Shown here piece after piece: positions 1 to 64,000 of a stretch of 64,000 bases of DNA. The notes under the pieces are model-generated. The model was given only the letters and a program-made list of their open reading frames with translations, was not told the origin of the DNA and ran no database searches. Origin of the DNA: Patescibacteria group bacterium (GTDB taxonomy: Bacteria; Omnitrophota; Gorgyraeia; Gygaellales; Profunditerraquicolaceae). The DNA lies in NCBI GenBank assembly GCA_035506195.1, contig DATJPV010000023.1, positions 1,050 to 65,049 of the forward strand. Direction: 5' to 3'. Positions within the stretch are counted from its first letter, which is position 1. Each line of letters starts with the position of its first letter. A program made the translations under genes and the position numbers.

Positions 1-511
1 TGTACGGCAACTGTACGGCCGCCGCGTGAGCCCCTAATTTAGTATGCATCTGGGACAGGGCCTCAAAGAAATTGCTGCCGATCCTGTCCAGCTTATTAAC
101 GAATGCGATCCGGGGGACGCCGTAGCGGTCAGCCTGCCGCCAGACGGTTTCGGATTGCGGCTCGACTCCCCCTACCCCGCAAAAAACGGCCACTGCGCCG
201 TCCAATACCTTAAGGGACCTTTCGACCTCTACGGTAAAATCCACGTGGCCGGGAGTATCGATAATGTTGATGCTGCAATCCCTCCAGCTGCAGGTAGTAC
301 AGGCGGCGGTGATCGTGATCCCCCGCTCCTGCTCCTGGACCATCCAGTCCATAGTTGCCGTTCCCTCGTCGACTTCGCCGATCTTGTATGTCCGTCCGGT
401 ATAATATAACATGCGTTCTGTAGTGGTAGTCTTACCCGCGTCAATGTGGGCAATTATACCTATGTTTCGTATTTTGTCCAGCGCAATTTTACGTTTCACG
501 CTTGCTGCCAT
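1..511 (-). CDS. fusA: elongation factor G, N-terminal portion (gene runs off window start)
   Basis: Minus-strand ATG at 511 translates to [39 protein letters not shown]...[10 protein letters not shown] (G1/G3 GTPase motifs). The frame stays open to position 1. It follows rpsL-rpsG as in the str operon. Absent from the ORF track because no stop lies in the window. Confidence 0.9.
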
Positions 512-525
512 CGGTTCACCCGTGA

Positions 526-996
526 TTACCATCTAAAGTGTGCGAACGCCTTATTAGCTTCGGCCATTTTATGCGTATCGTCACGTTTCTTTATGGCAGA
601 ACCTTCGCCCCTGTATGCCGCAGCGATCTCTTCCGCAAGCTTCTCTTCCATGGCCTTGCCTTTTTTGGTCCTGGCAAAATCCCTGATCCAGCGCAGGGCG
701 ATGGACGTACCGCGCTCCTGCCTTACTTCAACCGGGACCTGGTAGGTGGCGCCGCCTACGCGGCGAGGCTTGACCTCCAGGCGGGGCCGGGCATTGTCGA
801 TGGCCTTATAGAAGATCTTCAGGGGATCGGACTCATTAAGCTGCTTTTGCAATACTGCAAAAGCGCCATAGACGATCCTCTCGGCAATCGCCTTCTTGCC
901 CTGGTCCATGACCATGTTGATGAACTTTCCTACGACGGGGCTGTTGAATTTAGGGTCAGAGACAACTTTTCTTTCCTGTGCTTTTCTTCTTCTCAT
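526..996 (-). CDS. rpsG: 30S ribosomal protein S7
   Basis: 156 aa ORF with S7 hallmarks (DPKFNSPVV...[17 protein letters not shown]). Lies between rpsL and fusA. Confidence 0.95.
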
Positions 997-1012
997 GAGT
1001 AGGTCCTACTCC

Positions 1013-1411
1013 TTATTTGGCTTTCGCAGGTGCCGCGCTTTCTTTGGGGCGCTTGGCGCCGTATTTTGAGCGCGATTTCTTCCTTTGGTTTACGCCTGCA
1101 GCATCGAGAGTGCCGCGCACAATATGATAACGCACGCCGGGCAGGTCCTTCACGCGGCCGCCTCTGACCAATACGATGGAATGCTCCTGCAGGTTATGGC
1201 CTTCGCCGGGAATATAAGCCGTGACTTCAATACCGGTAGTCAGGCGCACCCTGGCAATCTTTCTTAAGGCGGAGTTCGGTTTTTTGGGCGTCATGGTACG
1301 GACTTGCAAACACACCCCTCTTCTCTGGGGGCATGCCTTAAGGGCCGGTGCCTTCGTCTTTTTCTTCTTTGAGATCCTGCCGATCCTGATGAGTTGTGTG
1401 ATAGTTGGCAT
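1013..1411 (-). CDS. rpsL: 30S ribosomal protein S12
   Basis: 132 aa; MPTITQLIR...[10 protein letters not shown]...[19 protein letters not shown], typical S12. Confidence 0.95.
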
Positions 1412-1423
1412 AGGTAATAATCC

Positions 1424-4400
1424 TTAGGCTTTTTCCGCCGTCGTCAGCTCCTCTTCCTTGGGTTCATCTTTCTGCGCCTTTGCCTCCCTGACTAATTCGA
1501 TCTCGCGGTGCGTGCGAAAACCGGTCCCCGCCGGGATCAAGTGCCCGACGATAACGTTCTCTTTCAGGCCGAAAAGTTCGTCGCGCTTGCCTGAGGCAGC
1601 GGCATCGGTAAGTACGCGGGTAGTTTCCTGAAAGCTGGCCGCGGAAATGAAGCTTTCCGTGGTCAACGATGCTTTCGTAATACCCAATAACAGCGGCGTG
1701 GCCAACGCGGGTTTACCGCCTTTTTTAATAATCCGCAGGTTCTCCTTCTGAAATCTCCATTTATCTACCTGTTGGGTAGCCAGGAATTCCGTATCGCCCG
1801 CGTCTTCTATTTTTACTTTTTTAAGCATCTGCCTGATGATCAGCTCGATATGTTTGTCGTTGATGCGCACACCCTGCAGGCGGTATACTTCCTGCACCTC
1901 GTTGACCAGGTATTCCTGCAGGACCTTGTCGCCGCAGACCCTCAAGATATCCTGTAAAACTACCGGGCCGTCGGTGAGCTGCTGGCCGGCAACGACCTTA
2001 TCGCCTTTATAGACGTTGGGGTGCTTGCCGTGCGGAATCGCGTACTCTCTCTGCATGCCGGTGGGCGACTTGACGATAATAACGCGCTGCCCTTTCTTGG
2101 ACTCTCCGAATTCCACGAAACCATCGATTTCGCTGATGATCGCCGGGTCCTTGGGCCGACGCGCCTCGAACAACTCCGCCACGCGAGGAAGACCGCCGGT
2201 GATGTCCCTGGTCTTACCCACCAAGCGCGGAGTCTTGGCCAGAAGATCGCCGGCCTCAACCCGCTGCCCGTCCTTGACCAGGATGTGCGCGCCTATGGAA
2301 ATCGGATAAATACCCAGCACTTCTTCCTTATCATCCAGGATGAGTATCTGCGGATGGAATTCCTGTTTATGTTCGACCACTACGCGTTCGGTCAACTTGG
2401 TAACCGGGTTGAGCTCTTCGCGAATGGTTATCTCGTCTTTCAAATCTTCGTATTTCACCCGGCCGCCTACTTCGGTCAGAATGGGCGAGGTGTACGGATC
2501 CCAGCGGATGAACGCAATGCCCTTGGCCACCTCTTCCCCTTCGGGCAAGCTGATGAAGGAACCCTGCGGTACCGGATAACGCTCTAATTCCCTGCCTTGC
2601 TTATCATTGATACTGATGGACCCGTTCCTGTTCAGAACGACGAACTCTTTATTCTTGGCGGTAACGCGCAGGCCGTGGTACTTGATGACGCCTTTGTTCT
2701 TTGCCTTGATAAAGGATTGCGCAACGATTCTGGAAGCGGTACCGCCGATATGGAAGGTCCTCATGGTCAGCTGGGTCCCGGGTTCGCCGATGCTCTGTGC
2801 GGCGATGACACCGACCGATTCTCCTACCTCTACGATCCTTCCGGAACCTAAGTTCCTGCCGTAACATTTGCAACAGACGCCCCGGCCGGATTCACAGGTA
2901 AGGACGCTGCGGATACGTATCTTTTCTATGCCCAGCCTTTCGATCATCTCGGCTTTTTCTTCCGTAATCTCCGACCCCTGCTCGACAATGACGGTATCGG
3001 TAATAATGTCTACGATGTTATCCAGCGCGACCCTTCCGACGATGCGGTCCTTGAGACTGACCACCACTTCGTCGCCTTCGATGATCGCGGCTACGGTGAT
3101 GCCGTTAAGCGTGCCGCAGTCGTCTTCGACCACAATGACTTCCTGAGCTACGTCTACGAGCCTGCGGGTCAGGTAACCCGCATCTGCCGTCTTAAGCGCG
3201 GTATCAGCCAGACCTTTGCGTGCGCCGTGGGTAGAAATAAAATACTCCAACACCGTCAGCCCTTCGCGGAAATTTGCAGTAATGGGGTTTTCGATGATCT
3301 CGCCCGAAGGCTTGGCCATCAGACCGCGCATCCCTGCCAGCTGTCTTACCTGCAGGCGGGAACCTCGCGCGCCGGAGTCAGCCATCAAAAAGATCGGATT
3401 AAAAGGCTCCATCTCCTTGAAGAGAAGATCCGCAACGCGGTCGGTGGTATGCGTCCAGACGTCGATAACTTTATTATATCTTTCCCTGTCGGTAATGATG
3501 CCCCGGCGGTATTGTTCTTCGACCTTGGAGACCTCGGCCTTGGCTTCCTTTAAAACGTCGGCTTTGGCTGCGGGGATCTTCATATCGTCGATAGCAATGG
3601 ACATGCCGCCGTAGGTGGCAAACTGAAAACCTAATTTCTTGATATCATCTAAGAGCTCAATGGTACGGGTGTGGCCGAAGCGCTTATAACAATCCGCGAC
3701 AACCTCCCCGACCGTCTTTTTGTTCATTTCTTTGTTCACGAAACCGAATTCTTCCGGCAAGACCTGATTGAAGATCACCCGGCCGACAGTCGTCGTCACC
3801 ATCTGGCGTTCGTTACTGAGGTTTTTTTCCTCCAGGTCATATACCTTATACAACCGCAGGTTGATCTTTGCGTGCAGCTCGACTTCTTTATCTTCGTAGG
3901 CGATCAAAACCTCATCGGCGCCGCTGAAGGTCTTATTCTCCCCTTTGACGCCTGGTTTGATCTTGGTCAGATAGGAAACTCCGAGGATGATATCCTGCGT
4001 AGGGCTGACGATGGGGCGGCCATCGGCAGGAGAAAAAACGTTATTGCTGGCAAGCATCAGGATTTTTGCCTCCAGCTGAGACTCCAGCGAAAGCGGCACG
4101 TGTACGGCCATCTGATCGCCGTCGAAATCCGCGTTGAAGGCGGTACACACCAACGGATGGATCTTAATAGACTTTCCTTCGATCAGGACCGGCTGGAACG
4201 CCTGGATACCCAAACGGTGCAGGGTCGGAGCGCGGTTAAGCAGGACAGGATGGTCTTTAATGACTTCGTCCAGTATGTCCCAGACCTCGATCTTGCCGCG
4301 TTCCACCATGCGGCGCGCGCCCTTGATCGTATGCACGAAACCTTTTTCCCTTAACTTCTTGATGATGAACGGCTCGAACAGTTCCAGGGCCATCTGCTTA

Positions 4401-5491
4401 GGAAGGCCGCACTCATGCAACTTCAGATCCGGGCCGACCACAATAACGGAGCGCCCGGAATAATCCACGCGCTTACCCAGAAGATTCTGTCTGAAACGGC
4501 CCTGTTTGCCCTTAAGCATATCCGAAAGCGATTTTAGCGGCCGGTTATTCGCGCCCATGACCGCCCTGCCGTGCCTGCCGTTATCAAGCAGCGCATCCAC
4601 CGCTTCCTGGAGCATACGTTTTTCATTGCGGATAATGATCTCGGGGGCATTCAACTCCATCAGTTTCTTAAGGCGGTTATTACGGTTAATGACGCGGCGA
4701 TAGAGGTCATTGAGGTCGGAAGTGGCGAAGCGGCCTCCGTCCAGGGGGACCAGGGGCCTTAAATCCGGAGGTATCACCGGCAGGATCTCCAATACCATCC
4801 ATTCGGGCTTGTTGCCGGAAGCCTTGAAGTCTTCGATGATCTTCAAGGTCTTAAGGGCCTTGCGGTTGCCTAAGGCATCCTTGGATTTCTCCAGGTCGCG
4901 GCGCAATTTACGGCAGACGCTGTCAAACTCCAGCTCCTTGAGCATCTCCTGAACCGCTTCTGCTCCGATCTTTGCCTTGAAGTTTGCCCCGTATTTATTC
5001 AATGCCTCCTGGTATTTCTCTTCGTTTAAGAGCTCTCTCTTCTTGAGCGGCGTGTTGCCGGGGTCAACGACGACATACTCCTCGTAGTAAATCACTTTTT
5101 CCAGGTCCCGCAAGGTCATATCAAGCATCGCCGACAGGCGCGAAGGAACTGCCTTAAAAAACCAGATATGCGTAACCGGCGTTGCCAACTCGATATGGCC
5201 CATACGCTCGCGCCTGACCGAAGAGCGGTCCACGATCACCCCGCAGCGGTCGCAGGTGATGCCTTTGAACTTTATACCTTTATATTTACCGCAATTGCAT
5301 TCCCAGTCGCGCACCGGGCCGAAAATCTTTTCGCAGAACAATCCGTCCTTTTCGGGCTTGAGGGTACGGTAATTGATCGTCTCGGCCTTCTTGACTTCCC
5401 CCTTAGACCAGGATTTAATGATCTGGGAGGAGGCAATCTTGATCGCGATACTATCAAACAGGATTATTTCTTTAATCTCTTTTTCTTCCAT
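1424..5491 (-). CDS. rpoC: DNA-directed RNA polymerase subunit beta'
   Basis: 1355 aa; zinc-finger CNCGKYKG...[18 protein letters not shown] catalytic motif. Lies 12 nt upstream of rpsL. Confidence 0.97.
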
Positions 5492-5492
5492 A

Positions 5493-8400
5493 TTATTTAG
5501 TCTTCTCCGTCCGGATATCCAGACCCAAACCCTGCAATTCTTTCACCAGAACGTTGAACGATTCGGGTGTACCGTGAGTGAGCCGCTGTTCGCCTTTCAC
5601 AATCGCTTCATAGATGCGGGTTCTTCCAGAGACATCATCGCTTTTGACGGTAAGCATTTCCTGCAGCGTAAACGCAGCGCCATAAGCCTCCAACGCCCAA
5701 ACTTCCATTTCCCCCAGCCTCTGGCCGCCGAATTGGGCCTTGCCGCCGAGGGGCTGCTGGGTAACCAGGGAATAGGGGCCGATAGAACGGGCGTGGATCT
5801 TCTCGTCGACCAAATGCACCAGTTTCATGATATAAATATAGCCGACGGTAATCTGCTGGTCGAACTGTTCGCCGTTATAGCCGTCGTGCAGCGTCACTTT
5901 TCCGTTTTCCGGCAGGCCTGCCTTCTTGAGCATTTCCTTGATCTCTTCTTCGGTGGCGCCGTCAAATACGGGGGTGTCCACTGCAAGGTTAAGCATTTTA
6001 GCCGCCCAGCCAAGATGGGTCTCCAGGATCTGGCCGACATTCATACGCGAAGGAACGCCCAGGGGGTTCAAGACGACATCGATAGGAGTGCCGTCTGCCA
6101 GGTACGGCATATCTTCTTCGGGCAGGATCCTGGCCACCACGCCCTTGTTCCCGTGCCTTCCGGCCAATTTGTCGCCTTCGGCAAGCTTGCGCTTGGTGGC
6201 GATATACACTACCACTCTCTTGAGAACACCGGGAGGCAGCTCATCGCCGCGCCTGACCTTTTCGATCTCCTGCTGCTGTTCTGCCAACAACTCCTGGACC
6301 TGCTCGTCAAAAGAAGAGGCCAACATCTTTGCCTCTTCGTTATCGCTGAAATCTATCTTTTCCACCTTGCCCTTATCCACGCCCAGAAGCTGGCTTAAGC
6401 GGGTGATCTTTTCCGTCTGCACGAACTCTATTTCCTGTTTATAGTAGGCCTTAAGCTCACGGATCTTGGCCAATTCCTTGGTCTTTTCTTCCTTGGTCTT
6501 TCTGCCGCGGTCCTTGCGGGCGAATACGTGCACATCGACGACAAAGCCTTCCACGCCCGGCGGAACGGTCAAGGAAGTATCCCGCACATCGGAAGCCTTT
6601 TCGCCGAATATTGCCCTCAGGAGCCTCTCCTCCGGGGAAAGTTCGGATTCAGTCTTCGGGGTTACTTTGCCGACCAGGATATCGCCCGGCCCGACCTCTG
6701 CGCCGATACGGATAATGCCTGTCTCATCGAGGTTGCGCAGGGCATCTTCGCTTACGTTGGGGATATCGCGGGTCACTTCTTCGTTGCCCAGGCGCGTTTC
6801 GGTCGCCTCGATCTCGAATTCCTCTACGTGGATCGAAGTGAGCATATCTTCCCTGACGACCCGCTCGCTTACCAGGATGGCGTCTTCAAAGTTGCATCCG
6901 CGCCACGGCATGAATGCGCACAACAAGTTCCTTCCCAGGGCGAGTTCCCCGCCCCTGGTACATACGCCGTCAGCGATCACCTCGCCCTTGTCCACGTGGT
7001 CGCCCACCTTGACCAGCGGTTTCTGGTTCAGGCAGGTATCGGCGTTGGTGCGCAAAAATTTCTTGAGATGGTAGATCGACTTACCGATCACGATCGAAGA
7101 GGCATCTACGCTGGTCACCTTTCCGGAGTCCGTGGCTACGACAACGGTGCCGGAATCACGGGCGACCTTGGCTTCCATGGCGGTGCCTACCAAGGGGGAT
7201 TCACACACCATCAAAGGAACTGCCTGCCGTTGCATGTTTGAACCCATGAGCGCGCGGTTGGCATCGTCATGCTCTAAGAAGGGGATCAGCGAGGCAGCCA
7301 CTGAAACCAGCTGTTTAGGAGAAACGTCCATGTATTCGACCTGTTTGGCGGAAACCTTGACGTAATCGCTCTTGTGACGGCAGGCCACTTCCTTCTCGAC
7401 AAAATAGCCCTCGCTATCCAGAGGGACATTTGCCTGCGCGATCACTTTGTCTTCTTCGATGTCGGCGGTCAAATATTCGATCTTACGGGTCACGCGGCCT
7501 TCCTCGACTTTTCTGTAGGGGGTCTCGAGCAGCCCCAGGGAATTAACCTGGGCATAGGTGCTCAAAGACGCGATCAAGCCGATGTTCGGGCCTTCGGGCG
7601 TTTCTATGGGGCATATCCTGCCGTAATGGGACGTATGGATGTCCCTGACCTCAAAGCCGGCACGCTCGCGCGAAAGGCCTCCGGGACCCAGGGCGCTGAG
7701 CCTGCGCTTGTGGGTCATCTCGGCCAAGGGATTAACCTGGTCCATGAACTGCGAAAGCTGGCTGCGGGAGAAGAAATCCCTGATCTGGTTGGAAAGCAGT
7801 TTTGAATTGATCAAATAATGCACGCTTAAGTTGCTGAAGTCCCCCAGTATGCTTAAACGCTCCCGTATGGAGCGCTCCACCCTGGACAGGCCGATGCGGA
7901 TCTGGTTCTGTACCAATTCTCCGACGGTCTTGACGCGGCGGTTACCCAGGTGGTCGATATCGTCGATCTTGCCGACGCCTTCGTGCAGCTTGATCAAATA
8001 TTCCATGACCTTAATGACGGTGGATGAATCCAGGATCCTTTTTTCAACCGACACATCCATGTCTAATTTTCTGTTCAGGATAAAGCGCCCCACCCTTTCC
8101 AGGTCATAACGGGCGGGGTCAAAAAATAATCTATAGAATAAAGCCTCGGCTGCCTCTTTGGTAACCGGCTCTGTCGGCCGCATCTTGCGGTAAAAATCAA
8201 GATAGGCCTCTTCCTTGTTCTTGGTATAGTCTTTTTTAAGGGTATTGTGGATTTCTTTGTATTCCGAACTAAAGGCGGAAAGGATCTCCTGGTCGGTTGA
8301 GAAACCCAGGATCCTCAAGAGCTGGGTGGCGGGAAAGTTCCGGCGCCTGTCCACATAGGCGATGATGGTCTCGGACAAGTCGTATTTGAATTCAAGCCAG

Positions 8401-8897
8401 GCGCCCCGGTACGGGATGATGCGGCCGTGGAAAATCTTTTTGCCTGTGGGGTGGCTCTCCTCTTCGAAGGAAACGCCCGGAGAACGCTGCAGCTGGCACA
8501 CGACCACGCGTTCATCGCCGTTGATAATGAATGTGCCGGTATCGGTCATCAGCGGGATCTCGCCGAAATAGGCGTCCTGCTCTCTGGTCTCGTGGGGCGT
8601 GGTAAGCCTGAATTTTACTTTAAGGGCGGAGGCATAGGTAAGCGCGCGGCGTTTGCACTCCGCAAGGTCATATTTTGATTTACCGAGCGTATAGCTGATG
8701 AACTCCAACTTTACCGAACGGTTGGAGTCTTCGATCGGGAAGACCTCTTCAAAGACCTCCTGCAAACCGATAGACTTACGCTCCTGGGACGGGACGTCTA
8801 CCTGCAAGAACTCACGGTAAGACTCAAGTTGCAGATCCAGGAGATTCGGCAAATCGTAGATTTCTTTTAGCTTGGCAAAATTTTTACGCTTATTCAT
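5493..8897 (-). CDS. rpoB: DNA-directed RNA polymerase subunit beta
   Basis: 1134 aa; conserved rpoB blocks ([39 protein letters not shown]). Stops 1 nt before the rpoC start. Confidence 0.97.
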
Positions 8898-8942
8898 GTA
8901 AGGTCGACCTTTTGTAGAACCCGCAAGGTTTTTTCGATACGC

Positions 8943-9338
8943 TTACTTTAACTCAACGGTGGCCCCGGCAGCTTCGAGCTTCTTCTTCATGTCTTCGGCT
9001 TCCTCTTTCGGAACGCCGTCTTTAATCGGTTTGGGGGCACCATCTACCAGGTCTTTGGCTTCCTTCAAGCCGAGGCTGGTCATCGTGCGGACTTCCTTGA
9101 TGACGGCGATCTTGTTGGCGCCGGCGCTCGTCAGGACCACGGTAAAAGCGGTCTTCTCTTCCGCGGCCGGTGCGGCGGCTCCTGCGGCGGCTCCTGCGGT
9201 CGCAGGCCCGGCAGCCATCATCGCAACGCTTGCCTTCACGTCGAATTTCTCCTCCAGGGCCTTAACCAAATCCGAAAGCTCAAGGACGGTCATGCCCTCG
9301 ATCGACTTGATTAATTCTTCTAATTTTTCACTTGCCAT
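8943..9338 (-). CDS. rplL: 50S ribosomal protein L7/L12
   Basis: 131 aa; alanine-rich hinge and C-terminal domain [23 protein letters not shown]. Confidence 0.95.
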
Positions 9339-9349
9339 AGCTCCTCCTT

Positions 9350-9877
9350 TTAACTACCTTTTTTTTGTTTGATTTGGTCAAGACAGATAACCAGTTTTTG
9401 CAATGTATTATGCAACACCATCACGAAGCCGGTGATCGGTGATTTTATCGCAATGACCGCCCGCGTCCTGAGCGTTTCTTTTGACGGCAGCTTTGAAATC
9501 GCCTCGATATCCTTGGTTTCCAGGAATTTATCCTGAAGCAGGCCGCCGGCCAGTTTAAGCTTATCGTGGTCTTTGGAAAAATTGAATAGCACACGCGAGG
9601 CCTCTACCGGCTCTTCCGGGATAAACACCAGGCCGCAGGGGCCTTCGATCGCCTTTACTATCGCCTCCACGCCGGTATCCTTCAGGGCGCGCCTGGCAAC
9701 GGAATTTTTGACCACAAAGACGTCGGCATGCGAGGCCTTCAACGACTGACGCAGGGCCGTGATATCGGGACTGGAAAGACCGGAATACTTAAGAATGAAA
9801 ACGGTGCCTGATTTCTTCAGGTACGCCTTAATGCGGTTTTCGGATATTTCTTTCACTAACAAACCGATCTTTTTCAT
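9350..9877 (-). CDS. rplJ: 50S ribosomal protein L10
   Basis: 175 aa. Position between rplA and rplL and an L10-like sequence. 4-nt overlap with rplA. Confidence 0.9.
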
Positions 9878-10554
9878 ATCACAAGCCTCAAGCCGGGATT
9901 CATAGTAGCCGAAATGAACATGCTCTTTACAAACTTGCCCTTGACGGAGGACGGTTTTGCTTCGGTCAGTGCCTCGATGACGCGGGAGGCGTTATCGTAC
10001 AGTTTGTCATCGTCAAAGGAGACCTTTCCCACCGACAGATGCACTCCGCCTTGTTTATCTACGCGGAACTCAACCTTTCCCTTCTTTACGTCTTGGATAG
10101 CCTTGGCGATATCATTGGTGACGGTGCCTGTTTTCGGGCTGGGCATCAACCCCCGGGGCCCCAGGACCTTGCCCAGGCGGCTTAGGTCTTTCATCATGTC
10201 GGGAGTGGCGATCGCACAATCAAAATCAAGGAACCCGCCGGCTACTTTCTCGATCAATTCGGTGCCGCCGACGTAATCCGCCTGCGCTTCCTGTGCGGCC
10301 CGTTCGTGCTCGCCTTTGCAGAACACCGCAACCCTGATCTTCTTGCCGGTACCGTGGGGAAGGACAACCGTGCCGCGGACCATCTGATCCGACTTCTTGG
10401 GGTCCACGTTAAGATTGAAATGGAGGTCTACCGCGCTGTCAAATTTGACGACGGGGATTTTTTTGAGCGCAGCGATCGCCTCCTTCAGTTCGTAGGTCTT
10501 ATCCCTGTCTACCTGTTTTTCGGCTTCTTTATACCGCTTGCTGCGCTGTCTCAT
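9874..10554 (-). CDS. rplA: 50S ribosomal protein L1
   Basis: 226 aa; L1 blocks ([29 protein letters not shown]). Confidence 0.95.
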
Positions 10555-10558
10555 CGCA

Positions 10559-10984
10559 TTAACCCTCTACGGAAATGCCCATGCTGCGGGCGGTACCGGT
10601 AATAATCTTTAACGCCTGCTCCATATCGGAGGTATTCAAGTCTTTCATCTTCAGCTTGGCGATCTCTTCTGCTTGCTGGCGGGTTACCGTACCGATCTTC
10701 TCTTTGCCGGCAATACCGGAAGCCTTCGCCAGATTAGCCGCCCTCTTCAGGAGCACCGATGAAGGAGGGCTCTTGATGATGAACGTAAAAGTCCGGTCCT
10801 CAAAAACGCTGATGACTACCGGCAGGATGAGGCCATCCCTGCCCTTGGTTTGGTCGTTGAACTGTTTGCAGAACTGCATGATATTTACGCCGTGCTGGCC
10901 GAGGGCCGGGCCTACGGGAGGAGCGGGGTTTGCCTGTCCGGCGGGCACGTGTAATCTGATTTGCGCGGTTACTTTCTTAGCCAT
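10559..10984 (-). CDS. rplK: 50S ribosomal protein L11
   Basis: 141 aa; [30 protein letters not shown], typical L11. Confidence 0.95.
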
Positions 10985-10986
10985 CG

Positions 10987-11514
10987 TTATACCTTCTCTA
11001 CCTGCCAGTATTCCAGCTCTACGGGCGTAGACCTGCCGAAGATGGAAACACTGACCTTTATTTTTCCTTTTTCCGGGTGCACCTCATCGATAGTCCCGTT
11101 AAAGTTCACGAACGGGCCGTCGATCACCCTTACCTGCTCGCCCTTATCGAAGATGATCTTCGGGCTGGGCTTGACGTTGGTCTCCTGGGATTTCTTGAGG
11201 ATACTGTCGATCTCGGTTTGCGGCAGCGGCATGGGCTTCTTTCCCAAGCCGATAAAGCCGGTCACCCCGGGCGTGGTCTTTACTAAAAGGTAGCTTTGTT
11301 CATTAAGTTCCATCTCCACCAGCAGATACCCGGGGAAAAATTTTCTTTCCGATATGCGCTTTTTGCCGGAACGAATCTCTGAGATTTGTTCGGTGGGGAT
11401 CACTACCTTATTGACAAATTCCTGGGCACTTTGTGCGGCAATCCTGTTTTCCAGCAATGCCTTTACTTTATCCTCTGCGCCAGTCTGTGTATGAACGACG
11501 TACCAGCTTTTCAT
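10987..11514 (-). CDS. nusG: transcription termination/antitermination factor NusG
   Basis: 175 aa; NGN domain ([14 protein letters not shown]) and KOW motif ([21 protein letters not shown]). Lies between secE and rplK. Confidence 0.93.
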
Positions 11515-11702
11515 CTAAACAAGACACTCAATCCTTTGGAGAGCACAAGGTCGATAACGCCAATGAAGATCGCCATAATAAAGGTAAACGCGATGACGAC
11601 GCCCGTAGAGCCAACCAACTCCTCCCTGGTCGACCAGGCTACCTTCCCCAGCTCTTGCTTGACTTCTTTTATGAACGTGATCGGCTTTTGCAGCATGCTC
11701 AT
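11511..11702 (-). CDS. secE: preprotein translocase subunit SecE
   Basis: 63 aa single-TM protein upstream of nusG (KVAWSTREELVGSTGVVIAFTFIMAIFIGVIDL). Confidence 0.85.
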   Translation of the reverse strand: MSMLQKPITFIKEVKQELGKVAWSTREELVGSTGVVIAFTFIMAIFIGVIDLVLSKGLSVLFR

Positions 11703-11736
11703 TTCTATACGATGATTCCTTCTGCTTTCGTTACTA

Positions 11737-11807
11737 CAGGAGCGGCAGGAGTCGAACCTGCAGTAACGGTTTTGGAGACCGTTGGTTTGCCATTAACCGA
11801 CGCTCCT
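11737..11807 (-). tRNA. trnW: tRNA-Trp (anticodon CCA)
   Basis: Reverse complement AGGAGCGTCGGTTAATGGCAAACCAACGGTCTCCAAAACCGTTACTGCAGGTTCGACTCCTGCCGCTCCTG folds as a cloverleaf with anticodon loop CT-CCA-AA and T-loop GGTTCGACTCC. Canonical position upstream of secE. CCA is not encoded. Confidence 0.9.
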
Positions 11808-11855
11808 ATGAACTATGTATCCGAACCACTGCAATCAAACAGCACAAAGGAAAAA

Positions 11856-12005
11856 CTACTTTATTTCTTTGTGGGGCGTGTGTTTCCGGTCAAACCTGCA
11901 AAACTTGCTGATTTCAAATTTATCCTGATGTTTCTTTTTATTCTTGGTTGTCGTATAATTCCGGTTCTTACAGGTCGTGCATTCTAAGGTGATGATTTCG
12001 CGCAT
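11856..12005 (-). CDS. rpmG: 50S ribosomal protein L33 (C4 zinc-ribbon type)
   Basis: A 49-aa ORF missed by the >=60 aa track. Translation is [49 protein letters not shown], which matches the L33 CxxC...CxxxR pattern. AGGA lies 9 nt upstream. Classic rpmG-tRNA-Trp-secE-nusG arrangement. Confidence 0.82.
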
Positions 12006-12114
12006 GTTTTTATCCTAGTTATCCCTGCGCTTAATCGCTTGAAGATTGCTACGCAATCTTCTGCACAAGCGCGTTATGAATTCTCATCTACTTAAGAACT
12101 ATAAGAGAATTCTA

Positions 12115-12187
12115 AGCTGGAGACGGGAATTGAACCCGTGACCCCGTCCTTACCAAGGACGTGCTCTACCAACTGAGCTACTCCAGC
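12115..12187 (-). tRNA. trnT: tRNA-Thr (anticodon GGT)
   Basis: Reverse complement GCTGGAGTAGCTCAGTTGGTAGAGCACGTCCTTGGTAAGGACGGGGTCACGGGTTCAATTCCCGTCTCCAGCT. Anticodon loop TT-GGT-AA, 7-bp acceptor stem, no encoded CCA. Confidence 0.9.
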
Positions 12188-12331
12188 ATGCTGTCACAGG
12201 TTCGTTCTTCATCCTTAGTTTCTTGAGCGAACAAAAGTACTCCTGATGAAGAATTTAGGTAAAATTCTCTTTTTGTCTTCTACCTAGTTAAATAGGGAGA
12301 AATCTGAATTTGGGGATTATGTAAAAAGGTA

Positions 12332-12360
12332 AGTATATACGAAGAAGAAGAAATTGTCAA
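12332..12360 (-). promoter_or_regulatory. sigma70-type promoter (TTGACA-17-TATACT) upstream of tRNA-Thr
   Basis: Minus strand reads AAAAAAAAGG-TTGACA-ATTTCTTCTTCTTCGTA-TATACT. An A-tract lies upstream (UP-like). The predicted transcript start is about 135 nt before the tRNA 5' end. Confidence 0.5.
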
Positions 12361-12379
12361 CCTTTTTTTTAAATATTTT

Positions 12380-13165
12380 TCAGCTGGATGCCAGGTATAT
12401 GAATTCCTCAAGGCTCAATTGCTCCGGGCGCACGCCGTGATCATGACGGAAGGCCCTGAAAAAATGCTCCAGTTTCTGACGGCAAACTACGCCGGCGAGG
12501 CTGTTGCGTAAAGTCTTTCTCCTCTGATTGAATGCCGCGCGGATGATTTTGAAAAGCAGGCGTTCATCGATATGGGCCTGGCCGGGATACGGACGGGGCC
12601 GTATGTGCAAGAAACAGGAATCGATCTTCGGTGCCGGCCGGAAACAGCTACGCGTAATGTAAAACATTATTTTGGGTTCGGCATGATAGCGGACAAAACA
12701 ACTTAAACTGCCGTATTCCTTGGAGCCGGCAGCAGAGCAAACCCTGCGGCCGAATTCTTTCTGGACGGTAATATAGATATCCGAGACAAGGTCGCGGTAT
12801 TGCAAAAGGTTTTCGATGATCGGCGTGCTTATGTAATACGGGATATTCCCGATGACCTTTATCTTCGTGCCTGAACCGCCGATCTCTTTTTTAAGATCGA
12901 GCTTCAAGACGTCCCGGTTGACGATTACCAGATTAGAGGCTTCTTTGCACTCCTCTTTTACGATAGCCGCTAGCGCCGGGTCGAGTTCGACGGCATAGAC
13001 TTTCGCTGCCTGGGCGGCCAGCATGCGGGTCAGCTCCCCCCTGCCCGCGCCGATCTCCACCAGCACATCAGAAGGGTGGATCTGGCAGGCAGAAACGATC
13101 TTCCTGCGGATGTTGGCGTCGATAAGAAAATTTTGGCCTAGTCTTTTTTTTGGTTTAGGGTGCAT
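12380..13165 (-). CDS. rsmA: 16S rRNA (adenine1518/1519-N6)-dimethyltransferase
   Basis: 261 aa; RLGQNFLID, SAM-binding VLEIGAGRGELT, NIPYYISTPII. 28-nt overlap with pdxA, so the start may be slightly later. Confidence 0.9.
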   Translation of the reverse strand: MHPKPKKRLGQNFLIDANIRRKIVSACQIHPSDVLVEIGAGRGELTRMLAAQAAKVYAVELDPALAAIVKEECKEASNLVIVNRDVLKLDLKKEIGGSGTKIKVIGNIPYYISTPIIENLLQYRDLVSDIYITVQKEFGRRVCSAAGSKEYGSLSCFVRYHAEPKIMFYITRSCFRPAPKIDSCFLHIRPRPYPGQAHIDERLLFKIIRAAFNQRRKTLRNSLAGVVCRQKLEHFFRAFRHDHGVRPEQLSLEEFIYLASS

Positions 13166-14121
13166 TGTATGGCGGTTTTGATTGCGGCAATTAAGGAATC
13201 CGGGCAGGCCAAGGGCCTGCCGGCGATATCGAACGCCGTGCCGTGTAACGGAGACGTCCTTACAAAAGGCAACCCCAGCGTCATGTTAACGCCTTCATGG
13301 GGCGTAGAAAGTTTCAGGGGTATAAGCGCCTGGTCGTGATACATGGCGATAACGCAATCATACTCCCCTTTCCGGGCGGCGGCAATAGCCACATCCGCAG
13401 GCTCGGGCCCGGCCAGATTGGCAATGCTGCGCTGCAGTTGTTTAACCACCGGCGCAATGACCGCACGCTCCTCCCCGCCGAGCAGGCCGTTATCGGAAGC
13501 ATGGGGATTCAAGCCGCAGACAACGATCCGGGGGGAAGGTATGCCAAACAGGCTCTTTAGCGCCTCAGCCGAAATGCGGATTACCGTGCGCACATAGTTT
13601 GCTTCGATTGCCTCCGGCACGCCTCTTATGGGGAGGTGGCGCGTTACCAGCCCGATCTTAAGATGCCGGTTGAGCAGCATCATCACATAATCTTTTACGG
13701 CAGTGCGCGCGGCAAGGTACTCGGTATGCCCCGAAAATCCCCCGTATCCCGCGCGGCTCACCGCCTCCTTCGAGATCGGGCAGGTAACCAGGCAATCCAG
13801 CTGCCCGGCGCCGAGCATCTCCAGGGCCGCATCCAGGTATTCGATAGAAGCCTTTCCATGTGCGGCCCTGATGCGGCCGAATGCGAATGTTTTCTTGCGG
13901 ACATTCGCCAGATCGATGAAATTGGCGCCGTATACGGGCTTCCTGCCGAAAGATGCCCGGTCGAAAACCCACCTGTCCCCTATAACGACAAACTGCGCCT
14001 TCCCTTTTAATGCCTCCAGCGCACGCGCAGTAATGTAGGGGCCTATCCCGGCGGGGTCTCCGATGGTAATGCCGACCCTAAGGTTAGAAGATCTTGATAT
14101 AGGCTTTCTGTTTGAGCTCAT
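13138..14121 (-). CDS. pdxA: 4-hydroxythreonine-4-phosphate dehydrogenase
   Basis: 327 aa; PdxA motifs (ITIGDPAGIGPYI, GFSGHTEYLA, CGLNPHASDNG). surA-pdxA-rsmA order as in enterobacteria. Confidence 0.9.
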   Translation of the reverse strand: MSSNRKPISRSSNLRVGITIGDPAGIGPYITARALEALKGKAQFVVIGDRWVFDRASFGRKPVYGANFIDLANVRKKTFAFGRIRAAHGKASIEYLDAALEMLGAGQLDCLVTCPISKEAVSRAGYGGFSGHTEYLAARTAVKDYVMMLLNRHLKIGLVTRHLPIRGVPEAIEANYVRTVIRISAEALKSLFGIPSPRIVVCGLNPHASDNGLLGGEERAVIAPVVKQLQRSIANLAGPEPADVAIAAARKGEYDCVIAMYHDQALIPLKLSTPHEGVNMTLGLPFVRTSPLHGTAFDIAGRPLACPDSLIAAIKTAIQCTLNQKKD

Positions 14122-14998
14122 CTACGAACGAACTTAGCTTTTCTTGCATTTTCCTGTCGAAAAGGAAGGCGTAAATGCGTTCCTGGACTTCGGGAAGGGC
14201 TTGCTGTTTTGGCGGGATAATCGCATTGACTTTGAAGATATAGTATTTCTTTTCGATTTCCACGGGCCCGGCTATTTCGTTGAGGCCCGTTTTGAAAACA
14301 ATATCCTCGATCTCTTTTTTTAGTTGTCCGCCCTTAAGCGCGCTCATTGTATTGACGCTTACGCTGTCTGATTGCACGGACCCCGAGTTTTTAAGTTTTT
14401 GAAAAGCCTCATCCGCGGCATGCGCATCTTCGGTGACCACGGTATCGAAGCGCCTCTCCTCCGGGACCGCAAATTCCGCGATGTGCTGCTGATAGAATTC
14501 GGTCACCTCGGCCGGCTTGACCGTAATGCGGTTCTTGATTTGCGAGTCGATAAAATAATACATTATCATCTGCTCTTTGATCTTTGATTCTACATCCGCG
14601 ATAGTCAGCCCCTGCTTGGTCAGGGCCTCCTGAAACTGGCCGTCCGAGGCGTAGCGGTGCTTGATCTCGTTTATCCTGCTGGTTACCCTGTTGGGATCGA
14701 GTTTCAAGTTGCTCTTCCTGGCCTCCTGAACGATGAGGCGGTCCTCGATCAGTTTCTCCAAGAGGTCCTTCTTCATCGAATCCAGCTTTGCCTCAAGCTC
14801 CCGGCCCTGGTATTCGGTTTGATATTGCATGCGCGTAAAACTGATAAAATCGTTAAGGTCCTTGACGGTAATAACATCCTTATTGACGATCGCGGCAATC
14901 TTGTCTTCGGCAAAGACAAAACTCTGCCGAGCCATCCCTCCGGATAGAAACACACACGCAACCAGGATCATCAAGCCTAAGTTTCCGTATTTTTTCAT
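14084..14998 (-). CDS. surA: periplasmic chaperone / peptidyl-prolyl isomerase, SurA-like
   Basis: 304 aa. Signal peptide, SurA N-terminal-like region and one PpiC-type rotamase region. Located upstream of pdxA. Confidence 0.7.
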   Translation of the reverse strand: MKKYGNLGLMILVACVFLSGGMARQSFVFAEDKIAAIVNKDVITVKDLNDFISFTRMQYQTEYQGRELEAKLDSMKKDLLEKLIEDRLIVQEARKSNLKLDPNRVTSRINEIKHRYASDGQFQEALTKQGLTIADVESKIKEQMIMYYFIDSQIKNRITVKPAEVTEFYQQHIAEFAVPEERRFDTVVTEDAHAADEAFQKLKNSGSVQSDSVSVNTMSALKGGQLKKEIEDIVFKTGLNEIAGPVEIEKKYYIFKVNAIIPPKQQALPEVQERIYAFLFDRKMQEKLSSFVDELKQKAYIKIF

Positions 14999-15000
14999 TT

Positions 15001-16902
15001 TTAGGATCCTTTAGTGATGCCGATCTTGTTGAAATTACTGATCGCCTCTTTCAAAAGGCGACAGTACAGGTCGAATCCGACCGCAGAAATAAAACCGTGC
15101 TGCTGGATCCCCAGGAGATTTCCCGCCCCTCTCATTTCCAGGTCCTCCATAGCGATCCTGAAACCCGAGCCCAGCGCCGAGTGCTCCTGGATGGCGCTCA
15201 AGCGCTTCCTGGCATCGCTGTCGATAGGGTCGTTCTTGGGGATCATAAAATACGCATACGCAGGACGGTCGAACCTGCCGACCCTGCCGCGTAGTTGATG
15301 CAGGTCGGAAAGGCCGAAAGTGTGGGCGTTATTCACGATGATCGTATTAGCGTTGGGCATATCGATACCGGATTCGATAATCATGGTACACAGCAGCACA
15401 TCGACCTTGCCGCTTAAGAATTCAAGCATCACCGCCTCAAGGACCCGCGCAGGCATCTGTCCGTGCGCAACCGCGATCTTAACGCCGGCAGGCAGTATCC
15501 GTAAGATCCTTTCGTGGATTTTCTCGATATTCTGGACCCGGTTGTGCAGAAAGTACACCTGCCCCTTGCGTTTCAGCTCTCGGGTGATTGCCTGGCGGAT
15601 CAAATCTTCATCATATTCTACCACAATACTTTTTATGGGCAACCTATTTTGTGGCGGGGTATTAAGGAGTGACAGGTCACGGGCGCCCATAAGGCTCATG
15701 TATAACGTACGCGGGATAGGCGTGGCAGTCAGCGTCAGTACATCCGCCATAAGCCTCATTCCTTTCAGTTTTTCTTTGGCCCTGACGCCGAATCTTTGCT
15801 CCTCATCGATGATCACCAGGCCCAGGTTCTTGAAGCTCACATCGGCCGACAAGAGCCGATGGGTGCCGATGACGATATCGACCGTACCGTTCTTAAGGCC
15901 TTCGATGATGGAATCCTGCTGGGCCTTGGTCTTGAAACGGGACAACATCTCTACCTCGACGGGAAAATCCTTCAAGCGCTGAGTAAAATTCTGGTAATGC
16001 TGTTCCGCCAGGATCGTCGTAGGCACCAGATACGCCACTTGCCTGTTGTCCATCACCGCTTTAAAGGCGGCGCGCATGGCTACTTCGGTTTTGCCGTATC
16101 CGACGTCGCCGCATAAAAGCCGGTCCATGGGCTTGGCGGATTCCATGTCGGCCTTGACCTCTTGGGTTACCTTGGATTGATCCGGCGTTTCGCTGTAAGG
16201 AAACGTTGCCTCGAATTGGGCCTGCCACGGGGTATCCTGCGCATAGGAAAAACCGGATACCGTCATGCGCATAGCCTGTAGCGATAGCAACTCCCAGGCA
16301 AGTTTTTGCACGCCCTTCTTGACGGTCTCCTTGAGCCGGCCCCACTCCTTTGAACCCAGGCGGCTAAGCCGGGGCCTGCGCGCCTGAAAGGCGACATACT
16401 TTTGCAGCAGGTGTATCTCTTCGACCGGCACATAGAGTTTTTCCTGCCGGTCGTATTCTATAACCAGGTGGTCTTTCCGGCCCAGGCTCGTCTGGAGTTT
16501 ATCCAGGCCGAGGAACCGGCCGATGCCGTGCTGGGTATGTACGACGTAGTCGCCCAGCTGCAGATCGACAAAACTGTCGATGGGGAAATCTTCCCGGAAG
16601 GTAGAGGTCTTAAGCGGGTGGCTTTCCTTAAAGGGCAGGATGATCACCATTTGATGGGACCAGAGGGCATTGCCGTCTGAAGGATCGAAGGTCTTCAGCG
16701 CGACAACCGCATCCCCGTCCAGCTCAATACGGATGGGCAGCTCAAAGGTAGAAGGAAATATGTCCAGGATACCGCCCCGGCGGGCAAAATCGCCCTCCTG
16801 GAGGACGCGCTCCTGCCTTTTATAGCCGAATGCAACGAGGATAGAGCAGGCCTCTTCAAGATCGACCGCGCCGCCTGCGTATATTTTGAGGGATTTAAAC
16901 AT
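15001..16902 (-). CDS. mfd: transcription-repair coupling factor, short form (RNAP-interacting domain plus translocase only)
   Basis: The track ORF (to 17073) runs across the upstream terminator. The true start is ATG 16902 (MFKSLKIYAGG). 633 aa with the Mfd RNAP-interaction domain LGDYVVHTQHGIGRFLGL and SF2 motifs (GDVGYGKTEVA, DEEQRFG, TATPIPRT, HQLRGRVGR). It lacks the UvrB-homology N-terminal domains D1-D2 and the C-terminal D7. Confidence 0.85.
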   Translation of the reverse strand: MFKSLKIYAGGAVDLEEACSILVAFGYKRQERVLQEGDFARRGGILDIFPSTFELPIRIELDGDAVVALKTFDPSDGNALWSHQMVIILPFKESHPLKTSTFREDFPIDSFVDLQLGDYVVHTQHGIGRFLGLDKLQTSLGRKDHLVIEYDRQEKLYVPVEEIHLLQKYVAFQARRPRLSRLGSKEWGRLKETVKKGVQKLAWELLSLQAMRMTVSGFSYAQDTPWQAQFEATFPYSETPDQSKVTQEVKADMESAKPMDRLLCGDVGYGKTEVAMRAAFKAVMDNRQVAYLVPTTILAEQHYQNFTQRLKDFPVEVEMLSRFKTKAQQDSIIEGLKNGTVDIVIGTHRLLSADVSFKNLGLVIIDEEQRFGVRAKEKLKGMRLMADVLTLTATPIPRTLYMSLMGARDLSLLNTPPQNRLPIKSIVVEYDEDLIRQAITRELKRKGQVYFLHNRVQNIEKIHERILRILPAGVKIAVAHGQMPARVLEAVMLEFLSGKVDVLLCTMIIESGIDMPNANTIIVNNAHTFGLSDLHQLRGRVGRFDRPAYAYFMIPKNDPIDSDARKRLSAIQEHSALGSGFRIAMEDLEMRGAGNLLGIQQHGFISAVGFDLYCRLLKEAISNFNKIGITKGS

Positions 16903-16916
16903 GCGGATAATAAATA

Positions 16917-16981
16917 AAACCGGGGACGTTTCTGGTTTTTCAGCAGCACGCACGAAAAACCCGAAACGTCCCCGGTTTTTT
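16917..16981 (-). terminator. intrinsic terminator-like hairpin between secDF and mfd
   Basis: 17-bp inverted repeat AAAACCGGGGACGTTTC ... GAAACGTCCCCGGTTTT with a 29-nt loop. T-rich tracts follow it on both strands (TTTTATTTATTAT on minus, TTTTTT on plus). Confidence 0.5.
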
Positions 16982-16985
16982 ACGA

Positions 16986-19202
16986 CTAGACCCGATGCGG
17001 CGTCTTCCCTGTGCCCTTGCTCCACGCCAACACCAATGGCGAGGCGATGTAGACGGTGGAATACGCACCGCAAATGAAACCGACAAAAAGCGCAAACGCG
17101 AAATTACTCAAGACCTCCCCGCCGAAGAAAAATATCGCGACAACGACGAAAAGCGTTACCCCCGTCGTCAGGATCGTCCTGGACATGCACTGGTTTACGC
17201 TTAAATTAATAAGATCATAAAGGCTCATTTTTCTCATCGACCGGGCATTCTCCCTGACGCGGTCATAGATAACAATGGTATCGTTGATCGAATAACCGGC
17301 GATGGTCAGAAAGGCCGTCACGCTCAACAGGTCTATTTCTCTGCCGGTAAGGCTCATCATACCCAGGGCTACCAGCACATCGTGGAACAAGGCGATGATG
17401 CCCGCGACGGCAAAATTCAAATGCTTGAAACGGAATCCTACATACACCAGGATCCCCGCCATCGACCAGATAATCGCCTGGATGGCTTTGCCTTTGAGGT
17501 GCTTGCCTGCGACCGGGCCCACATGTTCGATGCGCAGTATCTGGATATCCTGGCCGGGAAAGGCCTCTTTTAATTTCGCGGTAAGTACCTGGTTCCTGTC
17601 CTCCGAGGTCCTGATCAAAAGGACGCGCGGGTTATCCTTGAACTGCTGGAGGGATACGTCGCTAAGATTCAGGCCCTTTATTATCTGTCGTACGGCGTCG
17701 ATGGGCGGCGGGGTCTTGAAACTATACTCCTGAAGCTGTCCGCCGGAAAAATCGATCCCGTAGGCCTTGTGGCCCTTCATGAAGAAAGAAGTCAGCCCTA
17801 CGACGGTGATCAGTATCGACAGCGCGTAGAATATCCGCCGCTTGCTGATGTAATCCAGCTTCGGTTCTTTGATCAACCTGAACATCGGCAGCGATTTGAC
17901 GAGGTTATAATCCAGAAGGATCTCGAAGATCGTGCGCGTTACGACGATGGCGGTGAACATGCTCACCGTAAGACCGATGGTCAAGGTCACGGCAAAACCT
18001 CGGATAGGGCCGGTGCCGAACTGGAACAAAAGGAGCGCGGCGATCAAAGTAGTAAGGTTGGAATCAAGGATCGCACTGAAGGCCCGGTTATACCCGTTGG
18101 CGATGGCCGCGCGCAAGGTCTTGCCCAGAGCGACCTCTTCGCGGATACGCTCATTAATGAGGACATTGGCGTCGACTGCCATGCCCAGCGACAGCGCGAT
18201 ACCGGCGATACCGGGCAGCGTCAAGGTAGCCGAGATCCCCGGGAAAAAATGAGGCAGCATCCCTAAGACACCCAGGGTCATCAGCAGGTTAAGCATGAGC
18301 GCGATATCCGAGATAACGCCGGCCAAAAGATAATAGCACGCCATAAAAACGAGGACTATCCCGGTACCGATGATGCTGGCGCGGACACCCTTGTTGATGG
18401 AATCCTGTCCCAGGAGCGGGCCGATGGTCCGCTCTTCCTCGATGTACATCGGGGCAGGTAACGCGCCGACCCTTAACACCAACGCCAGGTCCTGCGCCTG
18501 GGGCACGTCAAAATGACCGGTAATGACCGCTTCTCCGGAAGGGATCGCTTCCTTGATACGCGGAGCGGATTGCACTTTGCCGTCAAGGACAATCGCCAGC
18601 CTCTTGCCTACGTTGGCGGCGGTTATCTCGGCGAACTTCTTGGCGCCTTCGGCATTGAATTCCAGGCCGACCACGGGCTCATTAAAACCGCCCTGGCTGA
18701 AACGTACGCTTGCGTTAACGATCTTGTCGCCGGTCAAGGCCGCCGCCTTCTCCAGCAACAGCGGCTCATGGTCCTCTTGGGAGTACTTTAGCTCATACCC
18801 CTCCGGAGGGTTGCCTTCAATGGCAAGTTTAAGCTTGTCGGCATCCGGGGATACAAGCTTGAATTCCAATAACGCGGTCTTGCCGATAAGGTCTATCGCG
18901 CGCTCTCTGTCGGTGACCCCCGGCAATTGCACGACTATCTCGTCGGCCCCCTGCTTCTGGATCGAGGCCTCCCGGACTCCGAACTCGTCAATCCGGTTAC
19001 GGATCACTTCCAGCGCCCGATCCGCAGCCTCTTCCTTTGCCTTTTCCGAAAGGTGGGCGGTATCAACTTTAAGCAACAGGTGCATCCCGCCTTGTAAGTC
19101 AAGGCCTAAGTTGATCCGCTTTTGCAAAGGGAATGAAAAGTAGCCGCAGAGCAGGCATACCCCCAGAATCGCGATTGCTTTTAAGAAAAGTTTTTTTGTC
19201 AT
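16986..19202 (-). CDS. secDF: protein translocase subunit SecDF (SecD-SecF fusion)
   Basis: 738 aa. SecD periplasmic and TM bundle followed in-frame by a SecF-like second TM bundle (two RND-like 6-TM halves). Confidence 0.88.
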   Translation of the reverse strand: MTKKLFLKAIAILGVCLLCGYFSFPLQKRINLGLDLQGGMHLLLKVDTAHLSEKAKEEAADRALEVIRNRIDEFGVREASIQKQGADEIVVQLPGVTDRERAIDLIGKTALLEFKLVSPDADKLKLAIEGNPPEGYELKYSQEDHEPLLLEKAAALTGDKIVNASVRFSQGGFNEPVVGLEFNAEGAKKFAEITAANVGKRLAIVLDGKVQSAPRIKEAIPSGEAVITGHFDVPQAQDLALVLRVGALPAPMYIEEERTIGPLLGQDSINKGVRASIIGTGIVLVFMACYYLLAGVISDIALMLNLLMTLGVLGMLPHFFPGISATLTLPGIAGIALSLGMAVDANVLINERIREEVALGKTLRAAIANGYNRAFSAILDSNLTTLIAALLLFQFGTGPIRGFAVTLTIGLTVSMFTAIVVTRTIFEILLDYNLVKSLPMFRLIKEPKLDYISKRRIFYALSILITVVGLTSFFMKGHKAYGIDFSGGQLQEYSFKTPPPIDAVRQIIKGLNLSDVSLQQFKDNPRVLLIRTSEDRNQVLTAKLKEAFPGQDIQILRIEHVGPVAGKHLKGKAIQAIIWSMAGILVYVGFRFKHLNFAVAGIIALFHDVLVALGMMSLTGREIDLLSVTAFLTIAGYSINDTIVIYDRVRENARSMRKMSLYDLINLSVNQCMSRTILTTGVTLFVVVAIFFFGGEVLSNFAFALFVGFICGAYSTVYIASPLVLAWSKGTGKTPHRV

Positions 19203-19204
19203 AG

Positions 19205-19501
19205 CTAGGCTCCCGGGTTCTCGCTCTGGGCCTTCTTGCGATAGGCGATAGCACTTTTTTCCACTTCGATCTTCACGTTTTCATCGATCCGTACGATCAA
19301 AGTCTTTTCTTTGACGTTAACGATAGTCCCGTGGATGCCTCCGGAAGTTACGACTTCGTCGTTCTTGTTGAGGTTGGAGATCATCGTCGCGTGCTCTTTC
19401 TCCTTTTGCCGTTGAGGGCGAAAGATGAGGAAATAGAAAATAATAAACACAAAAACCAGCGGTATCGCATTAACGAACCCTGCGAGTTGTTGGTTAGGCA
19501 T
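19205..19501 (-). CDS. yajC: preprotein translocase subunit YajC
   Basis: 98 aa; single TM plus IFRPQRQKEKEH...DEVVTSGGIHGTIV, typical YajC. Directly upstream of secDF. Confidence 0.88.
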   Translation of the reverse strand: MPNQQLAGFVNAIPLVFVFIIFYFLIFRPQRQKEKEHATMISNLNKNDEVVTSGGIHGTIVNVKEKTLIVRIDENVKIEVEKSAIAYRKKAQSENPGA

Positions 19502-19748
19502 GAGCCACCTCCTTCGATGCCTTTTTTATTATGTGCTTGACCGTCTCGGAGGGCTGGGCGCCTTTTTTGAGCCAAAATTCCACTCGTTCACGCTTGATCT
19601 TGGTAGCGCCTTTCAAGGGACTATAAAATCCCAGCTCTTCGATAACGCTGGAGTCGCGGCCGCTGGTCTCGTTAAAAACCGAGATACGAAAATGCGGGTC
19701 TTTTTTGGGGTTCTTGCCTATCCTTCTTAAACGTATGCGTACTGCCAT
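19494..19748 (-). CDS. rpsP: 30S ribosomal protein S16
   Basis: 84 aa; MAVRIRLRRIGKNPKKDPHFRI...GFYSPL...EFWLKKGAQPSETV matches the S16 pattern. Confidence 0.85.
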   Translation of the reverse strand: MAVRIRLRRIGKNPKKDPHFRISVFNETSGRDSSVIEELGFYSPLKGATKIKRERVEFWLKKGAQPSETVKHIIKKASKEVAHA

Positions 19749-19763
19749 TGTGTGGTTCCTCCT

Positions 19764-21254
19764 TTATTGTGTAATTGCCTCTACTAAGGCCTTGGCCTTA
19801 TTCACCGATTCGCGATGCTCCTTTGCGGGAACGGAATCCGCAACGATGCCGGCTCCCGCCTGGATGTAGGCGACGCCGTCTTTTATCGCGATGGTCCTGA
19901 TGGTGATGCACGTATCCATGTTATGCGAAAAACTGAAATACCCGACGCAGCCTGCGTATATCGAACGCCTATCCGGCTCCAACTCGTCGATGATCTCCAT
20001 GGCGCGGATCTTCGGGCTGCCGGATACGGTACCGGCAGGAAAACAGGCGCGCAGGACATCATACGCATCGTAGCGGCGCTCCAGATGCCCCCTGACTTCG
20101 CTTACCAGGTGCATTACATGCGAGTACCTTTCCACGGCCATGAATTCGCTTACTTCGACCTGGCCGGGCTTACATACCCTGCCTAAGTCATTCCTACCCA
20201 GGTCAACCAGCATAAGGTGCTCCGCCCTTTCCTTGGTGTCATGCAACAATTGCTGCTCCAGCAGGCGGTCCTCTTCTTCGCTCTTGCCCCGGGGCCTTGT
20301 GCCGGCTATGGGGCGGGTCTGGACCAGCCCGTCTTCGCAACGAACCAGCATCTCGGGAGAAGTCCCGATGAGAACTACGTCTTTAAATTGTAAAAAGAAC
20401 ATATAGGGCGAAGGATTAAGGCTGCGTACATTCCGGTAGATGTCGAACGGCTGTTTTTGCAGCTTAAGCCGGAACCGCTGCGACAGCACTACCTGGATGA
20501 TATCCCCTCTTTTTATGTAAGCCTTTGCCTTGGTGACGATAGAGGCGAAATCGGACTTGGTGAAATTCGAACTTATGCGTAAGGGCTTGGCTGCGGGCCC
20601 TTGTTTTCTTGCGTGCGCGACCGCGCTTTTGTCGAAAGCCTGCTGGATCGATTCGATCTTGGCGCAGGCCTTACGGTAGATCCGGGACTTTTGCGCCCGG
20701 GAAAGGGGCTTCTGCGTGCCCTGCGGAAGCATCGCATTTGCGACGATCTTTATGGTATGATTGACGTGGTCAAAAATCAGTATAGTGTCGGTAAGAATGA
20801 AGATCGAATCGGGCAATCCCAGGGTATCGGGATTCTTATCGGGAAGCTCTTCGAAGAACCTGACCATGTCGTAGCCGATATACCCTACAAAGCCTCCGTA
20901 AAACCGCGGCAGCCCTTTGACCGGTACCGTCTTAAACCCCTTCATGATCTTTTTTATTTCATCCAGGGGGTCGGTACCGGTGGTAAAGCGGACGGTGCGC
21001 GCCTGCGGATAACACAATTCGATATTCCGGCCCTTGCTCTTGAATACCAGCGCCGGAGCGCTGCCCAAGAATGAATACCGGGCAATCTTTTCCTGACCTT
21101 CCACGGACTCCAGCAAAAAGGCATAATCAGACTTTTTTGTTTTCAGGAATGCCGAAACCGGCGTATCCAGGTCCGCATTTATTTCCTTATATATAGGAAT
21201 AATGTTGCCTTTACGGCACAGCTGCAAAAAATCTTTCAGGCAAGGATAGCACAT
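19764..21254 (-). CDS. anthranilate/aminodeoxychorismate synthase component I (TrpE/PabB family)
   Basis: 496 aa; LLES motif and chorismate-binding C-terminal region (PYMFF, GTSPEMLV, IAGTRPRG, GAGIVADS). I cannot separate TrpE from PabB from the sequence alone. Confidence 0.8.
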   Translation of the reverse strand: MCYPCLKDFLQLCRKGNIIPIYKEINADLDTPVSAFLKTKKSDYAFLLESVEGQEKIARYSFLGSAPALVFKSKGRNIELCYPQARTVRFTTGTDPLDEIKKIMKGFKTVPVKGLPRFYGGFVGYIGYDMVRFFEELPDKNPDTLGLPDSIFILTDTILIFDHVNHTIKIVANAMLPQGTQKPLSRAQKSRIYRKACAKIESIQQAFDKSAVAHARKQGPAAKPLRISSNFTKSDFASIVTKAKAYIKRGDIIQVVLSQRFRLKLQKQPFDIYRNVRSLNPSPYMFFLQFKDVVLIGTSPEMLVRCEDGLVQTRPIAGTRPRGKSEEEDRLLEQQLLHDTKERAEHLMLVDLGRNDLGRVCKPGQVEVSEFMAVERYSHVMHLVSEVRGHLERRYDAYDVLRACFPAGTVSGSPKIRAMEIIDELEPDRRSIYAGCVGYFSFSHNMDTCITIRTIAIKDGVAYIQAGAGIVADSVPAKEHRESVNKAKALVEAITQ

Positions 21255-21262
21255 CTGTCTTC

Positions 21263-21598
21263 CTACGCGATCCTCCTATAGAAACATGAACGGCTGCCGG
21301 TGTGGCATGCGGCTCCCACTTGCCGTACCTTGATCAGCAACGCATCCATATCGCAATCGTAAGCGATGGACTTGACAAACTGATAGTGCCCGGAGGTGAG
21401 CCCTTTAACCCAGTATTCTTTCCTTGAGCGCGACCAAAAACAGGTCTTGCCGGACCGGATGGTACGCCGCAGGGATTCCGCGTTCATATACGCCACCATC
21501 AGGACATCGCGATTCTTGTAGTCCTGGATGATCGCCGGGATGAGCCCCTTGCGGTCAAACTTTAATGTGTTAATCGCAAACTTCGGTTTTTTGCTCAT
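21263..21598 (-). CDS. hisI: phosphoribosyl-AMP cyclohydrolase
   Basis: 111 aa; LIPAIIQD...MVAYMN...WSRSR...[10 protein letters not shown]...CHTGSRSCF. Monofunctional, with no HisE fused. Confidence 0.88.
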
Positions 21599-22350
21599 AA
21601 TCGCACTGCAACCCCTCTCTTGGCAAGGTACTCCTTTACGTCTTGCACGGAATATTCCTGATAATGAAAAATAGAAGCAGCCAGGCCTGCGCTGGCCTGT
21701 CCATCGGTCAATACCTGGTAGAAATGCTCCACTGTCCCGGCCCCTCCCGAGGCAATCACCGGAATAGCCACGGAGGCGGCCACTGCCCTGGTAAGCGCAA
21801 GGTCATAACCGTCTTTGGTGCCGTCATAGTCCATACTGGTCAAGAGTATCTCTCCGGCACCCAGGCCTGCGGCTTGCCGGGCCCATTGCAGCGCATCCAG
21901 GCCGGTCGGGGTCCTGCCGCCGTTGATGTATACCTCCCAGGAATCCCGGTTCTTCTTCGCATCGATAGCCGCCACAATGCACTGGCTGCCGAATCGCTTT
22001 GAAGAAGAGGCGATCAGATCCGGGTCCTTTACCGCTGCGGTATTGATGGAAACCTTATCCGCCCCGGCGTTCAGCAGGTCCCGGATGTCTTCGATGCCGC
22101 GGATGCCGCCGCCCACAGTAAAGGGCATATAGATATTTACCGCGATCTCTTCAACCAGCGCAATCAGGGTTTTACGCTGCTGGAAGCTGGCGGTAATATC
22201 CAGGAATACCAGCTCATCGGCCTTCTGCCGGTCATAGGCCTTTGCGACTTCAACCGGATCCCCGGCATCCCGCAACCCTAAAAACTTGACGCCCTTTACG
22301 ACCCGGCCATCCTTAATATCCAAACACGGGATAATGCGTTTGGTAAGCAC
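21595..22350 (-). CDS. hisF: imidazole glycerol phosphate synthase cyclase subunit
   Basis: 251 aa; TIM-barrel HisF motifs ([33 protein letters not shown]). Confidence 0.92.
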
Positions 22351-22356
22351 GTGATA

Positions 22357-22821
22357 TTATTTAACTTTCTGATAAAGGTACTTCTGCAGGGCGTTCCAAG
22401 TGCGTTTGCCTGCCTTGCCGTCGACATGCAAGCCGTTATCCTTCTGGAATGCCTTTATGGCGTTACGGGTCTGCTTGCCCCCCTTGCCGTCGATCGGACC
22501 CGGGTCATAACCGGCATTCTTTAATGCGATCTGGACATGCTTCATGGTAGGCCGCGACTTTACTTCGGGAACCACTTTTTCCGCGACGGCCTGCTGGTCC
22601 GCTACTTTGGCCTGAGCAACCGTGTTTGCCTTATTCAATTCATCTTTTAAACCGTTGATCTCTTCGTCCTTAGACTGAAGCTGCGTTTCCATGACCGAGA
22701 TCTGATTGCGTAGCCCCTGGACCTCGAGGTCCTTCTGTTTCCGGGCGGTTGCACAGCCGCTTAACATTCCTACCACCGATACCAGCGCAAAGAGCGCCAC
22801 TAGTTTCCTTGCCATCAACAC
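22357..22821 (-). CDS. lipoprotein with coiled-coil and C-terminal peptidoglycan-binding (PG_binding_1-like) domain
   Basis: 154 aa. Signal peptide with lipobox LSGC, coiled-coil segment, then VQIALKNAGYDPGPIDGKGGKQTRNAIKAFQKDNGLHVDGKAGKRTWNAL, which matches PGRP-type PG-binding repeats. Inserted between hisF and hisA. Confidence 0.7.
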   Translation of the reverse strand: MLMARKLVALFALVSVVGMLSGCATARKQKDLEVQGLRNQISVMETQLQSKDEEINGLKDELNKANTVAQAKVADQQAVAEKVVPEVKSRPTMKHVQIALKNAGYDPGPIDGKGGKQTRNAIKAFQKDNGLHVDGKAGKRTWNALQKYLYQKVK

Positions 22822-22835
22822 TCCTCCTTTTTGAT

Positions 22836-23555
22836 TTATCCTAACTTCAATGCCTGGGTTAACGTAAATTTTCCCTCATACAACGCTTTGCCCACGATCA
22901 CTCCGGTAAGGCCGGCCTTTTCCAGGACCTTAAGCCGCCTGATATCGTCAAGGGAAGAGACCCCGCCGGAAGCAATAATGCGTAATCCCGTCTCCTTAAG
23001 GAGGTTCTTTATCCCCTGGATGCTTGGCCCTTTCAGGGTGCCGTCTTTCAATACGTCGGTATAGACCATGTGGGTAAAGCCTATCGCCTTGATGAGCGCG
23101 GCAAACTGCATGATGTCGACAGCGCCCCGGTTCGACTGCCAGCCCTTGATCAGCACCAAACCGTCCTTGGCATCAGCACTGATGAGGACGCGGTCTTTGA
23201 ATACCTTGAAGATCCTTTTGAGGAAACCGGCGTCTTCGACAGCCTTTGTCCCCACGATGACCTTGCTGACCCCGTATTCCAAGGCCGTCCTGATAGTCTC
23301 GGCCGTGCGCACCCCTCCGCCGAACTGCACCGGAACGCCCGCCTCCCGGACAATGGCCTTAACCAGGTGCAAGTTCTTGGGTGTGCCGGTAAAAGCCCCG
23401 TCGAGGTCAACCACGTGCAGCAGCTGCGCGCCAAGGCGCGCCCAGTGTGTGGCGGTTTTAACGGGGTCATGCGAATAGATCTTTTTATCAAGCCTGCCCT
23501 GGACAAACCTGACCACGCAACCGTCCTGTATGTCTACTGCCGGAATAATTAACAC
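22836..23555 (-). CDS. hisA: ProFAR isomerase
   Basis: 239 aa; IIPAVDIQDGCVVR...GGGVRT...SGGVSSLDD. Confidence 0.9.
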   Translation of the reverse strand: MLIIPAVDIQDGCVVRFVQGRLDKKIYSHDPVKTATHWARLGAQLLHVVDLDGAFTGTPKNLHLVKAIVREAGVPVQFGGGVRTAETIRTALEYGVSKVIVGTKAVEDAGFLKRIFKVFKDRVLISADAKDGLVLIKGWQSNRGAVDIMQFAALIKAIGFTHMVYTDVLKDGTLKGPSIQGIKNLLKETGLRIIASGGVSSLDDIRRLKVLEKAGLTGVIVGKALYEGKFTLTQALKLG

Positions 23556-24160
23556 AGGTTAACGAAATTCTTTAACATAGTAAGACCGGTATCCTGACTT
23601 TTCTCCGGATGGAACTGCACGCCGTACACATTATTCTTCCAGACGACCGAAGCAAACGCTATCCCGTAATCGGTGCGGGTGGCGACATCCTGCTGATCCT
23701 GGGGCTCGGGATAATACGAGTGGCAAAAATAGACAAACGCCCCCTCGGCTATATCCCGCAGCAAGGGGCAGGCGGCTTTCTTGACGGAAAGCTGGTTCCA
23801 TCCCATGTGCGGCACTTTCAAATCCGCATCTTGCGCAAAACGTTTAACCGCGCCCTTCAGTAACCCTAAGCCTTTCGATGTCCTGGCTTCCTGGCTTTCC
23901 TGGAAAAGCAGCTGCATCCCCAGGCAGATACCCAGGAAGGACTTGCCCGCGGCAACCTGCTCTTTGATCGCTTCAATGAGGCCTCGCTTCTCTAACTCGG
24001 CCATGGCATCGTCAAAGGCGCCGACCCCGGGAAGCACGATCTTGTCTGCGGCAGCGATATCGGCCGGCCTGTTGGTCACCGTTGTGGCTGCCGACATGCG
24101 CTCCAACGCCTTCTGAACGCTGTGGATGTTGCCCATGCCGTAGTCAATGATCGCGATCAT
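23549..24160 (-). CDS. hisH: imidazole glycerol phosphate synthase glutaminase subunit
   Basis: The track ORF is N-extended. The conserved start MIAIIDYGMGNIHSV is ATG 24160, 1 nt after the hisB stop. Class I GATase (CLGMQ, FHPE). Confidence 0.88.
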   Translation of the reverse strand: MIAIIDYGMGNIHSVQKALERMSAATTVTNRPADIAAADKIVLPGVGAFDDAMAELEKRGLIEAIKEQVAAGKSFLGICLGMQLLFQESQEARTSKGLGLLKGAVKRFAQDADLKVPHMGWNQLSVKKAACPLLRDIAEGAFVYFCHSYYPEPQDQQDVATRTDYGIAFASVVWKNNVYGVQFHPEKSQDTGLTMLKNFVNLC

Positions 24161-24161
24161 C

Positions 24162-24767
24162 CTAGTCGATAACCCCTTTGGTTGAAGGGACCCCTTTCCT
24201 TCGGGGATCGATCTGCGTGGCTTGATCAAGGGCCAGCCCCAAAGCTTTGAAGATCGGCTCCAATGTCGTATGCAGATCGGGGCTGATAGGCTCGACCATG
24301 ATATTGACGTTGGCGCCCAGGTGCTTGGCGAAAGCGTCAAATAAATGCTCGGCATCGGCAAAGCTGTAACCGTCCTGCGTCTTGGGAGAAGCCAGGCCCT
24401 TGCTTGTCTTTAAGATGTAGTAACCCCTGCCGCTGATATCTACGCTGACGTTTGCGACCACCTCTTCCATGGGCACCGCCGCAGAACCAAACCTGCGGAT
24501 GCCTTTCTTTTCACTCAGCGCTTTCTTAAAAGCCTCGCCCAGGACCAGACCTACATCTTCGTTGGTGTGGTGGATGTCAACCTTGAGGTCGCCCTTGGCG
24601 CAGATACGCAAATCAAATAATCCGTGGAATGCAAAAAGCTCAAGCAGATGATCAAGCATGCCGATGCCGGTGTCGATCTTCGCTTTCCCGTCACCGTCAA
24701 CAGCCAAGGTAACCGTAATATCGGTCTCCCTGGTTTTTCTCTTGATGGTTGCAACGCGTTTTTTCAT
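24162..24767 (-). CDS. hisB: imidazoleglycerol-phosphate dehydratase (monofunctional)
   Basis: 201 aa; IGPD motifs (DTGIGMLDHLLE, HHTNEDVG). Confidence 0.92.
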   Translation of the reverse strand: MKKRVATIKRKTRETDITVTLAVDGDGKAKIDTGIGMLDHLLELFAFHGLFDLRICAKGDLKVDIHHTNEDVGLVLGEAFKKALSEKKGIRRFGSAAVPMEEVVANVSVDISGRGYYILKTSKGLASPKTQDGYSFADAEHLFDAFAKHLGANVNIMVEPISPDLHTTLEPIFKALGLALDQATQIDPRRKGVPSTKGVID

Positions 24768-24784
24768 GGGGCGCCCTCTCCGGT

Positions 24785-26011
24785 TTATTTGAACCTGGCT
24801 TTTACTGAATCAAGATGCCTGGCTAAGCCCTCGATCCCGGCTATTTTTTCCAGCGGCTCCTTGATCCTTTCCAGTGCCTTCTTGGAATAACTAATTATAT
24901 GGTTACTTTTGATAAAGTCAAGGGCAGAAAGTCCCGAGAAAAACCGCGCAGTACCGGATGTCGGCAGCACATGGCTTGGCCCGGCGACATAATCTCCTAC
25001 CGCAGCCGGGCTATAAGGGCCCAGGAAGATGGCGCCTGCGTTCCTTATCCCTTTGACCAGCCGCTGCGGATTGTGCACAAGGATCTCCAGGTGTTCGGGG
25101 GCGATCTTGTTCGAGATCCCTACGGCCTGTTCGAGGTTCTCGGTCAAAATGATGAAACCGTCGATACCGTCCATGCGGGATTTGACTTCCCTGGCCAGGC
25201 TCTTGGAATTAGTGATCAAGATGGCCAAACCGCGCGCATGCTCTGCCTGCGCCTTCAGGTCGGCAACGATGAAATCGGGGTCGCTGTAACGGCTGGCGAT
25301 AACGACCAATTCGGTCGGACCGGCGATCATGTCGATATCGACATATCCGAATACCTGGCGCTTAGCCTCGGTCACATAGATGTTGCCGGGGCCGACGATC
25401 TTATCGACCCTGGGGATGGTTTTGGTCCCGTACGCCAGGGCGGCGATAGCCTGGGCGCCTCCCGCCCGATAAATCTCATCGACCTTCAGGAGGTCTGCGA
25501 TAACCAGGATATGGGGATTGATCCGGCCGGTCTCATCCGGGGGGCTGACCAGCACGATCTTTTTTACCCCGGCGATCTTCGCCGGCAGCACGGTCATATA
25601 CACCGATGACACCAGGGGCGCCGTACCTGCGGGGATATACACCCCGATTTTTTCCAGGGGCGTATAATTTTCCCCCAGCATGACGCCGTCTTGGCCTTTC
25701 ATCCTCCAGGATTTCTTGATGGTCCGGCGGTAGAATTGAGTCACATTCTCGATGATGACCTTGAGGCTGGAGACGAAATTGGGGCTGATATTCTGATAGG
25801 CGCCGCTTATCTCGATCTGGGAAACCTTTAACTGCTTGGGGGCCAGGCGGACCCGGTCAAACTTCTTGGTGTACTTCAAAACCGCCTCATCCCCTAAGAC
25901 CCTGACATCCTCGATGATACGCTTGACTTTCTCCGTCACCCGTTTAGAGCGGACGAACTGGCGGCAATATATTTTTTCAAGCTGGGGGCTCGTTGAACGT
26001 ATGATTTTCAT
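24785..26011 (-). CDS. hisD: histidinol dehydrogenase
   Basis: 408 aa; HisD blocks (GVYIPAGTAPLVSSV, IAGPTE, QAEHARG, GDYVAGPSHVLPT). Confidence 0.92.
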   Translation of the reverse strand: MKIIRSTSPQLEKIYCRQFVRSKRVTEKVKRIIEDVRVLGDEAVLKYTKKFDRVRLAPKQLKVSQIEISGAYQNISPNFVSSLKVIIENVTQFYRRTIKKSWRMKGQDGVMLGENYTPLEKIGVYIPAGTAPLVSSVYMTVLPAKIAGVKKIVLVSPPDETGRINPHILVIADLLKVDEIYRAGGAQAIAALAYGTKTIPRVDKIVGPGNIYVTEAKRQVFGYVDIDMIAGPTELVVIASRYSDPDFIVADLKAQAEHARGLAILITNSKSLAREVKSRMDGIDGFIILTENLEQAVGISNKIAPEHLEILVHNPQRLVKGIRNAGAIFLGPYSPAAVGDYVAGPSHVLPTSGTARFFSGLSALDFIKSNHIISYSKKALERIKEPLEKIAGIEGLARHLDSVKARFK

Positions 26012-28632
26012 AGGCTAACCTGGCTGATAGCGCGTGTGAGCTTCTCGAGGGCTTTGTTGAGATTTTCCGGCTTGCTCCCCCCTGCCTGAGCGAAATCTTT
26101 CCTGCCTCCGCCGCTGCCTCCTATTTCGGAAGCAACCTCCTTTATGAGCTTGGAGGCATCGATACCTTTGGCGCACAGGTCCTGCGTAACCGCAATAACT
26201 ACGCATGCCTGACGGTCGTTCCCGGAAGTACCGACAAAGATGGCGTTACTGGTTTTGGCTTTTACCAGATCCGCAGCCTTCCTTAATACGTCCATCTGCG
26301 CGTCTTTATAGTCTTTCGTGATCAACTGCAGCCCGTTGATATCTTGCCCCTCCTTGATAACGCTATCAATGGAGTTCTTTAGCGCCTCGCCCTTAAGCGC
26401 ATCCAGCTGTTTTTCTATCGCCCTGATCCTGGCCAGGCGTTTTTCCAATTCCCCGTAGGCGTTCTCAATCGGCACGCCCAGAAGCGCGGCGATATCGGCC
26501 AGGGACTGCTCTTCTTCCTTGACCAGCCTATACGCCGCGTCTGCCGTCACCGCCTCTATCCTTCTTACGCCGCTGGCTACCGAGCCTTCCTGGGTTATCT
26601 TGAATAAACCGATCTGGCCCGTATGGCTCAGGTGGGTGCCTCCGCAGAATTCCTTGGAAACGTCTCCTACCGATACTATGCGCACCTTGTCATCGTATTT
26701 TTCTCCGAAAAAAGCCAGGGCGCCGCTTTTTCTTGCCTCGGCCAAAGCAAGCTCCGTAACGCAAAGGCCTTGGTCACGGATGACTTCTTTATTTACCAGT
26801 TCTTCGATCCTGTCTAATTCCGGCTGGCTAACGTCTTTAAAATGCGTAAAATCAAAACGCAACCTGTCCTGCGCCACCAGGGACCCCTGCTGCTGCACAT
26901 GGTCGCCCAGGACCTTGCGCAAGGCTGCCTGCAAAAGATGCGTGGCGGTGTGGTTACGCGCTACTGCCAGCCTGCGTTCGACGTCTATTTCCGCCGACAC
27001 GGTATCCGACTTTTTGAAAGCGCCTTGCGCCACCCTGCCGATATGGACGATCACTTTATCCGATTTCCTGGTGTCGAGCACCTCAAACACATTCGGGCCG
27101 TTTATCAGGCGGCCCGTATCGCCGACCTGTCCTCCTGACTCGGCGTAAAAGCAGCTCCGGTCCAGGACCACCCGGGCCTCTTCCCCTTTCTGGATGAGTT
27201 GGGCCTCGCCGGGATCCTTGAGGATCTTCAGGATCCTGGCCTCCTGAACGTACGCATCGTAACCGGTAAACTGCGTTTCCTTAACGCCCAGGTCCAGGTC
27301 TTTTATATCAAAGACGTCGCCTTTCATGTTGCTTTGCGATTTTGAACGCTGCTTTTGTTCGTCAAGCTCCCGGTCGAATGCATCTTCGGAAACCGCTATG
27401 CCGCGTGCCGCCAGCCAGTCCTTCGTTAATTCGAAGGGGATCCCGTATGTATCATACAACTGGAAGGCAACCAGGCCGACCTGGCGGGAAGCAGAGGCTC
27501 CGGTAAAACCGCGGAATTTCTCCTCGAACAGGGCCGCGCTTGAATCCAGCGTCGCCAGAAAACCCTTTTCTTCCGACAGGATGACCTCGGCGATATTTTC
27601 ACGGCGACCGACCAACTCAGGATACGGGTCTTTCATAATGTCTGCCAGGATCGGCACGAGCTTGTATAAAAAAGGTTTCTTGAACCCCAAGGAGCGCAAG
27701 GAAAGCGAGCTCTTGCGAATGAGCTTTCGGATGACATAGCCTCTGCCTTCGTTTGAAGGCAGGACGCCGTCGTATATCGCAAAGACCACTGCGCGCAGGT
27801 GATCGGCAACGGCATACGTGTATTCTTTGCTCTGAGGGGCCTCTTTCTTCGAACCGCCCTCGATTTCCTTGAGGAGCGGCCGGAACAAATCGGTCTCGAA
27901 GTTATTCGGCACCCCCTGCATTACCGCTGCCAGCCTCTCCAGCCCCATCCCGGTATCGATGTTCTTCTGCGGCAAAGGTTCCAAGGCGCCACCCTCCCGG
28001 CGGTTGAATTGAGTAAAGACAAGATTCCATACCTCGAAGAATCTTCCGCAATCGCAGCCGGGGTTGCAGTCGGCTTTTCCGCAGCCCACCTCTTTGCCGC
28101 GGTCAAAAAAGATCTCCGAACACGGGCCGCAGGGGCCGTTGGGGCCCTTCTCTTTTGCTTCCGACGGCCAGAAGTTGTGCGTATCCCCCAGCCGGATAAT
28201 CCTGGCCGCAGGGACCCTGACCGCATCCCTCCAGATCGCATACGCCTCATCATCGTCTTTGTACACCGAGACCCACAGCTGCTCCGGGGGGACTTTCAGT
28301 TCCTGCGTGAGAAATTCCCACGCCCAGGCAATCGCCTCTGCCTTGAAATAATCCCCGAAAGAGAAATTACCGAGCATTTCAAAGAAGGTATGGTGCCCGC
28401 GGGTCTTGCCTACCTTATCCAGATCATCCGTGCGCAGGCACCGCTGGGACGAAGCAGCGCGGGTGTAATCGGTAATCAAGCCAAGGAACTGCTTTTTGAA
28501 CTGGTTCATCCCCGCCGGGGTAAACAGAACGGTAGGGTCCTCCCGGGGGACAAGCGAATCACTCTCTACGATCCGGTGGCCTTTGGAGGCAAAGAACTCA
28601 AGGAATTTTTTTCTAAGGGCGTCTGCGGTCAT
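26008..28632 (-). CDS. alaS: alanine--tRNA ligase
   Basis: 874 aa; class II core (FTPAGMNQFK, FFEMLGNFSFGDYFK), editing domain HxxxH...CGGTH, C-terminal DHHA1-like. Confidence 0.95.
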   Translation of the reverse strand: MTADALRKKFLEFFASKGHRIVESDSLVPREDPTVLFTPAGMNQFKKQFLGLITDYTRAASSQRCLRTDDLDKVGKTRGHHTFFEMLGNFSFGDYFKAEAIAWAWEFLTQELKVPPEQLWVSVYKDDDEAYAIWRDAVRVPAARIIRLGDTHNFWPSEAKEKGPNGPCGPCSEIFFDRGKEVGCGKADCNPGCDCGRFFEVWNLVFTQFNRREGGALEPLPQKNIDTGMGLERLAAVMQGVPNNFETDLFRPLLKEIEGGSKKEAPQSKEYTYAVADHLRAVVFAIYDGVLPSNEGRGYVIRKLIRKSSLSLRSLGFKKPFLYKLVPILADIMKDPYPELVGRRENIAEVILSEEKGFLATLDSSAALFEEKFRGFTGASASRQVGLVAFQLYDTYGIPFELTKDWLAARGIAVSEDAFDRELDEQKQRSKSQSNMKGDVFDIKDLDLGVKETQFTGYDAYVQEARILKILKDPGEAQLIQKGEEARVVLDRSCFYAESGGQVGDTGRLINGPNVFEVLDTRKSDKVIVHIGRVAQGAFKKSDTVSAEIDVERRLAVARNHTATHLLQAALRKVLGDHVQQQGSLVAQDRLRFDFTHFKDVSQPELDRIEELVNKEVIRDQGLCVTELALAEARKSGALAFFGEKYDDKVRIVSVGDVSKEFCGGTHLSHTGQIGLFKITQEGSVASGVRRIEAVTADAAYRLVKEEEQSLADIAALLGVPIENAYGELEKRLARIRAIEKQLDALKGEALKNSIDSVIKEGQDINGLQLITKDYKDAQMDVLRKAADLVKAKTSNAIFVGTSGNDRQACVVIAVTQDLCAKGIDASKLIKEVASEIGGSGGGRKDFAQAGGSKPENLNKALEKLTRAISQVSL

Positions 28633-29102
28633 GAATCAAGTTTTGAAATGGCCTCAACAATTGCATCGGACGAAAATCCGCGGCGTACAAGGGAGGAAAA
28701 GATGCGCCTTTTGGCTTGCTGGGGATCGAGCCCCTTCAGTTTCCCGGATTTTTCCCGGACAAGTCTTTCGACGATCGCCTCTTCCGAATACTCTTCTTTG
28801 ACCCTGCCGATCTGGCGATCGATGATATCGCTATCGATGCCCTTCAGCCTTAATTCCACGCGCAATCTGCGCAGTCCCAACGGCTTTTTGATACGGGACG
28901 CGATCCAGGCGCGGGCGAACTCATCGTCATCGAGAAAGCCCTTTTCTTTCAGGAAAGAAACGACCTGTGCAATCGTCTGGCGGTCGAACTTCTTGGCCTC
29001 CAGGCGCCGGGATATCTCTGCTTCGCTGCGCATCCTGAATTTAAGCAAGAGGAAGGCGTAGCGTTTTGCCTTCTGGAGCGCGGGCGAATCCTGTTTATTC
29101 AC
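28629..29102 (-). CDS. recX: regulatory protein RecX
   Basis: 157 aa three-repeat helical protein (RYAFLLLKFRMRSEAEISRRL...DDDEFARAWIASR). Upstream of alaS as in many bacteria. Confidence 0.8.
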   Translation of the reverse strand: MNKQDSPALQKAKRYAFLLLKFRMRSEAEISRRLEAKKFDRQTIAQVVSFLKEKGFLDDDEFARAWIASRIKKPLGLRRLRVELRLKGIDSDIIDRQIGRVKEEYSEEAIVERLVREKSGKLKGLDPQQAKRRIFSSLVRRGFSSDAIVEAISKLDS

Positions 29103-30558
29103 CTGTTTTTACCACGCAGAAGCCGCGGTTGGTCTTAATCAGCACATCACCGCGCGCTTCCGAGGTCAACCGCGCGTAATCGCCGAGGTTGGCTACCGGC
29201 TGATTATTGATCTGGCGGATGATATCCCCGCTCATGAGCCCGGCATCGTCTGCAGGGCTGCCCGAGGCGACTTCCGAGATTACCACTCCGGAGGCATCCT
29301 CCAGGTTAAAATGCCTGGCTACATCGGGGGTGATCTCCTGCACCCGCAACCCCCGCCATACGCCTTCAGGCGCAGACGTCATTTTCTCTATATTCTGAGG
29401 CCGCTCTCCGATCTCGACGGAGATGGAAACTTCTTTTTTATTCCGGATGACCGTAACTGTCGTTTTCTTGCCGACGTCGGTTTTGCCCACGGCATTGAGC
29501 AATTCACGGACGCTGGCGATAGGTTGATTGGCAAGGCGGACGATCACATCTGCGTCCTTGATGCCGGCTTTCTGTGCCGGCCCGTTCTTGACTACGCCGG
29601 CGACCAAGGCTCCCTTTTTCTCGGTAAGCCCAAATTGCTTTGCCAAATCGTCATTGAGGTCCTGGACGGTCACCCCCAGCCAGCCATACAATATTTTCTT
29701 GCCTTCGATCAGGCGGGCAATGATCCTCTTGGCGGTATTGCTGGGAATGGCAAAACCGATGCCTTGATAGCCGCCGCTGGTAGAGAATATCGCCACGTTG
29801 ATCCCTACTATTTCTCCTTTAAGGTTCACCAGGGGCCCGCCGGAATTTCCGGGATTTATCGCCGCGTCAGTTTGAATGAGGTCCCCGTAATCCCGGTCAT
29901 TGGGCATGGCCTTGCCTAATGAACGGTGCAGCGCGCTGATCACGCCCGCCGTCACGGTAGGTTCGGGGTTCTGGAGCGCAAAACCGAAAGGATTACCGAT
30001 CGCCACTACCCACTGCCCGATCTTTGCGCTATCGGAATCCCCGAGGGCGGCCACGGGCAGGTTACGGGCATTGACCTTAACCACGGCCAGGTCGGAACGG
30101 GAATCCTGCCCCTTGATCTCCCCCTTGAACTCTCTGCCATCGGGCAGGGTTACGGTAATCTTATCCGCCCCGTCAACCACGTGCTCATTGGTAAGGATAT
30201 AACCTTCGGGGTCGATAATCACCCCCGAGCCAAGGCCTACCTGTTTATACTCCTGGTCGGGCATGTTACGGAAATAATCGCCGAAGAAACGACGCAGAAA
30301 TTCATCATCGCCAAAGGGGGATTGGGCGCCCGGGGGGACGTTGAAATAAAACCTCCTGCCTGCCGGGGCTTTATCGGTATGCTCCGTACTGATCGAAACC
30401 ACTGCCTTGCCTACGGTACGGGCTACTTCGATTACGCCGTTCTCTAAACTAGGCTGCTCCCCTTGCGATGGCGCCGGGGGCACCTGGCCCTGTGCTGACG
30501 AAAAGACGCTTAACCGCATGACCAAAACCAAAGCAAAAAATGCGATTTTTCTTTTCAT
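29095..30558 (-). CDS. htrA: periplasmic serine endoprotease DegP/HtrA family (trypsin domain plus two PDZ domains)
   Basis: 487 aa; signal peptide, catalytic-triad context (TNEHVV...[11 protein letters not shown]...GNSGGPLVN), two PDZ-like regions. Confidence 0.9.
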
Positions 30559-30574
30559 GGCTGTGCCTCCAACA

Positions 30575-31636
30575 CTATTTTTCCGCCTTCTCTTCTTTCT
30601 GGTCTATCTCAAGCGCGCCGGCGCTGATCTTCTTGCGGACTTCTTTCTCGATATCATCCTGAAGCTTGGGTTTTTCTTTAAGCAGCTTGATCGCTCCGTC
30701 CCTGCCCTGGCTGAGCTTTTCATTCTGAAAAGAAAGCCACGATCCGGATTTTTCCAGCACTCCCAGGCTAATCGCCGCATCGATAACGCATCCGGTTTTG
30801 GCGATCCCCTCGGCATGCAGGATCTCGAATTCTGCCTCTTTGAAAGGCGGGGCTATCTTGTTCTTGACGACCCTGGCCCGCACACGGTTGCCGATCACCA
30901 TCTCCCCGGACTTCAAGGTAGCGATCTTACGCAGGTCAAGCCTTACCGAAGCATAGAACTTGAGCGCCCGGCCGCCGGGCGTGGTTTCGGGAGAGCCGAA
31001 CATGACGCCGATCTTCTCTCTGATCTGATTAATAAAAATGACACAGGTTCGCGATTTACTGATCGCGCCGGTCAGCTTCCGGAGCGCCTGCGACATCAGC
31101 CTTGCCTGTAAGCCGACATGAGCATCCCCCATCTCTCCTTCGATCTCGGCGCGAGGCGTAAGCGCTGCCACCGAATCGATAACGACCATGTCTACGGCAT
31201 TGGAACGCACCAGCGTTTCGGCAATTTCCAGGGCCTGCTCGCCTGTGTCCGGCTGGGAGATCAAGAGCTCATCCAGATTGACCCCGATAATCTTGGCATA
31301 TGTCGAATCGAAGGCATGCTCTGCATCGATAAACGCAGCCACCCCTCCTTTTTTCTGGATCTCTCTGATAACCGTTAAAGTAAGCGTTGTCTTTCCTGAA
31401 GCCTCGGGACCAAAAACTTCGATAACCCTGCCCCTCGGCAGGCCTCCTATGCCTAAAGCCCAATCCAGCGTAAGGGCGCCGGTAGGGATGGCTTCGACAT
31501 CGGCCTTCACGTGGCTGCCCAACTTCATGATCGAGCCTTTCCCGAACTGCTTCTCGATCTGGGTAAGGGCCAGCTCCAGGGCCTTTCTGCGGTCAGAAAG
31601 ATCTTTTGTTTCCTCTTTTTTCTTTTCTATAACCAT
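30575..31636 (-). CDS. recA: recombinase RecA
   Basis: 353 aa; Walker [14 protein letters not shown]1/L2 loops, [14 protein letters not shown]. Confidence 0.96.
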
Positions 31637-31683
31637 TGCAACCTCCGATGTTGAACGCTGTTTTGTGTGTAATCGAGAAAATA

Positions 31684-31712
31684 ATTATAGCTTAGCCTGA
31701 TTTGGCTGTCAA
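31684..31712 (-). promoter_or_regulatory. consensus sigma70 promoter upstream of recA (TTGACA-17-TATAAT)
   Basis: Minus strand reads TTGACA-GCCAAATCAGGCTAAGC-TATAAT. A roughly 40-nt leader ends in GGAGGTTGCA-ATG. Confidence 0.55.
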
Positions 31713-31771
31713 ACAAAATCCTCCTTTCTACTACAATAGACGCAAAAAGGAGGAAAATCTAACTCTCTTAC

Positions 31772-32986
31772 CTATATAGAACCTATGATCGAGCCACCGG
31801 AAAGCGCGGCCAACTTAACCGGGATAAGCTGGTTTGCCAGGTTACGGTTGGCTTTAGCCAAGACCTTGAGGTAATTGCCGGTATGGCCCTCCCAGAAACC
31901 GCGCTTAGCGCAAGATCGCCCCTCAAAAAGCACCTGCACTGTCTTGCCCAAAAAACGGCTGCGATAACGCACCGAGCAATCATCGGCTACCTGATTGACG
32001 CGCTCGATGCGCCGCTGCATTTCTGACGGCTCCAGCAGCCGATACTGCCGGCGCGCAGCTTGCGTCCCGGGCCTTTGCGAAAAAGGAAACACGTGCACCT
32101 TCAACGGCATGCTTACCTTGACCGTTGCGAGGGTATGCTGAAAGCATGCCTGCGTCTCCGCGGGAAAACCCACCAGCACATCGGTAGTAATGGCGATATC
32201 CGGTACGCGCCTGCGGATCATGCGTATCAGTTGCAAAAAATCACCGGCAGTATAAGCGCGGTTCATTGCCTCCAGCACCTCATCATCTCCGCTTTGTAAA
32301 GGGATGTGCAGGTGCTTACATAGTTTTTTTGAGCTCTTTAAAAGCCGGATCAGGCCTTCGGAAACGTCATTTACTTCTATGGAGCTCAACCTGAGGCGCA
32401 GGATCCCGGGGACCTCTTCGAGCTTACGGATAAGCGCAACCAAATCCGTCCGGCCGGAAGCGTCTTTACCATAGGAGCCCAGGCAGATGCCCGTCAAGAC
32501 GATCTCCCGGAAACCGCTTGCGGCCAAGGCAGACGCCTCGGCGCATATCGCATGCGCAGGCCGGCTGCGGGATCGCCCCCTGACCAGAGGGACTTTGCAA
32601 TAAGAACAAAAATTATTGCAACCGTCTTGTATTTTCAAAAATGCGCGGGTCCTGCCGGCAAAGGTGGTAATGCCATCGGGGAAAAAGGCCTTACTAATGA
32701 TGCAACGGACGCCTTTGATGCGGGAAAGCGCGGATGCGTCTTTTTTAACCAGGCAGCCGGTAACCAGGACTCCTGCGCGCGGATTGCGGCGGATGCATTG
32801 GCGGATCACCGCCTTGGATTTGCGGTCCGCGGCGGAAGTCACGGTGCAGGTGTTGATTACACAAAAATCGGCGGGCCTGCCGTTGTCGATAACGCGAAAA
32901 CCCGCACGGATAAAACGCTCTCTAATACTTTGCGTATCATACTGGTTTGCTTTACAGCCTAAAGTGAAGAACTTAACCGTTTTCAT
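31772..32986 (-). CDS. MiaB/RimO-family radical SAM methylthiotransferase (MtaB-like)
   Basis: 404 aa. N-terminal MTTase domain with Cys triad (LGCKANQYD...NTCTVT...GCL), radical SAM CNNFCSYC, C-terminal TRAM-like region. Confidence 0.8.
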   Translation of the reverse strand: MKTVKFFTLGCKANQYDTQSIRERFIRAGFRVIDNGRPADFCVINTCTVTSAADRKSKAVIRQCIRRNPRAGVLVTGCLVKKDASALSRIKGVRCIISKAFFPDGITTFAGRTRAFLKIQDGCNNFCSYCKVPLVRGRSRSRPAHAICAEASALAASGFREIVLTGICLGSYGKDASGRTDLVALIRKLEEVPGILRLRLSSIEVNDVSEGLIRLLKSSKKLCKHLHIPLQSGDDEVLEAMNRAYTAGDFLQLIRMIRRRVPDIAITTDVLVGFPAETQACFQHTLATVKVSMPLKVHVFPFSQRPGTQAARRQYRLLEPSEMQRRIERVNQVADDCSVRYRSRFLGKTVQVLFEGRSCAKRGFWEGHTGNYLKVLAKANRNLANQLIPVKLAALSGGSIIGSI

Positions 32987-33707
32987 ATACAGTAATGCAG
33001 GCGGCCACGCTCAAGGCTGCGGTATCGACCCGCAACACCAGTTCTCCCAGGGAAATGCCGATGAACCCGCATTCGGCGGCGCGGGCAACCTCTTGCCGGC
33101 TGAAGTCGCCTTCCGGGCCGATACATACAATGATGCTGCGGTATCTCTGCGCGCTCAAGGCGCTTTTCAGAGAACGCCGGCTGCCGAAGAGCGAGCCGAT
33201 CAATTTAAGGTCATACTCGCCGGCCAACGCAAAAACTTTTTCCATATTCATGATCGGCTCCACAACCGGGACGGTGTTGCGCTGGCTTTGCTTTGCCGCT
33301 TCCAGCGCAATCTTTTGCCAGCGGGAAAGCCTCTGGAGCTTTTTGCGTTCATCGAGCCTAACCACAACGCGTTCGCTTTCCAGCGGTATGATACGGTCCA
33401 CGCCAAGCTGGGTGAGCTTATCTACGATTTCATCCATCTTGGCCTTTTTAGGGATAGCACAGGCAATAGCCAGGCTGTACGCCTTGGCCTTACGGTGCAG
33501 AAGCCTCTCTTTTATATCCAAGAGCACGGCTTTCTTGGAAATACTGCGAATACCGCAAAGATATTCATTGCGCTCTTCGTCGAACGCCACGATCGTATCT
33601 CCTGTCTCCAGATGCAGCACGTCCTGGATATGATGGATCTGCGCTGCGTCGTGTATGCTGATCTGAGCGGATGATATTTGTTTTGACGAAACTAAACACC
33701 GGTGCAT
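32973..33707 (-). CDS. rsmE: 16S rRNA (uracil1498-N3)-methyltransferase
   Basis: 244 aa; RsmE/SPOUT knot motifs (HHIQDVLHL, VCIGPEGDFS, LGELVLRVDTAA). Confidence 0.82.
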   Translation of the reverse strand: MHRCLVSSKQISSAQISIHDAAQIHHIQDVLHLETGDTIVAFDEERNEYLCGIRSISKKAVLLDIKERLLHRKAKAYSLAIACAIPKKAKMDEIVDKLTQLGVDRIIPLESERVVVRLDERKKLQRLSRWQKIALEAAKQSQRNTVPVVEPIMNMEKVFALAGEYDLKLIGSLFGSRRSLKSALSAQRYRSIIVCIGPEGDFSRQEVARAAECGFIGISLGELVLRVDTAALSVAACITVYENG

Positions 33708-33711
33708 TCTC

Positions 33712-34368
33712 TCACCTATACGCTTTCATTATCACCTGGATCCCTAGAACTGCGATCACCAAACCGCAGCTCGTTCGCAACAGCCGCACATAGATAGCCG
33801 GCCCCCTGCGCAGCCAGGCCGGGATACATCCTGCCAGCGCTACCAGTACGATAAGCACGGATACGCACGTCCCTGCACCGAACGCCAGACCGTAGCAGAA
33901 GGCCTGTGCCCATGTTTTCGATACCAACCCCACATACGAAAGCACGGCAAACAAGGGGGCGCAAGGGGATATCCCCAGGACCAACCCCAGTAAGAGAGCG
34001 CTGGGGTAACCCTTTTGCAGAAAATGAGCTTCGAACATGCGACAGACTGGCCAGGCCAAATCCTTCCCCAGCGCCATGAGTACCCCTATTACGGCAATGA
34101 ACGCGCCTCCGGCAATCGCCGCATATCTGGCGATGCTGCCGCAGGCTCCTTCGAACACAAAGCTACCCGCAAAGAATACGGCGATACTCAAGCCCGCATA
34201 TACCGCCATGCGGCCGGCGCAAAACTGGGCATAAAAAGCCAGGGCCCCGGTAACGTTCTTGCGGGTGCCGGCAACATACGATACCAGTATCGGCCCGCAA
34301 CTGGCCGCGCAGGGACCACAGCCTAACAACAAACCGGTAACGAAAAGATTCGCAATAAGGGGGAACAC
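33712..34368 (-). CDS. Cys-rich polytopic membrane protein, CcdA/DsbD-transmembrane-region-like (tentative)
   Basis: 218 aa, about 6 TM. Cys motifs inside the first TM segments (LLGCGPCAASCGPIL; LGISPCAPLF) resemble thiol-disulfide transporter/CcdA-like proteins. Family assignment from memory only. Confidence 0.4.
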   Translation of the reverse strand: MFPLIANLFVTGLLLGCGPCAASCGPILVSYVAGTRKNVTGALAFYAQFCAGRMAVYAGLSIAVFFAGSFVFEGACGSIARYAAIAGGAFIAVIGVLMALGKDLAWPVCRMFEAHFLQKGYPSALLLGLVLGISPCAPLFAVLSYVGLVSKTWAQAFCYGLAFGAGTCVSVLIVLVALAGCIPAWLRRGPAIYVRLLRTSCGLVIAVLGIQVIMKAYR

Positions 34369-34370
34369 CG

Positions 34371-35888
34371 CTAGGGCTCTTTTTCGGAGAAGACCGTAGC
34401 CGTAAACACATAAAGCTCGGTAGCTTTTTCTTTCCAGGCGTCGGGGGAAAGCCCTGCCTTATGGCTGCAGAGCGCAGAGAGGAATTCCTCCTTTGACCAG
34501 CCGGTTTCTGCGGCCACCTGGGGCAGGAACACGCCGCTACGGTATCCGCGCTTTACCAATACGCCGTGGGTCCCGAGCTTTATTTCATCGACGGAAGAAA
34601 CCCGCTGGAGAGGAGAAAGTACCGAAATCTCTATCTCGGCATCCTTAAGCTCTGCCGGCTGAAGGGGCGGGAAACGCGGATCCCCCACTGCCGACTCGAC
34701 GGCCATATCCCTTATCGTCAGGTATAACGGCTGATTGCCGACGAGATTACCGATGCAGCCGCGCAGCTGGCCATGCTCGTGCAAGGTTACAAAGGCGCCG
34801 TGCGCCTTGGACAGGACCGGATCGTCTTCAACAAGCTCCATGCGCTTGCCGGTTTTTAAATATGCTTCTATCGAGGCGCGGGCGATCTCCAGAAGCCTTT
34901 TTTTCTGGTTAGTGTTGAGCATCTGCGCTCCCCTTTCCTGTGGTTGGTCGATGGCACAGCTGGAGTAACCCACGGTCCAGATACCCTTGATCTTTCTTCC
35001 GGTCACCACCGCGGAATTCGTGTAGTGCAGGACCTCAAGCGTTTCGTGCCCCAGCGACTTGGCCAGATCAAGCACGGTGACAACCGGAAAACCTCCGCAT
35101 AGCTGGGCTTTTTCCTCGCGCAAGCCATAGTATAATCCCAATACGTCCATATTCCTTAAATACACCAGGGTCTGCCTGTCCGCGGCCTCCGCGGCCTCAT
35201 AGTCGTAACCGTGATACATATCGCTGGAAGCGACCACCAGCACATCTTCGCGCGTGCCTATCGCCTCCTTCAAGAGACTGGCAAGCTTACGGCAGACGGC
35301 AAGAGTACAGTCCCCCATAACTATCGGCACGACCTTGAATTCGGAAAGCGACCGCTGAAGAAATGGCAGCTGTACCTCCACGGAATGCTCCTGCTCAAAT
35401 GCCGCCGGCAGAAAGGTAATCGCGCCGTCCTGATTAAGGAGCCTCTGGGCAAATTGCGCATCGACTTCGACATCGCCCAGGGGCGTCCGGAATGCCCCCT
35501 GGGGATATACAGACACCGCATCAAACCCAAAACGATGGCTTGGGCCGATCACCACGACTGTCCGGTACGGCTTGCCCTTGATCAGCTTGTACGCGTATGC
35601 AGCGGTCTGGCCGGAATATCCGTATCCGGCATGCGGACAGACCAACGCAATGACCGGGCCGGACATCGGTTTAGGCTGCGCTGCCGCAAGGAACCCGTCG
35701 ACCATCGAACGCAGCTGCTGGGGGTTATCAGGATAGAACGCGCCGGCGACGTTCGGCTCTTTGATATCGGACGCAGCGCAATTCCCCTGCGCCAAGGAAC
35801 CAAAGAGCATAGCGACAGTTACGATGATTACTTTAATTCCAGACGCCTGCGATCTTTTCTCCGCAAAATTTACATTTTCCATCGACAA
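34371..35888 (-). CDS. AmmeMemoRadiSam system fusion protein: MEMO1-like (protein B) N-terminal domain plus AMMECR1 (protein A) C-terminal domain, with N-terminal signal peptide
   Basis: 505 aa. The Memo region carries VAGAFYPDNP...CPHAGYGYSG...SSDMYHG. The AMMECR1 region carries GAFVTLHEHGQLRGCIGN. The start is TTG 35888 (or ATG 35882) after GGAGGTGA. The first 38 aa MSMENVNFAEKRSQASGIK-VIIVTVAMLFGSLA-QGN look like a signal peptide. It overlaps the rSAM gene end by 56 nt. Confidence 0.85.
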   Translation of the reverse strand: MSMENVNFAEKRSQASGIKVIIVTVAMLFGSLAQGNCAASDIKEPNVAGAFYPDNPQQLRSMVDGFLAAAQPKPMSGPVIALVCPHAGYGYSGQTAAYAYKLIKGKPYRTVVVIGPSHRFGFDAVSVYPQGAFRTPLGDVEVDAQFAQRLLNQDGAITFLPAAFEQEHSVEVQLPFLQRSLSEFKVVPIVMGDCTLAVCRKLASLLKEAIGTREDVLVVASSDMYHGYDYEAAEAADRQTLVYLRNMDVLGLYYGLREEKAQLCGGFPVVTVLDLAKSLGHETLEVLHYTNSAVVTGRKIKGIWTVGYSSCAIDQPQERGAQMLNTNQKKRLLEIARASIEAYLKTGKRMELVEDDPVLSKAHGAFVTLHEHGQLRGCIGNLVGNQPLYLTIRDMAVESAVGDPRFPPLQPAELKDAEIEISVLSPLQRVSSVDEIKLGTHGVLVKRGYRSGVFLPQVAAETGWSKEEFLSALCSHKAGLSPDAWKEKATELYVFTATVFSEKEP

Positions 35889-36936
35889 TATTCACCTCCA
35901 GCACAATATACCCCGAACGCCTGATCAAGACCTTGTTGCAGGCAGGACAATACGTCTGCTCCGCCGGATGAGGGGATATATTTCCTATATACACGTACTT
36001 GAGCCCGCAGTCAAGCGCAATATCCCTGGCCTTTTCCAGGGCGCTTACCGGCGTCGGGTTCAACGCAGCCAGTTTATACAAAGGGAAAAAGCGGGAAAAG
36101 TGCAACGGCGTATCCGCGCCCAGGTTATCCTTGATCCAGCGGCACATGGCGATGAGTGTCTGACTGTCATCGTTAAACCCCGGGACGATCAGGTTGGTAA
36201 CCTCCAGGTGCACCCCGGCTTTTTTTATGGCTTTTAACGTCTCCAGGACCGGCCCAAGCGTAGCGTCGGAAAACCGGGCGTAGTAATCATCGCTGAATCC
36301 CTTCAGGTCGATGTTCGCCGCATCCAGATACGGAAGGAGCTGCTCCAGCGGCTCTTTGTTGATATAACCGGCGGAGTGCATCATGTTGCGTATCCCCTGC
36401 TTCTTGGCCAGCTTCGCAGTCTCCAGCATATATTCATAAAATATGGTCGGCTCAGTGTAGGTATAGGCGATGGTCGGGCTGCCCGCCTCCTTGACCCTGC
36501 GCACCAGTTCTTCGGGCGATACGTCCAGAGAACTGACCTCCTCGGGCTTGCGCTGGGAGATCTCCCAGTTTTGGCAAAATTTACAGCGCAGGTTGCACCC
36601 CGCCGTGGCGATGGAATAGGCGGCGGTGCCGGGCAGAAAATGAAACAGGGGCTTTTTTTCGATCGGATCGATGTGCACGGCGACGGGCCGGGAGTATACA
36701 AGCGTATACAGCGTGCCGTTACGGTTCTCCCTTACACCGCAGAAACCGCGCCTGCCTTCGGTAATCAGGCAGTTGCGCGGACACAAATGGCACTGGACGG
36801 CCCTGTCTTTAAGTTTCTCATAAAAAAGGGCTTCTTTGAGGGTCGTTGCGGCGGTTAACCGAGGAAGCGCAATGCAGGCCCCCAAGAGGACCCAAAGGAA
36901 GGCAAAAAGGCAAGCCGCTCTTATGGCATGCTTCAT
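35833..36936 (-). CDS. AmmeMemoRadiSam system radical SAM enzyme
   Basis: 367 aa. Conserved EALFYEKL...VQCHLCPRNC and the radical SAM cluster motif CNLRCKFCQNW. N-terminal hydrophobic segment AACLFAFLWVLLGACIAL. The ATG lies 15 nt after the tRNA-Ala 3' end with no SD. Confidence 0.85.
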   Translation of the reverse strand: MKHAIRAACLFAFLWVLLGACIALPRLTAATTLKEALFYEKLKDRAVQCHLCPRNCLITEGRRGFCGVRENRNGTLYTLVYSRPVAVHIDPIEKKPLFHFLPGTAAYSIATAGCNLRCKFCQNWEISQRKPEEVSSLDVSPEELVRRVKEAGSPTIAYTYTEPTIFYEYMLETAKLAKKQGIRNMMHSAGYINKEPLEQLLPYLDAANIDLKGFSDDYYARFSDATLGPVLETLKAIKKAGVHLEVTNLIVPGFNDDSQTLIAMCRWIKDNLGADTPLHFSRFFPLYKLAALNPTPVSALEKARDIALDCGLKYVYIGNISPHPAEQTYCPACNKVLIRRSGYIVLEVNIVDGKCKFCGEKIAGVWN

Positions 36937-36951
36937 GGGCAGGGATAAAAG

Positions 36952-37024
36952 TGGAGCAGATGGGATTCGAACCCACGGCCTTCGCGATGCGAACGCGACG
37001 CTCTCCCAGCTGAGCTACTGCCCC
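36952..37024 (-). tRNA. trnA: tRNA-Ala (anticodon CGC)
   Basis: Reverse complement GGGGCAGTAGCTCAGCTGGGAGAGCGTCGCGTTCGCATCGCGAAGGCCGTGGGTTCGAATCCCATCTGCTCCA. G3:U70 Ala identity pair, anticodon loop TT-CGC-AT, no encoded CCA. Confidence 0.9.
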
Positions 37025-37090
37025 AAAAGGTTGTTGTCTAGCTGTATCTTTTGGGACGTCCCCGTAGGGGGCTGCCCGAAAATATTATCC

Positions 37091-37119
37091 ACTTTACCAC
37101 ACTTTTCTGATTTTCGCAA
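37091..37119 (-). promoter_or_regulatory. possible promoter for tRNA-Ala / rSAM transcript (TTGCGA-17-TGGTAAAGT, extended -10)
   Basis: Minus strand reads TTGCGA-AAATCAGAAAAGTGTGG-TAAAGT with TG at -15/-14. A GC-rich palindrome GGGACGTCCCCGTAGGGGGCTGCCC (37048-37072) lies in the predicted leader. Confidence 0.25.
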
Positions 37120-37133
37120 ATCAAAAGGCGGGG

Positions 37134-37760
37134 TTAGTTTGCCGACACCGATGGCATGCGAATGCGCGAAAAAAGCCTGATGCTCGGATTTTTGGGGCTA
37201 CCGCACGCATCAGGGTTACCGTCCGGATCCCAGCAGGCGGTTACCTGTATTTCCAGCGTATCCGCAGACGGATTCAAAACATATGTCGGCTGAGCCGGAT
37301 CGTTGCCAAAATCAGGGCTGATCTTTTTTTGAGTAATCACCTCATATACGCCCGGGGCGGTAGTAAGGTCCGGATAATACCAGACTTCGTAATTCGGCGC
37401 GGACCGGTAACGATAGGCGATCTGCCTGTCGGCAGGAGAGGCATCCCTGCGGCCATTACCGTTATAATCGATCCATACGGTCATCGTCGTGTCTCCGCCG
37501 ATGGTGGTCATTGCTATCGGAGGGTTGATCGTATCCCCTATCGCTCCGCCCCTGTCGCTTGAACCTACGATACTGCGGGTTATGTGCCCTACCAAAAATG
37601 AAGCCTCCTGCTGCACCTGGGCGCGCCGCATCGAAATGAGCAGATGACCGTAGCAAAAGCTATCGATCATCGCAAAAGCGCCGACAATGATCGACATCAG
37701 AACCAGACTTATGATAAGCTCGATAAGCGTAAGGGATTTAAGGTGTCGGAGGGGGCTCAT
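37134..37760 (-). CDS. minor pilin / pseudopilin with prepilin-type N-terminal helix
   Basis: 208 aa. N-terminus HLKS-LTLIELIISLVLMSIIVGAF (E at +5 of the putative mature end), followed by a variable domain. Confidence 0.65.
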   Translation of the reverse strand: MSPLRHLKSLTLIELIISLVLMSIIVGAFAMIDSFCYGHLLISMRRAQVQQEASFLVGHITRSIVGSSDRGGAIGDTINPPIAMTTIGGDTTMTVWIDYNGNGRRDASPADRQIAYRYRSAPNYEVWYYPDLTTAPGVYEVITQKKISPDFGNDPAQPTYVLNPSADTLEIQVTACWDPDGNPDACGSPKNPSIRLFSRIRMPSVSAN

Positions 37761-38103
37761 TCCACGTAATGGTAACTTTTACTTTTTTCAAGTGGGAATT
37801 CCCGACCCAGGCGCTCACATCAGCCGTACTGTATGCCGGGGTATAGGTAATGGGGGGCACCTGCAGGGCGCCCGGGCATCCGGTACCTGCGGTGAGGCAA
37901 TTACTGCCCCAGGTAGCCTGATTGACGTCTGCCTGCAAAGGGTCCAGAAAATACCTTCCCAGCTCTCCGCCGGCGCTACGGCTGCGGCTATGGAGCAGGC
38001 TGCGCCTGCCGGTTATGAAAACGCTGGACATCCCGGCGAGCACCAGCGCAAGCAATATTGCCGCTACCAATACCTCAATCAAGCTCACGGCCCTTTTACT
38101 CAT
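37738..38103 (-). CDS. minor pilin / pseudopilin
   Basis: 121 aa. N-terminus MSKRA-VSLIEVLVAAILLALVLAG (E+5). 23-nt overlap with the downstream pilin gene. Confidence 0.6.
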   Translation of the reverse strand: MSKRAVSLIEVLVAAILLALVLAGMSSVFITGRRSLLHSRSRSAGGELGRYFLDPLQADVNQATWGSNCLTAGTGCPGALQVPPITYTPAYSTADVSAWVGNSHLKKVKVTITWNEPPPTP

Positions 38104-38124
38104 ACAGAAACTTAAAAGAAGCCC

Positions 38125-38523
38125 TTACCATGACCCGTCGCAGGCATACGGCTCTTCCGTGGAAGCGCTTTGATTCGTGCACCAGACATGGTTGGTTTTC
38201 GTAACGCGCTGCGCCTTACCGATAAAGGCGTTAGGGGAAGTAGTAACGTTATCGACTTTATAATTCCATCGCGATCCCGCCTGCGGCAACATAAGGTTAA
38301 GCAGGGAGTTGACCGTAGTGTTGTCGGCGGCGGCGACATAAGCCCCGATTTCCATTTTGTAGATTCTTTCAGCCGACTGGATAAGCTTCAAATTGGCGAT
38401 GGCCTCTTTATCCAAGACAGCTTCTCGGTGCGCGGTATATTGGGCTACGCCGATAGTAGCCAAGACACCGATAATGACAAGCACTACCATTGTTTCCATT
38501 AAGGTGAAGCCCTTAATCTTCAT
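38125..38523 (-). CDS. GspG/PilA-like pseudopilin (type IVa prepilin leader MKIKG|FTLMET)
   Basis: 132 aa; G-1/F+1/E+5 signature, TLMETMVVLVIIGVLATIGV helix. The start codon directly abuts the T-tract of the upstream terminator, with no SD. Confidence 0.75.
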   Translation of the reverse strand: MKIKGFTLMETMVVLVIIGVLATIGVAQYTAHREAVLDKEAIANLKLIQSAERIYKMEIGAYVAAADNTTVNSLLNLMLPQAGSRWNYKVDNVTTSPNAFIGKAQRVTKTNHVWCTNQSASTEEPYACDGSW

Positions 38524-38524
38524 A

Positions 38525-38575
38525 TAAAAAAATGACAGTCCTTATTGCGTGCCTACGCACGCAATAAGGACTGTC
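38525..38575 (-). terminator. rho-independent terminator after the major pilin gene
   Basis: Perfect 19-bp stem GACAGTCCTTATTGCGTGC / GCACGCAATAAGGACTGTC with a 4-nt loop, followed on the minus strand by TTTTTTT. Confidence 0.8.
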
Positions 38576-38595
38576 TCCGAGCTTGCACAAAACAA

Positions 38596-39024
38596 TTAAT
38601 AACCGCCAGATCCTCCCCACGTATCAACACCCGTGCTCAGGACCGATGTCAACTGGACGTCTCCAGCAGTTGATGCCTGCGGGAGTTTTCCACCAGCTGT
38701 ACAACGTGTTGCTACGCCGGTAACGTTTGTTGCAGCCGAAGTTACCGAATAGCTGAACCAATGCGAGGCGCGGCAAGCGCTGGGAATCTGATCGGCATTG
38801 GTACCGATATGGGCAGTAGAAGCCCCGGTTCCAAAACTGGCGGTGCTACCGAATTCCAAATAATATCCCGCCGATAGCTTCCTGATGTCGCCCAAAATAG
38901 CCTTGGCTTCTGCACCACGAGATTTCTCGATCATTCTGGCATATTGCGTGAAACCGAGGATCGCCAACACGCCCAAAATGATAATAACTACGATCAACTC
39001 GAGCAACGTAAAACCTTTTTTCAT
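38596..39024 (-). CDS. pilA: major type IVa pilin (PilA-like)
   Basis: The track ORF is N-extended. ATG 39024 follows AAAAGGAGGAGACAAC. MKKG|FTLLELIVVIIILGVLAILGF prepilin signature. 142 aa. Flanked by its own consensus promoter and a strong terminator. Confidence 0.85.
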   Translation of the reverse strand: MKKGFTLLELIVVIIILGVLAILGFTQYARMIEKSRGAEAKAILGDIRKLSAGYYLEFGSTASFGTGASTAHIGTNADQIPSACRASHWFSYSVTSAATNVTGVATRCTAGGKLPQASTAGDVQLTSVLSTGVDTWGGSGGY

Positions 39025-39167
39025 GTTGTCTCCTCCTTTTTTATTATTAAACCTGTGATTCATTTGATTCATTTTTTGTTTCTCGGAAAATTTTGATTTC
39101 GGTTATAGATGTGCTGCCTGTATCTATAGAGCCTGCCTTTACCACCCCCTTTCATGCTTCTGTTCAA

Positions 39168-39196
39168 ACTATATCACAAAATACCAATGCTGTCAA
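39168..39196 (-). promoter_or_regulatory. consensus sigma70 promoter with extended -10 for the major pilin (TTGACA-17-TGATATAGT)
   Basis: Minus strand reads TTGACA-GCATTGGTATTTTGTGA-TATAGT. It begins about 20 nt after the pilC stop. The predicted leader is about 135 nt. Confidence 0.55.
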
Positions 39197-39214
39197 CAAG
39201 TTAGCAAAGAATTA

Positions 39215-40456
39215 CTATGACCCTCCGATCTTGGAAATCTGGAAGATAGGCAAGAACATCCCAACGACCATAACGCCGATAACCAGACCCATGAAAATAA
39301 GCATGAGCGGTTCGAACATCGCGGTAAACCTCGTCAAGAACGTCTCGACGTACTCTTGATAAAACGTATTTACTTTTTTGAACATCTGCGATAGCTCGCC
39401 GATCTCTTCTCCGATCGAAACCATCTGGACGAACATCGGCTCGAAAAAACCGCTTTTCTCCAGCGGCTGGCTCAGGGGTTTGCCTTCCCGCACGTCGTCT
39501 TTTATTTTGCGGATGATGTCTCCGACGATCAGATTACCGACGCTGCGTTCGGCGATCTCAAGAGAATAAAGGATAGGCACGCCGCTTTCAACCAGCGTAG
39601 ACATCTCTGATGAGAACCTTTCCAGTATGAGCGCATGAAAAAATTCACCCAACACCGGCATGTCGAACTTAAAACGCTCCCACTGACGCCGCCCGTCGCC
39701 GCTGCGCGTGTATCTCCGGAAAAGAAAGAACAGGACCACAGAGCCTCCTATGCCGACCAACAAATAGTGCCTGAGAAAACTACTCACCGAAAGAAGTATC
39801 TTGGTGAGCGCAGGCAGCTCGACGTTGAACCCTTTGAATAATTCGGCAAACGTAGGAATAATTTTGACCGATAAAAACAAAAGCGCCCCTAAACCGGCAA
39901 CGGTAAGTATGACAGGATAGACTAACGCGGAAACCACCTTCCGCCTAAAGGCTTCCATCCTCTCCAGGTAATTTGCGAGGCGGCTCAATATGATTGCCAA
40001 GTTTCCGGAAGCCTCACCGCTCTCTACGAGGTTAACCCATAATTCGTTAAACACCTTAGGGTGTTTTGCCATCGTTTCATGAAGGCTGATACCGGCCTCC
40101 ATGTTGCGCTGTAGGTCTCTCATTACCACCTGGAGCTTGCGGCTGGAAACCTGCTGCGAAATAATATCGAGGCTCTTTAAGATCGTCACGCCCGCGCCGA
40201 GCAATGTCGCCAATTGGCGGCAAAAAAGCGTCAGGTCCTCATCCTTGATCCCTGAATGCTGCGGCCTGAATTTCTCCTTCTGCTGCCCGGGCTCTTTAAA
40301 GGCCGGCGCGCCTTCTTTGGGCTCCGAAAGAATGCTGACGACTATCAGATCCTTTGCCTGAAGCCTGCCGACGACCTCTTCCTGCGATGAGGCTTCTTCT
40401 ACGCCGGTTATTTTCTTACCGGTGACATCCCTGGCGGTATAAAAGAATCTTGGCAT
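39215..40456 (-). CDS. pilC: type IV pilus inner-membrane platform protein PilC/GspF family
   Basis: 413 aa. Two T2SSF repeats, each with 3 TM. N-terminus MPRFFYTARDVTGKKITG. Confidence 0.9.
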   Translation of the reverse strand: MPRFFYTARDVTGKKITGVEEASSQEEVVGRLQAKDLIVVSILSEPKEGAPAFKEPGQQKEKFRPQHSGIKDEDLTLFCRQLATLLGAGVTILKSLDIISQQVSSRKLQVVMRDLQRNMEAGISLHETMAKHPKVFNELWVNLVESGEASGNLAIILSRLANYLERMEAFRRKVVSALVYPVILTVAGLGALLFLSVKIIPTFAELFKGFNVELPALTKILLSVSSFLRHYLLVGIGGSVVLFFLFRRYTRSGDGRRQWERFKFDMPVLGEFFHALILERFSSEMSTLVESGVPILYSLEIAERSVGNLIVGDIIRKIKDDVREGKPLSQPLEKSGFFEPMFVQMVSIGEEIGELSQMFKKVNTFYQEYVETFLTRFTAMFEPLMLIFMGLVIGVMVVGMFLPIFQISKIGGS

Positions 40457-42183
40457 TAATCGGACCCCAACGTAACCGAGAGGGCCTCTTCCAATGAGGT
40501 GAGGCCGTCTTCGACCTTTTTAATTGCCGATTCATACAGTGTTTGCATCCCGTTGTCCCGGGCAACATCCCTGACCCGCTGGAAAGAAGCCCTTTGGTTG
40601 ATCAGGTCCCGTATGGTGTCATTGACTATCATGACCTCGGAGATACAGGCCCTGCCTTTATACCCGAGTTGATTGCACTTGGCGCACCCTTTCGAGCGGT
40701 ATATTAATTCGGTCTTGAGTTTTATGCTCTTGAGCTGTTCGGTAGTAGGCTCATAGGCTTCTTTGCAGTCCGGGCAAAGTTTGCGCAGTAATCTCTGGGC
40801 CACGACCAACAGCAGCGAAGGGGCAATCAGATACGACTCGATACCGATGTCCATAAGGCGCGTTACCGCAGAAGCGGCGTCATTGGTATGCAGAGTGCTT
40901 AATACCAAATGCCCGGTTAACGCCGAACGGATACAGATCTGTGCGGTCTCTAAGTCCCTGACCTCCCCCACCAGCATGATATCCGGGTCCTGGCGTAAAA
41001 AACTTCGCAGGGCGCTGGCAAAAGTCAGGCCTATCTCCGGCTTGACTTGAACCTGGTTGATGCCATCCAGCTTATATTCAACGGGGTCTTCGATGGTGAT
41101 GATGTTTTTCGTGGGGCTCTTTATTTCATTAAGGATCGCATAAAGGGTAGTGGTCTTGCCGCTTCCCGTAGGGCCGGTCAGAAAGATCAGCCCGTAGGGC
41201 ATATTTATCTCCCGGCGTATCTTATCGAGCTGCTTGGAATCAAAACCCATCTGCCCTAGATCCAGGACCACGGAACTGCGGTCCAGTATTCTTAAGACCG
41301 CCTTTTCTCCGTAGATCGTCGGGACGGTAGAAACTCTCAAGTCAATCGGCCGGTCCTCCACCTTGACGAGGAACGCCCCGTCCTGCGGCAGGCGTTTTTC
41401 GGCGATATCCAGCTTACTGAGGATCTTGATACGGGAAACGATCGGTAAATGCAGGTGCCGGGCAGGAGGAGGTATTTCGTACAGCTTGCCATCGATGCGG
41501 TAACGCAGGGATATCTTGTCTTTGAAGGGTTCGATATGTATGTCGGACGCCCTTTCATCGATCGCCTGCCTGATGATCAGATCCACCAATTTTACGACCG
41601 GCGCCTCTTCGGCGCGCGCGATGAGCTTGTCCAGGCTCAGCTCTTGGTCCGGCGGCTCGCCGCTATCCTCTATTTCCTGCGCCGAAGGCAGATCATAGGA
41701 GGCCTCGACCGCCTGTTCCAGCATCTTTGACTTACCGTAAAATTCTTCAATTGCCCGGGTCAGGTCGGATTTAGTAGCGATTACCGGGTTGATCTCGCAG
41801 CCGGTAAGTTTTTTCAAGTTGTCGATAAGGATGAGGTCGAGCGGATCGGCCATGGCCACCGTCAGCGACCGGAGCGTGCGCGATAGGGGAAGCACCAGGT
41901 TCTTGAGGGCAAAATCCTGCGGGATAAAATGCTCCAGGTCCTGATCCGTTGCCGGGCGCAGCATACCGGTGCCCAGAGAAAAATAAGGTATGCCCAGCTG
42001 CTTTCCGAGCACCGCCACGAGCTTGTCTTCCTTGACGATGCCCAGTTTTATGAGAAGCTCTCCCAGGCGGCCGCCCTCCTGCCTCTGGACGCTGATCGCC
42101 TTCTCAAGCTGCGCCTCGGAGACGATGCCTTCCTTTACTAAAAGCTCGCCTAGTTTTAAATATTTCTCTTTGTTATGCGGCAT
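40456..42183 (-). CDS. pilB: type IV pilus assembly ATPase PilB/GspE family
   Basis: 575 aa. N-terminal GSPII_E_N-like domain, Walker A LTGPTGSGKTTTLYA, tetracysteine CPDC...CAKC motif. Confidence 0.9.
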   Translation of the reverse strand: MPHNKEKYLKLGELLVKEGIVSEAQLEKAISVQRQEGGRLGELLIKLGIVKEDKLVAVLGKQLGIPYFSLGTGMLRPATDQDLEHFIPQDFALKNLVLPLSRTLRSLTVAMADPLDLILIDNLKKLTGCEINPVIATKSDLTRAIEEFYGKSKMLEQAVEASYDLPSAQEIEDSGEPPDQELSLDKLIARAEEAPVVKLVDLIIRQAIDERASDIHIEPFKDKISLRYRIDGKLYEIPPPARHLHLPIVSRIKILSKLDIAEKRLPQDGAFLVKVEDRPIDLRVSTVPTIYGEKAVLRILDRSSVVLDLGQMGFDSKQLDKIRREINMPYGLIFLTGPTGSGKTTTLYAILNEIKSPTKNIITIEDPVEYKLDGINQVQVKPEIGLTFASALRSFLRQDPDIMLVGEVRDLETAQICIRSALTGHLVLSTLHTNDAASAVTRLMDIGIESYLIAPSLLLVVAQRLLRKLCPDCKEAYEPTTEQLKSIKLKTELIYRSKGCAKCNQLGYKGRACISEVMIVNDTIRDLINQRASFQRVRDVARDNGMQTLYESAIKKVEDGLTSLEEALSVTLGSD

Positions 42184-42196
42184 GTGTCCTTAGGGA

Positions 42197-43744
42197 TTAC
42201 TGCCACTTTTCGATATTATCCAGGCTCGAATTTATAAGCGACCGGCGGTCGCCCCGTGCCCCCGTGCCCTGCTCTCTTTCGGGAAGCGCAATCTCCCCTG
42301 CCTTGACAAGCTCCATGTTGGAATCCTTGATGATGTGGGGCGTGATAAACACCAGAAGTTCCCTATCCAAATCGATAGACTGATTCTTGTGCCGGAATAA
42401 TGCGCCCATGATGGGGATATCCCCCAGGAAAGGCACTTTTTTACTGACTATCTCCTTATCCGTATGGATCAAGCCTCCGACCACCACCGTGTCTCCGTCC
42501 TTGACCTTAACGATGGATTTGCTGGCCCTGACCTCGGCATCTGCCTGCGTGGCGGCCAAGGGGCTGACGGAAGTAACGCTCGACTTGGGGTTGATCACCA
42601 TGGTGATCTCGCCGGTTTCCGGGTTGACCTGGGGAGTGACTCTTAAATAAATACCCACCCCTTCGGGGGTAAGCTTAAGGTCTGTCGACCGTATATATTC
42701 GGTAGCGGTCGATTGGCCGGCGCTCGTAGAGTTGGTAGTCTCCTTCTTGCCCACCACCTCGTCTCGGGTGATGGAGATCTCCGCGGTTTCGTTGTTCAAA
42801 GTCAACAGCTTCGGCCGGGCCAAATATTTCACGTCGTTCTGCGTATGCAGAAGGTCCATGACTATCTGGTATGATGCGCTCGTGCCGTCTAGCTTAGATG
42901 TGTTAAGGCTTATGGATCCGGCCCCGCTTGTCGTGCTGCCGCCGGTGCCGGTTCCGGTTGAGCTGTCGAAATTACTCCATTTTCCGAAAGGAAACGGGAA
43001 CCGCGTAGGGGCGGTGGCACCGGTCAATACCATCGTAAACGGCGACTGGCTGTATTCAAACCCCATCTTATCAACCACGTTCTTGGAGACATCCAGGATC
43101 TCGACTTCAATGAGTACCTGAGAAACGGGGACATCCAATAAAGCAATGGTCTTCTCGATCAAAGGCATGCGGCTGGGTACCTCGGTAACTACCAGGCTGT
43201 TCGTGCGGTAATCCTCGATCACCGAGCCCTGAGCAGAAAGAAGTTTCTGGATGGTATTGGTAAGGCAGGCGGTATCTTTTTCTTTGTTGGCGGCGCCGGC
43301 ATTCATGCCCGTCACGCTGACCTGCGACATTTCCTGCCTGACTGCGGATGTCACCACCGAAGCATGCTTCAGAGGGAACACCTTGGTGACCGTGTCTGCC
43401 TGAGGCTTACCCCAGTCCTTGACTACGATGATATTTGATTCCTCATACAAGTCATAGGAAAGGTTATTGGCTTTAAAGAGCTTATCTACCACCTCCTTGA
43501 GCGGCACATTATCCAGGAAAAGGGTGATCTTGCGGTCCTGGACCGCTTCGGAAGCGATGAAATTAAAGCCCGACTGAACGGAAAGTATCTTAAGCACATC
43601 CTTCAGGCTGGCGTTCTGAAAATCCATGGACACGTTTATCGCGGACACGTCGGAGAACGCGTCTACCGCCGCCTCCAGCCGCGGAAACGCTATCATCGTA
43701 AAAAGAGCCGCTGCTATTGCCACGCTCCTAATGTTCTTTCTCAT
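42197..43744 (-). CDS. pilQ: secretin (PilQ/GspD family)
   Basis: 515 aa. Signal peptide, N-domains, and a C-terminal secretin domain (VVVGGLIHTDKEIVSKKVPFLGDIPIMGALFRHKN...LLVFITPHII). Confidence 0.88.
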   Translation of the reverse strand: MRKNIRSVAIAAALFTMIAFPRLEAAVDAFSDVSAINVSMDFQNASLKDVLKILSVQSGFNFIASEAVQDRKITLFLDNVPLKEVVDKLFKANNLSYDLYEESNIIVVKDWGKPQADTVTKVFPLKHASVVTSAVRQEMSQVSVTGMNAGAANKEKDTACLTNTIQKLLSAQGSVIEDYRTNSLVVTEVPSRMPLIEKTIALLDVPVSQVLIEVEILDVSKNVVDKMGFEYSQSPFTMVLTGATAPTRFPFPFGKWSNFDSSTGTGTGGSTTSGAGSISLNTSKLDGTSASYQIVMDLLHTQNDVKYLARPKLLTLNNETAEISITRDEVVGKKETTNSTSAGQSTATEYIRSTDLKLTPEGVGIYLRVTPQVNPETGEITMVINPKSSVTSVSPLAATQADAEVRASKSIVKVKDGDTVVVGGLIHTDKEIVSKKVPFLGDIPIMGALFRHKNQSIDLDRELLVFITPHIIKDSNMELVKAGEIALPEREQGTGARGDRRSLINSSLDNIEKWQ

Positions 43745-44264
43745 CAGTTCCTCCTTTTGCTTTACGCGCTATATGTGCTAAGCTTGCCTGAGTAGGAGAA
43801 AGCACGTCATAGGTACGATTATTAAATGATACGGTTATGCCGTCTTTATTGATCGTTTCGACCCGGACCTTGTCCTCGGCGTTGGGCCCTCCTACCACTA
43901 TGGTGTCCCCCGCCTTGGCTACCTGTCCGTTGACGATTACCTGAGGAAATTTGCCGCCCCACATAATGCCTTCAATGGTCACGTTCGGCAAAGGCTTATC
44001 GACTTTCTCGTCTTTCTTTGTTTCGACGACCGGCTGCTCGTTCTTGCGGATACGCGCCCGAAAAGGATCCTTGAGGCCTTCTGCCTTATACGTCAGCGCT
44101 GCCTGGTCGGCTGCCGGGGGAGCCGGGTTGGCGGCAGTTTTTTCCGCTGGCAAGAAACGTTTGGTGTCTTGCGCAAACGATTCCGCCCCTGCCCCCGTAA
44201 CGATCACCGGGACAGCCACGCAACACACCGCCAATAGCGTCTTAAGCCGGTTATGCATCGTCAA
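43728..44264 (-). CDS. PilP-like periplasmic pilus-assembly protein (tentative)
   Basis: 178 aa. Signal peptide, Pro/Ala-rich linker, C-terminal beta-rich domain. Position between pilO and the secretin. Confidence 0.45.
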   Translation of the reverse strand: MTMHNRLKTLLAVCCVAVPVIVTGAGAESFAQDTKRFLPAEKTAANPAPPAADQAALTYKAEGLKDPFRARIRKNEQPVVETKKDEKVDKPLPNVTIEGIMWGGKFPQVIVNGQVAKAGDTIVVGGPNAEDKVRVETINKDGITVSFNNRTYDVLSPTQASLAHIARKAKGGTDEKEH

Positions 44265-44791
44265 TTCTGAAAGAGTAGGGTGGAAATGGTCATTTTCACG
44301 GTCAGTTTTTCGACCAGTTTTTCTCCCTGCAAAAATTCCTGGGGCTTCATCTCCAGCAGATCGACCGAAAACACGCTCGGGTGGCTTTCAAGCTTACTGA
44401 TGAACTTGCCGAGGGCGTGGTAGCTGTCGACCGACACCATGAGCTCAAAAGGGTATTTCGTATAGAGATTAAAGGTGGCCTGTTCCGCCGGCCTGATGGA
44501 AATAATACGTACGGAGTTCTCCTTGGCCACGGCGGCAATCGTATTGAGGGACGTATTCATATCCTTGCCGTTGACGGTTTTCTTCAAAGCGCTTATTTTC
44601 TGGTCGATGGCAGTGATCTCTTCAAGGACGACGTTCTTTTTCTCTTCGCTTGTTGCTTTTTCCTTTAGGGCGGCTATTTTCTTGTTTTGCGCATCATAAA
44701 TCCGGAAGGAAAGGAATAGCGCAAGCACCACCAGCGCCACATTGATGATGGTGTTTTTATACTTCGTAATCTGATCGAGCCCTTCTATCAT
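44261..44791 (-). CDS. pilO: PilO-like pilus-assembly protein
   Basis: 176 aa. N-terminal TM, coiled coil, C-terminal domain. Position after pilMN. Confidence 0.6.
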   Translation of the reverse strand: MIEGLDQITKYKNTIINVALVVLALFLSFRIYDAQNKKIAALKEKATSEEKKNVVLEEITAIDQKISALKKTVNGKDMNTSLNTIAAVAKENSVRIISIRPAEQATFNLYTKYPFELMVSVDSYHALGKFISKLESHPSVFSVDLLEMKPQEFLQGEKLVEKLTVKMTISTLLFQN

Positions 44792-44800
44792 GCGTACCCC

Positions 44801-46372
44801 TTAGTTGGGAGAGAACCCCGTACACGAGATCGCGAATTTTGTCGCCGGGACCTCTTCCATTTCTTCGCGGACGATAGACGTGATGCTGATATCCTTAAAA
44901 TATTTGCTGAATGCCGGATTAGCCCTTAAGGCGGCAATAAAAATGTTAACTGCTTCAAATTCCTTTTCGCCATCCTTCAGGTAGGCCTCTCCTTCCAGCA
45001 CGACGGAAACCTTGTTCTCTTCTTTCGTAAAAGCGAAATTTGTCAGCCAGACCCCATCCGGAAGCAGGCTGGGGATAATCTGGAGCTGATCGGTCAGATA
45101 GAGCCGTTTACGCACGAGGCTGTCCATGGCATCCAGCCTCTTTTTAAACTCCGTGCTTACGCCCTTTAAGTCTTCATAGGGGATATTGGGATTTACCGCC
45201 GACACCTGCGGCCGGGCATTCAGGATCCTGTTGAGCTGCTGCTGCAACGGCTGTAGCTGGTAGTAGCCGTAACCGAACACTCCCATGCACAGCAGGATAC
45301 ATCCGATGACGACGCGGGAATCGAGCTTAAAATCAGCTAGGGAGGCAAGCGAAAATTTCTCCGCCGGGGCAGGAACGCCGGGCTCCTTGGCGGTCCTGGT
45401 CTTTGCCCTGGCTGCCAACAGGTCGATTTTGGGGGCGATCTTGACTTTCTTTGCCAAAGAGCAGCCGTAACTTTTCAGGAAGCTCATGCTAAACGCTATA
45501 TCCCGTCCGGTAAAGGGAGCGGTTTCCGCGAACCTGACCGCCAATCCTATTTCCTTGATCAAGGCCTCCAGGTCTGCCCGGGAATCTTCGCTGGCGATGA
45601 CAAAGGTCTTCTCGATATTTTTCGTCGGAAATTTCCGGTCATAATAATCCAAAGAAATGCGGATCTCCGTCTTGAGCTTCTCCAAAATGGTAGCTAGGTC
45701 TATCTTTTCGGTCTGCCCCAGCTCATCCGGCCTGCCGATAAGAGTGATATCGCGGCTGAACAACGGAAAACCGTTATCCAAAACTACGAAATTAACTTCG
45801 TTTTCCTCCTGGAAATCCATACTCATGATCCCGATGGTCCCCTTGTTGCTCATCCTTCCCAGGTCGGTCACTTGCAAAAAACGCAATATGCTGAACATCG
45901 AATACTCAATAGTATTGATTTTGATATCCAGTTGGCTCAAGATCGCTAGGTACTTGCTCAGGACTTCCTTCTTTATGCCGACAAAGAGGATCAGGTTCTT
46001 ATGGCTGCTGCGGTCAAATTGAATCTGGTAGGCCGCGACCAGGTCTTCGACCTTGAATGGTATATATTTCTTCGCCTCGAACATCACGGCCCCGCCCATT
46101 TCTTCGGAAGGCAATGCCGGCAGTTCAAAAGTACGTATGATCAAGTCCCTGCCGGAAAGGGCGATGGAGGCCTCTTGACTGTCGATCTTATGCGCGCGCA
46201 AGGCGTCTTTAAAAAGCGCTACCATCTTAAGTTCGTCAGGCACCTTCTCTTCAAATTCGGGGCCCGAGACGGAAGCGCGGGGTACCTGAATGTTATTCAA
46301 GACCTTCTTGCCGTCAGACTCCAGGATCGTGATGATCTTCGGGCCAAAATAGATTCCAAGCGAATTTTTCAT
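44801..46372 (-). CDS. pilMN: PilM-PilN fusion protein (actin-like ATPase domain plus TM/periplasmic PilN domain)
   Basis: 523 aa. The first ~330 aa are a PilM/FtsA-like fold. A TM segment VIGCILLCMGVFGYGYY follows at ~aa 375, then a PilN-like periplasmic region. Confidence 0.8.
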   Translation of the reverse strand: MKNSLGIYFGPKIITILESDGKKVLNNIQVPRASVSGPEFEEKVPDELKMVALFKDALRAHKIDSQEASIALSGRDLIIRTFELPALPSEEMGGAVMFEAKKYIPFKVEDLVAAYQIQFDRSSHKNLILFVGIKKEVLSKYLAILSQLDIKINTIEYSMFSILRFLQVTDLGRMSNKGTIGIMSMDFQEENEVNFVVLDNGFPLFSRDITLIGRPDELGQTEKIDLATILEKLKTEIRISLDYYDRKFPTKNIEKTFVIASEDSRADLEALIKEIGLAVRFAETAPFTGRDIAFSMSFLKSYGCSLAKKVKIAPKIDLLAARAKTRTAKEPGVPAPAEKFSLASLADFKLDSRVVIGCILLCMGVFGYGYYQLQPLQQQLNRILNARPQVSAVNPNIPYEDLKGVSTEFKKRLDAMDSLVRKRLYLTDQLQIIPSLLPDGVWLTNFAFTKEENKVSVVLEGEAYLKDGEKEFEAVNIFIAALRANPAFSKYFKDISITSIVREEMEEVPATKFAISCTGFSPN

Positions 46373-46560
46373 TGTCCTTCCCCGGGTTGCGACAGACGCC
46401 TGCGGCTCTTAAGCCAGGCATCTATATCCCGCCTGTCAAATCTCCATACTCCGCCTACTTTGATACCGGAAATTTTGCGCTGGGAAAGCCAGTTGTAGAT
46501 AGTCTGCTTGCGTAACCGCAGATAATCTGCCAACTCATCGATATCCATCAATCTCGACAT
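46369..46560 (-). CDS. excisionase/MerR-superfamily helix-turn-helix DNA-binding protein, first gene of the pil operon
   Basis: 63 aa; DIDELADYLRLRKQTIYNWLSQRKISGIKVGGVWRFDRRDIDAWL matches the excisionase-family HTH pattern. Its stop overlaps the pilMN start (ATGA). Confidence 0.75.
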   Translation of the reverse strand: MSRLMDIDELADYLRLRKQTIYNWLSQRKISGIKVGGVWRFDRRDIDAWLKSRRRLSQPGEGQ

Positions 46561-46599
46561 GAAGCTTTACCTTTCTTTACGTAAAACACAACCGTGTTA

Positions 46600-46667
46600 A
46601 TTAGAACATAAAAGTTTACTTTTGTCAACTATTTTTTTACTTAAACTTACTTAAACTTACTTAGATT
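46600..46667 (-). promoter_or_regulatory. AT-rich promoter region with TTGACA box and 10-bp direct repeats (TTACTTAAAC x2.8) upstream of the HTH/pil operon
   Basis: Minus strand reads ...AAGTAAGTTTAAGTAAGTTTAAGTAAAAAAATAG-TTGACA-AAAGTAAACTTTTATGT-TCTAAT. The repeats at 46638-46667 sit just upstream of the -35. Confidence 0.4.
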
Positions 46668-46742
46668 TAAATTTCGTTATTATAACTAATTGCAACTATA
46701 GATGTTAGATAGAGGCTTTTAAGGAAGGGGAAGGTTTAAATA

Positions 46743-47111
46743 TTAAAGTTGAAACTGGTAGTTGATATCGACAGTGATGACTTTGGCGTTCGGCACGCCG
46801 GAGACGGGGGTACCAATAGCGGGAGCATCGGCAATATTAATGTCTACGCGATAGGGGATATCGCTGTCATTAGCGGTACAGCCGGAAGCGCAGAGAGTAC
46901 GATTGCCTGTGCCCCAGTTCAAATACCGCAACCCATCGATTGCCAGATTTATACCGGCAATCCCTGCGTAATAGGCACGCGCTCTTTCTATGCGATGGCT
47001 GGTAATCCGGGATTGGTTGGAAACAAGGTTGGCAACAATGAATGCCAGAGTTAACACCGTTATAAGCATGGCTATTACAACCGTTAACGCCGCAGCCTTG
47101 CGAGTACGCAT
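46743..47111 (-). CDS. PilX-N-like minor pilin / pilus-associated protein (tentative)
   Basis: 122 aa. N-terminal hydrophobic helix RKAAALTVVIAMLITVLTLAFIVANL followed by RARAYYAGIAG, reminiscent of PilX/GspK N-domains. No E+5. Confidence 0.4.
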   Translation of the reverse strand: MRTRKAAALTVVIAMLITVLTLAFIVANLVSNQSRITSHRIERARAYYAGIAGINLAIDGLRYLNWGTGNRTLCASGCTANDSDIPYRVDINIADAPAIGTPVSGVPNAKVITVDINYQFQL

Positions 47112-47114
47112 ATG

Positions 47115-47321
47115 TCAGACGTACCTTCTCAGGCTTACCTTATAATCGGCTTCGGTTTGCTGCAGCACCACATGCCCTTCCCTGGCAAGCCACCCCAAGC
47201 TCATCAATACGGTGTCGCGCGGTTTTTCAATCCCCGAAACCAACGCTGAAAGCGTAACCTCACCGTGCTGGTCTAAAAAGTGCCAGATATCGCCTGCAAC
47301 AATACCTATCTCTGTAATCAT
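47115..47321 (-). CDS. small winged-helix-like protein (hypothetical)
   Basis: 68 aa. Helix-turn-helix-plus-wing pattern (GEVTLSALVSGIEKPRDTVLMSLGWLAREGHVVL...YKVSL). Own promoter and strong SD AGGGAGGG. Its stop lies 3 nt before the PilX-like start. Confidence 0.45.
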   Translation of the reverse strand: MITEIGIVAGDIWHFLDQHGEVTLSALVSGIEKPRDTVLMSLGWLAREGHVVLQQTEADYKVSLRRYV

Positions 47322-47341
47322 CGTTATCCCTCCCTATAATT

Positions 47342-47370
47342 ATTTTATAGATAACCCTATGTGCTGTCAA
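47342..47370 (-). promoter_or_regulatory. sigma70-type promoter (TTGACA-17-TAAAAT) for the winged-helix gene
   Basis: Minus strand reads TTGACA-GCACATAGGGTTATCTA-TAAAAT, then TATAGGGAGGGATAACG-ATG. Confidence 0.5.
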
Positions 47371-47399
47371 CTGTTTTTATAGGCTGCCCCCCGGCTAGG

Positions 47400-47621
47400 C
47401 TATTTTTTGTTGTAACTGCCGCAGCGGGGACAGACCGAAATAACGTCTTCCTTTGTGTTTACGTACGTATACGTACAGACGGAACAAAACCAAATAAAGC
47501 GGGAATCCAGGGACAGGTCTTTGTCTTTCTGCTTTTTTTCGAACAACCACGCCAGGAACACGCACACTAAGAATAAGAGCGTTGACAACGCGATAGCCAC
47601 GGAAAAATCGATGCTGATCAT
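47400..47621 (-). CDS. small membrane protein with C-terminal zinc-ribbon (hypothetical)
   Basis: 73 aa. One TM (VAIALSTLLFLVCVFLAWLF), then CSVC...13 residues...CPRC. Confidence 0.5.
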   Translation of the reverse strand: MISIDFSVAIALSTLLFLVCVFLAWLFEKKQKDKDLSLDSRFIWFCSVCTYTYVNTKEDVISVCPRCGSYNKK

Positions 47622-47625
47622 ACGA

Positions 47626-48261
47626 TTATTTCTGAGGAGACAGCTCTATTTTGACCGTCTGCCACGCATCCAGGGGAAGGTTTCTTTGCTGCATAAAAAG
47701 GTAACGGCCCAGATATCGCATGGTCAACAGGTCCGCTTCCAGATTGCCGGATGATATCTTTCTCTTGACGATCAATGCGTTGGTCTTCGAATCGGCAGGG
47801 GATGCCTTCCTAAACATAAGTTCGATATGCACCGCTTGTCGATCCTTGAAATAAAGCGAAAAATTATGCGGCAGAGGCGGATAAAACATGAGTACCGCGC
47901 CTTTTTTGACGGGAGGCGCAGAAGACGCAAGGGACTCGACATATGAAATTTTATCAGCGTTTAAAGACGCCGGCATTGCGTGCGGCTTGACGTAATAATC
48001 GTACGCGCCGGCCATCCGTTGATCAGGCTGACGCAAAAGCCTGGTGTCCGGCTCTGGCGACGGCAATAGCATCTTTAGCGAAGATGGTTTTACCCGGGGG
48101 GCGCGCAGAAAATCAGCGGGTAACCATGACCCCCAGAAAGAAACAGCGGTATAGTTTGCCTTGGGCAGGACGGGATTGAAGGACAGGTTAAAAACTCCCA
48201 GGAGGGTGATATGGCTTAACAAGGAAATAAAAACGCTTTTTTTAAAAAGTTGGCTCATTGC
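47626..48261 (-). CDS. membrane-anchored periplasmic protein downstream of exbBD (possible TonB/TolA-like partner; hypothetical)
   Basis: The track ORF starts at 48309. ATG 48261 (MSQLFKKSVFISLLSHITLLGVF) reduces the overlap with exbD to 7 nt. Single N-terminal TM, Pro-rich stretch. No recognisable TonB C-terminal domain. Confidence 0.35.
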   Translation of the reverse strand, partial: AMSQLFKKSVFISLLSHITLLGVFNLSFNPVLPKANYTAVSFWGSWLPADFLRAPRVKPSSLKMLLPSPEPDTRLLRQPDQRMAGAYDYYVKPHAMPASLNADKISYVESLASSAPPVKKGAVLMFYPPLPHNFSLYFKDRQAVHIELMFRKASPADSKTNALIVKRKISSGNLEADLLTMRYLGRYLFMQQRNLPLDAWQTVKIELSPQK

Positions 48262-48659
48262 TCTTGATTGGTCGCTATGTTGACGTGGCTGACGTTGAGC
48301 TGGCGGCACATATCCCAGACCTGCACCGCTGCCCCCAGTGATGTGCGTTTATCCGCTTTGATGAGGACGGACACATCCCGCTTAGCCACCTGCCGCAAGA
48401 GGCCCTCCAGTTCCTGGGCAGTCATGGCTTTGCCGTTGACATAGATGACGTTCTCGGCGGAGATGGCGATATCGATATTATCATATTTGACGACTTCGCT
48501 GGTGACCGCCTTAGGCAAATGTATCGCAATGCCCGGCTGCATGACAAAACTGGAAGTAAGCATGAAAAAAATCAACAGCAGGAATACCATATCGATGAGC
48601 GGGGCAATGTCTATTTGTTTGAGACCATGCTCAAGCTCCACATGCCGCTTGAAACGCAT
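48255..48659 (-). CDS. exbD: ExbD/TolR family biopolymer transport protein
   Basis: 134 aa; IDIAPLIDMVFLLLIFFM TM plus periplasmic domain, typical ExbD/TolR. Confidence 0.85.
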   Translation of the reverse strand: MRFKRHVELEHGLKQIDIAPLIDMVFLLLIFFMLTSSFVMQPGIAIHLPKAVTSEVVKYDNIDIAISAENVIYVNGKAMTAQELEGLLRQVAKRDVSVLIKADKRTSLGAAVQVWDMCRQLNVSHVNIATNQEQ

Positions 48660-48667
48660 GTATCCTC

Positions 48668-49300
48668 CTACTCCGTAAGGAAGTTGACCAATTCTGTCGC
48701 TGCTTTTTCCATTTCCAGGATCAGGGTATTGATCCGGCTCACCAAATAATTATAGGCTACAAACGTGGGTATCGCCACGATCAAGCCGGCTACGGTCGTC
48801 AGTAGCGCCTCCCAGATACCCCCTGCCAGGTCGCCGGGAGAAACGGGGTGAAAACTGGTAGCCTTAGCCTGAATGACCTGGAAACACCTGACCATCCCGG
48901 TCACTGTCCCCAATAAGCCGAGCAGCGGCGATATGTGCGCAATGGTAGCCAGGGCGGTAAGGTTCTTCTCAAGCTTCGGCACCTCATACAGGGAGGCATC
49001 TTCGATCGCCTCCTTTATCTGGGGACGAGGCCTGTCGTATTTGAGGATACCTGCCTTGAGTATGTGCGAGATCGGACTTTTGGTCTTATCGCAGGTTGCC
49101 AGCGCCTCTTTTATCTGGTGATGTTTCATCTTATCCAGGATCGTCGCCAGAAACTCAGCCGTATCTATCCTTATCTTGTGCAGGTACCAGAACTTATCCA
49201 AGATTATCGCCATGGCAAAGATCGAACAAAACAGTATCGGCCACATTACCGGCCCGCCTGCAAGAAACGTCTGCCACAACCCCATCTTGTACAAATCCAT
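48668..49300 (-). CDS. exbB: MotA/TolQ/ExbB proton-channel family protein
   Basis: 210 aa. 3 TM with the conserved ISPLLGLLGTVTGM...AL.TT..GL segment. Confidence 0.85.
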   Translation of the reverse strand: MDLYKMGLWQTFLAGGPVMWPILFCSIFAMAIILDKFWYLHKIRIDTAEFLATILDKMKHHQIKEALATCDKTKSPISHILKAGILKYDRPRPQIKEAIEDASLYEVPKLEKNLTALATIAHISPLLGLLGTVTGMVRCFQVIQAKATSFHPVSPGDLAGGIWEALLTTVAGLIVAIPTFVAYNYLVSRINTLILEMEKAATELVNFLTE

Positions 49301-49301
49301 C

Positions 49302-51770
49302 TTATCCGCCTCCCTTGAGTTTCTGCGCGCCTATCGAATCTATCCGCTCCTGGGCGTATTTCGATTCCGGAGCGCCCATCGCAACGATCTTCTGGTAAAT
49401 CGTAAGTGCCTCCGGGAAATTCCCCTTGCTTTCGTAGATCGAAGCCACCCTCAATAAGGACCTAACGTTCAAATCGCCGTTATCGGGATACAGGTAGGTC
49501 ACCTGCAGATATTCCTGGATCGCTTCATCCGTTTTGCCCTGGGCCTCTCTGGTCTCGGCGATCTTGAACTGAAGGTGCGCCATTTCCTTCACCGGAACCA
49601 GATCCAGGCTTTTACGGTAAAACGCCACTGCATCGTCGTATTTTCCGATTTTGCGGTAAGACTCGGCGATCTTGGGATAAATCAGGTGCGCAAGGTTCGC
49701 ATACTCCTTCAGGACGTCTTGATAGGTACCCAGCGCCAGTTCCATCTGGTTCTGTTTCGCATAGATATCGGCGACGGCAATCAAGGCGGTAGCGGCAAGA
49801 TCGGATTTGGCCTGCTCCCTGACCTTATTGAAGTTGTCCAGCGCCGCCTGGTAGTCGGATTCCTCTTCGTAGATAGAGCCAAGCGCATAGCGGGCATCCG
49901 GCAGAAGGCTGCTATCGGGGAAATCTTTTATCAAAGATAAGAAATACTGCTTTGCCTGTTCTGCATCGTTGTGCCGGTAATAATACTCTCCTAGCCACCA
50001 GATAACCTCCGGGGTAAGCGTTGAAGAAGGATACTTGTCCCGCAGGAGCTTGAACCTTGCCATCGCCTCTTTTTCGTTGCCTGTCTGGTAATAGCAGTCG
50101 GCAATTTCATATTCCGATTTCTGCACCAATTCTGTGTCATTCGGATAGTTCTTGATGATCTCTTTGAAGACCTCGATCGCAGCGGGGAAATCCCCCAGAT
50201 TGAAAAGACTGGTCCCGCACAGGTATGCGGCCTGAGACTTAAGCTTGCTATCCTTGAATTCCCGGGGGAATCTTTCGAAGACTTCCCGACTGGCTTTGTA
50301 ATCTTCGCTTTGAAAATAGCTTAAGCCCAAAGCATAGGAAGCCTCATCAAGAAGTTTCGACTGAGGGAAATTGGTTTTCAAGCTCTGGAATGCGAGGATC
50401 GCGCCCGGATAGTTGCCTGATTTTAGCATCGTCAGCCCCAGCTGATATTGCACGTAATCGCCATACAGGCTGTCTGAATAATCTTTTAGTATCCCATCGT
50501 AGGTCTCGATGGCCTTGGGATAGTCGCCGGCATCCTGATAGGCATCCCCTATTTGGCAGAGGGTGGTGATCTTAATAATCTTGTCTTCGGTGCGCTGGGC
50601 CAGTTTTTGAAATTCTTCTATCGCTTTTTTGAACTCCCCCTCCTTTAGAAAAACCCAGGCCAGACCGTAATGCATCTTATCCACTATCTCGCGGGGCACT
50701 GTGCCGGGAGTCTTCTCCAGCGCCAGGGTATAAATATCTACGGCCTCTTTGTAGTTTCCCGCGTTGTAGAGTACATCGGCTTTGCCCAGATACGCCTGGC
50801 TTAAGACCACCGGATCCGAGGTCGCCGTGATGAGTTCCTCATACAAGGACTTTGCCGCCTCAAGCTGCTTGGTCTCAACCGCCAATATCGCCTTACCCAG
50901 AAGCAGCACCTCGCGGCTTGCCTTTTCCAAGGAGTCGGGGACAACGCCGGCAAACTCAGTCTCGCTTTCCTGGTAGCGCTTGAGCTTCAAGTAAGCCCAC
51001 CCCTTCCCCAGCTGCGAAAGGGAGTGCATCCGTTCATCCTTGGTGCTCAGGATGGCCTTGGCATACTCGTCTATCGACTCATTGAAATTATTCATGTAGT
51101 AATCTGCTTCGGCCAGGTAAAAATACAGGTAGGAAACTTTAGCGGTATCCTTGACATACGTCTTCAGGTACGCCACCGCACTCTCTTTCAACGCCGCATA
51201 TTCCTTGAGATTATAAAGACACTCGATGATCTTGAATTGCGCGTCCTGCACCAGGGCGTCTTTAGGAAAGCGGTTTTCTACGTTTTTGAAATTCGCCAGG
51301 GCGTCCGCAAAAGACTGTTCCTGGAACAGGCACCAGCCAAGGGAATAATATGCGGCCGCCAGATACGAAGACTGCGGAAAATTATCGATGATCTTCTTGT
51401 AGTATTCGGCGGCCTTGGAAAAGTTGTTGCCCCGGAAGTGCACCTCGGCGATCCAATAGTCAACCGCATCCTGAATATCCTTGGCAGCCGGCTGATTCTG
51501 AAGCCCTTCGAACTTGGCCAGGGCCTCCAGGAATTTCCCCTGATGGAAATAGCACTGCCCGGTAAGCAGGCTCGCCTGAGCTGCTAATGTCGAAGCCGGA
51601 TAATTGCTCATAAACCGGTCCAACAACTGCAGGCTCACATCGTAGAAGCCGTCGGCAAAGGCCTTGCGGGCGACAAAAAATGCCTCCTGCTCCTTGGATT
51701 CCTGAGCATACGAGGCACCCATGATCAGTGTTGCGCAAATAATAAGAAGGGAAATGATTCTAACCAGCAT
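49302..51770 (-). CDS. large secreted tetratricopeptide-repeat protein
   Basis: 822 aa. Signal peptide (cleavage near SYA-QE) followed by >15 TPR-like repeats throughout. Confidence 0.7.
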   Translation of the reverse strand: MLVRIISLLIICATLIMGASYAQESKEQEAFFVARKAFADGFYDVSLQLLDRFMSNYPASTLAAQASLLTGQCYFHQGKFLEALAKFEGLQNQPAAKDIQDAVDYWIAEVHFRGNNFSKAAEYYKKIIDNFPQSSYLAAAYYSLGWCLFQEQSFADALANFKNVENRFPKDALVQDAQFKIIECLYNLKEYAALKESAVAYLKTYVKDTAKVSYLYFYLAEADYYMNNFNESIDEYAKAILSTKDERMHSLSQLGKGWAYLKLKRYQESETEFAGVVPDSLEKASREVLLLGKAILAVETKQLEAAKSLYEELITATSDPVVLSQAYLGKADVLYNAGNYKEAVDIYTLALEKTPGTVPREIVDKMHYGLAWVFLKEGEFKKAIEEFQKLAQRTEDKIIKITTLCQIGDAYQDAGDYPKAIETYDGILKDYSDSLYGDYVQYQLGLTMLKSGNYPGAILAFQSLKTNFPQSKLLDEASYALGLSYFQSEDYKASREVFERFPREFKDSKLKSQAAYLCGTSLFNLGDFPAAIEVFKEIIKNYPNDTELVQKSEYEIADCYYQTGNEKEAMARFKLLRDKYPSSTLTPEVIWWLGEYYYRHNDAEQAKQYFLSLIKDFPDSSLLPDARYALGSIYEEESDYQAALDNFNKVREQAKSDLAATALIAVADIYAKQNQMELALGTYQDVLKEYANLAHLIYPKIAESYRKIGKYDDAVAFYRKSLDLVPVKEMAHLQFKIAETREAQGKTDEAIQEYLQVTYLYPDNGDLNVRSLLRVASIYESKGNFPEALTIYQKIVAMGAPESKYAQERIDSIGAQKLKGGG

Positions 51771-51796
51771 AATCAGTGTATCCTACCACAGGGTAT

Positions 51797-54589
51797 CTAG
51801 CCGTTCAATACCTTTTTCAGGAACACGGCGGTATAGGAATCACGGTTATCGAGTATTTCTTCGGGAGCCCCGCTTGCCACCACCTGCCCGCCCCTGTCTC
51901 CGCCCTCCGGCCCCAAGTCAATGAGATAGTCGGCGCATTTGACCACCTCCAGGTTATGCTCGATGACCACAACGGTATTGCCTTTATCCACCAGCCTCTG
52001 GAGTACCGACAAAAGCTTTTCCACATCGGCAAAATGCAAACCCGTGGTCGGTTCGTCTAAAATATAAAGCGTCTTGCCGGTGGCGCGCTTGCTCAGCTCC
52101 GCGGAAAGCTTGACCCGCTGGGCCTCGCCGCCGGAAAGAGTAGTGGCGGATTGCCCCAATTGCATATACCCCAGCCCTACGTCATAAAGCGTCATCAGCG
52201 TATTCCTGATGCCGGGGATGTTACTGAATAAACCCATCGCCTCTTCGATGGTCATCTCAAGAACGTCGGCGATGGACTTGCCTTTATAACAGACCTCAAG
52301 CGTCGCCTCGTTAAAGCGCCTGCCCTTGCAGATATCGCACTTGACGTAGACATCCGGCAGGAAATGCATCTCTATTTTTTTAATCCCGTCCCCGCCGCAG
52401 GCTTCGCAACGCCCGCCTTTGACATTGAAGGAAAACCTCCCCGGCTTGTAGCCGTGCATCCGCGCTTCCGGTATCTTGCTGAAGAGGTCCCTGATATGGC
52501 TGTATATGCCCGTGTAGGTAGCAGGGTTGGAGCGAGGGGTCCTGCCGATGGGAGATTGATCAACTTCAATGACCTTATCGATATATTCGGCGCCGACCAG
52601 CTTCTGGTAAAGGCCGGGCTTCTCTTTTGCTTTATACAATCTCTGCATAAGGCTGCGATACAGAATCTCATCGACCAGGGTGGATTTTCCCGACCCCGAG
52701 ACTCCCGTCACGCATACGAATACCCCCAGGGGAAACTTGACGTCGATATTCTTAAGATTATGTTCCCGCGCCCCCTTGATCTCCAGAACCTTCTTCTGGT
52801 CATGCGGCCTTCTCTGTGCCGGCACCGGGATACGCAATTGTTTCCTCAGGTACCGGGCAGTAAGCGACTGCTGATTCTGCAGCAGGTCCGCCCGGGAGCC
52901 CGCAAAGACCACTTCTCCGCCGTGCCTGCCGGCGCCAGGGCCTAAATCCACGATGAAATCCGCGGTCATGATGGTTGATTCATCGTGCTCCACTATGATC
53001 AACGTATTACCGAGGTCCCGCAGGGTCTTTAAAGTCTGGATAAGCTTGACGTTATCCCGGGGGTGCAGGCCGATACTAGGCTCATCGAGGATATACAGCA
53101 CCCCTACCAACCCGGACCCCACCTGCGTAGCCAGGCGTATCCGCTGCGCCTCTCCTCCGGAAAGCGTCGAGCTTCTCCTGTCGAGCGTCAAATAATCAAG
53201 CCCGACGTCGATACAGAATTGCAGGCGCTGTAAGATCTCCTTGAGCACCTGATGCGCGATGAGCTTCTGTTTCTCGGATAATGAAAGGCGGCCGAAAAAA
53301 TCACGCGCTTGTTTTATCGGCATCCGAGATGCCTCGTGGATATTCTTGCCGTTGACGGTCACGGCAAGGCTTTCTTTTTTGAGCCGCGCGCCGCCGCAGG
53401 TAGGGCAAGGAAGGCTCGACATGAACCTGGATATCTCTTCTTTCAGGTAATCGCTGTCGGTCTGGCGGAAGAGCCTTTCCAGGTGCGGTAGCACTCCTTC
53501 AAAAGGCTTACCCCCTACCTCAACGTCGGTACCGTACAGAATGGCCTTTTGCACCTGACGGCTCAGCTTTTTAAAAGGAGTATCCAGGTCAAAGCCCATC
53601 TGGTGCGCAAGCTCGCGGATAAGCCAGCGATAATACAGGATGTAGCCCTTACCTCCGCGCTTCCAGGCTTCGATCGCCCCCTCATTGATCGTCTTATTCT
53701 TATCCGGCACGATGAAATCCGGATCGAATTCAAGCTTAGTCCCCAAGCCGTGGCAGTCGGGGCAGGCCCCGTAGGGGGAATTGAACGAGAATATGCGGGG
53801 TTCGACTTCCGGGTAGCTGATGCCGCACTGGGCGCAGGCATATTGTTCGCTAAAAACCAGATCGCGCTCCCGGACGTGGACAATGACGATGCCCTTGCCT
53901 GTTTTTAGCGCCGTCTCAACGGAATCGGTAAGGCGCTTCTTGATCTCGGGTTTAATGCTTAAACGGTCGACAACGACCTCGATATTGTGGACCTTGTATT
54001 TCTGGAGCTTTATCTTATCCGGCAGCTCATATATGCGGCCATCGATGCGGCAGCGCACAAAGCCTGCCTTCTGGATCTGGTTCAATATATCCCGGTACTC
54101 CCCTTTCCTGCCCCGGACCAGCGGCGCCAAAACCTGGATATCGCTTGCCGGCGGTAATGCCATGATCCGTTCAACGATCTCCTGCACGCTCTGCCGCTCT
54201 ATGGGCTGGCCGCACCGGTAGCAGGCGATACTCCCAACGCGGGCGTAAAGGAGCCGCAGGTAATCGTAGATCTCCGTCTGCGTGGCCACGGTAGAGCGGG
54301 GATTGCCTCCGGCCGTCCTCTGCTCGATGGCGATTGCCGGCGACAGGCCCTCGATGTATTCGACGTCAGGCTTCTGCAGCTGCTCTAAAAACTGGCGCGC
54401 GTACGCCGACAGGCTTTCCACATAGCGCCTCTGCCCTTCGGCATAAATAGTATCAAAGGCAAGGCTGGATTTGCCGGAGCCGGAAAGTCCGGTAACGACA
54501 ATAAGCTTATTACGGGGCAGCTTCAGATTTATATTTTTGAGGTTGTGTTCTTTGGCGCCTTTTATGACTATATATTCTTCCATGTGCAA
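51797..54589 (-). CDS. uvrA: excinuclease ABC subunit A
   Basis: 930 aa. Two ABC modules ([20 protein letters not shown]) and zinc fingers (CPDC...CGG, CEAC...C). Confidence 0.96.
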
Positions 54590-54594
54590 AGGAT

Positions 54595-56418
54595 TTATGG
54601 TACGGCGTTCAATGCCTGCCAGGCCTTATCGGCGTTATCGTATTGTTTGAGCTTTTCATAGATCACCGCCAGGTTGTAGAGCGCCCGTCGGTCAGACGGG
54701 TCCAGCGCACGCGCAGCCTTCAACGCCCGCACTGCCTGAGGATAGACCTGTAATTTTCCGAAGGAGATGCCCGCAAGTATGTACATCTGGGGCGTAGGGC
54801 CGGCGGCGAGTTCCTTACCGATTATTCCCAGCGCCTGGCTGAATTCGCCTAAGCGCATGAGCGCAATGATCTCTTTCTCCTTCGGAGAGAATGCGGGGTC
54901 AAGCTCATCCTTGAAGACCTGCCCCTGTTCCTGCGCCAGAAGTTTCAGGCGGCGGTTGGCCTGCCAGTAAAAATAATCCCGCTCCAGCGCTGCCGCATAA
55001 GCCCGACGGGCCCGATCATACTGTTTCATCGCCCGATAAATATCCCCAAGCTGTATATAGGTGACCAGGTTTTCCGGTTCGCGCCGCGCCGACTGCCTGG
55101 CTTCGGCCAAGGCTTGCGCATAGAAGCCCCGCTGGGCCAAGGCAGATATTAAGAACGACCGGGTAATAAAGCTTACGGAGGGCTCCATCAGGGCCAGATT
55201 ACGGCGATAGAACGGAAGCTCCTGCCTCCAGCCACCGGCGTTGGCGAAGGTAGAAAACCCATACCCGCATACAAGGGCAGCCGACAGTATGAGCAGGACG
55301 GTCATGCTGCGTATCCGCAGGAGCAGGTATGCGGCTACCAGGAAAACCCCCCATGATGCCAGGTACACCCAATGCTCTTCGGCCGCCAGTGACCCCGGGA
55401 ATTTATACATAAATCTTATTAGATACGACAGCATCAGGATGAACCAGGTGATCCCGGTAAAGACCGCATACTTTCTTTTTTTAAAAGCGAAAATGGTTAT
55501 CGCCGTCAGCGCTACCGCTAGGACTACTGCCGCAAAGGCCCCAGCTGACCAGTATCCCGATACCGGCTTGATCATGCGCAATACATGCAGCCCCTGCGGA
55601 GCGATCAGGAGGCTGAGGTATTCGCGGATAACGCTCCAAAAATTAAGTACGTCTCGCCCGATCCCGTAGCCGCCCTGCGGGGCTATCCAGACGGGGACAA
55701 GCACGGTAAGCCGCAAGGTAATATAGAGGGCGAAAAGGCTGGCAAAGGATATGCAATGAGACACTAGCGACCCCCTCGGGACTTTCGCTTTCATCCCGAT
55801 ACAGGCGATATACAAAGGAATAAGCGCAAGGAAGCCCGCCTCCCGGGATAATAGCGCACAGGCAAAACTGGCCAGAGAAAGCAAGTAATATGTTTTCTTC
55901 GAAGAAGCCGCATATGCGCTATAGGATAGCAGGCTCAGCAAGACCCATACCGCCAACAGCAGTTCGCCGCGGTCGGCGATATAACAGACTGTCTCGGTAT
56001 GCAGGGGGTGTACGCAGAACAAAAGCGCGCTCAATAATGCCAGCGAAAAACTTGAAAACACGCGATACACAAGGGCAAACCCCAGGAACGTGACCAAGGC
56101 ATGAATAAGGACGTTCGTCAGATGGTAGCCTGCCGGATTCAGCTTCCAGATGTGGTATTCCAAGGCGTACGACAGGCTCATCAGGGGCCGGTAATATTTG
56201 TACCCTTCGTCGAATACGGAAAATTTGAACAGGTCGGTGGAAAAAAGCAGCGGCGCCTTATGCCAGTCTTTGATGAGCTCGTTCTGGACTATCAGGAATT
56301 TATCGTCGGCGACAAAGTCTCCGCGCAACACCTGGCAATACAGGACGACGGCGAGGAACAAAAAAAACAAAAAAATATAAATACCGGGTATGTTCTTTTT
56401 CATCTGTGTTAAAAACAC
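54595..56418 (-). CDS. TMTC-like polytopic membrane protein with C-terminal TPR repeats (GT39/PMT-related putative glycosyltransferase)
   Basis: 607 aa. About 11 TM in the N-terminal 400 aa ([17 protein letters not shown]...). The C-terminal ~180 aa hold 4-5 TPRs. The track start is GTG 56418, with an alternative ATG at 56403. Confidence 0.6.
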
Positions 56419-56458
56419 TGCCCTCTAACGATGAACCGCAGTACACAATTAGAGGGCA
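56419..56458 (-). terminator. hairpin (10-bp stem, 20-nt loop) followed by a T-tract between the mini-protein gene and the TMTC-like gene
   Basis: TGCCCTCTAA ...20 nt... TTAGAGGGCA, then GTGTTTTTAACAC on the minus strand. It abuts the TMTC-like start codon. Possible terminator or attenuator. Confidence 0.4.
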
Positions 56459-56478
56459 GGATTTTCTACCTTACTGTC

Positions 56479-56730
56479 TTATCTCTTTTTCTTTTTGCCG
56501 CCTCTTTTCATCTTGGCGCAGGACACGTCGCCTTTTTTGTCGATGAAATAGAGATAGCCCTCTTTCCTCTTGATGCCTAACTTCACGAGTTTTTTAGGGC
56601 TGCCGCCTTTTTTGCCGGCTCTGGCCATCTTGGCGCAGGACACGTCGCCCTGCTTATCAAGATAGTAAAGATACCCCTTTTCTCTCTTGACACCTGCCTT
56701 CGCTACTTTCTCTGCCATGTTATTCTTCAC
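56479..56730 (-). CDS. small basic protein built from two tandem ~35-aa repeats (hypothetical)
   Basis: 83 aa. Repeats AGVKREKGYLYYLDKQGDVSCAKMARAGKKGG / LGIKRKEGYLYFIDKKGDVSCAKMKRGGKKKK. The DNA repeat CATCTTGGCGCAGGACACGTCGCC occurs twice, about 107 nt apart. Strong SD GGAGGTGAAGAATAAC-ATG. Confidence 0.6.
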   Translation of the reverse strand: MKNNMAEKVAKAGVKREKGYLYYLDKQGDVSCAKMARAGKKGGSPKKLVKLGIKRKEGYLYFIDKKGDVSCAKMKRGGKKKKR

Positions 56731-56759
56731 CTCCTTCCCTCACTTGTTTAGTGACACGT

Positions 56760-57587
56760 CTATGTTCCGATATGCAACGGATACGCAATCTGCCTGACGC
56801 AGGCGATTGCCGATAAAACCGCCAGATAACTGGTTTTAGGATTAGCGGGATGAATGACATTTTCAGTCCGTACCGTCATCGTGCCGGCATCGGATTCTAT
56901 ATCTATCTGGTGGGTATTTTTAGATACCCTCGGCGAAGCAACGATGCGCACCCTGGTCTTGGCCGGCCCGATACCGGCGATACTCAAAATCGCAGCCACG
57001 TTGATATTCTGCGGGAAAGCTTTTATGGCGGCGTTGGCGCTGCCCTCGAAGAGCACGGCATCTTTCTTGATAGCTGCCAGGTCGATACGGGCACTGTGCA
57101 CATAGGCTACGCCGCGGAATGCCCGCGGCGGTTTTGTCGTAGTCAGGGTGACCTTTTTTATCTTGCCGCAGGCGCAGGCCTTCAGGCCGTCAAGGCCGCA
57201 TACCGCCCCCGAAGGGATAAAGATGCGGCATCCGCGCTCCTGCGCTAAGGCAATCAGTTCTTTATAGCCCTCGATGATCCCGCCGACGCTCATGATCATG
57301 ATATCGCGCGATGCGCGCAGCGTTTTTTCGGCAATGGCATACGCCGCACCGGCAGCAGCTGCTTCAATGATCAGATCCGAACGCGCAATCAGCGCCTCCA
57401 GGCTTGCTACCGCAAGCCTGCTCCTGCCGCAGGCCTTCGCCAGGAGAGCGGCCCTTGCGTTGTCCGTATCGTACACACCGCATAGCGCCCCTCGCGCAGG
57501 AAAGTATTCGGCGATATATTTTGCCAGCGAAGAACCGATAGCGCCGCATCCTGCTATTCCTATCTTTATTGTGCAGGCTCCCCTCAC
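56760..57587 (-). CDS. nadX: L-aspartate dehydrogenase
   Basis: 275 aa. N-terminal Rossmann IGIAGCGAIGS and NadX/DUF108-like C-terminal region. Confidence 0.7.
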   Translation of the reverse strand: MRGACTIKIGIAGCGAIGSSLAKYIAEYFPARGALCGVYDTDNARAALLAKACGRSRLAVASLEALIARSDLIIEAAAAGAAYAIAEKTLRASRDIMIMSVGGIIEGYKELIALAQERGCRIFIPSGAVCGLDGLKACACGKIKKVTLTTTKPPRAFRGVAYVHSARIDLAAIKKDAVLFEGSANAAIKAFPQNINVAAILSIAGIGPAKTRVRIVASPRVSKNTHQIDIESDAGTMTVRTENVIHPANPKTSYLAVLSAIACVRQIAYPLHIGT

Positions 57588-57591
57588 GTAT

Positions 57592-58437
57592 CTATCCTTT
57601 CAACTGGGCATTGTCGATGAGTCTGGTCTTGCCGATCCAGACCGCCAGGGCAAGCAGCGCCCCGCCTCTTATTTTCTTGACCGGTACCAGTCCGGAGGCA
57701 TCAACCAGCGTAATATAATCTATTTTTGACGGCTTGGCCGCCGCTACTATGTGCCGCACGCGCCTGAGGATGACATCGGCATCCCTGACCCCGGCATTGA
57801 CCAGCGCCTTCGCTTCGCCAATCCCCTGCGAAAGCGCAACCGCGCTCTTTCTTTCTCGCAAGTTAAGATACCGGTTCCGGGAACTTAATGCCAGGCCGTC
57901 CTTTTCGCGCACGATCGGCATCACCCTGATCTTGACGGCCAGATTCAGATCCGCGGCGATCCTGCGGATAATGAGCGCCTGCTGGGCATCTTTCTGCCCG
58001 AAATAGGCCACCGTCGGCCGCACGATGTTGAACAACTTGGTAACGACAGTTGCCACGCCCCGGAAATGCCCGGGCCGGAATGCTCCGCAAAGCCGCTGGC
58101 CAAGGTCCGCAGCCTCCACAAACGTCCCGTAACCTGCCGGGTACATCTGTTGCGCCGAAGGCAAAAAAATGAAATCGACGCCTGCCTTGCGGCATAGCCG
58201 GGCGTCGGCCGCCAGATCGCGGGGGTAACGGCTGAAATCCTCGTGCGCGCCGAATTGGGTCGGATTGACGAAGATGCTGACCACCACCCGCTCGTTTTCC
58301 CGGCGTGCCCGGCGGATAAGGCTCATGTGCCCCTCATGAAGCGCACCCATCGTCGGCACGAATCCCGTCGTACGAGCCTGGCGTAAAAGCTTCTCCGAAA
58401 TGGCCGACATATGCCTGACGCTGCGGATGATCTTCAT
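57592..58437 (-). CDS. panC: pantoate--beta-alanine ligase
   Basis: 281 aa; VPTMGALHEGHMSL, VSIFVNPTQF, PanC signature. Confidence 0.92.
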   Translation of the reverse strand: MKIIRSVRHMSAISEKLLRQARTTGFVPTMGALHEGHMSLIRRARRENERVVVSIFVNPTQFGAHEDFSRYPRDLAADARLCRKAGVDFIFLPSAQQMYPAGYGTFVEAADLGQRLCGAFRPGHFRGVATVVTKLFNIVRPTVAYFGQKDAQQALIIRRIAADLNLAVKIRVMPIVREKDGLALSSRNRYLNLRERKSAVALSQGIGEAKALVNAGVRDADVILRRVRHIVAAAKPSKIDYITLVDASGLVPVKKIRGGALLALAVWIGKTRLIDNAQLKG

Positions 58438-58838
58438 ATGACCTCTAGAAGCGGCTTAAGCACAAACGGCCGCTCAAACATCCTCGGGTGAGGGATGGTC
58501 AGCTGCGCGGCAGTAATGACCCTGGCGTCATAGAGCAAAATATCCAGATCAATGACCCGGGGCCCCCAACGGACGGTCTTGACCCTGCCTATTTTTTTCT
58601 CGATCGCCTTCAACTTCTTAAGCAGCGCAAAAGGAGAAAAACAAGTCTGAATCTTCAGCGCGGCATTCAAAAAATCCCCCTGAAGCAAGGGCCCGCCCAC
58701 GGCTTTGGTCCTGATGGGGCGCGACATCTTTATAATACGGGTGCCTGCCAAAGCGTTTATTTTTTGCACTGCCGCTACGATATGCCGGCGCCGATCCCCC
58801 AGGTTAGAACCGATGCTCAAATAACAAATAGCCATCAA
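58434..58838 (-). CDS. folK: 2-amino-4-hydroxy-6-hydroxymethyldihydropteridine diphosphokinase
   Basis: 134 aa; YLSIGSNLGDR...GPRVIDLDILLY, HPPK motifs. Confidence 0.88.
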   Translation of the reverse strand: MMAICYLSIGSNLGDRRRHIVAAVQKINALAGTRIIKMSRPIRTKAVGGPLLQGDFLNAALKIQTCFSPFALLKKLKAIEKKIGRVKTVRWGPRVIDLDILLYDARVITAAQLTIPHPRMFERPFVLKPLLEVI

Positions 58839-59995
58839 AGAATTTTCCGTAAACGCTCAGTCGCTTCTTTGATCCTTTCCTTAGATACGGTCAGCGCCAT
58901 GCGTATGTAGTTTTTGCCGTATGCTCCGAAACCCACGCCGGGAGTAACCACGATATTCGCCCTTTCAAGCAATAGCGAAGCGAATGTGAGGGAATTCGTC
59001 TTTTTGGGGGTCTTGAGCCAGAGATAAAAGGTGGCTTTGGGCGTATTGACGCAGAAACCCAACGAGTGCAGCCCCGTCACCAGCACATCCCGGCGCTCCT
59101 GATACAGCGCGCACATGTTCCGGATGTGCTCCTGAGGCCCCTGGAGGGCGGCAAGGCCGGCAATCTGCACCGCGGAAAATATCCCCGAATCGATATTGGA
59201 CTTTACCTTGGCGAGTGCTGCGACCAATTGTCCGTTACCGCAGGCCCAGCCGACGCGCCAACCGGTCATATTATATGTTTTGGACAGCGAATGGAATTCG
59301 ATCACGGTATCCCTGGCGCCCTCCAGCTCCAGGAGGCTGGATGGACGGTATCCGTCATATGCTATTTCGGAATATGCCAGATCCGAAATAATAATGAGCT
59401 TGTGCTTTTTCGCAAACGCGATAAGCTGGCAGTAAAAATCATTTTCCGCGACCGCGGAGGTAGGATTATTGGGGTAATTGACGTAGATAAGCCTGGCCTT
59501 CCTGCAGACAGCCGTAGGTATTTTTTTCAGGTCAGGCAAAAAACCGTTTTCTTCCCGCAGGCCCATTAGATACGGTTTCCCCCCGGCAAAAATGGTCCCG
59601 CCTTTATAGGGCGGATAGCACGGATCAGGCACGAGAGCATAATCGCCTGCGTTGAGCAACGCCAGCGGCAGGTGGGCAATGCCTTCTTTGGAGCCGATAA
59701 GCGGAATGATTTCGGTGTCCGGATTCAACGTCACCCCGAAACGGTTTTTATACCAGGCGGCCATCGCCTGGCGCAATGCGGGCATGCCTTGATCCAGGGC
59801 ATAGCGATGGTGCGCGGGGTCGCGGGCCGCCCCACAGAGGCTTTCGACAATATGGGCGGGCGTAGGCTGATCAGGATCCCCGATACCCAGGTCAATAATA
59901 TCCCTGCCTTCCTGCCTGGCTTTTCTTTTGGCCTTATCGATCTCGACGAATAAATACGGCGGTAAGCTCTGTAATCTTCCAGAAACCTTAAACAT
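58835..59995 (-). CDS. dapL: LL-diaminopimelate aminotransferase-like class I aminotransferase
   Basis: 386 aa; LPPYLFVEID, IGDPD, SLSKTYNMTGWRVG (PLP-lysine context). Adjacent to dapB and dapA. Confidence 0.7.
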   Translation of the reverse strand: MFKVSGRLQSLPPYLFVEIDKAKRKARQEGRDIIDLGIGDPDQPTPAHIVESLCGAARDPAHHRYALDQGMPALRQAMAAWYKNRFGVTLNPDTEIIPLIGSKEGIAHLPLALLNAGDYALVPDPCYPPYKGGTIFAGGKPYLMGLREENGFLPDLKKIPTAVCRKARLIYVNYPNNPTSAVAENDFYCQLIAFAKKHKLIIISDLAYSEIAYDGYRPSSLLELEGARDTVIEFHSLSKTYNMTGWRVGWACGNGQLVAALAKVKSNIDSGIFSAVQIAGLAALQGPQEHIRNMCALYQERRDVLVTGLHSLGFCVNTPKATFYLWLKTPKKTNSLTFASLLLERANIVVTPGVGFGAYGKNYIRMALTVSKERIKEATERLRKIL

Positions 59996-60007
59996 ACGTT
60001 AACCTCG

Positions 60008-60724
60008 CTATGGTTTTGTGAGCACGTCCTGCATGGAATACAACCCCGCAGGTTTTCCAAAAAGCCATTTTGCCGCCCTCAGGGCGCCTAGGGCGAACAA
60101 GTCGCGCGAATGCGCCTGATGCTTGATCTCGATGCGCTCGGAGTTCCCGCAAAAAATAATCGTGTGATCCCCGACGATATCGCCCAGGCGTATGGCATGT
60201 ACCGGGATCTGCCTTTTTGTGGCTTCGGTCAAGACCTCGCCGAACTTCCTGGCCGTGCCCGAGGGAGAATCCTTCTTGGCCTGGTGATGCGCCTCTACGA
60301 TCTCGATGCGATAGTCGGGACCGAGCCTTTTCGCCAGCTCCGGCAGCATTGAGAATAAAACATTGACGCCGACCGACATATTGGGAGAGAATACAACCGG
60401 AACCGCATGCGAGGCCTCTTCTACTTTTTTGAGTTGCTGATCGTTAAGGCTGGTGGTCCCCAGCACAAGAGCCTTCTTGTACCTGGCCACATAGTCAAGG
60501 TTGGCTTCCGTTGCTTCAGGGACGGTGAAATCCACAAAGACATCCACCAGAAACAGCCCGTCCGAATTAGAGGATATCTTGATCTTGCCCAAGTCCTTGC
60601 CGATCGCCGGGGTCCCTTTCTTCTCCAATGCCAAGGCAATTTCGAAGTCCTTATCCTGAGAAGCCAGTTCAAAAATACGCCTGCCCATTCGACCGCATAC
60701 GCCGCTGATCCCTAGCTTGATCAT
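60008..60724 (-). CDS. dapB: 4-hydroxy-tetrahydrodipicolinate reductase
   Basis: 238 aa; KLGISGVCGRMG Rossmann, EAHHQAKKDSPSGTA motif. Confidence 0.92.
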   Translation of the reverse strand: MIKLGISGVCGRMGRRIFELASQDKDFEIALALEKKGTPAIGKDLGKIKISSNSDGLFLVDVFVDFTVPEATEANLDYVARYKKALVLGTTSLNDQQLKKVEEASHAVPVVFSPNMSVGVNVLFSMLPELAKRLGPDYRIEIVEAHHQAKKDSPSGTARKFGEVLTEATKRQIPVHAIRLGDIVGDHTIIFCGNSERIEIKHQAHSRDLFALGALRAAKWLFGKPAGLYSMQDVLTKP

Positions 60725-63291
60725 TTCCGCTGCTCCTGTGTTGAGTTACCCCAGTTAATTTTATATAAGTAAATCGTGGTATGCCCCGGCTCCTGCTGAC
60801 GCGCGTCTAATTGGAAATACTTCAGGCCCCTGCCCTGTAAAAAATACAACTTGAAAAAGAGAGTTTCCGTCAGAGGGGCGGTGCAGAGCGTCGCCTTATA
60901 GTTATCCGCCTCCTGGAAGAACAAAACCGCATAGTCCGCATTGCCCTGGCTATTGATCGTTTCCTTGAGGGTTTTTTCCGTTGCCCAGATGACTTTTCCC
61001 GCGGTTATCCAGCTGCCCGTTGTTTCGTCTCGGAAATAGGCGGCTGTTTTTTCCCGGTCTACAACTATGCCGTTATCGAACAGGATGATCTTACGGTTAT
61101 CCTGAGGGACGGGCTGCTGCGCGTAGTTTGTATAGAAGCGGTACACCGAGGTAGTCAGGAGCCCGGCGGCTTCGCTGGTATCGGTAAAAAGGAACCGGCG
61201 GTACAGCGTTTCGGCATCCTTGACGGAATAACCGAAATTCTGTTGCGCGTATTGCAGGAACGGGGCTTTCTGCCGACGCAGGCGAGAGAACTCCTGCCAC
61301 AATGCACCCAGGGAAAAATCGCGGTTGGCCATCCAGCTCAAAGCCCAAAGGTAGCCGATCATGTCGTTGTTAAGCATCAGGTATGCGTTCCGGGGAGACG
61401 CATAGAGAAAACCTGCGATCTGATCGCGCCTGTCTTTATCCTGGACATAACGGGCCAGAAGGCCCATGCCCTCTTCTTTTTTGCAGGCCACCAGACGGTT
61501 AAGCAGCTCCAGGGTCTTCAGCTTGTCGTTACCCATGGCGCGGCACAGTTCTTCGAATGCCTTATTGCCGGCCAGGTCTATCATGCGCAGTATGCCTTGA
61601 GCCTCTTCTTCGCTGCGCGCAAACAGCGCCCGAGAGAACCAGTAGGGAACGGCGTGGCTCTGCCAATGCGGGTCCTCGATGGTGGCGCGCCTGCCAAGGG
61701 TCATGATCCAATCGCCCTCCCACCAGTATGCGTTGATAATGGAATCAGCGGGGGTTTCCTGGCGCATATGAAGGAACATCTTCTCCCAGGTATCGTTTAT
61801 CGACGCATGGTAATGCATGGTATATGCCCGGGACACCGGTATCGCCGTCAATGCCAGAAAGGCCAAGCCCAGCGCCATCCGGTATGCTCGCCTGCCCTGG
61901 CACAGGCGCGCATATACTATATCCAGGCAGGCGCATAACGACAACACCAGAGGTGCGGCCAAAAACAAAAGGAACCTGTGCCCGAAATGGGACAACGCCA
62001 GCGACGCCAATAGCCAAACGAACACCACGGAGAATATACACTGCCTCTGCCTAAAATCGTGGAATATCCGCTGGTAATGCGTCAGAAAGAGGATACCGAC
62101 TATCCCTCCATACAGCACAACCGACCCTCCTGAAGTAGCCAGCATATCTATGACGCTGGCGCGCTTTAATTCCGCAACGGTAAACAAAGGATAAGGCCAA
62201 AAATTATCCAGCGATAAGCCTTGGCGCAGGGCCAAATATACGAAAGGCTCTTGTACCGCCCGATGCAGCACTGCGCGCCCGGAAATGGCCCATACGGAAA
62301 CCAGGGATACAGCCAAAAACAGGCCAACCTCCCAGAGTGCATGGGTAATCCGCGCAACAAGCGGCTCCTTTTTGTCGTAGCTGACGACACCGAGCTTATA
62401 GAACAGAAAACCCGCGCACAGGATATAAAACCAAAGCCACCAGCTCGACCACAGGGAGGAATATATCCCGATCAGGATGCCCGCCAGGGCCAAAAGGAGA
62501 AACCGGGGCCGGCCCTTTTCTTTAAAGGCGTGCGCCAGGACCGCGGTAGTAAGCAGCGGCATACATAGATTATAGATATCGGTATCAAACCAGCCGTAAC
62601 CGGACCTGGCCATGACAATGGGGGCAAGGCCGAAAAAGATACTGGCGATGAAACTTCCCATGCAGGAAAGCCCGAACAGGCCGCACAGATAAAAGAAAGA
62701 GACGATCAATACGGGAGAAAGCACCACTGGCGCAAGCCCCAGGGCGCCTATAAGCGACAATTTATCGTTCAAAAAATGCATCGCCTTGTAAAGATAGACG
62801 CTGATATAGAAATGCAGCCTTATGGATTCGACGGCATCCCCCCGCGGGGCAAACTCCAAGTCATCATACTCCCGGTTCTGTCTGATCGAGGTACCGAATC
62901 TGCCCGTGTCCAGATACGTCTGCGCACGGCGCGCCCAGCGGTACGCATCGGTTTCCAGGAGATAGGGCCAGCCGTCCTTATCCCGCAGGTAGTCCTTCAT
63001 TTCCTGGCTCTTATTGCGGATGGCCTGTTCTATTTTCGCGGAGTTGCTCTGGGCATACGCATCGAATGCGCTCTTCTTGATTCTTTGCACGGCAGGCTCG
63101 GTAGGGCGTTGCGGGTAGTCGGCGGATATCTGTTGGTCCAAGGCAGACTGGAGATCGGCATATACCCATTGCCGCGCGGCCCTGTCGATATCCCGCAGAA
63201 AAAAATTATTCAGACGGAAATAGGCATTGACGGCTATGGACGCTGCCAGCAAAACCACGCATATCGGGATCGCGTATTTCTGATTAGTCAT
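60721..63291 (-). CDS. STT3/AglB/PglB-family oligosaccharyltransferase homologue (tentative), polytopic membrane protein with large C-terminal domain
   Basis: 856 aa. TM1 then ETDAYRWARRAQTYLDTG (resembles the STT3 DxYxxxRxxE...G loop-1 motif), about 12 further TM, then YWWEGDW (WWDYG-like) at the start of a ~330-aa soluble C-terminal domain. Confidence 0.45.
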   Translation of the reverse strand: MTNQKYAIPICVVLLAASIAVNAYFRLNNFFLRDIDRAARQWVYADLQSALDQQISADYPQRPTEPAVQRIKKSAFDAYAQSNSAKIEQAIRNKSQEMKDYLRDKDGWPYLLETDAYRWARRAQTYLDTGRFGTSIRQNREYDDLEFAPRGDAVESIRLHFYISVYLYKAMHFLNDKLSLIGALGLAPVVLSPVLIVSFFYLCGLFGLSCMGSFIASIFFGLAPIVMARSGYGWFDTDIYNLCMPLLTTAVLAHAFKEKGRPRFLLLALAGILIGIYSSLWSSWWLWFYILCAGFLFYKLGVVSYDKKEPLVARITHALWEVGLFLAVSLVSVWAISGRAVLHRAVQEPFVYLALRQGLSLDNFWPYPLFTVAELKRASVIDMLATSGGSVVLYGGIVGILFLTHYQRIFHDFRQRQCIFSVVFVWLLASLALSHFGHRFLLFLAAPLVLSLCACLDIVYARLCQGRRAYRMALGLAFLALTAIPVSRAYTMHYHASINDTWEKMFLHMRQETPADSIINAYWWEGDWIMTLGRRATIEDPHWQSHAVPYWFSRALFARSEEEAQGILRMIDLAGNKAFEELCRAMGNDKLKTLELLNRLVACKKEEGMGLLARYVQDKDRRDQIAGFLYASPRNAYLMLNNDMIGYLWALSWMANRDFSLGALWQEFSRLRRQKAPFLQYAQQNFGYSVKDAETLYRRFLFTDTSEAAGLLTTSVYRFYTNYAQQPVPQDNRKIILFDNGIVVDREKTAAYFRDETTGSWITAGKVIWATEKTLKETINSQGNADYAVLFFQEADNYKATLCTAPLTETLFFKLYFLQGRGLKYFQLDARQQEPGHTTIYLYKINWGNSTQEQRK

Positions 63292-63301
63292 CCGGAACGC
63301 C

Positions 63302-64000
63302 TTATAATAAGCCGTAATCTTTCAAGGATTTCTTCAGCTTCTCCGTATTTTCTTCTGACATCGCGGACATCGGCAGCCTTAATTCGGGCGCGCACAAACC
63401 CAGTATCCCCATTGCGGTCTTAACGGGTATGGGGTTTGTCTCGATAAACATGGCCCTTATCAAAGGCAGGAGCCGGTAATGTATCTGCTGGGCCTTGGCG
63501 ATATTGCCTCTCTCAAACTCTGCCACCAGCTCTGCAGTGTCTTTGGGCACGATATTCGCTACGACCGAAATCACGCCGGTGCCTCCGATAGCAAGCACGG
63601 GCAGGGTCAGGCCGTCATCCCCCGACAAAAGATCAAACCCCGGCACAGACAAGGCTTTAACCCGGGACATCTGCTCAAGGTTCCCGGATGCCTCTTTGAT
63701 GCCCACGATATTCTTACACTCCCTGGCCAGGCGGGCTACGGTTTCCGGCTCGATGTTGACGCCGGTACGCGAAGCAATGTTATAGAGTACCAACGGTATA
63801 TCTGCGGCTTCGGCAATGGCCTTAAAATGTTCATAGAGGCCTTTCTGGGTGGGCCGGTTATAATACGGGGCCACCTGCAAAGAGGCATCGGCTCCGGATG
63901 CGGCCGCATGCTTCGTAAGCATGACTGCCTCTGCGGTAGAATTTGAGCCGGTCCCGGCGATAACCGGCACTCTTTTACGGGTCTGCTCGATAGTAATCTC
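63302..64000 (-). CDS. dapA: 4-hydroxy-tetrahydrodipicolinate synthase, C-terminal part (gene continues past window end)
   Basis: The frame is open from 64000 to the stop at 63302. IPVIAGTGSNSTAEA...YYNRPTQKGLYEHF...LYNIASRTG match the DapA TIM-barrel. The N-terminal ~60 aa lie outside the window. Confidence 0.9.
   Translation of the reverse strand, partial: EITIEQTRKRVPVIAGTGSNSTAEAVMLTKHAAASGADASLQVAPYYNRPTQKGLYEHFKAIAEAADIPLVLYNIASRTGVNIEPETVARLARECKNIVGIKEASGNLEQMSRVKALSVPGFDLLSGDDGLTLPVLAIGGTGVISVVANIVPKDTAELVAEFERGNIAKAQQIHYRLLPLIRAMFIETNPIPVKTAMGILGLCAPELRLPMSAMSEENTEKLKKSLKDYGLL

What the first reader, a model, noticed from the sequence alone, without database searches (positions are those of the whole stretch)
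15001..16985. Minimal Mfd lacking the UvrA-recruiting N-terminal module and the autoinhibitory C-terminal domain
The only sensible start (ATG 16902, just after the secDF terminator hairpin) yields a 633-aa protein. It begins in the D3-like region (GGILDIFP...IRIELDGD...FDP), has the RNAP-interacting domain (DYVVHTQHGIGRFLGL) and a complete SF2 translocase (motifs I-VI). It ends about 15 aa after the FDLYCRLL segment. Canonical Mfd (~1150 aa) has ~370 aa of UvrB-homology D1a-D2-D1b, which binds UvrA, and a ~150-aa D7 that autoinhibits. No room exists upstream, because secDF and a terminator abut the start, and surA follows 2 nt downstream, so this is not a frameshifted pseudogene. uvrA is present in the same window. 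Such a protein could displace RNAP but could not recruit UvrA in the canonical way, and would lack D2-D7 clamp regulation.
Basis: partly seen in the sequence, partly recalled or inferred. Interest (0 to 1): 0.6.

Follow-up and report, generated by a model that had tools for sequence, protein, structure and literature searches.

The report
Minimal Mfd keeping only UvrA-binding domain
[quoted passage not shown] It keeps the UvrA-docking domain, the RNA-polymerase-binding domain and the motor, but has lost the scaffold domains and the self-inhibiting tail present in every studied Mfd.

Summary
The 633-aa ORF (15001-16902, minus strand) is real and is an Mfd: NCBIfam TIGR00580 scores 887 bits against a cut-off of 800. 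Residues 5-92 are not "D3-like". They are domain D2 (Pfam UvrB_inter, E 4e-18), the domain that binds UvrA, and they match the 93-aa E. coli D2 construct co-crystallised with UvrA (4dfc). The architecture is D2, a roughly 20-aa flexible linker, RID, translocase with TRG and hook helices, then stop. D1a, D1b, D3 and the autoinhibitory D7 are absent. They are not encoded anywhere else in the 64-kb window.

The short form is not an artefact. More than 120 homologues of 615-709 aa carry the same Pfam set, and eight Omnitrophota loci from the species-representative genome collection show the same boundaries. These short forms are a single clade (neighbour-joining bootstrap 77/100). Their nearest relatives outside the clade are all 975-1337 aa.

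Key residues are kept: the UvrA contacts (E. coli R165 and R181), the TRG residues and the hook-relay tryptophan (W550). The window's uvrA keeps its UvrB/Mfd-binding domain.

Best reading: a natural minimal TRCF that can recruit UvrA but has no D2-D7 clamp. It is a new variant of a known kind. I found no description of it in the literature searched.

The parts
15001..16902 (-). mfd CDS, 633 aa plus stop (TAA 15001-15003). Short transcription-repair coupling factor.
   Evidence: ORF and sequence. TIGR00580 887 bits against cut-off 800. 120 homologues of 615-709 aa with the same Pfam set.
16627..16890 (-). Domain D2 (aa 5-92), Pfam UvrB_inter, the UvrA-binding domain. Contains R42, R58 and E60.
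   Evidence: Pfam E 4.3e-18. Aligns to E. coli Mfd 145-217 and to 4dfc_A, 2b2n and UvrB domain 2. AF2 pLDDT 78-94.
16567..16626 (-). Linker between D2 and RID (aa 93-112). It replaces about 170-320 aa of D1b and D3 in canonical Mfds.
   Evidence: AF2 pLDDT below 50 in both models. Spacer is 17-26 aa in short forms against 173-319 aa in canonical forms.
16393..16566 (-). RNA-polymerase-interacting domain (D4/RID, aa 113-170). L136 corresponds to E. coli L499.
   Evidence: Pfam CarD_TRCF_RID E 2.2e-18. PDB 3mlq_E match. L499 role from PMC3001067.
16261..16347 (-). Relay helix (aa 186-214), including W187, which corresponds to E. coli W550.
   Evidence: AF2 helix 186-214. W187 is invariant in 75 sequences. 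W550 role from PMC3488230.
15703..16188 (-). Translocase domain 1 (D5, aa 239-400). Walker A GDVGYGKT (265-272) and DEEQ (366-369).
   Evidence: Pfam DEAD E 1.1e-24. Invariant columns.
15271..15591 (-). Translocase domain 2 (D6, aa 438-544). Motif VI QLRGRVGR (536-543).
   Evidence: Pfam Helicase_C E 6.5e-22. Invariant columns.
15010..15222 (-). TRG motif and hook helices (aa 561-631). R567, R591 and Q601 correspond to E. coli R929, R953 and Q963; V608 corresponds to I970. The protein ends at the D6/D7 boundary.
   Evidence: PDB alignment of query 101-622 to E. coli 464-984. Invariant columns. AF2 helices 562-631.
16905..16979 (-). Long hairpin plus U-tract between secDF and mfd (an intrinsic-terminator-like element), ending about 3 nt before the mfd ATG.
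   Evidence: RNA fold -46.7 kcal/mol, z -6.78, 0 of 200 shuffles as stable. Sequence.
51797..54589 (-). uvrA (930-aa ORF), the presumed partner of D2. Its UvrB/Mfd-binding domain (UvrA_inter, aa 133-239) is at 53873-54193.
   Evidence: Pfam UvrA_inter E 2.6e-40 and UvrA_DNA-bind E 9e-30. Matches solved UvrA interaction domains 3fpn_A and 4dfc_B.
5493..8897 (-). rpoB (RNAP beta, 1134 aa), the presumed partner of the RID. The E. coli I117-K118-E119 patch reads T-R-E here.
   Evidence: TIGR02013 1738 bits. N-terminal translation. IKE role from PMC3001067.
14084..14998 (-). surA-like chaperone gene immediately downstream (2-nt gap). Part of the conserved yajC-secDF-mfd-surA-pdxA-ksgA order.
   Evidence: Pfam SurA_N and Rotamase_2. 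Synteny in L001, L002, L003, L007 and L008.
16986..19202 (-). Fused secDF gene immediately upstream.
   Evidence: Pfam SecD_SecF_C and SecDF_P1_head.

Best explanation
The gene encodes a naturally minimised transcription-repair coupling factor. It consists of the UvrA-binding domain D2, tethered by a flexible linker of about 20 aa to the RNAP-binding RID. The relay helix, the two RecA-like translocase domains, the TRG motif and the hook helices follow, and the protein ends at the D6/D7 boundary.

Proposed mechanism (inferred):
- The RID docks on the beta protrusion of a stalled elongation complex.
- D5 and D6 bind upstream duplex DNA and push RNAP forward using ATP, as in canonical Mfd.
- Autoinhibition by the D2-D7 clamp, and the D1-D3 loading movements that delay UvrA recruitment in E. 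coli, cannot exist here.
- The only regulatory node that remains is the conserved hook-relay interface (W187/V608), together with kinetic competition with elongating RNAP.

The architecture arose once, by loss of D1a, D1b/D3 and D7, in the lineage leading to the sampled Omnitrophota.

What is shown: domain content, boundaries, conservation, monophyly, and the presence of partner domains in UvrA and RpoB. What is inferred: UvrA binding, RNAP displacement and constitutive activity.
For: Domain content:
- UvrB_inter 5-92, CarD_TRCF_RID 114-170, DEAD and Helicase_C are found; TRCF is not.
- TIGR00580 is above its equivalog cut-off.
- D2 aligns to E. coli Mfd 145-217 and to the isolated D2 chain 4dfc_A. 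The partner chain 4dfc_B (a UvrA fragment) matches the window's UvrA.

Conservation of functional residues:
- R42 and R58 (E. coli R165 and R181, required for UvrA binding and TCR; PMC3025350) are invariant in 30 close homologues and at least 90% conserved in 75 sequences.
- The TRG residues R567, R591 and Q601 and the relay-helix W187 are invariant.

Structure prediction:
- AF2 gives pLDDT 81.6, with D2 folded (78-94) and the linker 93-112 disordered.
- The best fold matches are Mfd structures.

Lineage:
- 120 of the 120 best homologues are 615-709 aa and none has PF03461.
- Eight Omnitrophota loci from the species-representative genome collection, at 53-72% identity, have the same boundaries.
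- The short forms are monophyletic, with bootstrap 77/100.
- Among short forms D2 is 59% identical, against 70% for the RID. The same ordering holds in canonical Mfds, which argues for purifying selection on D2.

Missing domains and partners:
- No D1a, D1b-D3 or D7 is encoded elsewhere in the window or in the related loci.
- uvrA with its UvrA_inter domain is in the window.

Experimental precedent:
- E. coli Mfd lacking D7 still displaces RNAP, has about 5-fold higher ATPase, and translocates without RNAP (PMC1874598).
- It supports TCR in vitro and in vivo (PMC3025350).
- T. thermophilus Mfd is not autoinhibited (PMC13453472).
Against: - No biochemical data exist for this family.
- The third E. 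coli UvrA-contact residue, F185, is not kept. It is D62 here and is variable across the family, although some canonical Mfds also lack it (P0125, P0235).
- R42 is replaced in two divergent short forms: S in L003 and T in L007.
- In E. coli the whole UvrB-homology module was tested, not D2 alone within a full-length protein.
- D1-D3 also take part in loading (PMC7864632), so their loss could impair steps I assume still work.
- The rest of the genome was not available. A second, canonical mfd, or the absence of uvrB or uvrC, cannot be excluded.
Confidence: 0.7

Rival explanations
1. This is the first reader's model: an RNAP-displacement-only factor, such as a roadblock remover or termination factor, that cannot recruit UvrA.
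For: F185 is not conserved, and R42 is lost in some divergent members. Natural Mfds uncoupled from NER exist in Buchnera, Wigglesworthia and the Arabidopsis chloroplast (PMC3488230).
Against: - The known NER-uncoupled Mfds have lost D2 and occur where UvrABC is absent.
- Here D2 is specifically retained and conserved, 59% among short forms, with R42 and R58 invariant in the close clade.
- uvrA with an intact UvrB/Mfd-binding domain is present.
- Keeping an 88-aa domain through a phylum-deep radiation while deleting its neighbours argues that it has a function.
Confidence: 0.12
2. D2 has been re-purposed. Instead of binding UvrA, or in addition to it, D2 docks on the translocase or RID as a replacement autoinhibitory or regulatory element, or it binds another partner.
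For: - In E. coli the same D2 surface takes part in autoregulation as well as UvrA binding (PMC3025350).
- A translocase with no brake is thought unlikely to be tolerated (PMC3488230).
- The D2-RID linker carries conserved residues (E104, P107, F111, D113) although it is predicted to be disordered.
Against: I could not obtain evidence of a D2-motor contact, because no coordinates or PAE are accessible for the AF2 model. The linker is predicted to be flexible. Mfd lacking D7 is tolerated in E. coli in vivo.
Confidence: 0.12
3. The short protein is an extra paralogue. A canonical full-length Mfd elsewhere in the genome performs TCR.
For: Only 64 kb of the genome was visible. This possibility was not tested directly.
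Against: - All eight Omnitrophota-labelled loci among the 80 best hits in the species-representative genome collection are short, and none of the 72 canonical loci is labelled Omnitrophota.
- The gene sits in a conserved housekeeping cluster.
- It scores as the TIGR00580 equivalog.
- Mfd is normally a single-copy gene (general knowledge).
Confidence: 0.08
4. It is an artefact: an assembly indel, a truncated pseudogene, or a miscalled RecG.
For: None found.
Against: - The same boundaries occur in more than 120 independent assemblies and in eight loci from the species-representative genome collection, with an in-frame stop upstream of the start.
- An identical locus is present in an independent ENA assembly.
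- RecG models score far below their cut-offs, and a RID is present.
Confidence: 0.01

Closest known systems
Canonical Mfd/TRCF (E. coli Mfd, 1148 aa; PDB 2eyq, 6x26; M. smegmatis 6ac8)
   Same: D2, RID, relay helix, D5/D6 translocase, TRG motif and hook helices are all present. Identity over RID-D6 is 51-60%. The key residues R165, R181, L499, W550, R929, R953 and Q963 are kept.
   Different: It lacks D1a (about 105-200 aa), D1b plus D3 (about 170-320 aa) and D7 (about 130-215 aa). There is therefore no D2-D7 clamp and no D1-D3 loading movement. F185 is not kept.
Engineered E. coli Mfd lacking D7 (Smith 2007, PMC1874598; Manelyte 2010, PMC3025350)
   Same: There is no autoinhibitory C-terminal domain, and the protein ends after the hook helices. 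The engineered protein displaces RNAP, is derepressed for ATPase and translocation, and supports TCR in vitro and in vivo. It is the best functional analogue.
   Different: The engineered protein still has D1a, D1b and D3. The natural protein here has lost those as well.
Atypical BHM-less Mfds of Buchnera, Wigglesworthia and the Arabidopsis chloroplast (PMC3488230)
   Same: They are naturally shortened Mfds that retain the RID, the motor and the hook-relay interface.
   Different: The pattern is the opposite. Those proteins lack D1a-D2-D1b, keep D7, and occur where UvrABC is absent. This one keeps D2, lacks D7, and sits in a genome that has uvrA.
Thermus thermophilus Mfd (978 aa; 6m6a, 13jq; PMC13453472)
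   Same: It is evidence that clamp autoinhibition is not universal, and that a constitutively derepressed Mfd can be the native state.
   Different: Tth Mfd still has all of the modules D1-D7. Its clamp is only loose.
RecG
   Same: It is the sister SF2 translocase and shares the TRG motif. The fold match to 1gm5 ranks 16th.
   Different: This protein has no wedge domain. RecG models score 186-398 bits against cut-offs of 555-995. A RID and D2 are present here.

Membership tests
Mfd / TRCF (NCBIfam TIGR00580 equivalog) | Whole-protein score above the curated equivalog cut-off | tested here: met
   887.2 bits against a cut-off of 800. The E. coli-type model PRK10689 scores 631 bits against 1329, which is below its cut-off, as expected for a protein missing half of the model.
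Mfd / TRCF | RNAP-interacting domain (CarD_TRCF_RID, D4) | tested here: met
   PF02559, residues 114-170, E 2.2e-18. Matches 3mlq_E. L136 corresponds to E. coli L499.
Mfd / TRCF | SF2 translocase with motifs I-VI plus the TRG motif and hook helices | tested here: met
   DEAD and Helicase_C found. GDVGYGKT, DEEQ and QLRGRVGR are conserved, and R567, R591 and Q601 are invariant. The alignment reaches E. coli residue 984.
Mfd / TRCF | UvrA-binding domain D2 (UvrB_inter) | tested here: met
   PF17757, residues 5-92, E 4.3e-18. Aligns to E. coli 145-217 and to 4dfc_A.
Mfd / TRCF | Complete UvrB-homology module (D1a and D1b flanking D2) and D3 | tested here: not met
   There are 4 aa before D2 and 20 aa between D2 and the RID. 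tblastn with D1a and D1b-D3 of the closest canonical Mfd finds nothing in the window.
Mfd / TRCF | C-terminal autoinhibitory domain D7 (Pfam TRCF, PF03461) | tested here: not met
   No PF03461 hit. None of the 120 homologues has it. The tail after D6 is 8 aa. No D7 hit in the window.
Mfd / TRCF | Biochemical activities: ATP-dependent RNAP displacement, UvrA binding and strand-specific repair enhancement | not testable with these tools
   Inferred only from domain and residue conservation and from E. coli deletion mutants.
BHM-less atypical Mfd (Buchnera type) | Absence of D1a-D2-D1b, retention of D7, and a genome lacking UvrABC | tested here: not met
   D2 is present, D7 is absent, and uvrA is present. 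Family description from PMC3488230.
RecG | Score above the RecG equivalog cut-offs, and an N-terminal wedge domain | tested here: not met
   The best RecG model scores 398 bits against a cut-off of 718. The N-terminus is D2 plus RID.

The most novel reading that the evidence does not exclude
An entire bacterial phylum (Omnitrophota) runs transcription-coupled repair with a 630-aa Mfd as its only TRCF. That protein consists solely of the three partner-binding or catalytic modules: D2 for UvrA, the RID for RNAP, and the motor. If so, the D1a/D1b scaffold, D3, the D2-D7 clamp and the multi-step D1-D3 loading movements are dispensable in nature. UvrA recruitment would then be ungated, or gated by a mechanism not yet known, such as the conserved D2-RID linker, the hook-relay node or low expression.
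Probability: 0.45. Interest if true: 0.65.

Novelty: new variant of a known kind. Interest (0 to 1): 0.55.

Why it matters
Current models of Mfd regulation centre on the D2-D7 clamp and on a large rearrangement of D1-D3 that delays exposure of the UvrA-binding surface until Mfd is committed to a stalled polymerase. One published view holds that a permanently activated Mfd is unlikely to exist in cells.

A conserved natural Mfd that keeps D2 but has no D7, D1a, D1b or D3 is a direct natural test of which parts are essential. It extends the 2026 finding that autoinhibition is not universal.

It also offers a compact 633-aa protein for structural and single-molecule work on the core reaction: RNAP binding, translocation and UvrA hand-off. 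It raises the question of how UvrA sequestration and attack on normal elongation complexes are avoided.

For annotation, it shows that "transcription-repair coupling factor" labels hide a distinct architecture.

Tried and rejected
- Pseudogene or assembly artefact. Rejected because the boundaries are conserved in more than 120 assemblies and in eight genome loci.
- RecG. Rejected on model scores and the presence of a RID.
- 'D3-like' N-terminus. Rejected; it is UvrB_inter/D2.
- Missing domains as separate ORFs. tblastn with D1a, D1b-D3 and D7 of the closest canonical Mfd (P0122) against the window and against Omnitrophota loci L001-L008 found nothing. This covers only the DNA in hand.
- First AF2 run, on 30 close homologues. 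It gave a poor model (pLDDT 59) and was not used. A 75-sequence alignment that includes canonical Mfds gave pLDDT 81.6. No coordinates or PAE were available, so D2-motor contacts could not be assessed.
- Literature searches for Mfd together with Omnitrophota or Omnitrophica returned no papers. Searches for atypical Mfd architectures returned only the Buchnera-type BHM-less forms.
- A further whole-database search with D7 to look for canonical Mfds in Omnitrophota. I considered it and did not run it. Only 120 hits would be listed out of a very large number of Mfds, so the test would have had little power.
- Conservation of the upstream hairpin. A similar long hairpin precedes mfd in L002 but not in L001, L003 or L008, so it is not a family feature.
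Full report
**1. The observation**

The minus-strand open frame 15001..17073 contains an ATG at 16902 that gives a 633-aa product. secDF (Pfam SecD_SecF_C and SecDF_P1_head) stops at 16986. Between it and the ATG lies a long hairpin followed by UUUUAUUUAUU. Its folding energy is -46.7 kcal/mol, against -24.1 ± 3.3 for shuffles (z = -6.8). It ends about 3 nt before the ATG. The stop codon TAA (15001-15003) is followed after 2 nt by the ATG of a surA-like gene. The protein ends 16 residues after FDLYCRLL.

A GTG 17 codons upstream, used by one gene caller for the 650-aa P0001, lies in the hairpin loop. It is unlikely to be the start, because 30 homologues begin at the conserved MFKSLKLY. In eight related genomic loci an in-frame stop lies within about 35 codons upstream of that start, in five of them within 5 codons.

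**2. What it is**

NCBIfam TIGR00580 (mfd, equivalog) scores 887 bits against a cut-off of 800. RecG models score 186-398 bits against cut-offs of 555-995.

Pfam finds four domains:
- UvrB_inter, residues 5-92, E 4.3e-18
- CarD_TRCF_RID, residues 114-170, E 2.2e-18
- DEAD, residues 239-400
- Helicase_C, residues 438-544

The TRCF domain (D7) is not found.

Against solved structures, residues 101-622 align to E. coli Mfd 464-984. Residues 22-94 align to E. coli Mfd 145-217. They also align to 4dfc_A, a 93-residue Mfd chain. Its partner chain 4dfc_B is a UvrA fragment that matches the UvrA encoded in this window. UvrB domain 2 chains (3fpn_B, 1c4o, 2d7d and others) are hit as well.

The architecture is D2, linker, RID(D4), relay helix, D5, D6 with TRG and hook helices, then stop. 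The missing parts are D1a, D1b, D3 and D7.

Compared with the closest canonical Mfd (P0122, 1136 aa, candidate division NPL-UPA2):
- Short residues 5-96 match P0122 141-232.
- Short residues 101-625 match P0122 473-996.
- P0122 residues 1-140, 233-472 and 997-1136 have no counterpart anywhere in the 64-kb window at tblastn E < 1.
- They also have no counterpart in eight related Omnitrophota loci.

**3. Structure prediction**

A first AF2 run on a shallow alignment was poor (pLDDT 59). With a 75-sequence alignment of short and canonical Mfds (A3) the model reached pLDDT 81.6 and pTM 0.65:
- D2 is confidently folded (block means 78-94).
- Residues 93-112 fall below 50, consistent with a flexible tether.
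- The RID scores 70-88.
- A long relay helix spans 186-214.
- Both RecA-like domains are modelled.
- The C-terminal helices 562-631 cover the TRG motif and hook.

Foldseek against the PDB returns Mfd structures first (6ac8, E 5e-64, TMq 0.73; then 2eyq and 6x26). RecG (1gm5) ranks 16th.

**4. Conservation of functional residues**

E. coli numbering is transferred through the alignments.

| E. coli residue | Role | Residue here | Conservation |
|---|---|---|---|
| R165, R181 | Substitution (with F185) abolishes UvrA interaction and TCR (PMC3025350) | R42, R58 | Invariant in 30 close homologues; at least 90% in 75 sequences |
| D183 | Position of the UvrB E215 contact (this correspondence is from memory) | E60 | Nearly invariant |
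| F185 | Third UvrA-contact residue | D62 | Not kept; variable in the family. Some canonical Mfds also lack it (P0125 and P0235) |
| L499 | RID-RNAP contact (PMC3001067) | L136 | L or I in the family |
| W550, I970 | Hook-relay node; disruption derepresses Mfd (PMC3488230) | W187, V608 | W187 invariant in all 75 sequences |
| R929, R953, Q963 | TRG motif | R567, R591, Q601 | Invariant |

Two divergent short forms have lost R42: L003 has S and L007 has T.

Per-domain identity among short forms is 59% for D2, 70% for the RID and 70-78% for the motor. The ordering is the same among canonical Mfds (40%, 47% and 56-67%). D2 therefore evolves under constraint comparable to that in canonical proteins.

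**5. Partners in the same window**

uvrA (51797..54589, minus strand) has UvrA_inter (aa 133-239, E 2.6e-40) and UvrA_DNA-bind. Its interaction domain matches solved UvrAs at E 1e-37, including the isolated interaction domains 3fpn_A and 4dfc_B. It keeps a [11 protein letters not shown] motif. I infer from memory of the E. coli sequence that this motif contains the equivalents of E. coli R216 and E222, the UvrB/Mfd interaction surface (PMC3025350).

rpoB (5493..8897) and rpoC (1424..5491) are also present. The beta residues that correspond to E. coli I117-K118-E119, the RID contact patch, read T-R-E.

**6. Distribution**

The 120 best hits among 5.8 billion proteins are all 615-709 aa, and most are 628-638 aa. 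All carry PF17757, PF02559, PF00270 and PF00271, and none carries PF03461. Wherever they are named, they come from Candidatus Omnitrophota or Omnitrophica.

An exhaustive HMMER scan of 1.84 billion representatives clustered at 50% identity gave the following. Of the 150 best clusters, only two are short single-stretch matches (P0121, 642 aa; P0123, 640 aa). The other 148 are 975-1337 aa, nearly all with D2 and RID-D6 matched as separate stretches. The named canonical neighbours are NPL-UPA2, Ca. Tritonobacter (Auribacterota, PVC group), Halonatronum and Verrucomicrobiota.

In the species-representative genome collection, loci L001-L008 carry short genes at 53-72% identity. Seven are labelled Omnitrophota, including Ca. 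Kappaea frigidicola, and one is labelled Planctomycetales. The gene order yajC-secDF-mfd-surA-pdxA-ksgA recurs in them.

On alignment A3 the two classes separate cleanly:

| Class | Residues before D2 | Spacer between D2 and RID | Tail after D6 |
|---|---|---|---|
| Short forms | 0-13 aa | 17-26 aa | 3-22 aa |
| Canonical forms | 105-197 aa | 173-319 aa | mostly 130-216 aa |

Short forms are as diverged from each other (49-58% identity) as they are from canonical Mfds of other phyla. Even so, they form one clade in a neighbour-joining tree of the shared RID-D6 region, with bootstrap 77/100. The simplest history is a single ancient loss of the three segments in the Omnitrophota lineage.

**7. 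Mechanism**

Shown here:
- The protein contains the three modules known to contact UvrA, RNAP and DNA.
- It lacks the two halves of the autoinhibitory clamp other than D2.

Established by experiment in E. coli:
- Mfd lacking D7 still displaces stalled RNAP in a RID-dependent way. It has about 5-fold higher basal ATPase and translocates on naked DNA (PMC1874598).
- It supports TCR in vitro and in vivo, whereas loss of the UvrB-homology module or of R165/R181/F185 abolishes strand bias (PMC3025350).
- The PDB holds a co-crystal entry, 4dfc, containing a 93-aa Mfd chain and a 126-aa UvrA chain.
- During loading, the RID stays anchored while D5/D6 corkscrew along the DNA and the unfolded relay helix wraps it. 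D1-D3 have to move out of the way, and they keep the UvrA determinant hidden until a late state (PMC7864632).

Inferred for this protein:
- It binds stalled ECs through the RID, translocates and wraps DNA through the retained relay helix.
- It presents D2 on a flexible 20-aa tether continuously.
- It should therefore behave as a constitutively derepressed TRCF, and the delay in UvrA recruitment is absent.
- What remains as control is the conserved hook-relay interface and kinetic competition with elongating RNAP.
- T. thermophilus Mfd already shows that clamp autoinhibition is not universal (PMC13453472).

**8. Comparison with known forms, and novelty**

The only natural atypical Mfds I found described are those of Buchnera, Wigglesworthia and the Arabidopsis chloroplast. 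They lack the UvrB-homology module, retain D7, and occur where UvrABC is absent. On that basis the authors argued that a permanently activated Mfd is unlikely (PMC3488230; PMC13453472).

The Omnitrophota form is the converse. D2 is kept, D7 is lost, and uvrA is present. No paper in the searchable library mentions Mfd together with Omnitrophota or Omnitrophica. Databases label these proteins simply as "transcription-repair coupling factor".

I therefore rate it a new variant of a known kind. It is a member of the Mfd family by the equivalog model, the RID, the motor, TRG and D2. It fails two features of the canonical architecture: the D1a/D1b/D3 scaffold and D7.

**9. Caveats**

- Nothing was tested biochemically.
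- I saw only 64 kb of the genome, so a second canonical mfd, and the status of uvrB and uvrC, remain open.
- The tree is a simple neighbour-joining tree.
- F185 is not conserved and R42 is lost in two divergent members. This leaves room for weakened or altered UvrA binding in parts of the clade.

Noticed in passing
window 16905-16979 (minus strand): A very stable hairpin with a U-tract lies immediately after secDF and ends about 3 nt before the mfd ATG. There is no Shine-Dalgarno sequence and no room for a promoter. mfd-surA-pdxA-ksgA may therefore be expressed only by terminator read-through, which could keep an unregulated Mfd at low abundance. A comparable long hairpin precedes mfd in L002 but not in L001, L003 or L008.
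   Followed up: partly
P0024, P0043 and P0113 (alignment A1, columns about 74-107): Some short Mfds carry a 25-45-aa insertion (IDTSP...SLECHGERGRT/NGERRRT) inside D2, directly after the conserved ELPIR arginine (R58, a UvrA-contact residue). Its origin and its effect on UvrA binding are unknown.
   Followed up: no
alignment A3, canonical Mfds: Among canonical Mfds the D2-to-RID spacer falls into a shorter group (about 173-207 aa) and a longer group (about 225-319 aa). This suggests that D3 is absent or reduced in many lineages. Two canonical-length proteins (P0163, P0193) have tails of only 55-69 aa. P0238 (Verrucomicrobiota, 975 aa) lacks D1a and most of D2. These could be intermediates or truncated gene calls.
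   Followed up: no
window 8298-8897 (rpoB N-terminus, minus strand): RpoB is compact (1134 aa). The Mfd-contact patch, I117-K118-E119 in E. coli, reads T-R-E here. This may reflect co-variation with the RID.
   Followed up: partly
window 60721-63291 (minus strand): An 856-aa ORF matches the Pfam STT3 oligosaccharyltransferase N-terminal domain (E 8e-24). It is an STT3/PglB-like enzyme in this uncultured bacterium.
   Followed up: no
window 34371-36936 (minus strand): A fused Memo-AMMECR1 protein (505 aa) overlaps a radical-SAM gene (367 aa). Together they resemble the AmmeMemoRadiSam trio, with two of its members fused.
   Followed up: no
window 39215-46372 (minus strand): A type II secretion / type IV pilus-like cluster (secretin, T2SSE ATPase, T2SSF) sits next to a 523-aa ORF (44801-46372) that has no Pfam match at E 1e-8.
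   Followed up: no
window 49302-51770 and 54595-56418 (minus strand): uvrA is flanked on both sides by large TPR-repeat proteins of 822 and 607 aa.
   Followed up: no
L003 (CAZIRV010000127.1): This contig is labelled 'uncultured Planctomycetales bacterium'. It carries the short Mfd and the Omnitrophota-type gene order secDF-mfd-surA-pdxA-ksgA. Either the bin is mislabelled or the short form extends beyond Omnitrophota.
   Followed up: no

Follow-up and report, generated by a model that had tools for sequence, protein, structure and literature searches.

Two proteins with links to human disease, AMMECR1 and MEMO1, are conserved all the way from archaea to humans, yet what they do biochemically is unknown. 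The best access to this question is offered by the bacterial three-gene system of a Memo protein (protein B), an AMMECR1 protein (protein A) and a radical SAM (rSAM) enzyme, which is reported to have been treated by Burroughs et al. (2019; J Biol Chem 294:10211). Canonical members of this AmmeMemoRadiSam system (TIGR04335/TIGR04336/TIGR04337) are leaderless and presumed to be cytoplasmic, and A and B are usually separate proteins. In contrast, in the window (the whole stretch of DNA analysed, 64,000 nucleotides) a single protein combines A and B downstream of a putative Sec signal peptide, the rSAM enzyme bears a separate leader, and a DsbD_2 gene adjoins the cluster. This raises the question of whether the system may operate outside the cytoplasm. 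No published description of an exported AmmeMemoRadiSam form was found in the literature searched, and we regard the locus as encoding a known system in a previously undescribed, putatively exported form, the biochemical function of which is unknown.

Components of the locus

The features of the locus are the following:

36951..37024, minus strand: tRNA-Ala (anticodon CGC), directly upstream of the rSAM gene (ARAGORN and sequence)
36937..36950, minus strand: tRNA-rSAM spacer cttttatccctgccc, counted from the discriminator base (sequence)
35833..36936, minus strand: AmmeMemoRadiSam radical SAM enzyme, 367 aa, ATG start (TIGR04337)
36850..36936, minus strand: rSAM leader, aa 1-29 (sequence and homologue alignment)
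35892..35899, minus strand: Shine-Dalgarno sequence (SD) GGAGGTGA of the fusion, within the rSAM coding region (sequence, SD scan)
34371..35888, minus strand: Memo (protein B) and AMMECR1 (protein A) fusion, single ORF, 505 aa from TTG (TIGR04336 and TIGR04335)
35772..35888, minus strand: fusion leader, aa 1-39 (sequence and homologue alignment)
34953..35762, minus strand: Memo (MEMO1-like/LigB-superfamily) domain, aa 43-312 (TIGR04336, PF01875)
34389..34898, minus strand: AMMECR1 domain, aa 331-500, with LRGC378IG (TIGR04335, PF01871)
33712..34368, minus strand: DsbD_2/CcdA-like membrane protein with six transmembrane segments (TM), 218 aa, GTG start (PF13386)

The members of the trio all scored well above the curated cutoffs, which establishes their family membership. 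The rSAM protein reached 384.5 bits against TIGR04337 (cutoff 220), with a match spanning aa 38-366 that begins only at residue 38. Its Cys map comprises CX2CX3C..C (aa 49-66), CX3CX2C (aa 114-121; C114-x3-C118-x2-C121) and CX2C...CX2C (aa 330-358), and the mature protein contains 13 Cys. The Memo domain matched TIGR04336 with 258.6 bits (cutoff 26) and Pfam PF01875 with 210 bits, and the AMMECR1 domain matched TIGR04335 with 184.8 bits (cutoff 99) and Pfam PF01871 with 194 bits. Both CPHAGYGYSG and LRGCIG were found in the fusion, and the catalytic motifs of the canonical system (CX3CX2C, the Memo His/Cys region and the AMMECR1 LRGCIG) are intact. The AMMECR1 domain of the fusion also has a catalytic-looking Cys.

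The nearest characterised relatives of the rSAM protein by sequence are the pyruvate formate-lyase activating enzyme and other glycyl-radical activases (E=2e-9 against the PflA structure 3c8f, E=1e-16 against TIGR02493). However, it scores far under the cutoffs of those families and, unlike the activases, possesses additional N- and C-terminal Cys motifs. The activases are cytoplasmic, and the window locus has no glycyl-radical enzyme partner.

The trio is encoded by adjacent, overlapping genes, an arrangement conserved at 30 or more loci, and Memo and AMMECR1 are fused at every locus where both domains are adjacent; a triple fusion of the components also exists (P0249). In the window, codons 1-18 of the fusion overlap the 3' end of the rSAM gene, and GGAGGTGA is positioned 7 nt ahead of the TTG and 13 nt ahead of the ATG at 35882, which is the start used by NCBI and yields a fusion of 503 aa. 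An earlier note on this locus had proposed that one polypeptide joins a MEMO1-like B to an AMMECR1 A domain from a TTG/ATG start at 35888/35882 with good SD spacing, and that a CcdA/DsbD-like membrane protein with Cys motifs is encoded next downstream. Both claims held, the latter with Pfam DsbD_2, and all coordinates and features that it gave are present on the minus strand.

The start of the rSAM gene

The tRNA-Ala(CGC), in which the G3:U70 pair is present and CCA is not encoded, is separated from the rSAM ATG by 14-15 nt. The spacer lacks an SD and is too short for a promoter, and no promoter-like or terminator-like site was found within it on the minus strand. As the SD scan found the SD core to be missing at 20 of the 47 first starts in the window, an rSAM start without SD is ordinary here. 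A tRNA-Ala(CGC) likewise precedes the rSAM start on the same strand, within 300 nt, at 19 Omnitrophota loci, where the two are 5-241 nt apart. The tRNA-Ala(CGC) about 15 nt before an SD-less rSAM start, as described in the earlier note, was confirmed by ARAGORN and by the sequence. Its suggestion that the 5' end of the rSAM mRNA is made by tRNA processing is neither supported nor refuted; SD-less starts are common in the window, and the whole neighbourhood is syntenic. It had further stated that the rSAM gene has no downstream ATG or GTG, and indeed none occurs in frame between codon 1 and the conserved block; only a TTG is present, at codon 18. As no usable downstream start exists, the leaders cannot be removed by choosing another one.

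N-terminal leaders of both proteins

The leader of the fusion displays an n-region with K11, R12 and K19, an h-region (V20-L32) and a c-region N-C-A-A|S (C37-A38-A39|S40). A positively charged n-region, an h-region within the 7-15 residues expected and small neutral residues at -3/-1 are all in place, from which we infer, on sequence alone and without a trained-predictor call or cleavage data, a cleavable Sec (type I) signal peptide. The leaders of 116 homologues vary in sequence and share C-F-A|Q-(D/E)-(I/V)-K-x-P-N-V-A-G, with Ala at -1 in 96 of the 116 and C, S, G or A at -3. Because the window protein aligns with the consensus C-F-A|Q-D-I-K-Q-P-N-V-A-G, cleavage likely occurs after residue 39 (..N-C-A-A|S-D-I-K-E-P). 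Thus, the cleavable Sec signal peptide proposed in the earlier note is supported, but its S-L-A|Q-G site has to be corrected.

In the rSAM protein, an n-region (MKHAIR) is followed by an 18-aa hydrophobic core (A7-L24), P25 and L27-T28-A29|A30. The n/h/c organisation, the helix breaker and the -3/-1 rule are satisfied, suggesting either a signal peptide of the Sec type or a signal anchor oriented N-in; this again is inferred from sequence alone, and an uncleaved anchor is not excluded. The hydrophobic segment ahead of the conserved block, another claim of the earlier note that held, is a conserved feature of 115 of the 118 homologues (median K+R 2, KD12 2.94), with Pro at -5 in 70, L or I at -3 in 82 and Ala at -1 in 77 of the 118. 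The n-region of the homologues has a median of 2 K+R and 0 D+E and the 15 residues past the core are net neutral, a charge bias that favours an N-in/C-out orientation. The core is long (~18 residues) and more conserved than is typical for a cleaved signal peptide. For the lipobox [LVI][ASTVI][GAS]C at the end of the h-region, the window leader offers LLGAC21, and the PS51257-like pattern fits only 49% of the homologues. A twin-arginine motif, (S/T)RRxFLK, is absent from it and RR occurs in only 1% of the ~115 close homologues, and a Tat leader on the window rSAM protein was therefore rejected.

Conservation of the leaders is shown for both proteins: ~115 homologues of each retain the basic n-region, the core of hydrophobic residues and the small-x-Ala site. 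The presence of the N-terminal extensions in relatives, which the earlier note had named as a check, is thus confirmed in ~115 orthologues each. Compared with the mature parts, the extensions diverge much faster, as is usual for signal peptides (identity 0.22-0.26 vs 0.68-0.73 for the fusion, 0.31-0.39 vs 0.71-0.76 for the rSAM protein), in further support of that note. The profiles TIGR04335, TIGR04336 and TIGR04337 do not include the leaders, and matches begin after them; alignment starts at residues 4-5 in the MEMO1 structures 3bcz and 7kq8 and at residues 2-13 in the AMMECR1 structures PH0010 (1vaj) and MM0484 (1zq7), and at least 63 of 150 family representatives are leaderless.

The DsbD_2 neighbour

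The GTG start of the DsbD_2 gene is located 2 nt past the fusion stop. The protein scored 54.9 bits against PF13386 (cutoff 24.9) and contains the invariant motifs G-x-G-P-C20-x3-C24-G-P in TM1 and P-C136-x-P-L in TM4. The Cys of GPC20 and PC136xP are invariant in 35/35 locus homologues and 11/11 database homologues, and some homologues also match DsbD (PF02683). NCBI names the protein 'sulfite exporter TauE/SafE family protein'; however, the Pfam scan returned DsbD_2 only and no TauE match, and NCBIfam gave only an ArsG efflux-permease match far below threshold (35.5 bits vs 200). A Foldseek search of the AF2 model (pLDDT 69) against the PDB returned nothing at E<=1e-3 and only weak matches to NqrE and RnfA/E, phmmer against the PDB found nothing relevant, and no thioredoxin-like gene was seen adjoining DsbD_2 or in the cluster.

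Like the CcdA/DsbD transporters (e.g., CcdA-ResA in system II cytochrome c maturation), the protein has six TM, belongs to the DsbD superfamily and shares the invariant Cys that TM1 and TM4 carry within Pro-Cys motifs. It is likewise encoded beside Cys-rich clients inferred to be Sec-exported, and by analogy the same logic may apply, namely that thiols of exported apo-proteins are kept reduced, a function that is untested. It differs in falling into DsbD_2 (PF13386) rather than DsbD (PF02683), in the additional CX3C Cys and in the lack of a significant structural match.

DsbD_2 abuts the fusion at ~27 of 31 close Omnitrophota loci. Adjacency alone is weak evidence, as the whole neighbourhood is syntenic across Omnitrophota in the order pilins-tRNA-rSAM-fusion-DsbD_2-RsmE-MiaB-like, including the unrelated RsmE (28/31 loci) and MiaB-like (26/31 loci) genes. 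DsbD_2 is present at 33 of 40 loci with Sec-type leaders and at 0 of 31 Tat-type loci; the contrast is mostly confounded with phylum, and only L027 and L028 provide a within-phylum comparison. DsbD_2 also occurs near a paralogous leader-bearing rSAM gene in a different context without Memo/AMMECR1 (L032, L034, L035, L038, L040, L046, L050, L057). Co-conservation of the CcdA-like gene, on which the earlier note had staked its proposal, held at the close loci; more telling are the DsbD_2-rSAM fusions found elsewhere. Its idea of an unusual, exported or membrane-bound location thus survives two of the grounds on which it was to be given up, absence of the leaders from orthologues and loss of this gene.

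Tat leaders and domain fusions in relatives

Tripartite leaders of the (S/T)RRxF(L/I)K type were identified on members of the same rSAM family at 31 loci, mostly of Thermodesulfobacteriota but including the Omnitrophota loci L027 and L028, and the same leader type occurs in at least 20 representatives of this family. These rSAM proteins score 353-369 bits on TIGR04337, and the Pfam TAT_signal profile gave only sub-threshold matches to the leaders (best 17 bits vs 22.7). The twin-arginine leaders of this sister clade resemble those of Tat-exported Fe-S/cofactor proteins, such as hydrogenase small subunits and Rieske proteins, and fit folded export with Fe-S clusters already bound. In contrast, the leaders of the window rSAM protein and its ~115 Omnitrophota homologues, with far more hydrophobic cores (KD ~2.9 vs 1.3-1.9), are of the Sec/SRP type. 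Memo-AMMECR1 partners adjoining Tat-type rSAM genes carry Sec or lipobox leaders (L030, L064, L067, L072), with clear lipoboxes on two non-Omnitrophota partners (L067, L072). Judging from the leaders, export is likely not peculiar to Omnitrophota and extends to relatives in other phyla.

Domain fusions point in the same direction. P0247 and P0256 consist of one N-terminal TM, an FMN_bind domain with the D..SGAT flavinylation motif and the rSAM domain, without any further TM; as FMN_bind domains are extracytosolic (PMC8238504) and no TM intervenes, the rSAM domain should be on the outer side. In P0241 and P0244 a NosR/NapH-like module with one TM after its last CX3CP motif precedes the rSAM domain. 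P0242 and P0253 are DsbD_2+rSAM fusions and P0264 is a DsbD_2+FMN_bind+Fer4_5+rSAM fusion; the K+R count of P0242 (11 in odd loops, 0 in even loops) indicates C-out. The fusions themselves are observed, while their topology is inferred: they appear to put the rSAM domain on the extracytoplasmic side and link it to transmembrane electron-transfer modules. With their fused FMN_bind and Fer4_5 CX3CP modules these relatives recall the flavinylated extracytosolic systems (NosR/NapH-like, FMN_bind with ApbE; Meheust et al., 2021, PMC8238504), in which electron pools of the cytoplasm or membrane are wired to an extracytosolic enzyme in the same modular way. Unlike those systems, the window cluster has DsbD_2 only, without an FMN_bind or NapH-like gene. 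Radical SAM, Memo and AMMECR1 are not mentioned in PMC8238504.

A proposed extracytoplasmic system

We favour an extracytoplasmic variant of the AmmeMemoRadiSam system, a reading that we hold to be fairly likely; topology, direction of electron flow and operon transcription are inferred, without any experiment or predictor call. According to this model, the rSAM, fusion and DsbD_2 genes would probably be co-transcribed with the upstream tRNA-Ala. The fusion would be exported via Sec and its signal peptide cut about five residues ahead of the Memo domain, and the rSAM protein would be inserted or exported by its own Sec-type leader, which may be cleaved or kept as an N-in anchor; either way its catalytic domain would be at the membrane surface, facing the periplasm. 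The membrane-embedded invariant Cys of DsbD_2 may relay cytoplasmic reducing equivalents to the exported Cys-rich enzymes. Such a reductant would be needed specifically for the Sec route since proteins cross by Sec in the unfolded state, devoid of cofactors, analogous to CcdA holding apocytochrome c thiols reduced; the Tat-leader relatives, which lack DsbD_2, would be exported folded and Fe-S-loaded. Given an extracytoplasmic placement, the substrate would be a membrane or envelope molecule (lipid/isoprenoid, glycan or exported protein) rather than a nucleic acid of the cytoplasm.

Sec is, to our knowledge, without precedent for export of an Fe-S enzyme, and periplasmic Fe-S assembly and SAM supply are both unexplained, which speaks against an exported rSAM protein. 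A bolder reading, which we regard as no more than possible, is that in Omnitrophota Sec translocates the rSAM protein in the unfolded state and both Fe-S clusters and SAM are supplied to it in the periplasm, DsbD_2 being a dedicated maturation or redox partner.

Alternative explanations

An alternative that does away with the biochemical difficulty of exporting an Fe-S/SAM enzyme through Sec is that only the fusion is exported, while the rSAM helix is an uncleaved N-out/C-in anchor, as in viperin, and keeps the catalytic domain at the cytoplasmic face. SAM, reductant and Fe-S assembly would be at hand there, and a lipid substrate could undergo modification at one side of the membrane and processing at the opposite side. 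The length (~18 residues) and unusual conservation of the core, the Cys at -13 in 77/118 homologues and the higher leader identity (0.39 vs 0.22 for the fusion leader) are in favour of this. However, the charge bias favours N-in, the cleavage-type c-region with Pro(-5), L/I(-3) and Ala(-1) is conserved, family members in other phyla have Tat leaders, and FMN_bind fusions without an intervening TM as well as C-terminal fusions to DsbD_2 place the domain outside, so that we consider the cytoplasmic-face anchor unlikely. Even less probable is a sub-variant of the exported model in which the rSAM protein is a lipoprotein, lipidated at C21 and thereby anchored either to the inner membrane, on its outer side, or to the outer membrane. 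The window LLGAC fits a PROSITE-type lipobox, the Cys has a fixed spacing of 13 residues ahead of KEALFY in 77/118 homologues, and the Memo-AMMECR1 partners at L067 and L072 (non-Omnitrophota) possess clear lipoboxes; but about half of the homologues fail the pattern, many having I, V, L or T at -1, and the hydrophobic F-Y-L-P after the Cys is atypical of a mature lipoprotein N-terminus.

The DsbD_2 gene and the tRNA could also be bystanders of phylum-wide synteny, with DsbD_2 an unrelated small-molecule or anion exporter. Conservation of the block including RsmE and MiaB-like genes, the TauE/SafE name given by NCBI, the weak ArsG match and the lack of a CcdA structural match are compatible with this. 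We nevertheless hold it to be improbable, as DsbD_2 is fused to TIGR04337 rSAM proteins in three independent representatives, occurs near the paralogous leader-bearing rSAM gene outside the Memo/AMMECR1 context, and has the invariant TM1/TM4 PC-motif Cys of CcdA/DsbD without a Pfam TauE match. That the leaders are annotation artefacts, with true starts downstream and cytoplasmic proteins, is suggested by the SD-less rSAM start 15 nt after a tRNA and by the various fusion starts chosen by gene callers. This can almost be ruled out: there is no in-frame ATG or GTG from the rSAM ATG to the conserved block, the leaders are open and feature-conserved in ~115 homologues and at dozens of loci, SD-less starts are common here, and the fusion SD is strong and correctly spaced.

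Implications for substrate and cofactor supply

If, as in the preferred reading, the trio is exported, its transmembrane wiring would imply a substrate accessible at the membrane or in the periplasm, favouring lipid/isoprenoid, glycan or protein over RNA/DNA bases. In this way, the large cross-phylum clade with its links to DsbD_2, FMN_bind and NosR/NapH-like modules constrains the possible substrate. The clade points to extracytoplasmic radical SAM chemistry, an unexpected location for a radical SAM enzyme, and raises testable questions on Fe-S and SAM supply outside the cytoplasm. Should the bolder reading be true, an unrecognised extracytoplasmic route for Fe-S loading and a SAM supply would exist, and the ancient AMMECR1/MEMO/rSAM trio would act on membrane or envelope molecules, not on nucleic acids. 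Tat-type members are found at loci labelled Desulfobacca acetoxidans, which may serve as cultured entry points.

Domain assignment and gene layout

Against NCBIfam, the radical SAM protein (rSAM) was identified as the AmmeMemoRadiSam radical SAM enzyme (TIGR04337; 384.5 bits, cutoff 220), and the single polypeptide encoded downstream (the fusion) matched TIGR04336 over aa 43-312 (protein B/Memo) as well as TIGR04335 over aa 331-500 (protein A/AMMECR1). Pfam concurred on both and assigned the third protein, a CcdA/DsbD-like membrane protein with six TM segments, to DsbD_2 (PF13386).

AmmeMemoRadiSam genes in the window and their neighbours
36951..37024, minus strand: tRNA-Ala(CGC)
35833..36936, minus strand: rSAM, 367 aa, starting 14-15 nt downstream of tRNA-Ala(CGC)
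34371..35888, minus strand: Memo-AMMECR1 fusion, 505 aa, overlapping the 3' end of the rSAM ORF by 56 nt
33712..34368, minus strand: DsbD_2, 218 aa, beginning 2 nt past the fusion stop
31772..33707, minus strand: RsmE (16S rRNA methyltransferase-like) and a MiaB/RimO-like radical SAM methylthiotransferase, directly downstream of DsbD_2

Sequence and profiles bore out the gene description of the earlier note, including the TTG/ATG starts of the fusion and GGAGGTGA, and the sequence confirmed that rSAM has no alternative ATG or GTG start. Counting non-overlapping ORFs of 150 aa or more across the window (1..64000), the minus strand carries 45 of 47, and intergenic gaps are very short; because of this extreme strand bias and packing, tight spacing is only weak evidence for an operon here. 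The window derives from an Omnitrophota MAG. NCBI labels the contig 'Patescibacteria group bacterium', and essentially all close homologues and syntenic loci belong to Omnitrophota; the label is likely wrong or outdated.

The three-gene AmmeMemoRadiSam system is known and bioinformatically defined, its function being unknown; it has reportedly been tied to nucleotide-base or isoprenoid modification (Burroughs et al., 2019). The literature searched mentioned AmmeMemoRadiSam only in gene lists and contained nothing on radical SAM enzymes of the periplasm or the Tat pathway, on exported AMMECR1 or on Tat in Omnitrophota; a prior mention of secreted versions in Burroughs et al. (2019) is not excluded. 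Within these limits, no description of an exported form of the system was found.

N-terminal leaders of rSAM and the fusion

Both proteins carry N-terminal extensions (leaders) that are additions to their families. The curated profiles begin past them, at residue 38 of rSAM and residue 43 of the fusion, and solved structures of AMMECR1 (1vaj, 1zq7) and MEMO1 (3bcz, 7kq8) align from their own residues 2-13. In addition, the rSAM family has 1741 matches at E<=1e-30, and of its 150 best representatives at 50% identity, at least 63 start directly at the core. Among close rSAM homologues that could be anchored, 115 of 118 possess a leader (median length 33 aa), with a median of 2 K+R and 0 D+E in the n-region, a hydrophobic core (KD12 2.94) and a conserved x-A↓(Q/E) site with Pro at -5, L/I at -3 and Ala at -1. 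All 116 fusion homologues have leaders, strongly variable in length and sequence, which end in C-F-A↓Q-(D/E)-(I/V)-K-x-P-N-V-A-G (Ala at -1 in 96 of 116). The stretch 'MENVNFAEK' at the fusion N-terminus is only seemingly conserved, as its codons overlap those of the conserved rSAM C-terminus in another frame.

Identity was 0.22-0.39 in the leaders compared to 0.68-0.76 in the mature parts, and this faster divergence is consistent with signal peptides. Homologue architecture and divergence together leave little doubt that the leaders are genuine signal sequences, an inference drawn from sequence alone, with export itself untested. The condition set in the earlier note, that the extensions be kept in relatives, thus held. 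As the window rSAM leader lacks a twin-arginine motif and a lipobox fits only 49% of its homologues, it is likely a Sec-type signal peptide or an N-in anchor, which is likewise inferred.

Probable export in relatives across phyla

Using the rSAM core as query, 80 genomic loci of relatives were collected and sorted by leader. About 40 have Sec-type leaders and are mostly from Omnitrophota. Another 31 come from Thermodesulfobacteriota, other 'delta' lineages and, within Omnitrophota, the two loci L027 and L028; their leaders are tripartite (Tat-type), with (S/T)RRxF(L/I)(K/R) followed by a less hydrophobic core (KD 1.3-1.9) and A-x-A at the end, and at least 20 further family representatives show the same type. 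The Tat-type relatives are true TIGR04337 members (353-369 bits). Loci labelled Desulfobacca acetoxidans, a cultured species, are among those with a Tat-type member. The Pfam TAT_signal HMM gave only sub-threshold matches to eight of these short leaders (seven TIGR04337 relatives and the second rSAM of locus L042); the Tat assignment therefore rests on the recurring motif and not on the HMM. In the loci examined, Memo and AMMECR1 adjoining rSAM always form one fused ORF behind a hydrophobic leader, as in Syntrophaceae (L030) and Desulfobacterales (L064), with clear lipoboxes in L067 and L072. Export is thus inferred to be, in all likelihood, a trait of a cross-phylum clade and not of Omnitrophota alone, with the Tat call being motif-based.

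In many Thermodesulfobacteriota loci a second radical-SAM-like gene, 23-27% identical to the window rSAM core, adjoins the Tat-type TIGR04337 gene (L042:3682-4734, minus strand; also L033, L041, L058, L044, L060, L061, L069, L073, L076 and L079). Its product in L042 opens with the canonical Tat motif MKWTRRDFIKYSF..., so Tat-signal radical SAM enzymes seem to occur in pairs in this phylum. Locus L022 has tandem rSAM cores (4694-5680 and 6291-7280), which share 67% and 66% identity with the window protein, before one Memo-AMMECR1-DsbD_2 set. In the Syntrophaceae MAG locus L030, an in-frame TAG (3320-3322) breaks the Memo domain between LPFLQ and VLG in an otherwise intact leader-bearing fusion. 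Selenocysteine was rejected, the stop being TAG and not TGA; an assembly error or pseudogene is likely.

Natural fusions of the rSAM domain

Fusions among the closest representatives, all TIGR04337 members
P0247, P0256: single N-terminal TM, FMN_bind, rSAM
P0241, P0244: FMN_bind, polytopic Fer4_5 (NosR/NapH-like), one TM, rSAM
P0242, P0253: DsbD_2, rSAM
P0264: DsbD_2, FMN_bind, Fer4_5, rSAM
P0249: leader, rSAM, Memo, AMMECR1

FMN_bind domains are extracytosolic electron-transfer modules (PMC8238504), and all five in these fusions contain the flavinylation motif D..(S/T)GA(S/T). Since no TM segment separates FMN_bind from rSAM in P0247 and P0256, both domains should share one side, the outside. 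In the six-TM DsbD_2 module of P0242, K+R number 11 in the odd and 0 in the even loops, indicating an N-out/C-out orientation, which is also the topology of CcdA, and hence an external position of the fused rSAM. Both kinds of fusion suggest that the fused rSAM domains are likely extracytoplasmic, again an inference from sequence alone. Two further proteins, P0248 (919 aa) and P0255 (681 aa), carry a TIGR04337-type rSAM preceded by modules of the beta-propeller (Reg_prop/PorZ-like) or carbohydrate-binding CBM_11 type, perhaps hinting at a glycan or cell-surface substrate.

The DsbD_2 neighbour

Of the 31 closest Omnitrophota loci, about 27 have the DsbD_2 gene directly next to the fusion gene, and the co-conservation that the earlier note asked of this CcdA-like gene therefore held. 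However, RsmE (28/31) and the MiaB-like gene (26/31) are equally conserved downstream, and adjacency alone was rejected as proof of linkage. Invariant cysteines of DsbD_2 occur in G-P-C20-x3-C24-G-P (TM1) and P-C136-x-P (TM4), mirroring the paired Pro-Cys motifs of CcdA/DsbD. DsbD_2 was present in 33 of 40 Sec-type loci but in none of 31 Tat-type loci; of the seven Sec-type exceptions, several sit on truncated contigs. To a large extent the pattern is confounded by phylum, with L027 and L028 providing the sole contrast within Omnitrophota. DsbD_2 also occurs near a paralogous leader-bearing rSAM in another gene context. Synteny being weak, it is the fusions, the paralogous neighbourhood and the co-occurrence pattern from which a functional link of DsbD_2 to the system is inferred as likely.

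The AF2 model of DsbD_2 was moderate (pLDDT 69), and Foldseek against PDB returned only weak, non-significant similarity to NqrE and RnfA/E, which was not used as evidence. In a phmmer search against PDB, the sole match, to CGxCAASC in a hydrogenase subunit, was spurious, and no profile match supported the NCBI name 'sulfite exporter TauE/SafE'. A 700-734 aa polytopic protein whose middle region resembles spermidine synthase, encoded convergently to the system (L027:7586-9790 and L034:5990-8101, both minus strand), occupies the DsbD_2 position in L027 and L028, where the rSAM leader is Tat-like, and lies between an rSAM paralogue and DsbD_2 in L034. Following DsbD_2 in the window, RsmE and the MiaB/RimO-like gene are packed with a 4-nt gap and then a 14-nt overlap, in an order conserved across Omnitrophota. 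Their adjacency is possibly plain synteny, yet genes for RNA modification at this position deserve note in light of published guesses on AmmeMemoRadiSam function.

Possible mechanism and alternatives

Sec exports unfolded proteins, Tat exports folded proteins with cofactors bound, and a CcdA-like protein keeps apocytochrome c thiols reduced. The exported form of the window rSAM has 13 cysteines, and the AMMECR1 domain has a conserved Cys. Upon Sec export, thiols of both would need to be kept reduced outside the cytoplasm, and DsbD_2 may supply this reduction, by analogy to CcdA. Tat-type relatives would have no such need, which matches the observed Sec/Tat distribution, and other lineages appear to meet electron supply via FMN_bind/NosR-like modules.

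We favour this extracytoplasmic mechanism by a modest margin, as an inference whose main weakness is the lack of an explained route for SAM and Fe-S clusters to a Sec-exported enzyme. An rSAM domain remaining cytoplasmic would avoid this problem, but is at odds with the charge bias of the leader, with relatives that bear Tat leaders and with the domain fusions, and is considered unlikely. The rSAM may also be a lipoprotein, as the homologues with a lipobox would allow; with the other half lacking one, this remains an improbable minority alternative.

The upstream tRNA-Ala

A tRNA-Ala(CGC) lies less than 300 nt before rSAM in 19 Omnitrophota loci, with smallest gaps of 5-6 nt, and none of these has an SD before the rSAM start. 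Scanning 33500-37400 for sigma-70 promoters and terminators gave nothing on the minus strand, even upstream of the tRNA, and is uninformative for this organism. Given the short gaps and the absence of promoter- or terminator-like sites between them in the window, tRNA and rSAM are likely co-transcribed, which is inferred without transcript data. The notion that an SD-less start sets this gene apart was rejected, as an SD core is missing at 20 of the window's 47 first starts. Because such starts are common and the tRNA belongs to a conserved block, co-transcription is no specific evidence that tRNA processing makes the rSAM mRNA 5' end, and this earlier proposal is neither supported nor refuted.

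The longer tRNA-rSAM spacers of L003, L014, L037 and L009 contain GGCCTCC or CCTCC shortly before the rSAM start, resembling an anti-SD and not an SD. Upstream of the tRNA, 37134..40456 (minus strand) encodes type IV pilin-like proteins bearing GFTL(I/M)E at the N-terminus, along with a GspF/PilC-like platform protein, and about 20 of 31 related loci keep this run in synteny.

Follow-up and report, generated by a model that had tools for sequence, protein, structure and literature searches.

A stand-alone BldC/Xis-like winged-helix protein, probably an autoregulator, encoded at the head of the Omnitrophota operon for type IVa pilus assembly

BldC of Streptomyces (PDB 6AMA/6AMK), the founder of the BldC family, is made of a MerR-like winged helix-turn-helix (wHTH) alone, spans about 60-70 residues, and is a pleiotropic developmental regulator not embedded in an operon. 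On 9-bp direct repeats the protein assembles head to tail into multimers, using the wHTH only, and distorts the DNA (PMC5859096). Excisionases, or RDFs, among which lambda-type Xis, Pukovnik Xis (4J2N), the AlpA-family protein of GIsul2 (8C3T) and RdfS (8DGL), carry the HTH_17/TIGR01764 domain. Proteins of the Xis type are small wHTH monomers that array themselves along direct repeats and bend the DNA. Classical MerR activators have a similar N-terminal wHTH fold, joined to a coiled-coil dimerisation helix and an effector domain, and their operators are palindromes located within promoter spacers of 19-20 bp. MADS MAD1 (NF047737) is a small HTH protein as well, and heads a system of several genes.

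The gene described here opens a pilus assembly operon found in a 64-kb stretch of Omnitrophota DNA, hereafter the window. The genes of the operon, and the signals at its first junction, are the following.

46369-46560, minus strand: HTH gene, encoding a 63-aa stand-alone wHTH protein with an HTH_17 'excisionase-family' domain and a BldC/Xis-like fold
46375-46383, minus strand: purine-rich Shine-Dalgarno sequence of pilMN, GGGGAAGGA, inside the last HTH codons and containing GGAGA
46369-46372, minus strand: ATGA stop/start overlap of the HTH gene and pilMN, read directly in the window sequence
44801-46372, minus strand: PilM-PilN fusion of 523 aa, the operon's second gene (PF11104 PilM_2 and PF05137 PilN, both above cut-off)
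44261-44791, minus strand: PilO, 9-nt gap to the preceding gene
43728-44264, minus strand: PilP-like protein, 4-nt overlap with the preceding gene
42197-43744, minus strand: secretin PilQ, 17-nt overlap with the preceding gene
40456-42183, minus strand: PilB ATPase, 13-nt gap to the preceding gene
39215-40456, minus strand: PilC platform protein, 1-nt overlap with the preceding gene

The locus is a type IVa pilus (T4aP) assembly operon, in which pilMNOPQ and pilBC are co-directional. The PilM_2+PilN fusion, PilO and the secretin (Secretin/Secretin_N/STN) gave profile matches above cut-off in the window, PilP was recognised weakly (T2SSB, 20.7 bits, below cut-off), and matches to T2SSE/MshEN and T2SSF were recorded in orthologous loci. 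The order pilO-pilP-pilQ-pilB-pilC is identical in relatives, and the more than 770 PilMN homologues retrieved by database search are mostly from Omnitrophota. The HTH gene is preceded by p122, DUF2582, ExbB/ExbD/TonB-like and TPR genes, and across the phylum the region forms a syntenic chromosomal block (UvrA/TPR-ExbB-ExbD-...-HTH-PilMNOPQBC), in which the HTH gene holds a fixed position in at least 85 distinct genomes. In the clade of the window (clade 1), DUF2582, two genes upstream of the HTH gene, encodes a second small wHTH protein (74% identity). Neither integrases nor recombinases nor methyltransferases were found among the identified flanking genes, in the window or in the loci of relatives. 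A few short flanking ORFs match no family.

The product of the ORF at 46369-46560, MSRLMDIDELADYLRLRKQTIYNWLSQRKISGIKVGGVWRFDRRDIDAWLKSRRRLSQPGEGQ, belongs to the HTH_17/TIGR01764 domain family, as it matches the whole-domain profile above the curated cut-off. The match to HTH_17 (PF12728; E 2.2e-16, 60.3 bits versus a cut-off of 27) aligns residues 4-54 with positions 1-51 of the 51 of the profile, and the TIGR01764 'excise' profile scores 50.3 bits (cut-off 28.8). The 'excisionase' label reflects this domain only. MADS MAD1 is the highest-scoring named family and the best NCBIfam match (E 2.4e-20, 72.5 bits). The score falls below the 80-bit equivalog cut-off, methylation and defence genes are missing next to the HTH gene, and the context is T4P rather than defence, so that the protein is not a MADS MAD1 member.

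A model of the protein obtained by AF2 from an alignment of database homologues (pLDDT 85.5) has the arrangement beta-H-H-beta-beta-H; past the wing the chain has a single helix, and the tail has pLDDT <70. The top PDB fold matches are the BldC-DNA complexes 6ama and 6amk (TM 0.72-0.80, rmsd 1.6-2.1 A), followed by RacA and pSK1 Par, and then by the excisionases of GIsul2, Pukovnik and RdfS. At the sequence level the best PDB match is Pukovnik Xis (E 0.018-0.04). Similarity to BldC is marginal (E 0.9-1.3 for the profile against 6ama/6amk, 24-26% identity in the structural alignment). In form the protein fits the BldC family: 63 aa, a stand-alone MerR-like wHTH, with neither coiled-coil nor effector domain. 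The two proteins differ in detail. The base-contact positions occupied by K26 and R30 in BldC are Q19 and N23 in the HTH protein, both invariant across loci, and His46 of the BldC wing is replaced by Val. The candidate repeats are spaced by 10 rather than 9 bp, and read AAGTAAGT instead of AATTNNNN(C). In contrast to BldC, moreover, the HTH protein heads the operon of one machinery, to which it is translationally coupled, as argued below. HiNmlR, SoxR and CadR are among the fold matches as well, but the protein is not a classical MerR regulator. It lacks the dimerisation helix and the effector domain, its promoter carries a direct repeat rather than a palindrome, and, if read with the TG/extended -10, the spacer measures 17 bp (a 19-bp TAATTA register is possible), compared with 19-20 bp in MerR promoters.

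Database search retrieved 1410 homologues of the HTH protein at E<=1e-3; identity is 78-100% for the best 120 of the 1410, and those that carry a name are nearly all labelled Omnitrophota or Omnitrophica. The gene lies directly 5' of pilMN in all of the 79 Omnitrophota species loci for which upstream DNA is available. Orthologues from the 78 other loci are 70-87% identical to the window protein. Mean identity across loci is about 77% for the HTH protein versus about 45% for PilMN, and the alignment of the 79 loci has 21 invariant positions, which fall in the recognition helix and the wing. The initial annotation had proposed that the small ORF is a genuine gene conserved upstream of pilM, translationally coupled to it; the first part is borne out by these loci, and by seven of seven look-ups in a second clade (see below). 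As to the coupling, the HTH stop codon TGA (46371-46369) overlaps the pilMN start ATG (46372-46370), and overlaps occur at 73 of 79 junctions, 56 of 4 nt, 16 of 1 nt (TAATG), and one of 8 nt. Over 80 junctions the consensus is GGaGA.aA.caATG, and in 62 cases a GGAG, GAGG or AGGA tetramer begins at position -11 relative to the pilMN ATG. Taken together, overlap and Shine-Dalgarno placement support translational coupling of the HTH gene to pilMN, in the clade of the window only.

The region upstream of the HTH gene hosts the following features.

46679-46708, minus strand: second promoter-like site, CTAACA-18-TATAAT, 5' of the repeats (promoter scan, 10/12 matches)
46633-46662, minus strand: direct repeats of 10-bp period, AAGTAAGTTT, AAGTAAGTTT and AAGTAAAAAA, found by TRF, candidate head-to-tail operator
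46632-46638, minus strand: A7 tract between repeats and -35, part of the degenerate third repeat
46623-46628, minus strand: -35 hexamer TTGACA, read from the window sequence
46598-46609, minus strand: -10 region ATGTTCTAATTA, ambiguous, with two possible registers

On the coding strand, AAGTAAGTTT units at 46662-46653 and 46652-46643 are followed by AAGTAAAAAA at 46642-46633; TRF reports the array as TTACTTAAAC x2.7 (46637-46663, 100% matches). The 17-mer AAGTAAGTNTRAGTAAG is found once in the 64-kb window, the chance expectation being 0.02. The AT-rich gap with a TTGACA box and 10-bp repeats is as initially annotated, except that the repeats do not touch the -35: the A7 tract, which we take to be comparable to the proximal UP-element subsite of E. 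coli promoters, and then TAG, intervene. The promoter is predicted to be of the sigma-70 type. The -10 may be read as a TATG(n) extended -10 plus TCTAAT, 17 bp from the -35, or as TAATTA with a 19-bp spacer. The start of transcription is predicted near 46593, about 33 nt upstream of the HTH ATG, which places the repeats at about -68 to -40. The consensus promoter scan missed this promoter because the -10 hexamer fits neither register cleanly, and flagged the CTAACA-18-TATAAT site farther upstream, which matches in position the TTATAAT arm of a distal element of relatives. The distal element has the consensus tATTATAATcTAAGTAAGTtTATTATAA in 47 loci, and an extra copy of the repeat is found 60-100 bp upstream in many relatives; the distal AAGTAAGT is absent in the window itself.

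The promoter and repeats form a conserved block of 67 nt, in which mean pairwise nucleotide identity is 0.75. The corresponding value is 0.69 over the HTH coding sequence, 0.47 at the third positions of its codons, and 0.31 in a control region upstream. The intergenic region and 5'UTR gave no Rfam match at E<=1, and known RNA elements therefore do not explain the conservation. Promoters were aligned by anchoring them on the TTGACA pattern, which 75 loci match 5' of the HTH gene. The footprint consensus of these loci reads, in two parts, AAGTAAGT.TaaGTAAgt.TAtatAAAAAAAcAC and TTGACAAaataA.t.t.TTATGtTtTAATTaA. The highly conserved AAAAAAAcAC lies directly 5' of TTGACA, and the base after the hexamer is A in 74 of the 75. 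The TG of the extended -10 is present in all 75. Position -11 of the 17-bp register is always T or C (75/75 loci), never A; that of the 19-bp register is A in 75/75, but there -7 is mostly A. Two AGTAAG cores occur at -33 and -23 from TTGACA in most loci, always in one orientation, and where they move, they shift by exactly 10 bp. Repeats and TTGACA are kept in orthologous promoters, in line with the operator proposed by the initial annotation, and their positions are fixed and helically phased.

The motif is specific to this site. Tandem AGTAAG-N4-AGTAA occurs 56 times at the proximal site, five times at most about 130 nt away from that promoter, and three times, at unclassified positions, in loci without the TTGACA anchor; no further copy was seen in the anchored loci (some 760 kb altogether), and the DNA around T4P loci that was covered, window included, comes to about 820 kb. 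A metagenome-wide scan for AAGTAAGTNTRAGTAAG returned mostly (AAGT)n microsatellite-like DNA of unrelated organisms, and the HTH gene is located downstream in eight of the 120 loci listed.

In a divergent second clade (clade 2) the HTH gene adjoins pilMN in the look-ups mentioned above. HTH proteins are 66-73% identical, versus 23-28% for PilMN. The two genes are separated by 25-85 nt, and coupling is lost. A single AAGTAAGTnTATTATAG, or a one-base variant, resides within the spacer of a TTGAC(A/G)-17-TnTAAT promoter in five of six distinct clade-2 promoters, as MerR operators do; the promoter type L216/L218 is without motif. The motif is thus found 5' of the -35 in clade 1 and within the spacer in clade 2, and since its position differs, one mechanism may not fit both clades.

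The most plausible interpretation, which we regard as reasonably probable, is that the 63-aa protein is a stand-alone BldC/Xis-like wHTH autoregulator dedicated to the T4aP assembly operon of Omnitrophota. Transcription would start from the conserved sigma-70-type promoter, about 33 nt 5' of the HTH ATG. The HTH protein would be made first, and terminating ribosomes would reinitiate at the overlapping pilMN start, so that a single mRNA would yield regulator and machinery at a constant ratio. On the AAGTAAGT direct repeats, phased by 10 bp, monomers may then assemble head-to-tail, bend the DNA, and feed back on the promoter of their own operon. That the repeats are read by the HTH protein itself rather than by another factor, we infer from co-occurrence and from the analogy of fold. 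The recognition helix and the promoter motif are both invariant across loci, and hence show no covariation of protein and DNA. Same-orientation AAGTAAGT repeats are kept at the HTH promoter in at least 56 of the 75 loci, and head-to-tail binding of BldC to direct repeats fits their tandem arrangement. Autoregulation, already suggested by the initial annotation, is the best-supported reading because phased and conserved repeats are what an operator would show, binding itself being presumed. As to the sign of control, we lean to negative feedback, because -35, spacer and TG are near-consensus, and the clade-2 motif lies in the core promoter. The invariant non-A at -11 would, however, also allow activation.

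According to a different view, which we hold possible but distinctly less likely, the HTH protein acts elsewhere, for instance on pilin or other surface genes, as a regulator or as a DNA binder of nucleoid type, and the AAGTAAGT repeats are read by another factor, or form a curved UP-like element for the alpha-CTD of RNA polymerase. The repeats are indeed A-rich, phased by 10 bp, and merge into the A7 tract where UP subsites lie, and the link between protein and motif is drawn by analogy. Yet A/T swaps would be tolerated in an UP or curved element, and in AGTAAGT the positions of G and T hardly vary, which goes beyond mere A/T content; the plain UP role entertained in the initial annotation is accordingly unlikely. 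In clade 2, moreover, the motif persists within the spacer, which is no UP position. The very conserved DUF2582 wHTH encoded two genes upstream could be another reader, and is a possible one for clade 1; it is less likely overall, because no homologue was detected in the clade-2 loci that keep the motif. Confinement of the motif to the promoter of the HTH gene, the three unclassified cases aside, also speaks against a protein acting elsewhere, and the pilin promoter of the window carries no AAGTAAGT-type motif.

Invariant adjacency to pilMN, and coupling in 92% of clade-1 loci, might alternatively hint at a non-transcriptional accessory of the cytoplasmic PilM/PilN platform, a structural partnership accounting for co-translation and conservation. 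We consider this improbable. The HTH protein is far better conserved than its supposed partner, in both clades, which is the opposite of what co-evolving partners show, and clade 2 has lost the coupling. In addition, the invariant residues sit in the recognition helix and wing, and the fold and nearest solved structures are all those of DNA-bound wHTH proteins. Finally, that the gene encodes a true excisionase or RDF, or the HTH component of a module for mobility or defence, MADS MAD1 for example, lodged by the pilus genes, is very hard to sustain in spite of the TIGR01764 domain, the MAD1 score and the excisionases among the fold matches, since that score is under cut-off, the identified flanks are ExbB/ExbD/TonB-like/TPR and T4P genes, and the fixed syntenic position is incompatible with a mobile element. 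The locus has no integrase, att site or mobile-element context, and sits in a fixed chromosomal block; the functional class of excisionases was therefore rejected, together with the coupling to an excision-like event put forward initially, no integrase or recombinase being found among the identified neighbours and synteny holding in 79 + 7 loci.

The autoregulatory reading may be extended, more speculatively, and with a low probability in our estimate. The HTH protein and the AAGTAAGT operator could make up a phylum-wide master on/off switch for the T4aP of Omnitrophota, in which an intrinsically defective promoter is rescued by a head-to-tail wHTH filament. The defect would lie in the lack of an A at -11 if the 17-bp register holds, or in the 19-bp spacer if the other does, and the promoter would depend on distortion of DNA by the filament of monomers. 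If so, promoter remodelling of the MerR kind would take place without a MerR dimer, and coupling would lock the dose of the regulator to that of the machinery.

Omnitrophota are uncultivated, mostly ultra-small bacteria, and to our knowledge nothing is known on the control of their T4aP. No description of the HTH gene or of its promoter was found in the searchable literature (Omnitrophota pili, pilM, HTH/excisionase). Proposed roles of these pili are attachment, movement on hosts, and predation or parasitism (PMC10066038). In Omnitrophota MAGs that are fragmentary, the conserved 67 nt can serve as a convenient genomic marker of the T4aP locus. Protein and repeats make a concrete candidate regulator-operator pair, shared by those members of the phylum that were sampled, which can be addressed in vitro or in a heterologous host with a 63-aa peptide and a 40-60-bp duplex, no culture being needed. 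If the pair is real, regulation of the BldC type, by monomeric wHTH proteins on direct repeats, would gain both a further phylum and a target of a new sort, a secretion/pilus machine.

The T4aP assembly operon of the window is headed by a small gene encoding a 63-aa HTH protein, and all of its genes lie on the minus strand. The following features are relevant.

46369-46560, minus strand: HTH ORF, 63 aa, MSRLMDIDELADYLRLRKQTIYNWLSQRKISGIKVGGVWRFDRRDIDAWLKSRRRLSQPGEGQ
44801-46372, minus strand: PilM_2 and PilN fusion gene (pilMN), 523 aa
46662-46633, minus strand (coding-strand reading): direct repeats AAGTAAGTTT-AAGTAAGTTT-AAGTAAAAAA (TRF: 2.7 copies, 100% matches)
between the repeats and TTGACA, minus strand (coding-strand reading): A7 tract
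46628-46623, minus strand (coding-strand reading): TTGACA (-35)
38596-39072, minus strand: first pilin gene, after pilC

The HTH protein matches the full Pfam HTH_17 profile (E 2.2e-16, 60.3 bits, cut-off 27), and carries the TIGR01764 'excisionase family' domain (50.3 bits, cut-off 28.8). Its stop codon and the pilMN start share ATGA, and genes for PilO, a PilP-like protein, the secretin PilQ, PilB and PilC follow with overlaps or gaps of at most 13 nt. The gap upstream of the HTH gene is AT-rich and 182 nt long. The initial annotation had described the HTH ORF, the ATGA overlap, the operon, the AT-rich gap, the repeats and the TTGACA box, and every one of these factual elements is correct.

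Databases hold 1410 relatives of the HTH protein at E<=1e-3. The best 120 of these are 78-100% identical to it and, where the organism is named, come from Omnitrophota/Omnitrophica, bar the window's own record ('Patescibacteria group') and one relative labelled 'Deltaproteobacteria' (P0087). Identity among PilMN relatives falls to ~50% at once. Eighty species-level genome loci of the window's own clade (clade 1) were gathered via PilMN alignment; in all 79 including upstream DNA one HTH gene copy lies directly upstream of pilMN on the same strand. The two genes overlap by 4 nt (ATGA) in 56 loci, by 1 nt (TAATG) in 16 and by 8 nt in one; only 6 junctions are gapped, one being an assembly gap. 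The pilMN Shine-Dalgarno GGAGA sits at -11, within the final HTH codons, and this location explains the conserved 'G-E/D' in the otherwise variable, low-confidence tail of the HTH protein; a Shine-Dalgarno-matching tetramer begins at -11 62 times across 80 junctions. Genes in clade-1 loci follow the order TPR protein-ExbB-ExbD-TonB-like-Zn-ribbon-DUF2582-p122-HTH-PilMN-O-P-Q-B-C; averaged over these loci, HTH is 77% and PilMN 45% identical to the window. A second, more divergent Omnitrophota clade (clade 2) was reached via a 63%-identical representative. Here identity is still 66-73% for the HTH protein, but only 23-28% for PilMN, and HTH and pilMN genes are adjacent in 7/7 look-ups, usually 25-85 nt apart. 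Translational coupling is therefore clade-specific, whereas adjacency holds in both clades examined.

The DNA preceding the HTH gene is conserved as well. The 17-mer AAGTAAGTNTRAGTAAG occurs just once in the 64 kb (chance expectation 0.02), and TCTAAT, with TATG before it, is found 17 nt past TTGACA. Alignment of upstream regions on TTGACA as anchor yielded the consensus taAGTAAGT.TaaGTAAgt.TAtatAAAAAAAcAC, followed directly by TTGACAAaataA.t.t.TTATGtTtTAATTaA. Mean pairwise identity is 0.75 in the 67-nt promoter/repeat block, 0.69 in the HTH coding sequence, 0.47 at its third codon positions, and 0.31 in an ungapped upstream control; this non-coding DNA is therefore under strong purifying selection. 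The repeats are present in orthologous promoters, with AGTAAG cores at -33/-23 from the TTGACA start in most loci. Other arrangements (-43/-33, or an extra core at -13) are offset by exactly 10 bp, so that the cores keep their helical phase with respect to the promoter; all have the same orientation. Tandem AGTAAG-N4-AGTAA occurs 56 times at the proximal site and 5 times within ~130 nt of it, and was not seen elsewhere in the anchored loci (~760 kb in all); three further copies, of unclassified position, reside in loci lacking the TTGACA anchor. Of 6 distinct clade-2 promoters, 5 contain a single AAGTAAGTnTATTATAG, or a one-base variant, within the 17-nt spacer of TTGAC(A/G)-TnTAAT. Even where architecture differs, the motif thus accompanies the promoter of the HTH gene. 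Some other factor might read the repeats, or they might serve as a curved UP element, but this seems unlikely: their G and T positions are near-invariant, the motif persists where the DUF2582 winged-HTH protein encoded upstream is undetectable, and the clade-2 motif sits in the promoter spacer.

The -10 element can be placed in two registers. If the spacer is 17 bp and the invariant TATG(n) forms an extended -10, all 75 of 75 loci have T or C at -11, never A; a 19-bp spacer (TAATTA) places A at -11 in 75/75, but -7 is then mostly A. Given this ambiguity, the promoter is a prediction. In the 17-bp register (predicted -10 hexamer at 46600-46605, minus strand, in the window), the non-A at -11, shared by 75 of 75 species, represents a conserved 'defect' in an otherwise consensus promoter, in which the neighbouring TATG and the -35 TTGACA are invariant.

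A further single AAGTAAGT is found in 47 loci, ~60-100 nt upstream of the proximal repeats, embedded in the inverted arms TTATAAT-N12-ATTATAA (consensus tATTATAATcTAAGTAAGTtTATTATAA); in many cases tgTATGtcTTAATtt, a sequence similar to the main -10 region, comes after it. The window keeps the TTATAAT arm only (46679-46684), flagged by the promoter scan as CTAACA-18-TATAAT. This distal element could serve as an additional operator or promoter, or be the remnant of a clade-2-type promoter. At least 6 tandem AAGTAAGTTT / CAGTAAGTTT-like units (TTAAGTAAGTTTAAGTAAGTTTAAGTAAGTTTAAGTAAAATTCAGTAAGTTTAAGTAAAACTCAGTAAG...) occupy one metagenome contig end (L168, ~1-110), with no HTH gene within reach on that fragment; these units might represent an enlarged operator array, or satellite DNA that has nothing to do with it.

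The AF2 model of the HTH protein (pLDDT 85.5) consists of a strand, two helices, a two-stranded wing and a C-terminal helix. The top Foldseek matches in the PDB are the BldC-DNA complexes 6ama/6amk (TM on target 0.72-0.80, rmsd 1.6-2.1 A, 24-26% identity), followed by RacA and pSK1 Par, then by the GIsul2 and Pukovnik excisionases and RdfS, and finally by classical MerR proteins. By sequence, Pukovnik Xis (E 0.018) and BldC (E ~1) score best among PDB entries. BldC is a 68-aa MerR-like wHTH protein devoid of the MerR dimerisation and effector domains, and forms cooperative head-to-tail multimers on 9-bp direct repeats, distorting the DNA (PMC5859096). Its base-contacting K26 and R30 align with Q19 and N23 of the HTH protein, both invariant in 79 sequences. 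Side chains of Gln and Asn generally prefer adenine, and this would be in keeping with an A-rich site. It is very doubtful that the protein serves as an accessory that binds PilM instead of DNA, as it is far more conserved than PilMN and its invariant HTH residues fall in the recognition helix and wing. The notion of a true excisionase or a defence-module component, and with it the coupling to an excision-like event suggested in the initial annotation, is refuted by fixed chromosomal synteny without any integrase among the neighbouring genes identified. MADS MAD1, the best NCBIfam match, was likewise rejected, as its score is below cut-off (72.5 versus 80 bits) and the context is not that of defence. 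Some 50%-identity representatives carry 2-5 tandem HTH_17 domains (P0245, P0247, P0252, P0259, P0266), among which P0245 has 3 in 231 aa, and P0266 five matched stretches in 479 aa. Domains linked covalently in this way would be well matched to DNA sites made of tandem direct repeats.

A same-strand block always precedes the T4aP operon (46743-51770, minus strand, in the window; L002-L019 and L203-L205 among the loci compared). It encodes an 822-aa TPR/YfiO-like protein, ExbB, ExbD, a TonB-like protein, a 73-aa Zn-ribbon protein and p122, a 122-aa protein with a hydrophobic N-terminus and no family match; in clade 2, UvrA is encoded farther upstream. An ExbBD/TonB-type energiser is thus syntenic with the pilus machine across both clades examined. 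The DUF2582 protein (68 aa, 47115-47321, minus strand), encoded two genes upstream of the HTH gene, is ~74% identical across clade-1 loci, hence as conserved as PilB and ExbB, and clade-2 loci have no detectable homologue in the corresponding position. Its gene is preceded by a near-consensus promoter-like TTGACA-17-TAAAAT (47370-47342, minus strand), and the protein could be a second regulator of the region. The pilin genes come after pilC with their own promoter-like TTGACA-17-TATAGT (within 39160-39200, minus strand), where the AGTAAG motif is absent; 3' of the first pilin, a long perfect hairpin (ggagacagtccttattgcgtgc...gcacgcaataaggactgtc) with a T-run (38530-38580, minus strand) probably acts as terminator. 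Transcription of the pilin thus seems to be separate from that of the assembly operon. In NCBI, the identical HTH and PilMN proteins are filed under 'Patescibacteria group bacterium'. The overwhelming majority of their relatives and of the 80 syntenic loci carry an Omnitrophota label, a few MAG records being labelled 'uncultured Planctomycetales', 'Margulisiibacteriota' or 'Deltaproteobacteria', and the source MAG probably bears a wrong taxonomic label.

We favour, with moderate confidence, the view that the HTH protein is a BldC/Xis-like, repeat-binding autoregulator of the T4aP assembly operon. According to this model, the gene would be transcribed from the conserved predicted promoter, and the protein would be translated first, coupled to pilMN in the clade of the window. 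It would then bind head-to-tail on the phased AAGTAAGT repeats, next to the core promoter in clade 1, or inside it in clade 2. The analysis establishes the gene, its linkage, the signals for coupling, the conserved cis-block and the class of fold; that the protein itself recognises the repeats is inferred, as is the direction of control, which can be surmised from promoter architecture. Negative feedback is suggested by the perfect -35, optimal spacer and TG motif of the predicted promoter, by the degenerate third repeat reaching toward the -35, which may allow filament extension, and by the location of the clade-2 site in the core promoter. The conserved non-A at -11 and the strict helical phasing upstream of the -35 would be compatible with activation.

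The main Omnitrophota genome papers treat T4aP clusters as symbiosis or predation traits. Neither these papers nor the publications found by full-text searches on pili, pilM and excisionases in Omnitrophota, and on HTH or excisionase genes in connection with pilM, mention the HTH gene, its coupling or its promoter. Small autoregulators heading an operon are familiar, and the fold class is known. The extreme conservation of both protein and cis-element in both clades examined, the predicted direct-repeat operator and the linkage to a pilus machine are unusual. The main value of the finding is a directly testable candidate regulator-operator pair for an uncultivated phylum.
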